64,000 bases of DNA from Octopus sinensis (GCF_006345805.1 NW_021825821.1:434001-498000); one strand, 5' to 3'; positions 1-64,000 are shown, numbered from the stretch's first letter. Notes: generated from the letters alone by a model not told the origin. Made by a program: numbers and translations.

Positions 1-2382
1 CCGAGTAAACAGTTTTTTATCCCATGGACAAAGTGGATTCAGGGAGGAAAGATCAACAGCTGATGTAATTTGGACATAAAGATGGACTGGTGCCCTGTGC
101 CAAAAATATAAAAAGTGTTTTGAAATTCTTGGGGTAGACATGACTCGGGTCTTCGACTCCATTCACAGAGGGCTCCTTATGGAAGTATTAAAGAGCTTCC
201 TCCATTCAGACGAAACATGAATGATAAATCTTCTCCTAGTGCAGGGGTCGGCAAAAGCAGGCTCGCGAGCCTTTGAAGGCTCTTTAAATCTTACGGTAGG
301 CTCTTTCAATTTTTAACTATTTTTTTAATAAATGATTTTAATTTTTAACTATTTTTTTTGTTTTGTTAATAACAAAAAATCTTTGCACGTTTAACATTAA
401 TTTTTTGTGGTACATCGATATATGACTAGCAATAAAAAAATTAATAAAAAATCGATAATGGGCGACATTTTCAATCAAAATGGACTGAAATTTTTGCATT
501 CACGTCTAATTCAGAACAACTACCGAAATGTCTCATTTGCCAGGAAACTTTGAATCAAAATAAAAAGTCAAATTTAGAGAGACACTTTAACACAAAACAC
601 TCAAATTTCGCAAAAAAATATCCAATTAGTGATTCCCGAAAGAAAGCTGTAGAAAAACTTGCAAAGAATAATCAGATTGAGAATTCCGCTTTTAAATATT
701 GGTATCACAATGCCAGGACTGCAAATATTGCCAGTTTTTTGACAAGCCACGAGATCGCAAAAAGGGGAAAACCATTTACCGATGGCGAATTTATAAAGGC
801 ATGTTTCATTAAAACCTCTGAAGAACTTTGAAATCAACGCAGCTGAGTTCGAAATGCAGCTATTGGACTTGACATGCAAGGAATTATGGGCATCAAAATT
901 TATTCGCCTTTCAGAATTACTTGAAACCTTGAAACAGAAACATTGTCTGGTAAAATTAAAAATGATATTAATGTTATACAAAAGAAACTTGAAGATGTGA
1001 TTTTCGAAACTTGAATTCTCTTCCAGATTCTTATTATGAATTAAAAAAATTTGCATACGGAATTTTGACAATATTCGGGTCCACTTATATGTGTGAACAA
1101 AGTTTTTCTTATATGAATTATATAAAATCTAAATTAAGGAACAAAATTACAGATTCGAATTTGGAATCTAACCTCAGATTAAAATTAACGACTTACGACC
1201 CAGACATTAACCAACTCATCAAAGAAATGAGGAATCACATTTCTCATTAATGCGTCTGATTAATTTAATTTTTAAAATGAATTCTTAATTATTTTTTAAA
1301 TTAATGTCTATTTAATTTTATGAATTTAAATTTTTGACAAGTGGTAAAAGGTGGCTCTTCAATTTTTCGAAATTTCCAAAAATGTTCAAAATTGGCTCTT
1401 CTCCAAAAGTATTTGCCGACCCCTGTCCTAGTGAACAGCCAACTCGCCGTTAAAGTCGGAAAGACGACATCAAGATACTTCGAAACAACACGAGGTGTTC
1501 CACAAGGAGACTCGCTATCTCCCGTGCTTTTTATTGTGTATCTTGAGGCCGCTCTGAGGGACTTTAAATCAGTTATAAAAAATGATTATCACGAGATATC
1601 CTACGCAGATGACTTGGACTTTGTGTCGGACGACGGAGAAATTCTCAAATATATATAATATGCTTCCGAACAAATTCGAAAAATGGTTTCTCACTGTGAA
1701 CACCGAAAAAACCGAATATATATCCTTAAGCCGATCGGAAAGACGCATTGATGAATCATGGAGAAGGCACAAAAGGTTGGGAACGCTCCTGGGAGACACA
1801 GAGGATGTTACCCGAAGGAAAATCCTTTCAAATAGAGCCTTTAGAAAACTTATGTCTTTATGGGGAACTAAAAAGAAGCTAACTGGAAAAACGAAAATAA
1901 GGATATACAACTCGTTTGTATTGCCAATCCTTACTTACAACTGTGGAACCTGGGGACTCACAAAACTGGAAAATCAGAAACTAGACAGTTTCCATAGATC
2001 TCAATTACGTGCAGCACTCAACATCCGCTACCCGCAGAAGATCTCAAACGACAATCTATACAAATTATGCAACTCAGAAATTCATTCGATCGAAATCCTG
2101 AAATCACGATGGAGGCTATTTGGCCACATTCTGCGGATGGACGTCGCCACTCCTGCTAACATTGCTATGGAAACATATTTCATGCAATGCGGAGACGCAT
2201 TCCGAGGAAGACCAAGGACAACACTTCCATCGGTGCTAAATCAGGATCTCAAAATTATTGGGAGGAAACTCGAAACTGCTGATGATCTCGACAATCTGAG
2301 AGAATTGGAAAAGAGGAGAGGCACCTGGAGAAGGTTGTGGGACAGTATTGTTGTTCACGCGGCACAAGGGAAGCTTAATTAG
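1..2382 (+). mobile_element. RTE-like non-LTR retrotransposon (RT and C-terminal region), degraded and split by a hAT insertion
   Basis: RT motifs VDMTRVFDSIHR (1-241), then GVPQGDSLSP and YADD after 1426. C-terminus has LTYNCGTW, RWRLFGHILRM and RGRPRTT. Frameshift near 1650. Sequence is collinear across the hAT target-site duplication. Confidence 0.85.
242..1425 (+). mobile_element. Non-autonomous hAT (Buster/SPIN/Charlie-type) DNA transposon
   Basis: 14-bp TIR CAGGGGTCGGCAAA (242-255) / TTTGCCGACCCCTG (1412-1425). 8-bp TSD TCCTAGTG (234-241, 1426-1433) of nnnTAnnn type. Internal GTF2IRD2-like transposase fragments (NLERHF, EIAKRGKPFTDGEFIK, FGSTYMCEQSFS). Confidence 0.95.
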
Positions 2383-2419
2383 TTTTATGACTTCTCGGGA
2401 GTGCTTTTAATAATAATAC

Positions 2420-4100
2420 TAGAATTCGAGCATTTCGCATTCTTTCGCAACTTCTTCCAAGATGTTGCACTGTCTTTTTATATTTCAGTGGTGACACAGT
2501 CGGTCATCGTAATCCACAAATAAGTTTCAGTCCTGACCATGCATACCATTGTTTCCCTGACCGGGGAATTGTTTCTCTACTTTACCCACTATGGGAACTC
2601 ATTGTCTCTACTTCAAGTTCACTCAAGCACGTGAATAGTACGGGTGGGTTTATTTCTTGTTTCACCTACTTTGACAGTTTTGCCCTTGCCTCAGGGGGGT
2701 TTAGACACCATATTTCCAAGCAAAATATACAATTATACCATGTGGGTTTATTTTGACATAATGGCCCGTAGATTCTTTTTCAGTACATTACACTGATTTT
2801 TATTTCATGTCGTTAGAAAACTATATCAACATACGTTTAGATTTCAAATTGACAGCCTCCAACCCCCCTTCAGTCTATCCCTTTCAAGGTAAAGCCTCTC
2901 CTTGTGTGCCAGCAGGGATTTTGCGCAACATTCTTGTCAATCTGCTGAAATTCTGTAAATTCTATGTTAACCAATCTGATGTAATATTTGTATAAAGATA
3001 GTTCAAATTCCTTTTGCGCTGGAAAGATTCACTAAATTCCGGCTCGAATTGATCAAGCGCAACATCCTTTTACTACCTCATCGTATGAGATTCATCATTC
3101 TGTCATTCATTAACTTATTGTCTTTCTTCTCCAATATTCCGAGATACTTGTATCTTTTAATTCCATCCAAAATTCTGACATTTTGGCCACAATTTCTCAA
3201 TTCGTAACTCATTTACAAAATTATTCATCAAGCTAGCTATATCCAGAAATAGATCAACATCTTTCGTCATCTTGGGCATCGTCTTTTTATTAGATACCAT
3301 CCATAAAAAAGGAGTGATTGAAGACAGCTGTATCTGGCACTTTATCGCTACTTTCGAGTACTTTCTGTTTAGTAATTGGCTGGGTAAGTCTAACGATAGC
3401 ACGAGAATCTGTGGAGAAACGCGTCTTTTCGCATATCCGCAAGTGTTTCTCACGTAAATTCCTAATGAAACTAACAATCCTTTCCGAGAGGCCCGGCTTA
3501 TTCGTATATCTTTCAGGAATTCGTAATCGACCAAGTCTAACGCATTCTTAAAGTGGATCCACTTAGCCATTAGTGAATTTCCGTAGTGTCCGTTAATCCA
3601 TTGGTTTACAATTCCTTGCTCTATGCTCTTTGATGATTTCTTCCTGTTCCTAGTTGATTTTTACATATCAAGTCATATCTTGAGTTATTAGTTCACAAAA
3701 TGAGTTGTTAGCTTATATAGATTTGGCATACACGTGATTGGTCTGGGTTTCAATAAAATATCTTGAATATCAAAACTTTGCCCTATGGGACCCCTGTCCA
3801 AAATCCAGTTCACTTCTGAGCTCTTAGTCTTTGCAAAAAACACGATTTTAATATTAACGACGTATTTTTGATTGAAATTCTGAGCTATAAGGGCCATTCA
3901 CCCAAAACTGATTTTGATAGCATTGAATACTTCAATCTTCCAACCCAATTTATCTTCTTCATGTGCCTGGTACATAATTGTCTGTAAGCACATGAAGTTA
4001 GCGAGTTGGTCAAAATTGGTTATATCCTCTGATTCATGATGCCCAGAGAAACTTAACTTGTGTTCATTTTGGGATTTCTTTTGAGAGTTTTTGCAGGTAA
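2420..4100 (-). mobile_element. Degraded R4/Dong-like RLE non-LTR retrotransposon
   Basis: Interrupted pieces match the 19380-21257 protein in order (RPITCMPNLYKL, KWIHFKNALDLVDY, YKYLGILE, QDxNLF). Many stops and frameshifts; ends approximate. Confidence 0.7.
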
Positions 4101-4271
4101 ATCCAGAGATGATTCCATTCGTTTGACACCACCATGCTTCCGCCACAAAAGATATATTCTTATAGTTTGTATATACTTAATGCATAAAAAAATTATGTTT
4201 AATTTTCTTAATTTATTTTTAATTATATTATTTAAATATTCATTAAAATTTTCACACGTTTTTTTGTTGTA

Positions 4272-4484
4272 ATGGTGTATATGTTTCATATTGAATTTGT
4301 TTTTAGAGCTCAAAAAAATCGTTGAGAACAAAGCTTTTTTTAGCAAAAAAAATGAAGCAGAATCGTCCCCTTCCTCACTGGATGCGCCTCAAGTCTCAGA
4401 ACCGATTAAAGTACTCTAGAAATAACGACCTCTAGGTACAATAATAAGAGGAGACATTGGCGAAGGACCAAACTCAAGATCTAA
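4272..4484 (+). CDS. RPL39: 60S ribosomal protein L39 (51 aa, 3 exons)
   Basis: ATG 4272-4274, intron 4275-4306 (32 nt), exon 4307-4410, intron 4411-4435 (25 nt), exon 4436-4484. Splices to [51 protein letters not shown]. Confidence 0.97.
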
Positions 4485-5869
4485 TTTTTTTCATCCCTTG
4501 TTTTATTTCCTTTAAATAATCTTTTCTTTTAAAACAGTTGCTAAATCCCTCTTTTGTATGTTGCGGATTACGTTAAATATCCACTACGGTGGTGTCTATT
4601 CATCATTTTAATTTTTTAATTCTCCTTTTTTAGGTTTTATTCTTTTGTTTTCCTCCATTTTTATTTGTTTTATTTGAACATAAGGAGTCGTTGGCTTAAA
4701 GTTCATTGGGAATAGATTACACACCCTTTTTAGTCTTGGCAACTCTCAAAACTCAGGACTGACGGAGTCACTGCGTGAGAAGAACTTTCTTAAACAGATG
4801 TATTGCTTACGATTGTGGAATGAGTTTATTACTGGACGTAAAAGCGCTCTACATTATGCAACGTTCCAGGAATTCGTGGTCCAGCTAGCCACAATACAAA
4901 CACGGTGAGATAGTATACAAATTAGGTCATGTTAAGTAGAATAACTAATAAATTATTACTGTGATAAAATTTCCACAACGTGTCCAAATGGTAAAACTTA
5001 TTTAGGCTAATGGATTTCAGTAACTTATCTTTGAAAGTACTCCCAATCTTAGGAAAAATCTATCATTTTTCATGTTCCAGAGATTCATCATTCTTCACGT
5101 AAATTTCGCTTTTTTTAAAATAATGACGAGACTGGAAGTAGTTGGACATCGAAATACTCCACAATAATTACATTTGGCTGAGTGGTAAGGCATACCGAGT
5201 TTATAAGGAACCAACCATTTAATACAGTGCATTTACATTGAAATCAACTGCATTGGATATACACTTATACCCACGATATTCAAAATGTCGATTTTTAATT
5301 CAGTTGCTACAGTGATTGTATTGCTAAAAATAGAAACTATTTTCGTCTTTCACTATTTCCCACTCATCTCTGGTATGTTTTATTTATTTTTTTTAAAAAT
5401 TACATTTTTCTAATGCAATAAACCAATGCGATTTTACAACCCATTGATATACTAAAGCTTTATTTTTTTTGATTTTTGCTAGTCATTATATTTTTAAACC
5501 CGCCCTGGATCACTATAGTGTTTAAAATAGTAAAGATATCTCTAAATTTTATAGTTTTTGAAGATTACTCTTTCACTTGGAAAGAAATGTGGATATATTC
5601 TAAAAATGGCCTAATTGTTATATTCAATGAAACCTCTAATTAGAATAACAATAATTAGTATCTGTGGAAAGTTTAAAATCCTGACCATTCACATAGATGA
5701 ATCTACCTCCAAAAAATGGGGTACAGAATTTGACAAACTGTTGTTCAAATGTATTTACTTTCGATTCAAAGGAAGATCAAGTCTGTTTACTGAAAAAGTT
5801 CCTATTTATCCTAAAGCTAACCTATATGTTTGCAGCGGCCAAGTGCTATAAAGCAACCAACTTACTAAA

Positions 5870-6450
5870 AGATCACGCTGAATATATGAAGACTTGCGCA
5901 GAAAGCATTCTGAAAATATGCTTTAATGCACAAGCATGGATATAAGCCACCATACCAGTTTCCCTTGAAGGCATCGGTCTATTCACCCCATTTGACTCAG
6001 CAGAGGGGGCATACTTTTCCTCCGTCTTCTCATTAAAAAAATGATTGACACTGTTCTTTCTCAATGAAATAAACAGCGTATAACCTTTGGTATGGATAAT
6101 TATCTTGCCTCTTGGGGAAAACTACCGATACAACCCTCCAATTTTATTTGGCATTACTAATTTACGCCAAAGCGTATGAAGGGTTGAATGAACGCATAAA
6201 CCAAAGCCAGCTGACTTGCTTAAAAAATGAGTAGCTGGCCCCTGAGCGGTATTTGGCTTAAGTGTCACCCCTGTGAGCTAACTGGAAGCCTACTGAAAGA
6301 CAAACCAGTGAGAGTTGGAATCTACCTACCTGTATCGACCATCACCAATGCAGATGTTGAGTACAGACCGACGAGTTCAGTTACCACTTCCTCTCATGTA
6401 ATACTGGAATTGGACGCTCCTTTCTTTTTCGGGTTTGTTCTTTAACGTTA
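5870..6450 (-). mobile_element. Highly degenerate APE-type LINE relic (region just before RT)
   Basis: Broken reading gives ITxEEVVTEL, then IIIHTKGYTLFISL and NGVNRPMPS, resembling the IIPIxK-RPISL-QHGFR order of LINE RTs. Many stops. Confidence 0.35.
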
Positions 6451-6913
6451 AATTGATTAAATTTTTTTTATAAAATGCTTGACCACTATAAGGAATGCTC
6501 GATGATAAATTCTGAGAATGAATCCTGCCGCCCCTGCAAACTATATAATGAAGTCTTTTTTTAAACAGTTCCTAAATCCCTCTTCTGTATGTCGTTGAAA
6601 GAATATCGACAAACCAGTAGTAAGTTGTCGGATATCTGCTTTTGTAGTCTTATTCTTATTTCAGATCTTTTTATAGACCACTTACAACCAGGAACATCAG
6701 CTCTTTAAATACTTATTTATCTCTCCTTATGAGAAGGGCCGACGTAAATCCACATGCCAGCCAAGTCTATTGTAACTAACAGTCATAAAATGTCGAATTA
6801 AATTAGTGAACTTAAGACGACATTTAATGGCATTTAATTAACCTATGAATTAATGATATTAATCCTATTCATTTATTTCAAAAATGTTATCTGGAAAATT
6901 ATTTTTACATGTT

Positions 6914-8340
6914 TCACTGGATAGAACAATACGAGGATTTTGCTTTGGGAGGGTTGTTCTTTTTTTCGTTACTTTTTGCAGCTTTCCAATAAGAACGAAA
7001 ATTACCTTTTTTGTAGACTTTTCTAGCATACCGTCCGGGCGATGTACCCAACCTATCGCCGATTAAGTTTGGAAAACAAACAATTTGTTAGAATTGTTTC
7101 CTCCGATGTGGACCTCGAAATAAGCATAGACCGGTCTATGGTCGGATATGTACAGAACGGCACTGTTGTAGTGCAAATGGACAATTCTTACGTTCTTACC
7201 ACTGCGGTACAAAATTCTGTCCTAAGGCTGATAACTCCCAATACCGTATAGGCAGGGGTCCGCAAATTGTAGAGATACTCGTTTGTAATACTGTCCACTT
7301 TGTAGGAGGGAAAGAAGTTGATGGGCGGCTCCTTGAAATTTGGAAAGACCAGTTCTGCGTGAGGAGAATGACAAACTTGATTTCATAGCACTGATAAGAG
7401 TATCGAATTGGAGAGTCTCCTGTATTTTCTCAGTCCACGACATGTATGGAGACGAAATGACATTCCGGGCGTCCTCACTTGAGATTTTCAGGCGGAAGTT
7501 GAGATCGCCCATCCAGAAAATAGTGTCCTCGTCGCTCTTTAGTTGGAAGGACTCCTGAATGTAACTATAAATCTTGTTGTAGTCGTTGACTCGAGATTCC
7601 ATTTCCTCATCCCCGGCTGTGTGTAAAGCCACCTCAAAAGTACATGTCAGGTGCGAATTGATAATGACGAACTGGTTTCCAAAGACGAGGATTTTGACTG
7701 CTACTGCCCCTTTGGTCCTAAACTTGGAGCCTGCACGTGTAGAAATCTGCTGGATTGTTTGCACTGACAATCAAGACCGAAAAGGACCTGAACAGTACCA
7801 AAGAATGTCTCTGCGGACAAAGATGAGTATGCTCAGACTCCCGAACTGACTGTGAGTTAGCATGTAGTAGTATATTCCAAGTATTTTCTGTATTGCCACA
7901 ACCCACTTGTATCTTTGGTTAGATTGGACATTACATCATGGATGTACTCTCCTGAGTTGTGATGACGTATATATCTGCTAAGTACTCTATTTCCATTGGT
8001 AGAATGAACTCGATAAGTCTCGCAGGCAATGTCTATTTGTCGCGAAAACACACTACCTTTTGGTCCTGCATATTCCACGTCCCAAAGTAAAAGTTTAGTT
8101 TTTTGTCTGGAAAGAACCTCAGGAAGTCGTCAAATTGTGACGTGTTGTTTTTACTACAATATGCAAACTACTGTACTTAAGACGAGCCCAATTTGTCTTT
8201 ATTGGAAACAAAACCGGGGTCTGGTTTTTTCGTAAACAGGCCGATTTAATTCGCCCTCCGGAAACGCCGTCAGAAGTTTCGGGATCTGGGGATTCCTCTC
8301 CGGACGTATCATCCTCAAAAATATTGTCATTACTTTCCAT
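6914..8340 (-). CDS. INPP5E: Inositol polyphosphate 5-phosphatase, INPP5E-like, multi-exon, with C-terminal CaaX
   Basis: Motifs STRAGSKFRTKGA, NSHLT|SGD (after removing the 27-nt intron 7617-7643), IFWMGDLNFRL, PAYT|DRILY and SDHRPV. Last exon ends KSSYCSIQ-stop (TGA at 6914-6916). Start ATG at 8340 is the most likely but unproven; some internal exon boundaries unresolved. Confidence 0.85.
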
Positions 8341-9579
8341 TATGGCCACATCCAAGTAGTTATACTAGCAGCGTCACTAACCAACCTATATATACAATTA
8401 TTGTTATGGAAACAATTAATAATCAATTTACCACACAATTGTTATTAATTTGACATGACGTGGTTAGCACTCTTCTCTCGAAATGTGACTTTACACTCAC
8501 TGACAAAATATTTTTCATTGCCTCCTTTCACGGGCTGATATATTGGGTGCTGATTACTTTTACTTTTTTTTGGTATTATAGTTGTGCCTAATTAGTATAT
8601 CATTAAAATCATATAGGATAGCCACAATAAATCCCGTAGTATAAACACTTATCTCGCCCAGATATGATATTGAGATAAAAATCTTACCAACAAGGTCACA
8701 AAAAAGACTTTAAATTACATTTTTGGTCATTGAAATTCAACAATATTTTGAATTACCATGGGGAAGTAATTGCATAAGTACCCTAAAAAACTGGCATGAA
8801 TGTGCTTGACATGGTGTCCAACTACAGAATTTATTGAATATTTAAATAAGTCACATGAGGAAATAAATAATCTTTAGAATTTGGTGTCTATTCTTTCACG
8901 AATTATGTATATTTGCAGGTTTTTATCCAACATGAAACAGTAGTCTTGACATTCGAAGCATACATTTAATTTAAAGAACTTTTCCAGTTTTTTAGGTGTG
9001 AAAAATCGTTTTACATTATTGTTCTTTTATTTTAAAACGATTTACAAAATTATGACATTTGGATTACTAATTCTTTAAAAAAGCAATATTATAAAACACA
9101 CAATGCATTATAACAACCAAAAGTAATATTCACAAAAAATATAAAAAAAGCTCAGTGTATGTTAACCAAAGCTCCGCCAAGTTCGGGAAAAATAGTATTC
9201 TACTAGGGACCATCTCCGTAACATATTCTGGGCATAATACGGAACATTGGAGGCTGTTTTCTAGACTAACTATTCATAGATTCAAACTCAAGTAGCGCGT
9301 GTTACTTCCCAGTATTAAATACAACTTAAATCAATTTTTATTTCGTCAGTCTAAACCTATTATATGAAATTCTAGTCGAACTGAGTTCATGAAATTGAGA
9401 AAAATAAATATTTTCATTCTTGTGGCAATGGAGGCTTCAATGTGAACTAAAAAAATTTTGTAGTTAAATGTAAGGGAACTATGTGACGCTAAACACATTA
9501 GAAACGTATACCATCGAACGACATTATCGGCAATGGGTATACACGCATATAAAAATATAGTAATGTTTGGATCTACATA

Positions 9580-9903
9580 AAAATTTGGAACGAATTGCCG
9601 TCTGAAAGTATTCAGAAGTTAATTGATAGTATGCCTAAAAGGTCATACGAGCTATTTATTAATCGAGGATACCACACAACATATTAACGGTTGATTTTGT
9701 TAACTCTTTTTGTTAAAACCGGTTTTTTATTCACAAGCAAAAATTTAAATTTTTAAAATTTCCGCCGATTATTGAAATTTTTTAAAAGTAAAAAAGATTA
9801 TGCATATAATCAACTTCAAACTCTTTATTTCATTTAGAAAATTAATAGCTATACGCCAAAAAAAATTATTAACTGCAAAACCGGTTTTTTTCTACCAGCA
9901 CTG
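9580..9903 (+). mobile_element. Solo 3' end (transposase C-terminus plus TIR) of the Tc1 family seen at 41876-43330
   Basis: IWNELPSESIQKLIDSMPKRSYELFINRGYHTTY, then a TIR ending CTACCAGCACTG followed by TA. Near-identical to the end of the 41876 element. Confidence 0.85.
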
Positions 9904-10309
9904 TATGTGTGCAAATCAATATTTAGTAAAATGATTCGAATAAAAAATAAATGTCGTAACAAGCTCACAGCTCATAATTACTTGAGTCAACTGCTACGAA
10001 AATCTTCAACTTATTATTTTTCTTTTTAGTTCAAACACCTTTTGTTATCTTTTAACAAAAAGTTCAATAAAAACGAAATAAAAGTCTGATGCCATGATAT
10101 GCAATAGGCTGCAAACTTTTTAACGATCCGTGATAAAGAAAATGCTGGGCAACACTCAAATTATTGCTAAAAATTATAGCGGCTTCGGTAAGCAAATTCA
10201 AATATTGATTTGACCCCCACAATAAAAATGTTGAGAATAGTTAATATAGATCATCTAAAAAATTTAAAAAATTGCTTGAGAAAATTTATTTATTTATTAA
10301 ATCACAAAG

Positions 10310-10665
10310 ACCACGCTAAAAACCGAACAAACGTCACGTGATCCCGATGCACTCAACCAGGGACCTCATCCTCGCTCGGTGATCTTTTCACGAGCCCACA
10401 CAAGATCGCACTGGGCGGCAGGCCGTTTTTGGCGAAGCATTCGCTAACGGGCCCAGATTCAGCTTGATGAGGTCTTCCAGAGAAGCTGGACCGGGGCGTT
10501 GGCTATCATGCGACCAACGATCGGTTAATCTGAGGGCCCTTTGTTGGGCCTCCTCGATTCGCCTCCTGTTGAAACACGATAGCCGCGGACCCCATGATCC
10601 GCAAGCGTAGGCAATACAAGGAATATCTTCCTTGAGAGGAGCTTCCTCGAGAAGAAAATCGATTG
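10310..10665 (-). mobile_element. LINE relic (post-RT region)
   Basis: Translation CIAYACGSWGPRLSCFNRRRIEEAQQRALR resembles the LEYASPVW...LExVQRRAxR segment of APE-type LINEs. GC-rich relative to flanks. Confidence 0.45.
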
Positions 10666-10744
10666 AATATTTTTGAAGGTCGCGTTAAATTAAAAATTAG
10701 TTAGTTTCTAGCATTTTTAAGTTTTGATTAAAAATAAATTAATT

Positions 10745-11530
10745 GCATTAATTTTTTTTTTTTGGAAAAACTTATTGTTAATAAACGAAAAGAGTTAAAA
10801 TGCGCAGCGAATCGACTGGCAATTCCCGCGCATGATGGCCAATGAGATCCTTTGAAAGAGTCTGATCGACTCGTTGGGATCTTTCGTGGCAACCACGGGC
10901 TTAGATCCAAGGCGGCGGAGAAACGATAGCGTCTGCGGACCGATGACTCCAGAGGTTTCCACCGCGACTGCAGTGAATAGGTGATTCATGGCCAGGACCC
11001 GGTACTTCTTCTGTTTTGTTAGTTCCGCCTGCTTTGCAACTGAGCCCGGTTCCGCAGCGGAGGCAATTAGATTCTTGGCGGAGAAAGTGTCGGAGCAGGT
11101 GGCGTCCCAGATAAGGCATTTCCCCTTTTCAAACGGGAAGATTGTCATGCCATCCGGGCGCTTACCGTCGCCTCTGTCAAGCCCGACTGGTTCGAGCTCA
11201 TTAGGAAACCCCGCCGTCGTTAGGGCACGGCTCACGGTGTCGTTGATGGCGGCGTGTCGTGGGAAACGTCCGGCACTACGTGAGCAGGAGAGGGGATGAT
11301 GGCCAAATGGGTCCACTCTTAAACCGCAGCGGCACTGGTGTGTTTTGCAAATGGGAAGTCCGAGGCGGAGAGAGACGGAAATCCTTACACAGTCGTTGTC
11401 CATTAAGGTGCCGATTGACGCCATAGGGATTGCTGTAAGCCATACATTAATTGACCTGTGCTTCATAGGGCATCGAAAGTTCATTCGTCCTAATCAAATT
11501 ACCATCGCGGGAGGTTCGGAATTCACTTTT
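10745..11530 (-). mobile_element. 5'-truncated CRE-clade retrotransposon (zinc knuckle plus restriction-like endonuclease)
   Basis: ORF 10795-11484 with CRCG-D-GHH-LSC-GR-RH zinc knuckle and RPDG / WDATC / AVETSG / QRISLAIMRGN. A-rich tail seen as a T run at ~10750-10763. Confidence 0.88.
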
Positions 11531-11951
11531 ATTTTTATTAACCATTTCTTTAATAAGGATTGAGAATTACGATAAAATAATCATGACGCTTGCAATTATA
11601 GATCCGATTGAACGATCAGAAGTTATCGATTATAGTTTCATTGAGATGAATGATCATTTTTATTAATTTGTATAAACAATTAATGAATTTCCTAACTTTT
11701 TTAAAATTTTAAATTATATAAGTTTTGAATAATTAATCATCATTTAATTACGTATATAATTTTCTGTTTTTCAATTATAAGTGCAAAACATCTAATTCTA
11801 GGCAAATTCAAAATCTCGCCAAGATTTGGTCGGTCCCAAAAATGGCGAAATTTAGAGGTTTGACTGTATATAGGATTTATGAATGTGTTAATTGCTTTAT
11901 TTATCAAAAACGAACATCGTATTTCCTGGTTATTAAAGATTATAATTTAAT

Positions 11952-12452
11952 CTAAATAATTCCATAATTGCATCCTCCAGCAATTTTAGCCATGGTGAAT
12001 AGCTTTTTTTCGTCCAAGTCACTCAAATCAAAAGCCGTTCTTTCCACTGAAAAAGGCTGAAAACTAGATTATGAAATAATCACCGAAAAAAAATCAGAGA
12101 TCACTGGTCTATCGAGTATTACTCTTTTTTTGTTCCTAAATCCGGATGATTCTCCAATCCATGTAATGAAAATTGTTTTGTATCTTGGAACTTCCTCGTC
12201 TCCGATATTTAAACTGATGTAACCATATTGTATTTCTGAGTCTAATATAGTTAACTAAAAAGTTTCACCTTCAAAACTATTGATGAATTCATTATAGGAA
12301 TAACCAGTATTACTTACAGTGATTGAACACGACGATTGATAGTTCAAGACCATCCTAAGCTCATATAAAGTAAAATTTAACCATTTAGTTTTTTCATCAA
12401 TGTCCAATATTCTGTTTCTGGCTTCTTCGACTTCAATACCGATTTCTAGCAT
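11952..12452 (-). CDS. COTL1: Coactosin-like ADF-H actin-binding protein (4 exons, three 27-nt introns)
   Basis: Spliced product MLEIGIEVEEARNRILDIDEKTKW|MVLNYQSSCSITVSNTG...E|DSEIQYGYISLNIGDEEVPRYKTIFITWIGE...DFFS|PFSVERTAFDLSDLDEKKLFTMAKIAGGCNYGII. Has coactosin hallmarks GDE, ITWIG and AGGxNY. Confidence 0.8.
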
Positions 12453-12739
12453 TTGACTTGAACCGGGTATCTTGCTTATTAATAGTAAGTTAAGCTAATC
12501 CTTATTAATAACGTATTTTGTAAATCGCCTTTTTCCTCAGAAAAAAAAATCTATTTTTTAAAACAATAAAATTTAAAAATGTTAATAATTTTGACTAACA
12601 GTATCCTTTACGGTCCTTCTAAAGTTTTTAACCGGTTATTGAGTAAAAATTAGTTAATTCTAATTCAAAGTAACTAATTTAAAACAAATTTTTTTGATAA
12701 CCGGTTAAGATTAATTTCCTTCTTTTAGATAAGTAGATA

Positions 12740-15700
12740 ACCCCTACCTCTTTATTATCCTTCTTTCCTATCAACCGAGTCTCCTTTGTCTTAACTTTTT
12801 ATAACTTTTTCATAAAAATGAAGAGTCATAGAGGCTCGACAATTTTCGAGCCAAAAGATCGTATTTATGTAATTTCTCAACTTCAACTTGTTTCAGAGGA
12901 TCCTTAGAAGTGATTCCCGTTTTGATGAAAGTAATTTCATTTCTTATTTTGTAATACACAAAAATGTCAGGCTTGTTAAAATGAATTTGTGTCTGTAAAT
13001 ATTTAAGTATCGACGTCTATCTAAATATTTTGTGTAGATAAAATTGACTAAACTAAGTATCTTCAATTTTTTTACTTTTGTGATACCATAGTTTTTACAG
13101 ACATTTAAGTGAATGAACTTCACTACTTTGTTATGTTTTCTGACATAATTGCTGTAAAGATTTCCCCTATCCCCGCTGACCTACAATTTTTTGCTTCTCA
13201 TACATAATGCTCTTTTAGTTGAAAAAACAAGTTCACATTCTCTAGTGACAATATAGTGCCTCATTTCTGAGGGGGAATGTTTCTTTTTTAAACCTTATCT
13301 CTTGAAGTTTCTACATTCAAATCTTTCAGACATTTCAACACTGAGCTTGCATTTATTCTTCTTCATTAACCAACCCATTTGGACAGTTTTGATTAACTCA
13401 ACTCCTTATTCATAAATTAAAAATCCTGCAATTGTCGATTAGTGCATTTTTTTTTTTTTTTTTTTTTTTTTAAATGAATTAATTATTGAAATAAGTTAGT
13501 CAATGATTAAAAGGCACTTGCGGTTGCACGCATGATGGAGTGTGCATTGCCGCGAACGACAGCTATTCCAATTTGTTGGAATAACCATGACACTTCTCGA
13601 GGCTCCCCACGTCGCCTAGCAACTTTTCCTCCGACTTCTCTGATGAAAGAAGTCGTAAGAGGGCCGGTTACCCCAGAAGTCTCCACAGCGATAGGTACGA
13701 AGCGGTACCGTTGTCCAAGATTTGCGTATTTGGCAATTTTTCTTTGCTCTGCAGCATCTGCTGCAGAACCTGGAGAAACAGCAGAAGAGATCATATTAGT
13801 TTTGGAATGGGTGTCAACACACGTTGAATCCCAAACCAACGATTTTCCACAGGAGTAGGGAAAAGTGGTCATTCATCCATCGGGTCTTTTCCCATCTCCA
13901 CGATCTAAGCCCACTGGCTCTAGGATCGAGGGGAAGCCCGCCGACTCAAGAGCTCTTAAGATAACATTGTTAATAGCGGAGTGCCGAGGAGCTCGGCCAG
14001 CACTTCGTTTGCAAGAGAGTGGGTGTACACCTTTGACGTCAACCATTTTTCCACATCTACAACGATGTTGTTCGCAGATGTCAAGTCCGAGTCTCAGTGC
14101 AGTACCGATACGCATGCAGTCATCCTCTAATAATGTTCCGAGGCCAGCAATTGGCATAGCATTCAGCCATGACCCACTGTGTGGCACAGCTGCAGAGCGT
14201 AAGCAGGCGAGGCGGTGCTGGTCGAGCCTCATTGCCAGGTTGTCTGCGGTGAATTCGCAGCGTAATTTGTCCCAGCTCTGTTGGAGTGATGTTTGGATCG
14301 GGAATTTTAATCCTGATTCCTTCCACAGCATACATCCATCTTCAAAAGGCCTGTCCAAAGAAGATTCGGGGGATTTATGTAGAATCTCCAAGGATAGCCT
14401 TCGGCAGGATGAGTGAGAGGACAGGAAAGCTGGGAGGGCAAGGTCCAGGGCGGATCTTAGGCCAGCTCCGCCAGAATTAAGAGGTAGTTTACACTGGGTC
14501 CACCCATCATTATCGAAACGGACATTTAGGATCCACTCGGCACACAATCTTAACGTATCATCGATAGAATGCAATATTTCATCTTGTATAAAGCAGGGCG
14601 AGCATCTCAATAAATATAACAGTTTGGGCACGTGGATGCAATTTTTGAGGAGGAAAAAGGCCGTGTGGGAGTCGAGTAGAGAGAGGCGTTCAGTAAAACG
14701 GGACATTTCGACACTCTTAGCTCTGAGGTGGTTTTGCACTTCGGACTCTCCGAAAGGACACCCAAGAAAATAAACATCGTTGAGGCGTGTTTGTTTTGTG
14801 TCTGGCAAGATTTCTGAAATCTTTTCCATTACTAAGCCAAAGTCTTGAATTGGGACTGAGATATTTATGATCTCAGTTTTTTTGGTGTTGATTATCAGCC
14901 CCATTTTTGCCAGGGCAGGAACAATTTTATATAACTCATCCAAGACGACATCAACAGGGCCACCAATAGTGGCATCGTCAAGGTACCAAAGGTTGAGAGG
15001 TGTCTTTACATTACGAGCCACCTCGTCGATTGACAGAGCGAATAGTAAGGGCCCAAGAGGGTCACCTTGTTGGACTCCAGTCCGTGAACGGACAATGTGT
15101 TTGTCAAAGACAAGCGAACTTTCGGACCCGTAAGCAAGGTGAGCCAGACTCATGATCTCTGGGGTACGCTGCGAGCACGATTCCAGCATACAGTCCCTTC
15201 TCAGACTGTTGAACGCGTTTGAGATATCCAGCTTCACCGCAAAGGAATTTGGGGAATGTCTTGTGTCAGGTGAAAAAAAAGCTCTTGTCGCGTGGACAGC
15301 AGCTTCACATCCGTTGGAAACACCAACTCCCAGTTGGACTGGAGATAATTCAGCGGCAACACGGGGACAGACTCTTCGAGCTGCAATTTTGCATGCGAGC
15401 CTCCGGAACATTACCGACTGCAATGGGGCGGACTCCTCCATCGTTCTTTCGGAAAGCAATAAGGTGTGAACAGAAAAGTAGATCCCTTGCAAAGCCTGAA
15501 ATCTCAGCATTGACAATCCGTTCGACAAGCTTGGTAATACACTTGATCAGGCGGATTCCAGTCTCCATAGTCAATCGGGAAATCATGTCCTTTATATGAC
15601 TCGGCCGGAGACCATCAAATCCCCCACTGCTACTCGGTCTGAAAGATTTAATCCCTTCCAAAATTTCATCATCAGAAATTGACAGTATAATTGCATTGTC

Positions 15701-17110
15701 TCGTGTGGGAAACTCCCGTAAGTCATCTGGGGGCATCGGATGTTTGTTTTTGAGGTGTTCCAAAGTCTCGGCAGTAGATTCAGCAAGTGAATCAGCGGAC
15801 GAAAGGACCCGAACTGCCGCACGGATGTCGCCATCCATGAGTTTACGACTAACTTGGGTTTTGAACCACTGGGGGGATTTTTCCGTGATGCACGTTTGGA
15901 AATTGGTCGCTTCACAATCGAAATCAATCCATGAGACATCCAATCTCGCAGAGTTCGACTTAATGGCAGCCGAGAGACTCTTCTTTTGTACTGAACCATC
16001 AATTGCTTGTCCAAACACACAAGGTGCAAAAGAGAGGAGACGGATCCAAGAATGGTCCCCCCCGGAGCTTAGCGCATCAGTGATAAGATCGCACAAGCAG
16101 TTTGCCGCTGAGATCCGAGCCTGTTTAGGGATACGTAATGGTATCTTCTTAGATTTCCGTAAGTTGGAAATTTTGAGAATATAGTGTTCTGATTTGGGTT
16201 CATGAAGCGAAGGAGACTGATGCTGCGAAGCCGAGATTCGGAGTAAAGCCATACAACAGTGGCAGCTCCAGCGCCGGAGTAATTTCACTGCGGCTTTGGT
16301 AAGGTGCGCGCAGCTAATATGCCAGAATTTATTACACAATGAACAGTAAACGCCACATTTCCTGGTGTTGATCTTATTACACCCATAACAGATAGAGGGA
16401 TCCCTCCCAACTATCCGAAGAGTTTCCATCGTCTTGGAGTCTTCTTCTTTCATTATATTTCGCTCACTCACCTCACCACAAAAATAACAGGTCTATTTGA
16501 TAAGGTGCAATTTATTAGTGCATTTATAGTTTACATTAATCTTTTTATGAACTGCAATGGTTTTTTCAATGCTTTCCCAAAACTAAAATAACATAAATCA
16601 ATTTTGAAGACAATCGCCTTTAATTATTTTTCAAAATTTTTCTAAAAAGTTTTTGTTTGCTGGCTTTAAGTGTGTTCTGAGAAAGGCGAGCAACCGTCTG
16701 TTTTAAAAGATAAATATTTTCAAATTTATTATTTTTATTAATCCAATATGATAATTATATAGCGATAATGCGTATCCATTTTTTATCCACTGAAGGATTA
16801 AATAGTCAATGAAACAAAAAGCAATCAGGAACTACCCGGAGAAAAAATCAAGAGACTGTTCCCTCTAAGAAACGCATTCATTTATCACATAAAACAAATT
16901 TTCAGAGCTTAGCTTTGCTTTGGAAAGATTTATCAGTCTTTCTTTAACTTTCACTAAAATTCATTCTTTAATTTTCTCGTCAAGACATTACTTCCTTTGT
17001 CTTCTAACATCCCAAATAACGATATCTTACCAAACGGTATATAGTCCAAATTGGCCCCAGATTCTTGAAAATTCTTTTCCAACCAATTGTTATTTTTACT
17101 AATATTTTAA
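12740..17110 (-). mobile_element. Degraded R4-like element interrupted by the full-length CRE
   Basis: 16850-17100 gives YRYLGMLEDK...LSKAKLSS. 12740-13430 gives HNKVVKFIHL, NKPDIFV and KQVEVEKLHKYDLLA. Both are collinear with the 19-21 kb protein on either side of the CRE TSD. Confidence 0.75.
13447..16513 (-). mobile_element. Full-length CRE-clade non-LTR retrotransposon: PHD finger, RT, zinc knuckle, RLE; poly(A) tail; TSD
   Basis: N-terminal C4HC3 finger (CYGC...CSLC...WHISC...WSCHCC). RT motifs DISNAFNSL, GVQQGDPLGPLLF, YLDD. RLE motifs RPDG / WDSTC / AVETSG. 25-nt poly(A) at 13447-13471. TSD ATTAGTGCA(TTT) at 13438 and 16514. One frameshift near 15410 and one in-frame TGA at 13873-13875. 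Confidence 0.93.
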
Positions 17111-17217
17111 ACCAAAAATGTAAATTTAATTAATCACTTATAAGGAAGTTCCTTAAAAACGTAATTATCATAATAAATTCATGATTTCAAAATAAAAATT
17201 CTCATTATAAATAAATT

Positions 17218-18550
17218 TTATATTATATTGCAAAAATAGCACTCACAGTTGTTACAATCTTGGACTTCAACATCAGACAGTAAAGAAGAATCAGTCAACT
17301 CAAGAGCAATCACAGTTATGTTGTCGGTTGACTCCCTTTCGATCGCTTTTTCTACTAATGCAGTCGCCATGTCTTGTCCATTTGAGCTTATAATGATTTC
17401 TCTCAGCTCATTATCTTCCACCACATCCCATAGCCCATCAGAGGCTACGACAAGATGACGAATAGACCAATCATCAAGAGCAGCAACCTCAGCTACACTG
17501 CACACTGAAGGTTTTAGATAATCTGATCCAATTGCCCTGGATACAGCCAAAAGTCCATTCACTCTCCAACCGTCGACATAATCAACACTCCCGCCACTCT
17601 TTTCAATCCTCTCCTTTTCGAATTCTGGTTTATGAGGACGTGTTAGTCTGTAAACAGACATATCCCGGTGGACACTTGCAATCTCGCTGTCCCCAACCCA
17701 AGAACAGTAAACATCTCCCTCGTAGATTAGGACAATCGACACTGTTGAGCCACTTTTATCTCCCTAAACCGGTAAACCAGTAAAAAATACTTTTTTACAA
17801 AAACGAGCATCGCAATCTGCAATAGATTTAATAATTGCATTTTTCACATTGTCCTTATTAGAGGGACGCTCAATCAAGGAAAGTCGGTCAGCTATAAACT
17901 GATGGAGATGACATGATGCATAAACAGCTGCCTTATCTCCACAGTGTCCGTCAAACACACCAATATAAGAAGCATTCCCCTGAAAGTCTAAAAATTGTAA
18001 AAAACCTGAAAACGACTGACCAAGGCAAGGTCAGGAATCATGGAATATGTATCTTCCATATGTGGTCTTTTATTACGAATTGACTTGATAGAATAATTTT
18101 TAATGAACATTGGAAAAAGAGATTTCCCTCCGGAGTTTAGACGTGTTTTGTTAATAAAAGTTTTGACCTCAATAAGTGAGCACTTTTGACATTCTTTTTC
18201 TAATTGCTCTCCAAATTTTGTTGCCATCACTTCCAATTCGTCATTTCCGTTGAATTCCTCGTCAATCAGAAAAGCTTCCACGGCACGACGAGTTAGATTT
18301 GCGGAGACAACCCATGGAAGATCAGGGCAATGATTACAAAATAAGGTCAGTCCATAGGAAATTAGTCTTCCAAATAATTCTTCTTGAGGCACCCTCTCAC
18401 CACCTTTTTTACGCCTTCTCACCACAACGGAGGAATTCAGATTTGGGTCATTTTTTTGTTTGGAATTGTTAAATGAAATAAGTTTCAACTTGAGTGTATT
18501 TCCATAGGAGAGTTGTCTGTTTTCATCTTTAAATAAGAACGACAAAGCTT
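17218..18550 (-). CDS. PPM1E/F: Protein phosphatase 2C, PPM1E/PPM1F (POPX/FEM-2)-like; 5' exon(s) unresolved
   Basis: Motifs IRNKRPHMED, GVFDGHCG, SGSTV, WVGDS, HKP, GWRVNGLLAVSRAIG, ASDGLWDV and STDNITV across three exons. WRVNG and the long N-terminal extension favour the PPM1E/F subfamily. The last exon end is uncertain. Confidence 0.85.
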
Positions 18551-18899
18551 CTTAATTAATTCTATAAAAGTTATATATTATAAATTAAAAAAATGATTAG
18601 AATCAACAAATAGTAATGTAATCCAAATTTTAATAATTATTCTGGATTATAAATAAATTCAAAAAATATAATAAATTTAAAATTTATATGAAAATAATTC
18701 AATTTCATAGAGATAATTTTGTTGGCTATACTAAAAATTTAACTAAAGGTGTTAATTAATAAATTTAAGTAATCGATCTTAAATTCAACGTAATTATCAG
18801 CAAAGTAGATTAGAATAAACCACAACCGGAATCTACGTGATAATTTAGATTAAACAAGCAAAAAACAACTTTTTAAATAAAGTTTTTATTTGAAATTGG

Positions 18900-21420
18900 A
18901 TAAGATTAATAGCCGAATAAAGACTAATTATTTATCAATTGAACTAATTAATGCGTCCTCTTACTCGATTCTCCTCCTCTTCGAGCTAAAGCCAATCTCT
19001 TCGATGGACACACTCATCCATCTCACAGGGTTGGCCTCTTCTGTGGTCGTTCTCAAGTTCGACTCAATGGCCTCACTTGGCAGAGCCTCTTCCATTGTTC
19101 CATTTGTAAAACGAGTCGTTTGGCATTCTTCCGGCGGGATCATTCCAAATTTGTGTTCTACACGCATACTCTCCAATGTTTTTCTGATAACCACCGACTG
19201 AATGTAAGCTCGTGTAAGTTCTTCCAAACCAATAGTATCGCAGTGATGTTTATAGTATTTACTCACAACACCATCCCACGTTAGTACCAATGGTACTATG
19301 GTTACCTTGGCTTTGTGGATTAATCCCAGTTCACTGGCAAGCAGGTCGTACTTGTGGAGCTTTTCCACTTCGACTTGCTTTAATTTTTTTGAGAGGTGAT
19401 TCCAATCTCTATAAGCATGACTGTGTTCCTCATTTTGTCAAGTACAAAGATATCTGGCTTGTTATTCTCAACCCTCGTATCCGTATTAATTGTGGTGTCA
19501 ACACGAATCTCCACAGAGTTATTCGCAGCCACTGATTGAACAGAGTGGGTTTTCAATTTCTTAGATTTCTTGATTCCATACTCCCTGCATAGATGTAGAT
19601 GTACACATTTCACTACTTCGTTGTGTCGTCGTAAGTAGTCACTATTCAGCATTCGACCACACCTTGTTGCCAAGTGGTCAACAGTCTTTTTGGAAGAGTT
19701 ACAGTGACTGCAAATTGCCCCAACATTGTCGAAAAATAGATTACGGTCCTGTATAAAGCATAGCAAAGCCTCGGATCTTGGTGAGTTATTTCCATGTGAT
19801 AACCAATGAGAAGATTCTGCAACGTCGACATTGGAATCATTCAAGCAATCAAAGAGAATTGCATGTAATGGTTTTTTCATTATTTGCTCAATTAAGTTGT
19901 TCTGCAATTCTCTCAGCATGTTCAAATCAAGACTTCCAATATCTTGGATGTTGTATTTGCGCTTGAGGTATTCAGCAATTGTGGCCAAATGTGTTCTCTT
20001 TGAATTGATGACCCGCAGAATCCCTCCTTTTCTTATGCAGTAACGAGATTTTTTTTCAAAATCACGAAGGAATTGAAGTAGTATCCGTTCACTTTTATGA
20101 GTAATGGATACAAGTCCTCTTCCAAATTGATCTCTTGGAAGGTAAAGCCTTTCCTTGTTTGCAGGCTTCAAATGAATTCGATGATGTACAAGGATGCTGC
20201 GTACATTTTTGTCAATTTGTTCAAACTCAAGTGGCTCAATGTCGACAAGCCCAATATAATAGTTATAGAGGGATAATGCGTGTTCATTTATGGCTTTAAA
20301 TAATCTACACGAGTTTAGTTTGGTCTTCGAAAGATTGTCGATCCCCTTTTTTAGTTCCCCAAAGAGTGCCTTCAATACTTCGCTTTTCAATACATCGCTT
20401 CTTCTATCTTCTAGCACTCCAAGGTATCTGTAACCTTCCATCCCATCAAGCAATTTAGCTTCAGACCCAAGGTTTGTCAGATTAGTTGCAGACTTTTCGA
20501 CATTTTTTTCCAGTCCGACAGCTTCGAAGAAATTGTTTACCTCATTCATCATATTCATCATTGTATCTTCTTTTTGTGAAAATATTTTTAGATCATCCAT
20601 AAACAGTAAGTGATTTGTTGTATATGTAATACAACCCTGATCTTGGTTATCAATCATCACTTTTGGGTACTTAGCATTCAGAATTCTACTAAGAGGATCC
20701 ATCACCAGGGCAAAGATTTGAGGTGACAAGGAATCACCCTGGAGTATGCCTCTTTCCAATTTTACCTCTCCGATTTCATTATGATTCAGAATTACCTTTA
20801 TTCTCCACTTCGTTACAAGGTTCTTCACAAAATTCACAATCCAGCTAGGGAGTCCAGAGTTTTCAAGCACCTGGAACAGAAAGTCGTGATCTACCGAATT
20901 GAACGCTTTCTTTACGTCAATCCAAGTAGAAAACAAATTATTTCCGTTTTGCTTGTGAATGCACCGGTTAAGAATTGCTTGTTCCTTTGCCCCTTGACAC
21001 ATTCGCCGAGTTCCCAATTGATTATCGGCAATCAGATTATATGCCTCAATATAATCTCTCAACTTCCTGTTAACACATTTCGTTGCAAGCTTATATATAG
21101 ACATACAAGTAATTGGTCTCAAATCTTCGGGTCCTTGACAAATATCTTTCTTTGGGATGAGATATGTGATTCCAGTGTAGAACCACTCATCCGGTATGTA
21201 TTCACCATGGATTATCTTGACTAGTTCTTCACACAAGTGATCATGGATTGAGGTCATTCTTTTTAGAAAGAAGTTTTAAACTCATCAAGTTTTTTTATCA
21301 GCCTTAGGTGCCTGTTGCTAAAAATCGTTCTTACTTAAATAGTTTTCCATTTCCAGTTTGGTGATCCGCCAGGCTGCTGGCCTTCCCTTCGTTTAATCTT
21401 TTATCACTTTTGTTTTCCAT
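18900..21420 (-). mobile_element. R4/Dong-like RLE non-LTR retrotransposon, 5'-truncated, near-intact ORF
   Basis: ORF 19380-21257 with RPITCM, DVKKAFNSVDH, GILQGDSLSP, LFMDD, CxxC-H-C knuckle (CSHC...VDHLATRC), RRHNEV and KPDI...IEIG. A frameshift near 19375 continues into EKLHKYDLLA...VPLVLTWDG (18961-19368). Confidence 0.92.
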
Positions 21421-21779
21421 TTTAATTACATTGATTAAAAATTTTAAACTTTAAAAAATTTATGAAAGTTATTCAAAAGTGCTTACTAAGGAAGTGTCTC
21501 GCGTGTCACAATTACCGATGTTGAGCAAAATAATGCGCAATACATATCTTCCAAGGCAGAGAAGACAAAGTTAAGAAGTTTTTTTGTTTCTTTTGCCTTT
21601 GGAACCAGTAGTGTCATTGACAAGCGTACAAACGTGATTTTTATGAGATCGGACATTGATCTTTACAAAAACCAATGAGACAAGGTGGCTGTTCCAAAGG
21701 GTTTCATTTACAATCCTTATTATTATGACACATCCTGTAAAAGCATAAACAAATTTATAATGCCACACGTGTTACAACT

Positions 21780-22520
21780 AAGACAATCTTTTAACTATCC
21801 TAATCCAGCCCTCTAGTTATGGGCGAGAGCCCGTAGAGAATCCTGGTCATCACCGTTTTGTAAATTGAGACAAAAGTGTAATGTTTAGTATTCAGTGTAA
21901 TGTTTAGCATCCACGACCCACTTTCGCTAAAGCCAGGCCCACCCATCTCTATATAAAACCCAACAGAATTTACTTCTCGGTAGAAAATCTCCCTGTCATA
22001 CTTCTTAACATCCAGAGGAACTCTTATCCATAGTTGTACTGAGTCACATAAACGCTAGTGTTAATGAATATCTGGCGCTAAGTCACATCGGATTCGGGGT
22101 AGAAAGATTAACTGCGTATATCGTCGGAGTCACGGATGGCGATGTGATAATCAACAGAAATTTAAAAAAGTCACGACCATCCTCGATATCGACATATCAA
22201 AAATCTTTGAGTGTGTCCGCCGTGACCTACTTATTGAGGTCCTACAATCGGATACTAAATTGAAGACCATATATTACTCTCACCGCAAGCAGCTGCGCCT
22301 TCTACACGGACTTGATTAGCCATCTAAAATCAATAATCAGCCACTCTATAAACGCTACACCGCTCACTTAAAAAATTGTGGTAGGGCGCTGGAAATTGTT
22401 TAAACACATCTTGAGACTATGCCCAGTCACTTTCGCTAATCTTGCAATAGACAAATACTTTATGATTTATGACGATAAATATCGTGGAAGATCAAGATTT
22501 ACCCTCTCGGGAGTTCCCAA
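21780..22520 (+). mobile_element. Degenerate APE-type LINE relic (late RT / post-RT)
   Basis: Broken frames resemble NPVLYVAGEIIPVIKNPKILG and LRTITG of the LINE at 56820-58125. Many stops. Confidence 0.45.
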
Positions 22521-22624
22521 TTTTGTTAAAATCCTTCAAATTGTAAATTAATCCTCTTGACGGCATGTTCAATATTTTAATTACTATTTACGTCTTATCA
22601 AAAATTCATTGATATAAGTAAAAA

Positions 22625-23177
22625 TTAATTAGGAATATTGTTATGAATTCCATTCCACTGTCTCTTCACTAACGGAGTCATTAAAACCAAAAGATATAAT
22701 ATTGACCCAAGTCCAATTAATGCCGTAAATAGAAGACATCCAAAAGTGACACGATTTCCTTCCTTAACGATATAAAAATTATAAATTTATTACAAGACGA
22801 GATATGTTCGTGACAGAGTTATTGGAAACGGATAATTCGAGGATTGATTCTGTCAAAATCATTCCAGGTCCCAATATTAGAGATATTAAATTCATTCCCC
22901 AAAATCCGTAAATCTTTTAAAAAATAATTAGAAATATTCTCACGTATTTTGTTTTTTTGGAATTCGCTAATAAAAATCCAAATATCCCGTCCAAAAGCAT
23001 CTAAGACCATTAAAATTCCTTCAATACAGTGAAGCCGCCGTAAATTCCGAAATACCGAATATCAACGACTTGTTTAGCTTCAATATGAAGCGTGTCAATA
23101 GCAATGGAAGCCATAGAACTAAAAAAAACACAAGTTGAAGCAATTCTTATTTTTCTACTATCCTGAATTACTGACAT
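22625..23177 (-). CDS. CD20/MS4A-like four-transmembrane protein (154 aa, 4 exons), absent as a unit from the ORF track
   Basis: Three phase-0 GT-AG introns (27, 30, 31 nt) give an uninterrupted frame: MSVIQDSRKIRIASTCVFFSSMASIAIDTL...YFGIYGGFT|MLLDGIFGFLLANSKKTKY|IYGFWGMNLISLILGPGMIL...NNSVTNISRL|EGNRVTFGCLLFTALIGLGSILYLLVLM...NIPN. Four hydrophobic segments and N-glycosylation sequons in loop 2. The family call is by pattern only. Confidence 0.65.
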
Positions 23178-23489
23178 TTTGTTTAGACATAAACAAATAG
23201 CGAAAACATAGAAAAATTGTTATAGAAACATATTATTGATGAGTCGAACGTAGTAGTGACATTATCAAATACCCATTAAATTATATTCACAATCCAATAA
23301 TTGATTAATACTAACAATCCAATATTAGTTTCTCTGACAGTTTAAATTTCCCTCTATGTGAACAAATTATAGTCTCCGAAGAATCAATCGTCTTGAGTCG
23401 ATATATGTCACCTTAACGTGGAGTTATCTGGATGCTACTATTCACGTAGCAACAAAAAGACCCCCAAATATCTTCCCCATCAGTGAATT

Positions 23490-23900
23490 AGTCATCTGAT
23501 TTGTTCTTGGCGGCTATTGAGAGGGCACAAAATCGTCGCTCTCAACCGTTGCTTATGCACTTTGGTGACATTGAATCAAATCCAGGACCAAGGAATCAAG
23601 AAAATTTCCTGAACATCAATGGTCTCTATCACAAAATTATACAACGTTCCTTCTTCATGTCGGCAAATCGGATTGATACTGCACTTATACAGGAGACGAG
23701 AACTCAGCTTATTGACTCTCCCGAAATTAGAGGATACTCGACCGTTAGGCAGTGGTGGCGGAAACGTCCTCAATTTTGTCAAAGCTCAATTCCGTTCACG
23801 GACTCAACAGCTGCTACTCGTTCCCTACTAAATCAAGACATGCACATTAAACTTACATCAATCATAGCGGATATTGACGGCTCTCCGAAATGCTGGCAAT
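23490..23900 (+). mobile_element. LINE fragment: 2A-like motif followed by the start of an APE endonuclease
   Basis: LLMHFGDIESNPGP (DIESNPGP at 23567-23590), then NINGL, ALIQET and a GGG motif typical of APE domains. Frameshifted. Confidence 0.7.
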
Positions 23901-23996
23901 AAAAAACTCAATTCTTTGCGGTGATCTCAATAAAAAAACCTACTATAGCTCTCTAACTAACCTAAGAATCAAAGAGGTGACCAAATTTTTTTGGTT

Positions 23997-26225
23997 AAAG
24001 ATATATTTTTATTTTTTTTGGAAACTTATTTATCTAATTACACACTCGATCCTCGAGAGGTGGACTGGCTATTGCAACGGTACAAATGGTCATAAGAGAA
24101 AACAATCTTTTATTCGTTTATAAAATTATATTAGCGTACATAGATTTACAAAAGTCTCAATAGTTTTTTTGCTATTGATAAAAATTGATTTTCGAAAAAA
24201 GTAAATGCGTAAACTCATATTCCTACCAGAATCATCAATCAAAAATCCTAGAGCAGCAGCTGAACTGGCCGATGGAAAGAAACGTGAAAATTTTACTGAT
24301 GGAGGGAATGGCAAAGTATTTGTTCCCTAAGAGTCGAGAGGTATTGGAAATAATGACCTTCTACCTCGGAATTTGCACCAGATGATTGAATCACTTATGG
24401 AAAGAGTTACCAGCGACCTATCTGATCAGAATAAAGTGATAAAATCTTAAAGTCTTCAACTTAGAGCTAAATTAAATTAATTAATTTTGTTTCGGGATTA
24501 TTACTAAGACAAATTTCTAATACAAATTGGAAAGTATAAAGTAAAAAAATATTTTAGACTTAAAAATTAATTAAAAACGTATAAAATAGCAGAAGAAAGA
24601 GTTAAAGATAACCACTGTACAAATAATTATATTTTACATTAATACCTTTGTTTCAAAATAGCAAACCTGCAAAGCAATAGTACCATAAATTGATAATGAA
24701 ACAAAATAACTGGTTAAAATTAATGAGTAACAAAATATTCGCCGTTTCTTGCATGACTATATATTTGAGTTTGTTTTTGGCAATGAATATGAATATTTTC
24801 GATTCAAATAATTTAACAACACCATATTTTGTGAGGTACAGTTTGATAACCATTTTTTTAATTTAGAACGCTTTTCTCATTAAAAAATGAGAGGGAATTA
24901 AATAATCCTGACAATGAATACCTATCGTTTGAATGTGGTGACATACTTCAAGTGATCAGCACAGATGACGATGATTGGTGGATAGCCTGCCACGTTAATT
25001 GTAAAAACGAAGAACCTCGTAATTTGCTAATTCCAAGCAATAATAAGTTATTTATATTAATTAAGAGCTGCAGAGCCATAAAAATGATGAATTTAAAAAA
25101 AGAAAATGCAAATTTGGAATTTTTATTCTCAACAGTAATTATTATTAAAATGTTTTTAGGTAACATGTGAAAATAATTGTTTCTGTGGTTCATTTCTAAA
25201 TTTGTCATGCAAAAAATCAAAACAACAGAAAATTTATTTAAAAGGTTTTATAATTTTATTAATTAAACAGAAACTTTAAAAAAAGATGCTACGACTGCTT
25301 ATCTCATCGTCAAGAAAGTCGTAAGCAGTAAGAAAAATAGTTAAATTTCAAGATCATAAAAGGCCGTTAATCATTTATGGACCTGAGATAAAAAGAATCT
25401 GGAAAGATTTGACATTTAGTGAACCGGAAAAATTCGGGATTCCAACAATTTGTAAAATTATGATTTTTATTTTTTAGATGCTACAGAGGGCAGAAGGAAA
25501 AATTTTACAGAAAACAAATACTTAAAGTATATCAGCAATCGGGAATTTGAAAATACGAATTTCATCGAAACCACAATATATGGAGAAAAAAAATATGGAT
25601 TTCCTCTATCAGAAATGTTAAAAATTCATAAAGTAATTTTATAATCCGAAGAATAGAAAAATAAAATTTGTTTATTGAATATTTTGCCGGAATCTGCAGT
25701 TAATTTAATGAACTATCGAATATACCCAATAATTCTATTTATAAAAATTCCGTTTTATAATACAGAAAGGTTTCGCTTTATTTAATTTGTCAGTGATACA
25801 AAATTTGATATTGAGGGTTTTATGGATCATTTTTTTATTTACGAAAAATATGCAGATTTATTTACAGGTAGACATTAATGTTTTATTATTTATAGAAATT
25901 TTAGAGGCGTCTGACTATAGGGATATGTTTAGAAAAATAAAGAAATCAATCGAAAAGCATTACAACAATGATATTTGGGTCTCTATAACCAGAATTTAGT
26001 TTTAAATAACCTTGGAATATTTTAATTAACAATATGTTTCTTGTTTGATTTTTTTATTTAAAAAAGCTAAATCAATGATTAATTTCGCTTGATTAGTTTA
26101 CGTTTATTCGATACAGCAAATTAAATAAATTTTAGTTTTCTATCTTTTTTCACAAAAAAAAATTTTAGCATCGAGTACAGAAAACTGACGACGTATTTGA
26201 TGCAAATATAATTTCATTATAAAAT
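23997..26225 (+). repeat. Segmental duplication copy 1 (paired with 38313-40372)
   Basis: Near-identical sequence by direct reading, except a replaced segment (24083-24335 vs 38397-38488) and scattered substitutions and indels. Both copies start with a CRE 3'-end fragment. Confidence 0.95.
24820..25999 (+). CDS. DLG-like MAGUK SH3-guanylate kinase module, copy 1; 5' part unresolved
   Basis: PYFV|RTLFSL, LSFECGDILQVISTDDDDWW and LLIPS (SH3); RPLII, F(I)ETTIYGEKKYG (GuK); C-terminus SIEKHYNNDIWVSITRI resembles the DLG IWVP ending. No PDZ recognised upstream. Confidence 0.7.
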
Positions 26226-26589
26226 TAGTATTGTTTTGTTCACAGTATTCCATATCACACGTCTAAAAACCTTGACTCAATTTACCGCAGACGGATTTAA
26301 AATTTTTAAAACTCCTTAAAGAACTATACTTGTGTCGGTTGATTTCACTAAGAGTTTTGTTTGCAGTTTGAGGCCCGTTCTGAGTAATACACGCTATAAT
26401 TTAAAATAATATATTGCATAAAAATTTTATTTAAAATTATTAAAAAAATGCCCCAATAAGCAGAATCGATAATTTTTTAATTTAGTATTCTATTGGTAGA
26501 AATTTAAATAAACTGCTATAAAATGGACATTAGAAATAAAAGTGCCCCAAATACAGAGGGTGTCCAAAGGCCGGGGTTTTATTGGGGCG

Positions 26590-28530
26590 ATGTCGGACTT
26601 TAATTGCATCAAGAGAGCAATCTATCAATGGTCATAAACCACTTACAATCTCATCGGGATTCCATTGCTGTCTGGTTTATCATCAACCAGCTATACATCT
26701 CACCTTCTAAACAGACCGCAACGCTCTTCACAATAAACAAACGTGAACTCAATCATGAACCATTACTCTTTGTACTTGCAAATCGTTTACCCATAACAAA
26801 AAACCCCAAAATTCTGGGTGTCACCTACACTCCATGTAATAAAAAACCGGATTTTCGAATGCTTAATTTTTTTGATATTCTGTTTTTAATTTTAGACTTT
26901 TTTTTAATTTATAATGATAATCTTCGTAACTTTCCTTTTTATAATTTTTCAATAATCTTTTTGTACAGCTAAACTGACTATATTAAATTTTTTTTGTGTA
27001 AACAAAACCGGATTAGAAAAAAAGTCAAATGATTAATAATTAATGTGTCCTCCGTGTGCCTTATAAAGCTCAATGCTTCTTCTTGACATGCTTTCAGTTA
27101 ATTTTCTCACAAATTCCATTGCTATTTCGTCCCAAATTTTTATGCTATTTTCGCATAAATCCTTTTTACTATGCAGCTTTTTTTACTCAATTCTTCCTTT
27201 ATGTAGCTCCACACATGTTCAATTGGGTTCAAATCTGGTGATTGTGGTGCCCAATCAATTTTTTTCTCATCCAAAAATTGTTTTGTTCTCCGTGAATTAT
27301 GACAGGGGGCCAAATCTTGTTGGAAAATAAAACGATTTAGCCCCATTTTATCTGCCGATTTCCACAAATTATTTATTAAAATGTTGATATATACAGCAGA
27401 ATTTATTTTTTCATTTACTATAACCAAATTCCCCTTTCCATGATAGGAGATACAACCCCATATTATAATTTTTCCACCACCAAACTTCAAAGTTGGCGTT
27501 TTCCACCCCATACCTTATGAAAAAATTTCAAAGGAAGCCTCGTAACTCTATATAACAGTTCTCCACGTTTCATTGCCTATTGCAGAAAAGATTATTGAAA
27601 GCTCGTATCGTTTTTCACTATTTTTTTGATAAAAAAGGTTTTCTTTTACGCACATGCTTTGTAATGATTTTCATGTAGATAATTGCTTATTGTTTTTTTG
27701 CAGACAACTTTTTCTGTAAAATCGAAGACTTCTTCTTTCAGGTTGGCCAGTGTTTTTTTTTGGATTTTCTTTCACAATGTTGACAAGTTTACAAATATAT
27801 GAGTTAGAGAGCTTTTTGAGTCTTCCAGAACCAGGTATACGATCAACAGTCCCTTTTTTATTTAACTTATTCAGAAAATCATTGAGAGTCGAAGTTGGAA
27901 TATTCAGCTCCTCAACAATCTTCTTTTGTGTCCAATTTAATTGAATGAGTGCTAGAATCTTTCTTTAGTGATTTTATCAAGCATTTTTTTCAAATACCTA
28001 AAAATTGGCTTAGTAACAGACTAATCAAAAAAAATCCGGTTTTTTAATACACGCTAAGATTTTATCAAGATCAATTATTCAAATATACATTATAATTTTA
28101 AAAATAGTAAAAAGATACAACAAACGATTGCTGAAAAGTAATTTAAAAATTGATATACATTAAAAAAAATACTAGTAAAAACATGCAAACTTGAAAATCC
28201 GGTTTTTTATTACATGGAGTGTATGATCACTCTCTGAGTTTTCCTACCCACGTGAATACGATATGTACTAAAGCCAGCGCAAGCTGAACGCACTACGTGC
28301 AGTCTCTAATTATTCTTTTGGACGAGCCAAATAAAGTTTAAAACTAATATACAAACAATTCATATGAAGAACAATAAACTATGTCTCCCTTGCTGGTTTC
28401 CGTGCGCCTCGCTCGTAGAGTATCTCGTTTGATGCTTGCTGATCCAGTCTTTTCTGAAATTTAGTCAACGAGAAAAGCTGGACTGCACTTTCTCGGAGGT
28501 CTACAGTGTCAGAAAAAAGGAGGAAGAAAA
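26590..28530 (+). mobile_element. APE-type LINE relic split by a Tc1 insertion
   Basis: SHRDSIAVWFIINQL...KNPKILGVT(Y) continues as DHSLSFPTHVN after the Tc1 TA duplication. Same family as the RT at 56820-58125. Confidence 0.75.
26828..28221 (-). mobile_element. Tc1/mariner DNA transposon (IR/DR type), defective transposase
   Basis: TIRs CACTCCATGTAATAAAAAACCGGATTTTC at both ends, flanked by TA (26826-27, 28222-23), with inner AAAACCGGATT repeats. Transposase HTH, IIWGCISYHG, QQDLAPCH and SPDLNPIEHVW. Stops and frameshifts present. Confidence 0.95.
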
Positions 28531-28913
28531 GAAAGAGGTGCGTGGAGTGCAATTCTTGAAGGCTTTGAACTTAGTTAAACGATTAATTAGTTAATTAGTT
28601 TCCCAGTATAAAACCAGTTTTCTTATCACTAAAGAACGTTTCCACTCTGAGACGTCTTGAGTATTTGAGAAAACTCCCAAACTTCTTATTCGTAAGATTT
28701 GGTCTTTAATTTCAAAAAAGCAACCACAGACGTTTTTGCTATCCTTTTAGTCCTTAACCGTTATACTAATTATATTTAATGATCCTTTATTCCAATGTAA
28801 AAAGATTATCCTAAAAATGGATAAATTTACTTTAAATACAGCCCTTAAAACGATTTTAGACAGAATAGTTAAAATGAGTCTAATTAATAACAACATAAAT
28901 ATTTTTGTATTTC

Positions 28914-31900
28914 TTAATGGATTTCACATGGTCTACAGTAGCACGCAACGTAATTTCGAATTGTTACGGATTTAACCCTGTTTTGACATTTCATTTCAAT
29001 TGGAATAAATGGATTATTTTTATCTACTATTCCCCTACAACAAAAACATTTGTTAATTTCACCAATGTTTGCTTTCTATTAAAAATAAATGAATGAGGTA
29101 TACCTGAACTAAAAATTGATTACCAGAATCACAATTTCCGTTGCAATAAGAATATGTAATATTTTTAGAAGAAATGCATTCTCCATCTTTAAATTCTTGT
29201 GACTTTGTTTTCAAAATACATTTTTTATCTAAACATGAAAACTTCCACAAACCATCTGGCTCACAAATCTCAATATTCAAATCTCTTATTTCAATTAGAC
29301 TATCGAAATATTTTTCATTTTTTGTAAAAACTAATGTTATTTTTTTAGAAAAAAATGGCTTCATAAAAAATAAAGAAGAATCATGTGGAAACTTGGGAAT
29401 CATTGTCTAGAAATAACAAATCTGATATTGACAACATGTAGATGCTTCAAACCTTCGGTTCCTTCAAATATTGCTTTGATTGACGAAATTCCCATATTGT
29501 TTGCTTTAAGAGAGACGGATGAAATCAAGAATTCATTTTTTAAGGTGATGGTAAGATGAGAATTGTTGTTTTTAGCAGTCCAAATATCTCCGTTCAGTAG
29601 ATCTAGTGGGGATCCTTCAGATGAATCAAGATCGATATTATCTGAATTTTCAGGAGTGATAAGTGAAAGAGGTTTACAAACTAAAAATAAAATTTTGATT
29701 TAAATTTAACATTTAAAATATTTTGCATCATTTTCAATATGAACTAAAAATGAAAATTAGGAGTATATACTGTTTTTGAAATTTTTGTAACATCCGCTGA
29801 CAATAAATTTATGTAAAGATATAAACGGACTGTCAAAAGAGATCAGAATTGTATCAAGCAGAAAAGTAGAATTAAACTTTTCTGTGAAGTCGAAGTTAAT
29901 CAAGCCACTCAATGAAACAAATTTTTTCTATAATAATTTTTTAATAATACAAAAAATATTTCATTTCCAAGGTATAAAAGTTTTATTTCGATTTGTACAA
30001 AATTAAGATTTGGCATTGTGAATTCCATGCCAGTAATTACAGTTTTTAAAAATCGTGGAAATTCGAGTTTTAGGAAAGGTTTGCTGTCAGTTGAAATGGG
30101 AATCCATTCCTAATTTTATTTGTAACAGAAACGTCTTTATTTGAGAAAACATAAAGAGGATCTGTTCCGTTGAGATTGCTTGATGTTGTAATTTTAACGT
30201 TTTTCAAATTACCTGGATCAGCTATATTTATGACTTCATTTAAACATTCTAAAAAATCAAAGTTAAAATTACCAGTAGAGGGATATTTGCAAGAAACTTT
30301 TGAATTTACAGGCATTTTATTGGCCGTGGCTATTATTTAATATAAATTTAAATATACTATGAGTCGAAACGTTTGAAAAAATAATTTCTACTTATTACCA
30401 ATAGTATAAGACCTTCATCAAAGCATCCAAGAATGTCAACAAACAAGACCTTAAGATTTGGACAAAATTTATTTTGTGACGAATCACATAAAAACCGGAC
30501 AGATAAATACTTTGTAGTTAACGCATAAGGGGAAAGAAAATTAACAAATACTCTATGAAAAGAAGAGTTTAGTACGAAAGACTAAATTTAAAAATCAATT
30601 GAACAAACCGAATGTAAAATCAAATTATCTGAATAATTACCAAAAAGAATGTTTATAGAATGGGCTCCAGTAAGATGAATATTTAAAGAAACCAATTTTG
30701 GACTCGGCATTTTAAAACGAAAAGTAATATAATAGAATGAAGAATGAATAAATGAGAAATCAGAAGGAGACCAATATCCAGATTCTGAAAAAATATTAAA
30801 AACAGGATGATCGGGAGAAGACGAGGATACAAATGTTTGGATAAGAGATTTTGAAAGAGAAAGGGAATTGGGACAAAATTCTAAAAAAATTTAATATTTA
30901 GTATTGTAACTAGAAATAGCTTTTGACGAATTAGATAACTTTTTAGTTGGACTATAAACTGTTTTTTTTGGTTTAGTGGTTTTTTCATGATCTACTTATT
31001 TAGCATTTTATTACTTTGGCATCCGAAAATATTTAATTTCTTTATCGTATTTTTAATTAAATTATTCGTATCTGAATTCAGAAATGTCAATTTGATTATA
31101 TTTGTTTTGGTGTTAATCTGAACATCAAAATTTTCAGTAAAATCTATTCTCTGAAAATCATATGTTGATTTTAAAAACTTTTTCGAAGTTGTTTGTCTCC
31201 AAAATTAATTTCATTGTCGTTTCTGTTTCATTTACTGTTCCATAAATTCTTTCTACTATCCATTCTTGTTTGTTTGTTATTATTTGTAAGCTTTCGTTTT
31301 GCATTATTGCATAGTTTTGATTTTTTCTTAAATTTAATGGAAGTTTTCCATTCTCAGACAATTCTAGTAATTTTGTTGTATTTTTGCATTTTCCTGTTTA
31401 ATTAGTTTTGTTATTTTTTACGTTTTATTATGTCGTTTATTTTGTCAATTGTTTTTTTTAGTTCTAGATTTTTTATTCTTAGCACATTACCATATGTTCT
31501 TCCTCCGCATCCTATAACTTCAAGTTGATTTACATAAATTTCATTTTTTGTCAAGTTATTTTTTATTCCAAAAAATTCAAATTTCACATCTCTTGGAGAA
31601 AATGCATCTCTCATTTCTACATCAAAATTCATTTTGAGTGATATTATATTCTATTTTGTATAAATACAAATTAATGACTTTATATATAACATATTTTGAA
31701 TCTTTGCTATCTCTTGTAGATACTATCACTCTCGACGGCGTCGACATGTCAAATTTGATTAATTTAATTATAGGCTTATTTTCCTCTCCAAAATATAGGT
31801 TTAGATTCACATTTGAGTCTAGACCCGATGGGTTCCACGAATTCTGGACCATTTTTGCCATATCTGCGGTTTTTCCTACTCCATTCGAAGATGACATAAT

Positions 31901-34900
31901 TTTGAAATGTGTGTCACTTAGTTTTTTTCCATCACAAATATTAGTAATTTCTTTTCCACAATAATAAATTTTCAGATTATTAATTTCTGCCTTATTTGCT
32001 CTTTTTCCATTACTTTTGAAAACTGTTTTGAAATATTGACTTTTCTGAGCATGTTCTGGGATATTAATGGTAAAAAAGTTGTTTGTAATTTTTGTTTCCT
32101 ATAAAATTATAATTAATCTCTGCCATCAAATGTAGCAACCGGGTGTTATTTTCTTTTTTTTTCATAATCAGAATGACTTCATCTGTGCTGATTGCAGAAG
32201 CTTGTATTTTAGTTATTCGGATTGTCTTGCTTGAAATAGTATAATGAAATGCCGTTTCGTTGTCCAATTCATCAAACTGCCACAATCGAGTCTCACTTAA
32301 AACGTTCCTTATCGTATCATTGTTGCTTGTACTGTAAATCTTGAATAAATCTGATTTTGTCAAATCACGTAAATGACAAACTAAAATGTAAAAACTGTAA
32401 AACAAAACCTCCAAAACAATTGATTTCGTCGGATTGGTCACCACAGTCATCATTACCGTCACACATTGAAGTAAGTTTAATGCAGTCACCATTATTACAT
32501 GTATATTCAGTTTTATCATTGCATATCCCAGTTTTACAATTAAGTTCGTCATTTCCTGTAATGCAGTGCTTAGTTCCATCACATAGAAATTTGTTATCGA
32601 TGCATTCTCCATATCCACAGTTAAATTGATCATCAGAACAAAGTTCTTTAAAAATTTATTTTAGTAAAATCAAATACCACAAGATTCCTCATCAGTGCCG
32701 TCATTGCAGTCAGAAATTCCATCACATTTCATTGAAATATCAATAACCCGAAAATCATCACAACAAAACTTTCCATTTTTGCATCTCGAATCTTTAAGTT
32801 ACATTTAATATCAAAACCTTGACAGTTTTTTTCATCAGACCCGTCGCGACAATCAATTTTGTTATCACATTTTTTATTTATAGATATGCATTGTAAACCA
32901 TTTGAACACATATATTCGTCTCTACCACATTTAACACAATTTTCATCAGAACACTCTAACATTCCACTTTTACAAAAACTAAATTAATTATTATTTTCCA
33001 ACCATTTTTTACATCCGAGTATAATGTGAGAACCTGCATCGTAGTACTCTTCTTGTAACTTGCATCCACATTTATTAACTTCGACACATCTTCCATCAAC
33101 TATATAAAATGTAAACTTTCAGAAATATATACAATTTTCGTATAAACCATCAGGACAAAAGCATCCTTCGTGGCAAACTATATCATGTGTAAATGAAAAA
33201 GAGGTTGAATTTGAATAACCACATTTTTTAATTAAGGAATTACCACATGATTGATATTCCTTTCCATTTTGGCATTTGTAAGCTTTTTATTAAAATATAT
33301 TATTGTGATACGACAAAATGATGGTGATCTCCACAATATTTCAGCACCATTCTCAGTACAAATCTGTGCAATTGCTGCAATTGATGTGCATAGACATTCG
33401 TAATTTTCCCCCTCAATACAACTGATAACTGAATTCAAAAAATAATTACTGGCACGCATCATATAAACAGTTTTCAAAAAATGTAGCGACAGTATCTTCA
33501 GACAATACAGCTCGACATGTCTGAAAAACTGCTTCAGAATAGACGATTGAGCATTTCTCTTTTGCCCAATTATATTTTTCCTAAAATTTAATAAAAGTTC
33601 GACGACTTTAAATGGACAACTTTTAAGAAAAGTTTCACTGCTTTTGTTATAATTCAAATTACATTCAGAACTGGGAATACTCCACGAATTTGCAAAATCA
33701 TCGGGAGAATTAAGAGGGGCAAGATTAGGGCTAGTAAAATCGTTTAATTGATCGTTATTAAAATCCCCACACAGTCCAGAAACTTTTCCCATCCATTTTT
33801 GATTTAGATAAGTATAAACTGTGGTTGCTTTATCCCATAGTATTTCGATCCCGTTTTTCTCACTAATAACCCTGACATTGGATTGATGTTTATATATTAT
33901 ATGAATATTTTTTGAATGATAATCGTCTGTCAGTTGACGCCCGTTTACTATAAATTTGTTTTTATCAGCAAATTCAATTTGAACATTTTCAATTATTATT
34001 TCAACCAATTTCGAACATGTCAGACCTTAAATATTGCTAATTTAGATTAATTAAACCTGATGGTCCACAAGCAAAGTTTTGAGTATTTATTAAAAAAGAT
34101 GAATTTTCTATTGATTTTACAATAGTATATTGACACTGTCCTTTAAATGAGAACTGCTTTCCATCAAATGTTATAAAGTGTGAATCCCCGTACGTTGTAC
34201 ACATGCCTAAGAGTTTAATTTATTAATCTTCAAAACACCTCTACATTCTGGAGTTTCTGTATTTTTAATCCACACTTTATTTTTGCAAATGCTTAAAATA
34301 GGATTAGTATATAATTTTACTAGTTAGCACATTTTGATCCAATTTTATAACCAACTTTATAAAATTTATTTGCATGAAAGCAAGGACATTCATCTGGCAA
34401 GATACATTCATTCTAAAAATATATTATAAATTAATAAAATACCATTTGAGATAAAATATATCCTTCATTACATCCACAACCATGATAAATTTTATTAGCA
34501 CATTCTTCAATCTCATCTTGAGTCGGATCACAACGTTTTGGACAACCTTTAGTGATTTTTTGAACTAAATTGTTTGGGCATGATTTCGAAGAATTCTTTT
34601 CATAACACTTAACGACTCCTTCAATGCAAATGCTGCTGTTAAAAAATAAAATTTTATCACCAATCCATTGATGACGTGGAAAATTTGGCATGATTTTTGT
34701 ATATGATATCTTTACTAATACAAGTGCAGTTACTTCGATGAACACAGCGACCATTGCCATCAAAAATCATCCCATCTTTGCATTTACATCCTGGGACACA
34801 ATTTGATTTACATTCTTCATCATTCTCTTCATTTTCGTGACAATGTAGTCCACAGGGTGACATGCAGTTGTGAAACTTACTGTTTTCGGGACAATTTATG

Positions 34901-37900
34901 CCTACAAAAATAATTTTATTTTTCACCGCATTTCATTCGGAATGCGTCCCATGTTACATTAATTTTTTTCTTTGCGCATTCGTAGACATAAGCAGAAATA
35001 TGAATACAGGCAACTTGGTTAGCTTGGATCCCATTTGTAGCACATATATCTTTTATACACATTTGATGATATTCTGGAGAATTGACAGCTTCAAAACACA
35101 TAGACAACATGCTTTGATTTTCTATCAATGGTTTACAATTTAAAATAGCTTTATTCTATAAATACAATCTTAAAAAATCAACTTTTATATTGATTGGGCA
35201 CTCTGGAAGCGCGGAACTTGCCTTTTGGCATTTGTCATGCTTATTTAAAGTGTATTCTTTAGCTAGAGATTTGTAGTTAAACTCAACTTTGTTGCTTCTT
35301 GTAAGATACTCATTTTTAGAATTGTAATCAAATGTACCACACATTCCAAGTGTCTAAAATATCATGAAATTATAAATAATACTTCGCGAAGATGAATATT
35401 TTTCAACTTTATATAAATTCGTGATTGTAGATCCCATAAAATATGAAGACCAGTTCGAGATAGCATTATAAAGTTTGGTTCAATTTTTCGGATTCTAAAA
35501 AAATTGTTTTTTTGCGGAAAATTTCTTAAAGAAATATTATTTATTCTCAAAATCGGGCGTTTGTTTTTTGAATAAAGCAAAATCAATGTCGAATCTTTTA
35601 TTCTTATTATTAATTTCCGTTGACAAATAGTATTGTTTCCATAAAGACTAGGTTTATCTTCTACACTACATTGAGAATTGTCTACAGATATTAATAGATC
35701 TTCTTTTTTCAACTAAAAATAAAATATTATTTTTATTTACTTTCATAAGTTCGTAAACACAGGGGGAACTATATAAATGATTGAAATTTCCAAAATCAAA
35801 TGTTAAGTAGTTTCCGATACCAATTATTTGGCACTCTCCCGGACATTCAATATTCGGGCAATTCCAGAAACCTGATTTGCATACACTAAAATAGATAAAA
35901 TTAACTGCTAAACCAGTTTTTGCAATTTTGTTTTACAATTTCTCCGCTAACATAGGTTTTTTTGCCAAACTGACAAGGACAATTTTTCGGTTCAACGCAT
36001 TTTTTTCCGTCAAAAAATGTTCCACTCTTGCACTGACATCCGGGAATACACTCTTTGTTACATTTTTTTAAATAAAGTGGCATGAACGAGCAGGTTGCAC
36101 ATGCATCTAAGCATTCAGTGTATACCATATCTGCAGGGCAAATCTTTGCTATTTATAATATATAATTCTATATTATACGGCATATCTTAGAACTTCTCCA
36201 TTCAACGTTGATTCCTGATTCAGAACAGATTGAAGAATATTCTTCGAGGGTAGCACATAAAAGTGCGCTAGCCTCATCAAAGGTCGACGTTACTCTTGCA
36301 TGGCAATATTCGTTTTTACATCGGTTGTATAGTTCTCTCGGGTCAATCTTTAATTATTGAAAACGAAATATTAAACTCTATGAGAACAGACAGAAAATGC
36401 TTTAGAATTAAGTGCATTGCATTTAATTTCGGCTTCTTTGATAAAAATTTTATCTGAGCATTTTAGAACATTAGAATGTCCATTGGGACACTTGAATTAT
36501 AATACAAAAATACCATTTTATAACCTTCTTTAAAAGAATTTGCAAATTTTGCAATATCTTCAGTAACAATTTTATTTCTTGTCGTGAAATCATCTTTTTA
36601 AATTATATTTATTTAAAATTAACTTTTGAAATTTCCATCAAAAAGTCCACAAAGTCCAGTAAATTTTGATTTCTGAAAAATGTTGTTTAAAGTTATGTGA
36701 ATAACATTTCCAGTTTTCAAGTCCCATTTTACTCGAATACCTCTTTTATTAATGTAATGAATATAAGAATTAATCTTGGAGATTTCAAACACTGAAATGA
36801 TTAAAATATAACAACTTTTGCCCAAATAAGTTGAATTTGTTGAAATTTTAACTCCATCAACGAAAACATCACTTCTCCATGTGCTAACAATTGGATCTTC
36901 TTCCACAACGATTCTAATTATCTAAGTTTTTTTAATCTTTACAAATAAACTAACTTTTGAGCACTTTAGATAACTTTCACAGTTTATTGCTAACATACTT
37001 ATTGTGATTGAATGCGAAGGATTTGCTGCAAGAGTATACCAGCAATTGCTGTAAAATGTATATTTCCTTCCATCAAATGTTTGAAAATGAGAAAAATAAT
37101 TAATGCACGTTGAGAAAGGAAGAGTATATGTATTATTGGTTGTTAAAGCTATAGTTATTGGCCAATATTATACCTGATGATTTACTGTTTTTCTGATTTT
37201 TATGGTCTAAATAGTTAAAACATTGTTGAAACCAAATTTGTTTGATTGACAGGAAAGGCAAGTATAGCTTCCAGAATATCCCCAAGATCCTTTTATATTA
37301 TTAGAACAACATTCTGAAAATGTTTTAATTGAGTTTGAATTGACAATTCCAATTTGGTCAATGTATTTTTCTCCATAACATTTGTTGTATTTATAGCAGT
37401 ATTTTAATTTATTAGTTATTTCTAGTTTAATGATTATTGAATTAGAAAACTTGATATGTCGTCTTCACACCGAAATCCTGCGAATCCAGTTTTGCAATCG
37501 CATACATTTGGAGCTATGCAAATTCCATTTAAGCATTTTGGTGAACATATTGCTATAAAAATTAAATATAAATATTTGTGGAAACTTACGTATATTACAA
37601 AGTTTTCCGGTGTAGCCTTCACAACACACCTCCACTTCTACAGAAACGTACCTTTCGTAGATTTATTTAAATCTATACCTTGCATATTCACATGCTTTAT
37701 CACTTTTACTCTCTAATAATTTCAGCAACTCATTTTTTGAATATTGAGAGGAATTAGTTGCAAGGAACCAACTATTATGAATCATATCAAAAAAATTTAG
37801 ACAAAGATCCAATTTTTTCTCGGTAATTTGCTTAGTTGTGTTGCAAAATCAATATAAATTAAAAAATGTATACTTTGAAGATTGAATGAAATTAATGGCA

Positions 37901-37941
37901 ATTATTTCATGAATTACTAAAAATATTATAATTCCTAACAT
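28914..37941 (-). CDS. Large secreted SCO-spondin/mucin/hemolectin-like protein: signal peptide, EGF, 3x(VWD-C8-TIL), LDLa repeats, degenerate FA58C-like segments, C-terminal cystine knot
   Basis: MLGIIIFLVIHEIIA signal at 37941; CSPKCLNGICIAPNVCDC; FQTFDG, TYGDSHFITFDG and GLCGDFN (VWD); CPADMVYTECLDAC and CPENSKFHNCMSPC (TIL); four CD...DC.DG.DE..C LDLa repeats (32440-32960); YCNGNC...CFCC...CYCRPC ending at TAA 28914. Many micro-introns; full exon structure not resolved. Confidence 0.85.
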
Positions 37942-38312
37942 AAAATTCATGAGATTTCATTCTAATTGTCATAATATAATAACGACATGCAACATATGCT
38001 ATTCTAAATTACAGGTAGTTTGATTTGATACAATAATGTTTTTTAATAGTTTACAATCTGTCGAATCATTGTCGTTAGCAGTGAGGTTAAATAATACAAA
38101 AAACTTTATAGAAACTACCTACTGTTAAAAATACAAAAATAAGAAGTCAATTTGCTAAATTTGTGAAATCTTGCTTGCCATTTTGTGGTTATTACTTTCT
38201 CAATCTTCTTTATGTTTTCAGATGTTTAAATACTTTAACTTTTTTTATTTTTTATTGGATTGTGATCTATTACAAAGAAATTTTGTTGATGTCGATTAAA
38301 TTGTTTTCGGTG

Positions 38313-40372
38313 AAAGATATATTTTTATTTTGTTTGGAAACTTATTTATCTAATTACACACTCGATCCTCGGGAGGTGGACTGGCTATTACAACGGTTAT
38401 CGATCGCCATTATCCGGGGAAACAGTTTGGCAATCCGCCAGACTACATATATATCGTAAACATGATAATGTGGTCACTAGCAAAAGCATTGGAAACAATG
38501 ACCTTCTACCTCGGAATTTGCACCAGATGATTGAATCACTTATGGAAAGAGTTACCAGCAACCTATCTGATCAGAATAAAGTGATAAAATCTTAAAGTCT
38601 TCAACTTAGAGCTAAATTAAATTAATTAATTTTGTTTCGGGATTATTACTAAGACAAATTTCTAATACAAATTGGAAAGTATAAAGTAAAAAAATATTTT
38701 AGACTTAAAAATTAATTAAAAACGTATAAAATAGCAGAAGAAAGAGTTAAAGATAACCACTGTACAAATAATTATATTTTACATTAATACCTTTGTTTCA
38801 AAATAGCAAACCTGCAAAGCAATAGTACCATAAATTGATAATGAAACAAAATAACTGGTTAAAATTAATGACTAACAAAATATTCGCCGTTTCTTGCATG
38901 ACTATATATTTGAGTTTGTTTTTCGGCAATGAATATGAATATTTTCAATTCAAATAATTTAACAACACCATATTTTGTGAGGTACAGTTTGATAACCAAT
39001 TTTTTTAATTTAGAACGCTTTTCTCATTAAAAAATGAGAGGGAATTAAATAATCCTGACAATGAATACCTATCGTTTGAATGTGGTGACATACTTCAAGT
39101 GATCAGCACAGATGACGATGATTGGTGGATAGCCTGCCACGTTAATTGTAAAAACGAAGAACCTCGTAATTTGCTAATTCCAAGCAATAATAAGTTATTT
39201 ATATTAATTAAGAGCTGCAGAGCCATAAAAATGATGAATTTAAAAAAAGAAAATGCAAATTTGGAATTTTTATTCTCAACAGTAATTATTATTAAAATGT
39301 TTTTAGGTAACATGTGAAAATAATTGTTTCTGTGGTTCATTTCTAAATTTGTCATGCAGAAAATCAAAACAACAGAAAATTTATTTAAAAGGTTTTATAA
39401 TTTTATTAATTAAACAGAAACTTTAAAAAAAGATGCTACGACTGCTTATCTCATCGTCAAGAAAGTCGTAAGCGGTAAGACAAATAGTTAAATTTCAAGA
39501 TCATAAAAGGCCGTTAATCATTTATGGACCTGAGATAAAAAGAATCTGGAAAGATTTGACATTTAGTGAACCGGAAAAATTCGGGATTCCAACAATTTGT
39601 AAAATTATGATTTTTATTTTTTAGATGCTACAGAGGGCAGAAGGAAAAATTTTACAGAAAACAAATACTTAAAGTATATCAGCAATCGGGAATTTGAAAA
39701 TACGAATTTTATCGAAACCACAATATATGGAGAAAAAAAATATGGATTTCCTCTATCAGAAATGTTAAAAATTCATAAAGTAATTTTATAATCTGAAGAA
39801 TAGAAAAATAAAATTTGTTTATTGAATATTTTGCCGGAATCTGCAGTTAATTTAATGAACTATCGAATATACCCAATAATTCTATTTATAAAAATTCCGT
39901 TTTATAATACAGAAAGGTTTCGCTTTATTTAATTTGTCAGTGATACAAAATTTGATATTGAGGGTTTTATGGATCATTTTTTTATTTACGAAAAATATGC
40001 AGATTTATTTACAGGTAGACATTAATGTTTTATTATTTTTAGAAATTTTAGAGGCGTCTGACTATAGGGATATGTTTAGAAAAATAAAGAAATCAATCGA
40101 AAAGCATTACAACAATGATATTTGGGTCTCTATAACCAGAATTTAGTTTTAAATAACCTTGGAATATTTTAATTAACAATATGTTTCTTGTTTGATTTTT
40201 TTATTTAAAAAAGCTAAATCAATGATTAATTTCGCTTGATTAGTATACGTTTATTTCGATACAGCCAATTAAATAAATTTTAGTTTTCTATCTTTTTCAC
40301 AAAATAAAATTTTAGCATCGAGTACAGAAAACTGACGACGTATTTGATGCAAATATAGTTTCATTATAAAAT
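38313..40372 (+). repeat. Segmental duplication copy 2 (paired with 23997-26225)
   Basis: Near-identical to copy 1. Retains a longer CRE 3' end (DPREVDWLLQRLSIAIIRGNSLAIRQ). Confidence 0.95.
38970..40146 (+). CDS. DLG-like MAGUK SH3-GuK module, copy 2; 5' part unresolved
   Basis: Same SH3 and GuK exons as copy 1. A 1-bp indel relative to copy 1 lies just upstream (near 38924), so at least one copy may be truncated or pseudogenised. Confidence 0.7.
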
Positions 40373-40417
40373 CAAATTTGATTATAAAAAGTGCGATTAA
40401 CGTAATAACCGAAAAAG

Positions 40418-41422
40418 CTAAGAATTCCAAAGTTTTATCTGATTCATAATTCGGAGAGCTGGTCCCAGCTTGACCTTAAGACTATTAAGGTGTTCCTCAG
40501 TCAAAAGCTTGAGAGCACAGCCGTCAATGTTCTGCAGACGGAATAACTCGGCATATTGTTCACATAAAGGCACAGATCGAATAAACTCAGCGACCTCATT
40601 CACCTAAAAAAACAATAAATAACTATTCTAACACTCCATTCGATCATTTTTTTGCCAAACAATATTCTAGGCAGTCCTTCCCCATGCCCTCCAATGGAAT
40701 ATTTCTGACCCTCAGCTACCTCAGATTCTTCTTCAGAATTCAAATTAGGGTCAACAAAATCAAGGAGTTCTACATATTCTTGACCGTCAATTTCATGAAA
40801 AATTTTATTTTCAAATTCTGGGCCATCTTGGGTGGAGACACTTCTTCGAGACTTAGCAAAGTCTTCCTTGTCAAATCGATTGGCGGAAGTGATCGAAAGT
40901 GTTTCAGCGTCACTTTCCATCGATATAGTGGTAGACAGGTCATCGCGTGCGTCAAAGACGGAATATTCCGGCTGATTTTTAGTTGTATTATTTCTATGAG
41001 AAGATCCATTTTGAAATGGTTGCGGACAATAATTGCTAGAATGGCCAAAAAATGGGCTGATCGGAAAAAATGTCGAGGAAGGATTTGATGAAAATTCATT
41101 TTGTGAAAAAGGAGGAAAAAAAGGGTTCGGTGATCTTAGGATCTAAGTAATTGTAATAGGATAGGATTTTACTGTGAATGGATCTCTAATGACGTCAAAG
41201 GGTAAAAATTTCATTTGATGGGGCCATCCGAAAGGCATAGGGACTGCAGATGATTAATGATAGTAAACATGTGTTTAGAGAGACGGGAAAGTATGGCAGG
41301 AAAGTCTGAGGATTCGAGGTTAAAGACTGTTCAGGTGTGCCAATATTCTCAGAGATTGAACTGCAATTAATTTCCTGTGGTAATTATATAATAAATGTTG
41401 TCATTACTTTATTATTTGACAT
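40418..41422 (-). CDS. SAM-domain protein (polyhomeotic/SAMD7/SAMD11-like C-terminal SAM)
   Basis: MIEWSV|xEVAEFIRSVPLCEQYAELFRLQNIDGCALKLLTEEHLNSLKVKLGPALRI is a polyhomeotic-type SAM. Upstream exons are Pro/Ser/acidic low complexity; start tentative. Confidence 0.7.
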
Positions 41423-41875
41423 TAATGTATATTGAAAAAGAATAACAAGGAACTATCGATGTATGGAATTGATTTTAATTTGATTAAAAATTATTACATT
41501 TAAATTATTAAACAAAAATTCACACTCTGGTGTTTGATAATCTGAAATATTTTTTAGTTAATTTCTGGCTTACCCTGGTCCTTTGGTCAATAAAATGTCT
41601 TTAAATATTTTTAAATGTCCCAATAATGAATTTATCAAGTATTATAGCAAAATAATTCACGAAATATTTTTATTTAACAGTATATTTATTACTATTGTTT
41701 TACCATCTGTAATGTGAATACATTAATTTATTAGCTTTTTTAAAAAAAGGATTTAATGTGAGGTCAAATGATTTATCCAGACTGTTAAAATAATCGAGAA
41801 TTTATAGAAAAATGGGGATCCTGTAGCTTTTCTAGAGGATCTCGGTAGCAATCCTGAGAAAGAACTGCATAGATA

Positions 41876-43330
41876 CAGTGCTGGTGGAAAAAAACCGGTT
41901 TTAAGTTACTAAGTTTTTTTAGATTATAGCTATTAATTTTCCAAATCAAATAAAGAGTTTGAAGTTGATTATATGTATAATTTTTTTTACTTTTAAAAAT
42001 TTCAATAATCGGCGAAAATTTACAAAATTTGAATTTTAGCATGTGAATAAAAAACCGGTTTTAACAAAAAGAGTTAACAAAATCAACAGTTAGTATGTTG
42101 TGTGGTATCCTCGATTAATAAATAGCTCGTATGACCTTTTAGGCATACTATCAATTAATTTCCAAATATTTTCAGATGCCAATTCGTTCCAAATTTTCAT
42201 TAATTTGACTTCGAGATCAAGTTTATTTTTTGCAAGATCTAATGAATAATTTTGCTTCATCATGCTCCAAACATGTTCCATTGGGTTCATGTCTGGAGAT
42301 TGCGGAGCCCAATCAAGAATTGGAACTTTATTTTCTTCAAAAAACTTGGTTGGCAACGCAGATTGATGACAGGGAGCCAACTCTTGTTGGAAAGTGAACT
42401 GATTTAGTCCCATTTTTCGCGCCGAAACAAACAAATTATTCGTTATTACATTTATATATTTAGCGGAATTGAGTGTTTCATTAACAAAAACTAAATTGCC
42501 CACTCCTTGATAGAAGATACAGCCCCAAACCATAACACTACCTCCACCAAATTTTACTGTCGGTGTTATATTGCTCAATTCATAACATGAAATTTTTTTT
42601 CGATAACAGTATTGCCTTTTTCAATATGAAAAATCTGAAAAGATGCTTCATCGGCGAAAATAATAGTTTTCCATGCGTCATTGTTCATCCGAATAAAAAT
42701 TTTTGACAATTCACATCTTTTTATTATGTTTTTCTTCGAAAGCAACGGTTTACGTTGACATACTCTCCGAAAAGAAAATTTGAATTTAAATAAGTTCCAA
42801 TTGTCTTTCTACAGACACTCTTACCAGTTAAATGTTTTATTTCATTTCTCAACGTGTTAGAAAATTTTTTTGGATCGCACTCAATAAGATGTAATAGGAT
42901 TTCAATGTCTGTTTTCGGAAGCTTTTTGTGACGTCCGGAATCAGAAATCCTATCAGCAGTTCCATATTTTTTGAATTTTCGAAAAAAATCTCCGATTGTC
43001 GATTTTAAAGTATTTAGATGTTTTGCGATATCTTTGATCGTTCAATTTAACTCAAAAAGAGCAAGGATCTTTCCTTTAATTATTGAATTTAACATTTGCT
43101 TATAAAACTTAAAATTCAACAAATAAAATATCATTCAATAAATCAAACCGGTTTTTTATTCACACGCAAAAATTTAAATCTTCAAAATTTTAAACGATTA
43201 ATGAAATTTTTTATAAACAAAAAAATTATAAATCTAATAAACTCCAAAGAGTTCAATTAAGTTGGAAAATTGAATGCTATCTGCCAAAAAAACTTAGTAA
43301 CTGCAAAACCGGTTTTTTCCACCAGCACTG
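41876..43330 (-). mobile_element. Tc1/mariner DNA transposon (IR/DR type), defective transposase
   Basis: ~200-bp TIRs beginning CAGTGCTGGTGGAAAAAAACCGGTTTT, flanked by TA (41874-75, 43331-32). Transposase HTH-GR, VMVWGCI, QQELAPCH and SPDMNPMEHVW. Internal stop and frameshifts. Confidence 0.95.
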
Positions 43331-43809
43331 TATCCTCGGCACAACCAAGTCGATATTCCTGGAATAAAGCAATAAAATTTATACAAGAGGACCGTACGAA
43401 TAAAAAAATTTCATTAATAGATGTCTTATTTTTACTGATGTTTTTGATGTGGCAACCTCCACAAATCTGAAAGATAACAAAAATAACAGCAATTTTGATC
43501 AAAATATCTTCTTAGATTGCCGAAATCTCCGAGATATCCGTAATGTCGTGTTTCGATAGAATCATAATAATCGTAAGTTTAGTTATGACTGGCCGCACCT
43601 CAGAAAAGACTTAATTATTCGTATTACAATCAAACTCCTCTAAACTGATTCCTCTCAGAACCGGCAAAATTGTCCGGTATAGATGGGAAGCCGGTATATT
43701 GAACAAGTCATCGCCTTACTTTTATGATGGTTACACTGTTTCCGTTGACGATTAAAAACATTTTTTTCTCAAATATGAAAATAACCCTATTTCAGCCACT
43801 TTTATGAGG

Positions 43810-44000
43810 AGTTTGCTTCAAAGCTGGATCGAAAACGAGTTCCTTCGGAGTATGGCTATTTCAATCCTTTGTTTTAGCCATAACCCTTCTCGTTGATCCC
43901 TTTTTTCTATGGTAAGCATTCCTCCGAGTTCGTGCAAGAACTCAGCAGTCTTTGGGCAACGGCTTCCGATGACTCGGCCGCCACAGAGGTAAATCTGTAG
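43810..44000 (-). mobile_element. CRE 3'-end fragment
   Basis: GVIG-like...AEFLHELGG...WLKQRIEIAILRRNSFSI matches the RLE C-terminus of the other CRE copies. Confidence 0.7.
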
Positions 44001-44284
44001 CAGGAACCTGATAGATGTAATTTCTAGTTTTCTTTCACCTTTGATTATTGACAATCATTAAATCTGGATGGCCAATATAGTATATTTTAAATCAGTTAAT
44101 TTTATTTTAAATTTGTCAGCCGTTGACACAGTTTTTAAATCCACATAAATTGGTATTATTGCCAACCAATGTAAAATATTTAACTCAACGAATCAAGACT
44201 ATTTTATTAGTATAATTATCAGGAAAAATGTCCATTTGTGTTAAACTGGTTAGTTATTTGGCTCAGATTTAATTTGCAGTGCAC

Positions 44285-45264
44285 TCAAGGGTGGGAGCTA
44301 AATTTGAATGCAGGAAATAAACCCGGTCTTTCACAAACAAAAGGCAACCTCCTGTCGCAATCATGGGTGTCCCACACTCCTTCATTTCCTAAAATAGTTC
44401 CACATTTTCTGTATTTATCATTGACAAAATCATCTTTAAAATTTACGAATTTCTAAATTAGAATTTACAAAATTACCTGTCTACGGTTGTACGAATCGTG
44501 AAAGTCTTTTCCTTCATAATGAAACTTGTTGAGTCCAAAATAGGCACGTGGAACTTTTTTTGGTGTAAGAAATTCGTCTAAACGTGAGTATGCAAATGAA
44601 AACCAAGTATAAATTTATTTATTACTGGTGAATCGATGACCGCCAAATCTCCACCAATATCACGACAGTAATGACGGGCATCTGAATATTTCTCTGGATA
44701 TTTTTTTTCCAAAGAGTAGCATTTTTTGTCAAGACAGATGTTATGTTCTGAAATTAAAAACAAAGTGTAACTAGGGAATTCGCATAAAAATGCCATTTTC
44801 GTTGAACAAGTATTGTCGTTCCATTCCCCATTGGTGTGGTACATGTGAACGCAGTTTTCATTTCCGTTATTATTACTTGGTTGTCCTTTGTGCCAGTTAA
44901 AAAATGTCTGACAAATAAATAACGCATCACACTTGTTGATGTCCGTAACTGTTAACGAACTGGCCCTCTCTCTTCATGTCATTTATTCCAATGTAAATGT
45001 TGTCATAGTATGGTCTATAGAAATTATCTTTGCATTATAGTTTTAGAACTACAAACCAACAAGGAATTTGTTGGTCTTAGAGTCAGGGACAACCGCCAAG
45101 TCCCCTCCAATAAATCGACAATACTTTTCAGCGTCGAAAAAACCCATTTTATGTTTAAACAAAGTGTAGCACTTTGAATTGAGGCACATTTGACCCCCTG
45201 GATTTATTAGTGAGTAACTACCTTCCTCTGTCCATGCCGTTAACAAAATTACAAGTAAAAACAT
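44285..45264 (-). CDS. Secreted protein with two tandem C-type lectin domains, copy A
   Basis: Signal MFLLVILLTAWT. CTLD1: CYTLF...AEKYCRFIGGDLA, IYIGIND, FNWHKGQPSNNNGNENCV, WNDNTC, FLCE. CTLD2: CYSL...ARHYCRDIGGDLA, WDTHDC, FVCE. Stop TGA at 44285. Introns 24-29 nt. Confidence 0.9.
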
Positions 45265-45752
45265 TTTCTACACCTCTTTTTCAGGGTTTATATATTCTTG
45301 TACACACCTGTTGTAACCTTTGATTTATTTCAATATGTATACAGCTGTCAATTGAAACATTTGTTCGAGGACAATATTTCTAAATTTAATAATTGTTTAG
45401 ATATTTTACTAGCAATGAGTCACAAGTTGATGAATAAAAGATATTTTCAATGTTGGGGAGTTGAATTTGAAATCACTACAGTCAGGGCCCTCTAAACCGA
45501 TTCCTATTAGGACCTACAGAATTGTCCGGTATAGAAAGGAGGCCGGTATATTGAAAAAGTCATTAAATTTATTTATAACGAGAAATGAAATAATAAAATT
45601 AATAGAATTCTGTCATTAAGGATTGCCTCGTATTTAGCTTCAATTCAGCAATAGCTTTATTGTTTAGATAGATCAGTCTGTTGACGGGATCGAGTAATAC
45701 AGGGTCTTAACTTTAAGCAAGCAACAAATTTGGTCTAGAATTTGTTTATATT

Positions 45753-47505
45753 TGTCGTAAGTTATAATGTCTAAACCCGTTCTAAGTGTCCGGAGTGATA
45801 AATCGGATTTATCACTCCAAATCATCTAAATGCATAGAAAACTAGAAAGAAAAAAGTAAGCAATTGGGTGGCTAAGGGAATTGTCGAGGGCCTGAGGGTC
45901 AGCTCAACGATGCCGCGCTGCGTATTGAGTGGCAGAAATTCTTAATGATTACTTTTGTTAATTCAATAATTTTTTAATTATTAAAATTTGAAAAAATTAA
46001 CTCTGTTAACAAGAACGCGGAAATTAACAAAGAAATTTTCATCAATCAGGTGATTGAGCGTCATATCAGGTGATTGAGCGTCATAGTAATGAACATAAAA
46101 ATGTAAGATTACTCTATGCGAATTTTTTTCACATTAACCTCAATTAATTCAATTCAAATCCTTTAGTTTTATAACTATTTGTTGATTGCTAAAAAGACTA
46201 TAAAATTAGATATTGACTAAATCGAAAACCGAAACTAAACATAAAAATAGATAATAAAATTTACAAACATTGTCCTAAACAGTCTCGTATAATATAAATT
46301 CAGTTTTCAACAGAGTCTGTATTCAACCGCTACATGTGATTCTGTGCAAACTCTTCCGGTCCTTATTTATGTGACGAAAAGGGTTTAGACGAGATGACCT
46401 TCTTCCAGTATAGAAGCAACGTCTCCTATGTCGAATAAAACAAAGCAAAAGTTACTTATATTATGAAACAATTTTTAAAGAAACATACAATTGATTGAAT
46501 ATAAAATGAAAATGTAATTTATATCGGAGTTATTTTCCAATCATCAAAAAGTTTTGAAACTTCTTTGTTGCGGAATTCCTTTCCATTGTCCGAATGAAGA
46601 TAAATTGGAAGACCGACAGTCTGGAATAAACTCTCAATTGCATTATAGATGCTTTGTGATGTTTTATTCTCTAACGCGAATGACCATGCAAACTTTGTGT
46701 ATGCATCGATGACAGTAAGTATCCATTTAAAATTGTCATTATTTGCAGAATACCGCCTTAGATCTATACAGTCGGCGATAAATCTTTCGTATTTTTTTTC
46801 CACAGAAATCATTCTGATATTTTCACAAGTAGTTAAAGAGTTAAATGATTGGCACGGTATGCATTTTGATACAAAATCACGAATTATACATTGTTGAATT
46901 CCAATATATTTTTGAGAAATTAGATAACACATTTTATTGAACCCAGGATGTCCTTCATTATGTTCATCACAAAGAATAGATTGAATCCTTTCATGTTCAA
47001 AAGGACATATAACAATTTTATGTGTTCCTGATTTGGAATAAGAGAATAATTGATCGTCTGCAAAATGAAGAGTTTTACACTTTCTTCGAATTGTTCGCTT
47101 TTTGGTTTCTGTCATTCCAGGTTCATATTTTTTAGACAATAGATATAGTAAAATAGAATCATATTCTCCTTTGCTATTGATGTGTATCGAGCGCACCATG
47201 AACAGTTTAAAAAACGTGAAACTGTTAAATAAAAATTTAAACTTTTTAATATAAAAATCCAAAAAAATATAGACATTTTATCCCCAATTCGACCCATTTC
47301 CTATCTAATTCAACAAAAATAAAATTTCAATTTTTTTGCCTACCAGAAAAACATGCGGGTACATTTTACCAATAATTTCATCCGTATCCCCGTATAGGAC
47401 GTTATTTAACCAAAATTAAGCGACACAAATAAATTTATTCCCAAAATAAATCCGATTTATCACTCCGGACACTTAGAACTGGCCCGGACGCTATAACTTA
47501 CGACA
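45753..47505 (-). mobile_element. Ginger-type (Gypsy-integrase-related) DNA transposon with TIRs
   Basis: TGT...ACA termini, ~60-bp imperfect TIRs (TGTCGTAAGTTATA...GTTCTAAGTGTCCGGAGTGATAAATCGGATTTAT) and 5-bp TSD ATATT (45748-52, 47506-10). ORF 46519-47262 has an HHCC zinc finger plus rve core (ADCIDL, VIDAYTK, LHSDNGKEF). No RT; the 3' part is decayed. Confidence 0.88.
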
Positions 47506-47509
47506 ATAT

Positions 47510-48700
47510 TTGTGGATGTTAATTTCTCTATATGTTTTGGCTTTGTCTGCTTATCAGAATCTGAGTCACTGTCATTATCTTCAGAAGCTGAGACTGTTTG
47601 GCATTGCTCAACTAGGGATGATTCCCAATCTTTGGGATTTTCAGTGAGTAATTCCAAGTCTAAGTTGATAAATTCTACTTCTGTCATTGGATTATCGACT
47701 AGTCTATTCATGAGGGGTATAAAAAGTAAATTTTTTTAGGATTGTGGTTTATATAATATATTTTGACCGGAATGCCACAGTTATTAAATCTGAAAGAGAT
47801 TGTGTTTGATTTCACGTCAATTCAAACCGTGCTAAGCTGTGCTAATCTACCGGATACCATCCAAGAGAGAAATTTTTGGATGTTATCGATTTATTCATTC
47901 TTTTAATTTTCTTCTTTAAGGACAATTCGCAGCGTAATCGTTTTCTTTGCGAGGCTATCATCTTTTGGGTTTTGATTTTTTGTCAAGTTGTTCGCAATAT
48001 CGTTGTTTGTAATTACAATAATAGTCTGTTGTTCGAGTTCCTCATTAAAAAAGACAACCTAAAGTTGTGAACTTTAAATCATCATTGGAAATTTTCATAA
48101 ACTGTCAAAAAACTATATTTTTTTATATGGTAATGATTTTTTGCCGAAATCTAGATTTGACGGGTGTGCTATATTTCTCACAGAAGAATTAAAGTTATCC
48201 GAAATTTCTTATGATTGTGCCTTTTTAGTTGATAAAAAATAATTTGGATAGTCACACTGTACGTTGACTACCAGAAAATGCAATATTACTACTTGTGTTA
48301 CCTGGTGATGTTAGAGTTTGGAAAGAACAGAATATCTTCCAGGGGTCCACTACTCACAATCTTCTTTTTACGGAAATTACATCTAAACAGCGCGCAATTA
48401 CGGTGTAAAAGCATCATATTCTAAAAACTTATTTATTCAAGTATTGTCGGAATGGAACCCAAACTGTGGCTCACTCAAATATGATATTCGTCGGCTTTTT
48501 GTGCCAAATATGACATTCTTTCGTTATTCGATGGCTCCTTTCAATTCGGGGTCAATAAATAACTCTATAAGTTGTAAGCTCTTGTTGGTATGAATAATCC
48601 ACGTGGAATGTGTGGACCTTGTCTCACGATTGTACAAATTAGAGTCAGAATCACGAATTAGAGAATTGACATTTTTTGCAATAATTTGTTTTCCTTTTGT
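47510..48700 (-). other. Possible uncharacterised multi-exon gene with an acidic C-terminal region, divergent from FGFR1OP2
   Basis: Several short open stretches with plausible GT-AG boundaries and an acidic tract (SEDNDSDSDSD, ORF 47460-47711) that runs into the Ginger end. No consistent splice model or domain found. Confidence 0.25.
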
Positions 48701-48791
48701 TTTGTAATAAATTTAAGGATAATTTTAAATTAATTTTGTTTCAAAATAGCATCTTAAAATTCTTTTGTGACGCTAATATACTGGAAAATAA

Positions 48792-49429
48792 ATGGAGAGA
48801 AAAATCAACCAAATGATTTCAAAACTAAAAATAACTACTGAAAATCAAAAAAAATGTCAGGAAAGGGTTCGAACGTGGTCGCAGAAGTATACTGATCTAC
48901 TAACAGATTTTGATCGACCGCGACAGGTCGTAGTAAAGGAGACTAATACGATAGATTTCAGAATCTGATCTTATTTTAATTTCAAAAGCGGGAGGCAGTC
49001 AATGGGAGACACTCCTCTCTGATTTTCCCTATGAAAACAAGACAATTAAATTTCTTGAGAATGAAAATAAAGAAATGCAATGTTTTATTGCCGAATCCAC
49101 TGCAACCATCGAGACTGTAATGAAAGACTACAGGGAAAAAATGATGTCATCATTTTCCCAAAAAGTTCCATATAGTCCAGATAATGAAGTAAATTCAAAT
49201 ATTATCGAGGTCCTATTTTTTACTAATTAAATTAATTATTAAGAATAATTAATATTTAATTATTTAGAATATGAATAATTCAAATATTAAGAGTTTGCTA
49301 CAAGTATCTAAGGATTATTTGAAATGTGAAGACAACAGAGCACTTTTTCTCCAAGCAGAGATGAGAAGACTGGAAGTTGAAAATCAAAATTTGTATCTCA
49401 TGGCACAGACAGCCTCAGAGTTTTTTTAG
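48792..49429 (+). CDS. FGFR1OP2: FGFR1OP2/SIKE family coiled-coil protein (STRIPAK component), 3 exons
   Basis: MERKINQMISKLK...RPRQ|(28-nt intron)ISESDL...ENKTIKFLENENKEMQCFIAESTATIETVMKDYREKMM...|...EMRRLEVENQNLYLMAQTASEFF. Matches the family segments ENxxIxxLxxENKE...IMxKYRE and LExENxxL. Confidence 0.75.
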
Positions 49430-49511
49430 TACTAATTCGTTCAATGTTTAATAATTAATGTTTATTGAGTTCAGAAGTTTTATTTTAATTTAATTATTAC
49501 CTATCTTAATA

Positions 49512-51215
49512 TTATACATTGGGTTTTTTGGTTTTGGCGGTTTTTGGTGGAAGTTTTTCGTTTATTCTGTCAATTTTTTTTGCGTCTTTAAAATTCTTGA
49601 CATCGATTGTATTCTGTATTCCCATCAAGGCAAGTGCTAAAAATTAAAAAAATAATGAACCAGCTTTTATTCCTTCACGACCTTTAGCAAATGTCCCTCT
49701 GGGTATCAGCCCGTCGGACGTCAAACCCTTCAGCTGTACTATACACTCACTTTCCTCACTAAAAAATTAAACACAAATATTACCGAAGCAAAGAAAATGT
49801 AAGAGCCAGTTTTCCGACAGCTTTGATCTTGTTTTTAATCACTTCTTTCCTATTTTGATCGATTTTAGAATCTTTTTTAATTCTAAGAAATACCTATAAC
49901 TGTTTCGTCAATCATTTCATTTTCAGAGCAAACTTTAAGCATTTCTGAGAGCATTTCTATGATTTTTTCGACTGCAAATGGAAGGGACCACGTGATTGCG
50001 TTCATAAAATTTGGTAAACAGTAAGGGTGTGGGCTTGCTTTGAATTGTTTTACCGTAAGGACGTTGTCTTTATATTTAATTACCGCGGCTACATAAACCA
50101 CAAAGAGCTTACCTCGATTTCCATAAACGTCCAAATAGTTTGGTGCAGAAAAAACGGTGATTAGTGATGGAAATCCTGTTTTGGGATTTTTTGAGTACAT
50201 TCGATAACTTTTGTTAACATTATAAATATATATAACCCCGCGTCTTGAGCCTCGTGTGCTCGAATGACAGACAAAATGTTATTTTGGTCTAAGAAGGCGC
50301 ATGTTGCTCCAAATGAAAAGGAATATGAACATCCTCTGACAAAGTTGAATGCAAAGCTTGAATTTTTTAGGTTTATGTCGTATTGCTCCATCGGATCCGC
50401 CCACATAATGTCACAAAGAGGACCAGAAGAAGGAGTCTCTCTGAATCGGTCAATCTTGCTTTAAATATATTAATCCAACAGATTCGAAGTCATCAAGGGT
50501 TTTGATGTCCGGTGACAGGCCCCCGTGGATGCAAAGGAACTTATTTTGGACGAGTGCTGCAATTGGGAGGTGGTCGAAGGACTCCATACATGTATCGTAA
50601 AGATCGAGAGAATATTTCATTAAACCTATTATGATCAACAAAATTATATTTACATTCTCGTTTAAATGTAAAATAGTTAGTCAAATGACGACATTCGTGG
50701 TTTCCACGAAGTAAAATAATTTGATCTGGCCTATTTACCTTGAGAGCCCAGAGAAGAAGAACACACTATAAATCAATGTATCGATTGGAAAACTTCAATC
50801 GAAAAAAAGCCACGGTCTACGTAGTCGCCTAAAAAAAGATAATTATTGGTTAAAGGGTTCCCAGAGATTTCAAACAAATTTATCAAATCGTAATACTGTC
50901 CATGTATATCTCCACATACTACAAATAATGAGGCATTCATACTGGTTAAAGACTCTCCACTGATTGCGACCAAATTGGGCTCTTTTTTGAAACAATTTGT
51001 TGCCATTTTAATAATTTTGATAGCAGCACTCTCCGTGAGCCTACCTTCCGAAATTTGGTGTTTTTTTAATAGTTCGTAGTTTAAAGATTGGGTTTTCTCG
51101 TCGTAGAGTTCCTCAAAGTTAAGTCTTTTTGTATTTATCAAAGCATTTTCTATAAAGTGTATTTAAGGGTGAAATGATTATTTTATTTGAATGTATAAAT
51201 ATCAAAACTGAGCAT
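49512..51215 (-). CDS. PPP3CA: Calcineurin A (PP2B catalytic subunit)
   Basis: [71 protein letters not shown] (CnB binding), [10 protein letters not shown] (CaM binding), DRINEKLPP (autoinhibitory). Stop at 49512; first mini-exon (ATG 51215) tentative. Confidence 0.97.
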
Positions 51216-52598
51216 TGTGCTTTTTTTCGTAGTCATAATTTAATAAAAAATGATCGTTTTAACGATTATAAATAAAATAGTTTTTGACTGATTTATCAAT
51301 TATTATTCGTTAATTGTAAATATTCATTGTCAATAAAAATGTGAAATTTATCGTTTTGAATTTATAAAAAAATAAATTTTCCATGATAAAAAGTACTCTC
51401 AAATATCAAATCAAATATTTTTCCAATAATAAAAAGCACAATTTTCAGTATTTAATGAGGAATACGTGGCGTTTTATTTTTTACAAGTACATACTTTTTT
51501 GACAGTTCTTACGAATGAAATATTTAAGGTACATTTTATACACCTTTATTATATTAGTGCATCTGGGTAAACATTTTTAATTTTAAAATATATTAATTTA
51601 AATTTCAGCGATTCAAAATTTGAGTTTAATTTTTTCAGGTTAAGAAAGATTCCAAAAAGTTCCTTCAAGACAGTGTTTCTTCTGGCTTATATAAAATCAT
51701 TATTTATATATTTTGATTTTTCGATTATTGAAATAAATGTGTTTCGAAATATATTTCAGGAATTGGAAAAATTGAAAATAACAACCTTGATTGCCAATTT
51801 GTGAATTTTGATCTTAGAATGACGATTTTTGTTAAATTATGAATCTTGATTAAAAAATTTTAATCTAAAATTTAAAAAAGAAAACTTTTAAAGGAAAAAT
51901 ATATTAAAGTAATAAAACAATTAAAAATTTTAAAAATTATTTGAAATTGTTAGAAAATAATTAAGAATTCACTGTTTCATCGACAAAAAGACATTATTTT
52001 GAAATTTTCGACTCCTTTGCTCTGGTTTTCAGTTTATAGATTGTCAAATATGCAACTGATCGATTTTGTAATAAAATATTTTATTTTCCAGTTAATTATT
52101 TATCCATGACAAGCCTTACTTAACTCAGCTAAAAACCCCTCAAATATCAGAATGAAAAAATATTTGAATGTGGTCTTTAAGACAACCTATTTATGTATTT
52201 TCCAAATTAGTGTATTTCAATATTCAGTATGCATTACAAACAAAGTGGAATATAAAAATAAACCTAATGCACCTGACTAGTTAACAATAACTCCTAATAT
52301 TATACAACGATTCTATGATAAAAAAATTACCTCAATTTTGACGTTCTTTTTTGATATAATATCCATGTTTAATACTTTATTTGAAAGGGTTCCAAAGAAA
52401 AAAATCAATTTAAAAGGGTTCCGTAAAAATTTTAAAGTTGGGAACCATAGTTCTAAATAATTTATTATTTGAGTTTATCAACTAAAACAAATGACACATA
52501 AATCATAAAATATGTGTTCATTCTAAATTTATAAAATTGTAAACCTAAATTGCTCAATTTACCTCTAACTCAAGTGAAAAAACAATAATATATTTTTA

Positions 52599-52831
52599 TT
52601 TTGTTACATCATCCTGCAATCTTGTCTAGTGTTCTTTTTTATTTCTTTTTTAATAAAATGTTGATTAAAAAAATTAGACCGTATTACATAGCAAAGATTC
52701 CGGATTAATGCGATCGCCGAGCACCATAAACAAGCTTATCTATAAAGCTATATCATAAGTAATAATATGTTCTGATATAATTCCGGATTCCTTTTTGCAG
52801 ATATCAAATTTAAGGAACGATACTTAATTTT
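52599..52831 (+). repeat. ~232-bp direct repeat, copy 1 (paired with 58804-59034)
   Basis: TTTTGTTACATCATCCTG...GGAACGATACTTAATTTT recurs 6205 bp downstream with roughly ten differences. Confidence 0.95.
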
Positions 52832-52833
52832 TC

Positions 52834-54927
52834 AAACCCTAAAGTTGGCAAGTGACAACATAAATATATTCATAATCTAACCCTAACCCAAACCCTAACG
52901 TTGGCAAGTGACAACAAAATATATTTAAAATCTAACCCTAACCCTAACGTTGGCAAGTGACAACAAAATATATTCAAAATCTAACCCTAACCTTAACCCA
53001 AACCCTAACGTTGGCAAGTGACAACATAAATATATTCAAAATCTAACCCTAACCTTAACCCAAACCCTAACGTTGGCAAGTGACAACATAAATATATTCA
53101 AAATCTAACCTTAACCCAAACCCTAACGTTGGCAAGTGACAACATAAATATATTCAAAATCTAACCCTAACCCAGGGGTGTCAAACATGCGGCCCGCGGG
53201 CCGCATGTGGCCCTCGAAAGACATAGGTGCGGCCCTCAGCGTACTTTACCAAACATAAGTGCGGTCTGATTTAATGGCTATAAAATGCAAAAAATTATTT
53301 TTTATTTTTTACATTTAATTAAAATTTTTAATTGTATTGTATTTTTAAATCATGTTTGTTAATGTCACGTGCCTCTTCTGGAATAAAAAAGAAACGCTCC
53401 TTGAAAGATGAACGGAGAGTGTTTCAAGATAAATGGGAACTTCTCTATTTTTGCACAATGGTTGATGGAAAAATACATTGTTTTATATGTAACAAGTTTA
53501 TCGCTATACCGAAAGAATACAACCTAAAGAGGCATTATTAATCTAATCATCTATCATACAATTATTTCGAAGGTATTAAGTTGCTTATTAATCAAGAAGG
53601 TCCAATGCATGTTTCAAAGCTAAATGAATTGCGAAAAAATTTATCTGCGTTACAAACTCATTTCACAAAAAATCATAATCGAAGTACTGCATTAGTCACT
53701 GCAAGCTATGAAATCAGCAGAATGCTTGCAGTAAATGGAAAATCATATTGTGATGGTGATTTCATCAAGCAATGCCTTGTAAAAACAGCGAATATTATTT
53801 GTCCAGACGACGCCCACTTGTTTAAAGATATTTCATTCACAAGAAATACTGTTGCCGAACACATTAATGAAATGCCATTGAATTTGAAACACCAATTAAA
53901 GTCTGATTTGTTAAAATTCGAATATTTTTCAATTGCAATCGATGAAACAGTCGACGTCGTTGGAATTGCACAATTAGAAATCTTTTTTAGAGCGTGTGCT
54001 TCAGATTTTAATATTTATGAAGAATTTCTCGAACTAGTACCAATGCACGATACTACTACAAGTAAAGATATCTTTATAAAACTACTACAAATTCTCTTTG
54101 AATATGGGTTTGATTTAAAGAAGCTTGTATGTTTATGCACTGATGGTGCTCCGAATATGGCTGAACGACATGCTGGCGTTGCCGCTAAATTGCGAGCTGA
54201 AATAGAAAAGGTAAATCCCGGGTCATCATTTGCTCATTTTCATTTTATTATTCATCAGCAATATTTGTGCTCAAAGATATTAAAAATGGAAAATACCATT
54301 AGTTTGGTCACGAAAACAGTAAACTATATTAGAGGTCATCCCCTCAACCACCGGCAGTGTTTCCAATGCAGATGAAAGTTTACAAATGGAACTATTGGAA
54401 ATCCAATCAGATTATATACTTAAAGCTAAATATTTGGAGGTTGGAATACCTGCTTTGGAGGTTGGAAAGTTTAAAAACTTTAAAAAGTTGTCAATCCTCT
54501 GGAAGCAACTCTCACCAAAATTAAAGGGCGATAATTGAATAATTTAGTTTCTCTTATTTTTGTTATTCATCATAATAAATATCAGAACTAATCTTCCCTT
54601 AATGAGAAATTATTATAAATGCGGCCCTCGAAGCAAAATTGTTACAAAATGCGGCCCTCAAAGCGAAATGAGTTTGACACCCCTGCCCTAACCCAAACCC
54701 TAACGTTGGCAAGTGACAACAAAATATATTTAAAATCTAACCCTAACCCAAACCCTAACGTTGGCAAATGACAACATAAATATATTTAAAATCTAACTAT
54801 AACCTTAACCCAAACCCTAACGTTGGCAAGTGACAACATAAATATATTCAAAATCTAACCCTAACCTTAACCCAAACCCTAACGTTGGCAAGTGACAACA
54901 TAAATATATTCAAAATCTAACCCTAAC
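52834..54927 (+). repeat. Minisatellite of 10 units containing telomeric CCCTAA hexamers, split by a hAT
   Basis: Core AAACCCTAACGTTGGCAAGTGACAACA(T)AAATATATTYAAAATCTAACCCTAA. Six units at 52834-53172 and four at 54686-54927. Periods 49-62 bp, differing mainly by 6-bp hexamer steps. Confidence 0.95.
53173..54685 (+). mobile_element. Non-autonomous hAT (Buster/SPIN-type) DNA transposon
   Basis: TIR CAGGGGTGTCAAAC / GTTTGACACCCCTG, TSD CCCTAACC (53165-72, 54686-93), subterminal GCGGCCC repeats. GTF2IRD2-like transposase fragments (CFIC...KEYNLKRHY, SIAIDETVD, LCTDGAPNM, HFIIHQ); C-terminal part deleted. Confidence 0.96.
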
Positions 54928-55406
54928 TCGAAATTAAATGATGTTTCTGCTGACGATTCTTCAGACATTTTTGACAAAAAATTGGAAACTTTTTTGGCCA
55001 ACCGGTGTTTGCCTCAAGCATTCATATCCTCCGGGAATATCCCGATTGACGTTTCCTTAATTTGATTGTATTCGTTAATATTTATAACGTAACCCTTAAA
55101 CCCAGATATTCAATATTTAATACCTTTTCTGCGGTTTCCATAGAAACACGTAAAAGGACTGGCTGCCCATAGCGACATAGTCGCCCATGTGACATAGTAT
55201 ATTTTAAATCAGTTAATTTTATTTTAAATTTGTCAGCCGTTGACACAGTTTTTAAATCCACATAAATTGGTATTATTGCCAACCAATGTAAAATATTTAA
55301 CTCAACGAATCAAACATAGACAATTTTATTAGTATAATTATCAGGAAAAATGTCCATTTGTGTTAAACTGGTTAGTTATTTGGCTCAGATTTAATTTGCA
55401 GTGCAC

Positions 55407-56386
55407 TCAAGGGTGGGAGCTAAATTTGAATGCAGGAAAAAAACCCGGTCTTTCACAAACAAAAGGCAACCTCTTGTCGCAATCATGGGTATCCCACACT
55501 CCTTCATTTCCCAAAATAGTTCCACATTTTTTGTATTTATCATTGACGAAATTATCTTTAAAATTTACGAATTTCTAAAGTAGAATTTACAAAATCACCT
55601 GCCTACGGTCGTACGAATCGTGAAAGTCTTTTCCTTCATAATTAAACTTGTTGAGTCCAAAATAGGCACGTGGAACTTTTTTTGGTGTGAGAAATTCGTC
55701 TAAACATGAGTATGCAAATAAAAACCAAGTATAAATTTATTTATTACTGGTGAATCGATGACCGCCAAATCTCCACCAATATCACGACAGTAATGACGGG
55801 CATCTGAATATTTCTCTGGATATTTTTTTTCCAGAGAGTAGCATTTTTTGTCAAGACAGATGTTATGTTCTGAAATTAAAAACAAAGTGTAACTAGGGAA
55901 TTCGCATAAAAATGCCATTTTCGTTGAACAAGTATTGTCGTTCCATTCCCCATTGGTGTGGTACATGTGAACGCAGTTTTCATTTCCGTTATTATTACTT
56001 GGTTGTCCTTTGTGCCAGTTAAAAAATGTCTGACAAATAAATAACGCATCACACTTGTTGATGTCCGTAACTGTTAACGAACTGGCCCTCTCTCTTCATG
56101 TCATTTATTCCAATATAAATGTACTTATAGTATGGTCTATAGAAATTATCTTTGCATTATAGTTTTAGAACTACAAACCAACAAGGAATTTGTTGGTCTT
56201 AGAGTCAGGGACAACCGCCAAGTCCCCTCCAATAAATCGACAATACTTTTCAGCGTCGAAAAAACCCATTTTATGTTTGAACAAAGTGTAGCACTTTGAA
56301 TTGAGGCACATTTGACCCACTGGATCTATTAGTGAGTAACTACCTTCCTCTGTCCATGCCGTTAACAAAATTACAAGTAAAAACAT
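55407..56386 (-). CDS. Secreted double C-type lectin, copy B
   Basis: Same exon structure as copy A with scattered substitutions (LIDPVGQ vs LINPGGQ); no disabling lesion seen. Lies in a duplicated block (44077-45599 vs 55194-56651 plus 58735-58805). Confidence 0.9.
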
Positions 56387-56651
56387 TTTCTACACCTCTT
56401 TTTCAGGGTTTATATATTCTTGTACACACCTGTTGTAACCTTTGATTTATTTCAATATGTATACAGCTGTCAATTGAAACATTTGTTTGAGGACAATATT
56501 TCTAAATTTAATAATTGTTTAGATATTTTACTAGCAATGAGTCACAAGTTGATGAATAAAAGATATTTTTAACGTTGGGGAGTTGAATTTGAAATCACTA
56601 CAGTCAGGCCCCTCTAAACCGATTCCTTTTAGAACCTACAGAATTGTCCGG

Positions 56652-58726
56652 GGCGATATCGTGTTTTAGCGTCTTAAAATCATAAGGGACCAATTTTGAT
56701 TAGAAATCGCAAATAAATTAATATTATTATATTATTTTTTAAAAATTATTATAATTATCAAAATAATTATTATCTGCAACGCTTTAACAGTATTTTTATA
56801 TTTTAGAACATTTTTCGCATTACACCATCAGGCCCAACGATCAGATGGGGAGATTGTTGAGGGTCTTTTAGTTACTGTAATCACAGCATCCAAACAACAC
56901 CACGTGAAGGTGACCCACATCGTTGTTTCTGGAAAAAATCTGTTATCATTCCAATTCTGAAGCCCAACAAAGACCCCTGCGACCCCGCCTCGTTCAGGCC
57001 AATCTCACTCATCTCTGTCGTATCAAAAATCCTCGAAAAATTTGTCCTGAATTCAATCTACCCTTTCCTCACTCTATCAAAGTCACAGCATGGCTTCCGT
57101 CCGCAGCACTCAACAACTACACACCTATCTTATCTAACAAGATTCATCGCAGACGGATTTAATAACTACTCCCCTCCCCATCGAACTATCCTGGCATCAA
57201 TTGATATCAGTAAGGCTTTTGACCGAACTTCACGACATGTCCTGAGCTCAAAAATTCACTCTTCTCCTATTCCCCATCATCTGAAAATCTGGCTGTGTAG
57301 CTTCTTATCTGGTAGACTGGCTCAGACAAAATTCGGGTCAAAAAACTCCCGATTCCGCTACTTACCTAATGGGGTCCCAGCTCTCTCCAGCTCTCTTCAA
57401 TCTACACCTCAGTGATATGCCTACTAATTCGGAAACATTACTCCTCTCGTACGCTGACGACATAGTGATTGCTTCAAGAAACAATTCCATCAAAGCTGCA
57501 ACAAACTCACTCCAAACTCATCTAAACTCTCTGACCAAATGGCTAGGATCTAACCATATGACTCCTTCTGCGTCCAAATCGTCCATCACTGTTTTTACAT
57601 CTGATAAAAGACAATTCAACCTAAACCCAGTCCTCTATGTGGCCGGCGAAATAATTCCTGTCATAAAAAACCCGAAAATCCTTGGAGTCGTATTCAATCA
57701 ATGCCTATCTTTCACGCAACACGTGGAGCTCATTTCCACCAAAGCCAAACGAAAACTGAATGCACTACGTGCCTTATCTGGACAAACTTACGGCCAAGCC
57801 AAAGAATATCTCACTTTGGTTTACAAACAATTTGTCAGAACATCTATGAACTATGCTAGTCCAGCATGGTCATGGAACTTGTCTCATTCAAACCTCCAAA
57901 AACTCCAAAGAATCCAAAACTCAGGCTACGCACAATAACTGGCTGTCTTGCATCCACTCCCATCGATCATCTTCATTGGGAGTCCTGCATCCTTCCGGTC
58001 GATGACCATTTGACGATGAGAGGACTCCAATTCCTACAGGAAATACAAGATTCTTCTCATCCAAGTCACAAAATCTCTATTCCAGAAAACAAAAGACACA
58101 TCATTTCTACTCTGGCCGATCAATGTAGATGTCTATCAAAAAGCAAATTTTGGACTATATCTATTTTTGGGCACTCAACTCAGAAACGATTATCTGCAGC
58201 AAAGAATCTCGATCAGACTTTAAAAAAACATCAATTGATTGGGGAAACTTTTTACGTGATGTATGCGTAAAGTGGGTCGAGGACCATCCTTGTTCTCTCG
58301 GTGGAATTAATTCAGAAACTATGTTGCCAATTGTCGTAGAAGTGGATGAAACAAAATATTTACATCGAAAATACGCAAGAGGTACCTGGCACGAAGGGCA
58401 TTGGGTTGTTGGTGGAAAAGAGAGGGGCAACCCTAGGAATATTTTTCTGGTCGAAGTTTCTGATCGGAGTCGAGACACGTTAATAACTATTAATTCTCAG
58501 TATCTTTTGTCTTAATAATTCGAGTTTTTCACTGTTTTCATGTTTTACTAAGTTGCTGTAAAAAATGTAGTTTTAAAAAAATTTTAATTTAGGGTTGCCA
58601 CAGTATTGTACATATAAATTTAATTATAATAATTTTTAAAAAATAGTATAATAATATTAATTTATTTGCGATTTCTAATCAAAATTGGTCCCTTATGATT
58701 TTAAGACGCTAAAACACGATATCGCC
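56652..58726 (+). mobile_element. Merlin (IS1595/ISXO2-like) DNA transposon, non-autonomous, containing a LINE fragment
   Basis: ~105-bp TIRs beginning GGCGATATCGTGTTTTAGCG and 8-bp TSD TTGTCCGG (56644-51, 58727-34). The empty site is visible in lectin block A (~45522). Partial transposase 58129-58515: IDWGNFLRDVC, VVEVDETK, RKYARG, WVVGGKER. Confidence 0.93.
56820..58125 (+). mobile_element. APE-type LINE RT fragment inside Merlin
   Basis: WKKSVIIPILKP, FRPISL, QHGFR, IDISKAFD, LSPALFN, SYADD, ILGV and YASPAW, with frameshifts. Confidence 0.9.
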
Positions 58727-58803
58727 TTGTCCGGTATAGAAAGGAGGCCGGTATATTGAAAAAGTCATTAAATTTATTTATAACGAGAAATGAAACAATA
58801 AAA

Positions 58804-59034
58804 TTTTGTTACATCATCCTGGGATCTTGTCTAGTGTTCTTTTTTATTCCTTTTTTATAAAATGTTGATCAAAAAATTAGGCAGTATTACATAGCAAAGA
58901 TTCCGGATTAATGCGATCGCCGAACACCATAAACAAGCTTATCTATAAAGCTATATCATAAGTAATAATATGTTCTGATATAATTCCGGATTCCTTTTTG
59001 CAGATATCAATTTTAAGGAACGATACTTAATTTT
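58804..59034 (+). repeat. ~232-bp direct repeat, copy 2
   Basis: See 52599-52831. This copy joins directly to the end of the duplicated lectin block and is followed by the NRBP upstream region. Confidence 0.95.
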
Positions 59035-59223
59035 CCGAGCACATGCTAGCATCCTTTGTGCACATTTTTCTACTGAACTTTTAAAGATTAAATTTTTATA
59101 ATTTAATTATTGCTAAAATAATAAAAATTAATTAGTGTAGTTAAAATTACATATTAATTTGAATATATAATATTTGTGGTCTGTTTTTATGTTGAGCTTT
59201 TGTTATTTTACAGTATCATAAAA

Positions 59224-61140
59224 ATGCAAGAAGCCAACGACAAAACTGATCATGAAAATGAAAATGCCGAAGATTCAGAGGAAGAATTAGGTGTGATTGA
59301 ATATAGTCCCTGCGGAAGATGGCAAAAACGAGCAGAAGAAATCCGTCAAAAAGAATTCTCAGGAATAGACGCAACATACTTGGCAATGGACCTAGAAGAA
59401 GGTGTGGAGGTCGTTTGGAACGAAATCGAGATTTCCATGGACAGAAACGTCCAACAAGTCAAAGTTCAGCCTTTGACTTACCCCAAAGGACGAGATCAAC
59501 TCAGTTTTACTAAATTTAGTCAACTTAACTCACCAATACATCATCAATTTTCACCACCATTGGTTTGACAGTGAACGACAGCCTCCAAGGGTTTTTGGAA
59601 TTTATAATTAATGTTTGGTTATTTTCATCACGGAATATATGAGTGCAGGATCCTTGATGTCTTTTTTAAGGAAGTCTCAAAAAACGATCAGATCTTCGCT
59701 TAGAGTATTGAATTGACATTTATTGATAGTCTTGGAAACGGTGGTGTGGTCAGATTTTGTGTGCTTTGATGTTTTTTTGGATTTTTGTAATTTTAGGTTT
59801 TTTCACCAAAACCAGCCAAATCCGATCATTCATGGAAATTTGTCTTGTGATGGAATCTTTATGCAGCACAACGGAGTTATCAAAATTTGTGCGGGTAAAT
59901 TTAGCTGTTAAAAAGCAGTCGCCCCCGATGCAATTTACCGTGGAGTCAAGACGAGTAGACTTCCAGTGGACAGGCTGCACTACATTGCCCCGGAATACGC
60001 CTCTGGTTGATTTAGCTAGATTTTTGACGCTTTAAGAGACGTCAGTTATAAGTACGGCGTCAGATATGTATTCCTTTGGGATGTGTGCTCTTCAGGTGGA
60101 TTTATTTGAGATATTTGTAGCTCTATGCGTCCATCTCTTGCCTGAGTGAAGACACGGGCCTCCTTTCTACCAAAGAGAAAAGGGACAAGCTCATAGAATC
60201 GATCGAAAATTATGGAATTAAGGTAATTTAAATAGTTTATTTGTAGGATATTATATCGAGGTGTTTGTCGGAGGATCCCTCATTGCGACCCACAGCGCGA
60301 GACCTTTTGCTTCACCCATTAATTATCGAGATTCCTCCTTTGAAGGTTATAGCTATCGACAGGTACAGCCGAGTTGCTGGTTGGCGTGTTCATTGAAGTA
60401 TTTCAGCAAATTCAATGACTTCCCCTACCACGCACTATAAATCTTTGAATTTGGATTCTGACCGTGTTTTTGCAGTTTTTAACTCCACAAGTTGGCTGTA
60501 TGTAATCATATATTTATGTTTTAGATATTCTCAGCTGAGTAAACCCACTTTCGGGGAACTTATTGACGCTGTCAGGTTTTGATGTTTTATAATTATTATC
60601 AGGAATGGAAAATATCATTTTTTGTGTTCAAATTTGTTTTCGAAACAATTTATTGACAAAGAGTCAATACTGACAGATCAAGGAGTTTCTAATTGTGGGG
60701 CGAATGCTACCACCGTTTCCTCGTTGGGGGGAATCACAGAGTCCGGTTTCTGCATGGGAGTCTCTGAAGGAGAACTAAGTTCTTTGCCAATAACTCAGGA
60801 GGAGACTCGGTTAGCCGTGTCCATAGATTGTTCAGTAAAGCCATCAGAAGACAATCCCGGGACACATTTGGTTGTTTTTTGCTAGTTATTTTGGTATAGT
60901 TGTCACTCCTTATAAAATTTGCTGACAAGACGAACAGACAATTGACTTGTGATATTGTTTCTGGCGACACTGCTTTAATTCTGACACAAGAATTGCTGGA
61001 ATATTATTTAATTAATAAAGTGAGTTTTGGGGCCTTATCTTACATAGGCTGATTCTGAGAAAGTGGAGAGTGCGGTTGATTGTTGCCTCCATCAGATTAC
61101 ATCACCGGATTCTTCTATTACTCTGCAAAATTTGGAATAA
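59224..61140 (+). CDS. NRBP1: Nuclear receptor-binding protein (NRBP/MADM pseudokinase), multi-exon
   Basis: EYSPCGRWQKR, GIDATYLAMDLEEGVEVVWNE, VIFITEYMSAGSL, WKRWCGQI, PIIHGNLSCD, HYIAPEY and C-terminal LLIKFADKTNRQLTCD. Stop TAA at 61138-61140. Confidence 0.93.
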
Positions 61141-61274
61141 TTTTTATATTATCTTTCCTAGCTCAATTAGTTTTTGACTTTTTGAATAGTTTTTTTGATT
61201 AGTGAAAACGAAGCGGTTTTATCGTTAATCTATTATGATAAAAATTATCATTCGCTGATATCATAAGTTTTTAA

Positions 61275-61506
61275 ATGGGTAATGTTCTTCCAAATTATCC
61301 GAAAAATCGTTGATATTTCGTTTATATTAAAAAATTAGGTAAAAAATTGCGAGATCAGAATGGAGTAAATCGAGGTTAGGTGTATTTCATCAACGAGATT
61401 AGTGATTCCCGTGCCCTTAAAAGAAGGCGAAGATCCTAATGAAAAAACCGAGTTACTGCCTCAGCTAGAAAAATACGAAAATGATTTAAATTTTACTCTT
61501 AGTTAA
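61275..61506 (+). CDS. Candidate 57-aa microprotein with an N-terminal MG (possible myristoylation), 3 exons
   Basis: GT-AG introns of 30 and 28 nt give MGNVLPNYPKN(R)KKLRDQNGVNR(V)IPVPLKEGEDPNEKTELLPQLEKYENDLNFTLS-stop. No family recognised. Confidence 0.4.
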
Positions 61507-61589
61507 CATCTTCGTAATTGATTAATAAAATACTATTGATTTTTTTGAATAGTTTTTTTGATAGTGAAAAACGAAGTTTAAATTTTTTA

Positions 61590-62990
61590 AATGCGAAATC
61601 TCCAACTTCGGGTGTTCGCAATCTACCTTCGAAGACGCTATTTGCTCATTCCGTGACCTTATCCCGGGAGTGCAATCTACTCCCATTAACGAACTTTCTA
61701 TCTTCAGAGCCCCGATGGCTGGCGATTCTATTGGTGTGGCCCTAAGCAAAAAGGAATTCTTTCTTGAGACAGTTTTCGAACGTATTAGACAGTTGGACCC
61801 ACACACGGCATTATTCCTTCGAAATTGCTTTTCAATCCAAAAGCTCACTTATTTGCTACGCTCTTCTCCGTGTTTTGCTTTTCCAGAGAGACTTTTCGCA
61901 ATTGACCACCTTATCCGTTCTTTTACTCAAAACTTATGCAATTCCCCTTTGACGATTAGGGTTGAAGACAGGCAACCCTCCCGTTAGCCTTTGGCGGTCT
62001 CGGCATCCGCTCATGTTCCGACTTAGCGTTCCCTGCTTTTCTCTCGTCTCTCTCCTCGAGTCACACGCTTGTATTGGAAATTCTACGCTCCTTTTCTGAA
62101 TTTTCCTTGGACACAAATGTGGCTCATTTCTACGAAGTCTGGAGGGAACAAGGTCTTGACTTTCCAGAAGATCGAATGTCTCAACGAACCTGAGATCGAA
62201 TATGATGTAAGCAAACTTTCAATCTGCTGCTCGAGTCGTCCAACCAACACCGCCGCGCTTGCCTTTTTTCGGCAGCATCCTCGGCTAGTGGAGCTCGGCT
62301 TTGTGCATTCCCGAACGCCTCATCTGGGACTCTCCTCTACGATGAATCGTTAAGGATCGGAATCTTTCTGCGCCTCGAGCTAAGGCAATGTGACCCGCAT
62401 GTGTGTCGTTGTGGTTGCACTGTTGACCCTTTCAGTCTGCATCCATTATCGTGCAAGAGGAGTGTCGAACGTTTTCCAAGGCACTCGGCTATGAATGACA
62501 ACATATGGAGGGCCCTCGACTCGGAGGGATTTCCTTCGGTCCTAGAACCACCGGTTCTTGTACCGCGTTGACGGGAAACGTCCTGACGGGATGACTCTTT
62601 TCCCTTTTGAGGGCGGAAAAGGTCTCGTATGGGACGCAACCTGTTGAGATACATTTTCTGCTTCACACCTAGCGTGGCTCTGGAAGCTAAATCTGCTGCT
62701 AAGAAGGCTGAAGATTTAAAGCTAACCAAATATTCTGCCCTTTCGGATGAGTTTTTCATGATGCCGATAGCGGTGGAGACGTCGGGTGCTTTTGGTCCAA
62801 AGACAGAAAAATTCCTCCGCAAGCTCGGGGCCAAAATCTCCATTTGCACTCACGATCCTCGGGCAGTGGACTGGCTTTTCCAGCGGTTCTCGATCGCCGT
62901 TATCAGGGGGAACAGTTTGGCAATCCGTCAGACCGCTGGACCTCCCATCGATTAATCTATTAACACTTCCCTTTATTTTATATTTTATTT
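61590..62990 (+). mobile_element. 5'-truncated CRE-clade retrotransposon, frameshifted
   Basis: LDPHTALFL-RNC, KLTYLLRSSPCF, CRCG...HPLSCKR, KRPD, WDAT, IAVETSGAFG, FQRFSIAVIRGN. Its 3' end matches the CRE fragments at 24030 and 38350. Confidence 0.9.
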
Positions 62991-63289
62991 CTAGACTTAG
63001 AAGACTAAATTTTAACTTAGTTTTTAGACAAAATTAGCTACAATGTGTTCCTCTTTTGTCAAAATTAAATTAAAGGAGGCTCGACTGCAATCTTTGTTTT
63101 CATCTGTAGACATCGTAATTTGCTTGACTTTTTATACGAATCGGAGCATATTTTCTGATCGAATAATATTCTATAGTACACAAAGGCAATTGAAATTAAG
63201 GTTGAAATAGTTGATGAATATTTTTTAGCAAAAATTTTTCATGATATTTGAAAAAGAGCTTCCGGCTGAAGAGTTCATATAGACTGTGA

Positions 63290-63680
63290 AGTACGCCCGC
63301 CGTGGGTTCGATTCCAAAGGACCAACTTTCCAGCTGGCGTCAAGTCTTTTCAACGTTCCCACTTATGAGGCGACGATTCCTTTTGGCACAACACAGTTGG
63401 AGAAAAAGAATCTCCTACCACCTGGATTACTCAATTTACTGTGGCGTTAGGCGGTCTACCAAAGATTTATCAATTCAAATTGATTTAAGAACGGTCAAAG
63501 GCCACCTAATGCCCGCCAAAAATCATTAGAATCTTTCATTCGGGGACATTCTCGTCCCAGGATAATACACTTTGTGTAGGATCAAACTGCTTGGAAAAAA
63601 TTCCTTGGCTCATAGAAGTGCTGCAAAGTGATTAGCAGTCGGTGCGGTCATACGTGAGTTCGTAAAAAGATTACGGAATC
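63290..63680 (-). mobile_element. CR1-like LINE 3' relic
   Basis: RHSKL...RRFFFSNCVV...LKRLDASW resembles the CR1/L2 ORF2 C-terminal pattern RGHxxKL...FFSxRVV...FKxxLD. Many stops. Confidence 0.45.
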
Positions 63681-64000
63681 AGGTCGCTTACTAAGTGTAT
63701 CGAGATTACGGGATTAATTTGTTTATCGTGGTCTTGATTAAATAAATAAAACAAGCTAAATTGTTCCAAACACTGTTTTCCTTATCTAAATATATTATTA
63801 AATAACTAGTAATGTCCCGATCTAGTCCTTTTCTAAATGTTATTAACGCGAGGCACTGAACTGCACCTCCTCGGAAATATACACAGCCCGAGAAAAGGAA
63901 CAAGAGAACCAAAGCGGTGTCAAGTATAGCGACTTGTTTACCCCAATAATTCAGTTAGATAATTAAGTAATTTGTTAATTAAAATGTAAAAATGATTTTT

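Follow-up and report, generated by a model that had tools for sequence, protein, structure and literature searches.

Genes of the two lectin blocks and their surroundings

The window, namely the whole 64-kb stretch of DNA that was analysed, carries two copies of a C-type lectin block (L1 and L2) and two copies of a short repeat (X and X'). The parent block L1 (44077–45600, minus strand) was recognised by Pfam Lectin_C, a gene model and self-BLAST to L2. Its gene is complete and encodes a secreted-type protein of 280 amino acids with two C-type lectin domains on six exons (45264–45053, 45014–44933, 44907–44772, 44747–44604, 44577–44477 and 44452–44285). The introns are 38, 25, 24, 26 and 24 bp long, and in the gene model all of them are GT-AG and in frame. 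Beyond the gene, the block takes in 336 bp of upstream flank and about 208 bp on the downstream side. The Lectin_C match was obtained with the ORF of exons 3–4 (E 4.5e-8), and CTLD1 and CTLD2 are similar to one another; the gene belongs to the C-type lectins. No close homologue of the protein was found among 5.8 billion proteins, and the best match, P0001, was bacterial.

The derived copy, L2, lies on the minus strand in two parts. Its major part (55194–56651) is 97.6% identical to L1, and its distal upstream part (58727–58805) corresponds to L1 45522–45600 with 98.7% identity. The original prediction had described a full duplicate of L1. The duplication is real, but the copy is not uninterrupted, as a 2,075-bp TIR element splits it. 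The exons of L2 are those of L1 shifted by 11,122 bp and span 56386 to 55407. The L2 gene is intact, likewise L1, with the ORF of 280 amino acids and all five splice sites retained. The coding changes between the two genes are 8 synonymous and 11 non-synonymous (pS 0.050, pN/pS 0.32). The outcome of the duplication is a second two-domain C-type lectin gene that is still constrained.

L1 is separated from X by the segment U (45601–52597, 6,997 bp), which is missing between L2 and X'. Within it are a TIR element that carries an integrase ORF (45752–47506; Pfam rve and Integrase_H2C2), plus-strand ORFs at 48792–49429 and, on the minus strand, an entire calcineurin A gene from about 51236 to about 49520, supported by Pfam Metallophos, the exon layout and a candidate start codon. 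The calcineurin A protein has 3,654 homologues, the best at 57% identity, and its ATG is most likely at 51236, 1.36 kb from X. Since this gene is intact and apparently single-copy, U is native DNA of an ordinary genomic kind rather than an insertion into an L-X unit. Downstream of X' lies an NRBP-like gene, the product of which has the WNK-family kinase fold and is a pseudokinase; the best match of its exon 1 was 64% identical in an exhaustive search of representatives. The lectin and calcineurin homologue searches found no near-identical protein in the collection, and six ORFs of the window had no exact match there.

Direct repeats, satellite and two later transposon insertions

X (52598–52831, plus strand, 234 bp) is a non-coding sequence of single-copy type and was treated as the parent copy of X' (58803–59034, plus strand, 232 bp). 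As predicted, they are real direct repeats, with 95.7% identity (BLAST, E 9e-103), and no further copy was detected within the 64-kb window. X begins with ATTTTG and finishes with AATTTT, and its 5-bp flanks (TTTTT and CCGAG) are unlike. The termini and flanks confirmed that X lacks both the TG...CA ends of an LTR and a flanking TSD. A SINE or tRNA-derived origin of X was ruled out because Rfam and tRNA scans of 43–60 kb gave no Rfam family and no tRNA. A conserved 30-mer of X had no match in metagenome scans. X' ends 189 bp upstream of the NRBP-like ATG (59224). The idea that X is a calcineurin/NRBP promoter, duplicated so that both genes stay served, was unsupported, the calcineurin ATG being 1.36 kb away.

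The array following X, described at first as telomere-like and CCCTAA-based, is actually a compound satellite of the 62-bp type. Its left block (52833–53172; TRF period 62, score 424) and right block (54686–54927; period 62, score 394) are both on the plus strand. A unit of 49–62 bp is composed of a unique core of 37–38 nt (GTTGGCAAGTGACAACATAAATATATTCAAAAT) and 2–4 degenerate CCCTAA-like hexamers, of which two perfect ones in a row are the maximum (12 bp, (CCCTAA)2). When the inserted hAT element and one copy of its TSD were removed, a single seamless array of 574 bp and 10 units was reconstructed. The stretch of about 260 bp reported as unique before L2 was verified as 266 bp of single-copy spacer (54928–55193; a search with word size 7 gave no second copy within the window). 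Neither satellite nor spacer has another copy within 64 kb, and the satellite core gave no match in metagenome scans. The array resembles interstitial telomeric sequences and subtelomeric satellites in having degenerate CCCTAA-type hexamers within a longer tandem unit. It differs from them in being a 574-bp array internal to a gene-containing contig, with no run of more than two perfect hexamers and no sign that telomerase added it or that it was once a chromosome end.

The hAT element in the satellite (53173–54685, plus strand, 1,513 bp) is non-autonomous and internally deleted. It has perfect TIRs of 14 bp, CAGGGGTGTCAAAC, and an 8-bp TSD, CCCTAACC, at 53165–53172 and 54686–54693. Its Pfam matches are weak (DUF4371 with E 6e-4, below the Pfam cut-off, and the SPIN-DOC zinc-finger), and it shows 94–97% amino acid identity to FAM200/GTF2IRD2-like hAT proteins bearing PF14291, PF27073 and PF27046. 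Short TIRs, an 8-bp TSD and transposase homology of the DUF4371/FAM200 type place it in the hAT superfamily, near the FAM200/GTF2IRD2/ZBED5-like branch. Unlike a typical hAT, it is internally deleted, and it is a later passenger rather than the cause of the duplication. Independent copies with their own TSDs exist in three related loci (L001, L002 and L005).

The second insertion is the 2,075-bp TIR element inside L2 (56652–58726), which has TIRs of 106 bp (99% identical) and an 8-bp TSD, TTGTCCGG, at 56644–56651 and 58727–58734. The insertion site lies 258–265 bp before the start codon of L2. Its target corresponds to 45522–45529 of L1, where the empty site is retained. The element contains a LINE reverse-transcriptase fragment (Pfam RVT_1, 57369–57938). 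A Merlin/IS1595-like assignment found no backing in Pfam, and the name TIR element with 8-bp TSD was kept. The clean 8-bp TSDs of the two transposons and the empty site that persists in L1 show that the duplication came first and that both transposons arrived later. About 3.6 kb of the 6.2-kb "cassette" consists of these later insertions, which the first description lacked. The period from X to X' without the two insertions is 2.6 kb and not 6.2 kb.

Anatomy and possible routes of the duplication

Self-comparison of the window showed exactly two copies each of L and X, with order and orientation preserved, and a single U. The parent segment L1-U-X covers 44077–52831 (8,755 bp), and L2 with X' is a collinear copy of L1 to X minus U, 1.76 kb long before transposon insertion. 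This parsing is simpler than a cassette running from X to X', the unit assumed originally, and under it the satellite may be resident intergenic DNA between parent and copy. At the junction of L2 and X' there is a 3-bp overlap (ATT), and both L1 and X diverge from the junction sequence exactly there. The three novel junctions have microhomologies of 0, 3 (ATT) and 0–1 bp; an AT-rich microhomology of 3 bp is weak evidence. Homeology of the L end and the U end as a guide for the L2|X' junction was rejected, as its score of 16 was reached by 36% of random AT-rich pairs. Substitutions number 31/1524 in the L pair and 8/232 in the X pair, which are indistinguishable (Fisher p 0.23). The equal divergence of the two pairs is compatible with a single event. 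Inspection of the junctions and termini revealed no TIR, TSD, LTR or Helitron ends around the duplicated DNA, and the earlier view that no canonical transposon carried out the duplication holds. The direct collinear copies, the junctions with 0–3 bp of microhomology, the equal age of the copied pieces and the lack of transposon hallmarks seen here are what a template-switch or break-repair duplication would leave.

The locus is probably the result of a local, non-transposon segmental duplication, afterwards decorated by two DNA-transposon insertions. The sequence shows the anatomy, the order of the insertions and the intactness of both lectin genes; we infer the mechanism and direction from it, with parsimony as the guide both to the parent and to one event versus several. 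The duplication may have arisen in a single complex event of break repair or replication in which templates were switched (FoSTeS/MMBIR or multi-template synthesis-dependent repair), which would give the product pattern "DUP-NML-DUP". It may also have been a near-tandem duplication followed by end-joining deletions; the redundant calcineurin-containing middle would then have been lost and, in one variant, a second satellite copy as well. Of the non-canonical routes offered by the original prediction, template switching survives as one of the two best-fitting mechanisms, on microhomologies of 0–3 bp, and telomere healing and a Helentron do not. L2 and X' now lie directly upstream of the NRBP-like gene. 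The satellite and spacer could already have lain between X and the NRBP-like gene, L2 and X' being inserted between the spacer and that gene. Alternatively, X may first have adjoined the NRBP-like gene, and satellite, spacer and L2 would have been inserted with X copied again. The former is slightly favoured because all donors would then be local. Later the hAT entered the satellite and the TIR element the upstream region of L2.

DUP-NML-DUP duplications at human CNV loci such as PLP1 and MECP2 are attributed to template switching by FoSTeS/MMBIR. The present locus is alike in that L and X are duplicated around a single-copy U, the direct collinear copy lies within about 11 kb of its parent, the junctions have 0–3 bp of microhomology and transposon hallmarks are absent. 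In contrast to those cases, the mechanism here is read from an end product that tandem duplication plus deletions would equally give, and one junction may involve a satellite-containing stretch of 841 bp. Tandem duplication with deletion in a growing lectin family is similar as well, in that a complete small gene was copied nearby with its flanks and both copies are under purifying selection. However, the second copy here is not adjacent, and a further piece of 232 bp, from 7 kb away, comes with it.

It is possible, though we doubt it, that the interval from X to X' is a foreign filler (satellite and spacer, perhaps of subtelomeric origin) plus a copy of L, and that a replication fork returned upstream and copied X again. 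X and X' flank the insert directly, as expected if the fork resumed upstream of the point at which it left, the satellite and spacer have no other copy in 64 kb, and the three junctions show 0–3 bp of microhomology. However, the donor locus is unseen, and 841 bp is unusually long for a templated filler. Nor is the array a telomerase product: it has no uninterrupted hexamer run beyond two perfect hexamers, and its hexamers are repeated along with the 38-nt core. The C-rich strand follows X on the plus strand, so that the array is oriented as a left chromosome end to the DNA on its right and not as a telomere capping X, which speaks against the proposed break healed with telomeric sequence. An assembly artefact, with diverged haplotypes or a chimeric join set in series, is unlikely. 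Divergence of 2–4% could be allelic in a heterozygous animal, and the assembly of dicyemid DNA is reported to be difficult, but only L and X are doubled, and A, U and the NRBP side are not. Moreover, the flanks of L2 are unrelated to those of L1, the transposon insertions are private to each copy, the window has no N gaps, and a pN/pS of 0.32 with 11 amino acid changes fits paralogues.

The geometry would also allow a circle with X, satellite, spacer and L to have integrated at X, or the module to have been excised via X and X'. The organism is probably a dicyemid, and dicyemids have been reported to eliminate chromatin in somatic cells. Developmentally regulated extrachromosomal circles are also described in this group (Noto et al. 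2003, as cited in PMC6543705). Even so, it is very unlikely that X and X' mark a module that reached or left its site as a circle in a dicyemid chromosome. The product is formally identical to that of a near-tandem duplication and hence has no specific signature. In Dicyema sp., the circular contigs reported measure 702 bp in the median for the long pool (mitochondrial circles, 344–1605 bp) and carry no conserved domains except those of mitochondrial genes, unlike the gene-bearing unit of 2.6–6.2 kb. The divergence of about 4% between X and X' and the two transposon insertions indicate that the interval has long been stably chromosomal. If a circle were involved after all, this would be the first case at sequence level in which a circle with a gene on it had re-entered a dicyemid chromosome or been excised from one.

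Capture by a Helitron or Helentron, by a TIR element of the Pack type or by an LTR-like element whose LTR is X is extremely improbable. Tandem arrays are common inside Helentrons, and the insert starts with TC after a T. However, TC occurs only at 52832–3, the 3' ends read ...AAAATT (plus) or ...TTTGA (minus), and neither strand has a CTRR end or a 3' hairpin, no hairpin being found within 30 bp of the junctions. No ORF in the interval matched Rep/helicase in Pfam, the unit has no gag or pol of its own, and no second copy was found in the window or in L001, L002 and L005 (about 63 kb), which largely disposes of the Helentron-like carrier. As for an LTR element, X lacks TG...CA ends, TSD, PBS and PPT, the interior consists of satellite, hAT, spacer and a host lectin gene, and the sequence before X' is L, common to L1. 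The only reverse-transcriptase fragment in the interval lies inside the TIR element that has its own TSD. The hAT TIRs do not enclose L2, and L2 itself encloses the other TIR element.

Probable dicyemid origin and meaning of the duplication

The window is probably derived from a dicyemid. In the Octopus sinensis assembly GCA_006345805.1, at least three contigs contain the window's transposon families with 84–98% identity, and one of these contigs has a housekeeping gene with introns of 28–29 bp. This suggests that several Octopus sinensis contigs are dicyemid contamination annotated as octopus. The match of 94–97% between the hAT and Octopus sinensis proteins had been considered as a transposon transfer between host and parasite; the idea was dropped, and contamination is favoured because of the 28–29 bp introns, the shared repeats and the same dinucleotide signature. 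This by-product may be more useful in practice than the duplication.

The duplication itself is of a common kind and is not a new mobile or circular element. Excision or circle forms in population or long-read data would raise its importance; nothing in the sequence calls for them. The gene families expanded in Dicyema japonicum include multi-CTLD (mannose-receptor-like) genes (PMC6736024). The locus is a well-resolved example of the growth of a small lectin family in a parasite whose genome is greatly reduced and rich in repeats. A whole gene of 1.5 kb, with ultra-short introns, was copied locally and kept under selection, and the two transposon insertions allow the duplication to be placed in relative time.

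Duplicated lectin block and direct repeats

Self-comparison of the window showed that the repeat X (52598-52831, 234 bp) recurs in direct orientation as X' (58803-59034, 232 bp). The two copies are 95.7% identical and differ by 8 substitutions and two 1-bp indels (BLAST E 9e-103). The 1.5-kb lectin block L1 (44077-45600) matches its derived copy L2 at 97.6% over 55194-56651 and at 98.7% over 58727-58805. L2 is preceded by a spacer of 266 bp (54928-55193), which is single-copy in the 64-kb window. The direct repeats, the duplicated lectin block and the roughly 260 bp of unique sequence before it were therefore correctly recognised in the original prediction. No further copy of X, the satellite array that follows it or the spacer was found within the window, even at word size 7, and the window contains no N gaps. 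An 8-mer inside X (52716-52723), CCGAGCAC, is also found as the first 8 bases past X' (59035-59042), and the same position is mutated to CCGAACAC within X' itself. Since no longer similarity was found there, this recurrence is probably due to chance.

L1 carries a complete lectin gene of six exons on the minus strand. The encoded protein of 280 aa has two C-type lectin domains (Pfam Lectin_C), and its N-terminus is hydrophobic. The introns of the gene measure 38, 25, 24, 26 and 24 bp, and all are GT-AG and in frame. In L2, the ORF and every splice site are preserved, and the coding differences comprise 8 synonymous and 11 non-synonymous changes (pS 0.050, pN 0.016). Given this preservation and the pN/pS of 0.32, both copies look functional. 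A 75-bp sequence is repeated at 85% on either side of the L1 gene (43637-43711 and 45489-45563), the latter copy being present also in L2; no second lectin gene was found beside the outer copy.

Satellite array and later insertions

The array following X had been described as telomere-like and as the head of the cassette. TRF divided it into two blocks, 52933-53172 (score 424) and 54689-54927 (score 394), both with a period of 62 bp. Read unit by unit, it consists of ten units of 49-62 bp, each with a core of 37-38 nt (GTTGGCAAGTGACAACATAAATATATTCAAAAT) and 2-4 degenerate hexamers (CTAACC, CTAACC, TTAACC, CAAACC, CTAAC). Nowhere in the window does a perfect (CCCTAA)n exceed two units. Therefore, the array is a satellite rather than a telomere tract. 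A telomere added at a break at the X end would read TTAGGG there. The C-rich strand of the array follows X on the plus strand, so the orientation argues against healing of X. Together with the limit of two perfect hexamers in a row, this speaks against the proposed telomere healing.

A 1,513-bp hAT element (53173-54685) separates the two satellite blocks, which together make up a single array. Its 14-bp TIRs (CAGGGGTGTCAAAC) are perfect, and its TSD (CCCTAACC) is 8 bp long. When the element and one TSD copy are taken out, the array is seamless over 574 bp and a unit of 56 bp is restored in regular form. The ORFs of the element gave weak Pfam matches to DUF4371 and the SPIN-DOC zinc finger, and match FAM200/GTF2IRD2-like hAT proteins at 94-97% identity. 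The element lacks about 0.5 kb internally compared with copies elsewhere, and is therefore non-autonomous. The other insertion, a TIR element of 2,075 bp (56652-58726), has 106-bp TIRs (99%), the TSD TTGTCCGG and a reverse-transcriptase fragment inside. Its target lies 258-265 bp upstream of the L2 ATG, and the corresponding site in L1 (45522-45529) is unoccupied. The element therefore entered L2 after the duplication. It landed inside the 75-bp motif.

Other repeats were also observed in the window. Immediately upstream of L1 there is a Tc1/mariner-like element of about 1.46 kb (41872-43334), which is flanked by TA and has inverted termini of 190 bp (CAGTGCTGG...). Related pieces occur at 9577-9913, and near-identical copies in contig L005 of the octopus assembly (5943-8628). 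A 1.9-kb direct repeat (99% identity) is present 14 kb apart at 24343-26225 and 38488-40372, and a short distance upstream of each copy lies another, shorter match (23983-24081 and 38298-38397). The two copies represent either very recent transposons or a further local duplication.

Route of the duplication

L1 and X are separated by 6,997 bp of native gene-bearing DNA (U, 45601-52597). This segment holds, on the minus strand, a complete gene for calcineurin A (~49520-51236, likely ATG at 51236), in which the phosphatase domain, the calmodulin-binding segment and the C-terminus are all present and the introns are very short. Plus-strand ORFs are also present. A TIR element at 45752-47506, 151 bp from the L1 breakpoint, has 61-bp inverted repeats (89%) and a 247-aa ORF with rve and H2C2 zinc-binding matches (Pfam); possible identities are a Ginger-type DNA transposon and a retroelement fragment. 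On the other side, X' is followed after 189 bp by the ATG (59224) of a WNK-related pseudokinase with HGNL in place of HRDL. Comparison with the PDB shows only the WNK relationship; from HGNL and an N-terminal motif, we take the gene to be NRBP-like.

L2 runs straight into X' (…AATAAAATT|TTGTTAC…). The L1 match ends in …AAAATT and the X match starts with ATTTTG…, which leaves a 3-bp overlap, ATT, at this junction. Therefore, L2 and X' form a collinear, same-orientation copy of L1-U-X (8,755 bp) from which U is missing. The other novel junctions have 0 bp (spacer|L2) or 0-1 bp (X'|NRBP side or X|satellite) of microhomology. The L pair (31/1524) and the X pair (8/232) did not differ in divergence by a Fisher test (p 0.23), nor did the X pair differ from L non-coding or synonymous sites (p 0.19-0.45). 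At the low power of the comparison, these values are consistent with duplication of both pairs in one event. Without the two transposons, the period from X to X' is 2,601 bp, compared with 6,205 bp as found. The interval is thus not one cassette: the 3.6 kb of difference are the two later transposons, and the supposed telomere-headed unit is a composite of an ordinary satellite, these insertions and a probable local segmental duplication.

Carriage by a mobile element was considered. X has no TG...CA ends or TSD, as the original prediction had noted, and the unit lacks gag/pol, a PBS and a PPT; an LTR element was therefore rejected. The suggested Helentron-like carrier also fails. Only a chance TC stands at the start, neither a CTRR end nor a 3' hairpin occurs on either strand, no Rep/helicase ORF was found in the interval, and no second copy in the window or in the three octopus contigs compared. 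Integration at X of a circle carrying the module would give exactly the same product as a near-tandem duplication. The circular contigs of Dicyema sp. have a median length of 702 bp in the long pool (mitochondrial circles 344-1605 bp), and conserved domains are found in them only for mitochondrial genes (PMC6543705). Moreover, the time spent in the chromosome has sufficed for about 4% divergence and two transposons in the interval. A circle is very unlikely. An assembly artefact or haplotig is also very unlikely, since the doubling is confined to L and X, the copies have different flanks and each contains insertions that the other lacks.

For the local duplication, descent from L1 and X requires three novel junctions; four, plus two separate insertions, are needed if L2-X' is ancestral. 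The latter is unlikely because 7 kb of DNA carrying an essential-type gene would have inserted between L and X. With L1 and X as parents, the satellite and spacer may already have separated X from the NRBP-like gene, in which case L2+X' would have been inserted after the spacer; all donors then lie within 11 kb. Alternatively, X may at first have abutted the NRBP side, with satellite, spacer and L2 inserted and X re-copied; an unseen donor is then needed for 841 bp. Either sub-variant could have arisen by one multi-template repair or replication event, the DUP-NML-DUP pattern being attributed to FoSTeS/MMBIR, or by a tandem duplication from which parts were later deleted by end joining.

Source of the window

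Against 3,654 homologues, including those of every sampled animal, calcineurin A reaches only about 55% identity, which points to a very fast-evolving, unsampled lineage. Introns of 24-38 bp, as in the lectin gene, are known among animals only in myxobolid myxozoans and in Dicyema japonicum (PMC13644364; PMC6736024); the host of the latter is Octopus sinensis. On contigs of the O. sinensis assembly GCA_006345805.1, the hAT of the window recurs at 96-98% nucleotide identity, the Tc1-like MITE at 93-97% and a LINE-like repeat at 84%. The DNA comparison covered L001 (VCDQ01002209.1), L002 (VCDQ01011782.1) and L005 (VCDQ01001076.1); the fourth contig concerned is L006 (VCDQ01008848.1). Considering the lectin introns, the calcineurin distance and these shared repeats, a dicyemid is the best guess for the source.

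L001 and L002 have the dinucleotide signature of the window (CpG o/e 0.9-1.0), and gene calls on the four loci are sparse. L002 contains an unannotated enoyl-CoA hydratase gene (16243-16950) with introns of 28 and 29 bp. The hAT group contains only four O. sinensis proteins and none from other octopus species. On these grounds, the four loci look like dicyemid contamination annotated as octopus (XP_029654859, XP_029656048, XP_029657782 and XP_029656447) rather than horizontal transposon transfer between host and parasite.

Clusters of mannose-receptor-like C-type lectins are among the expanded families of Dicyema japonicum (PMC6736024), and a recent lectin duplication fits this expansion. The duplication added a second lectin gene that looks functional.
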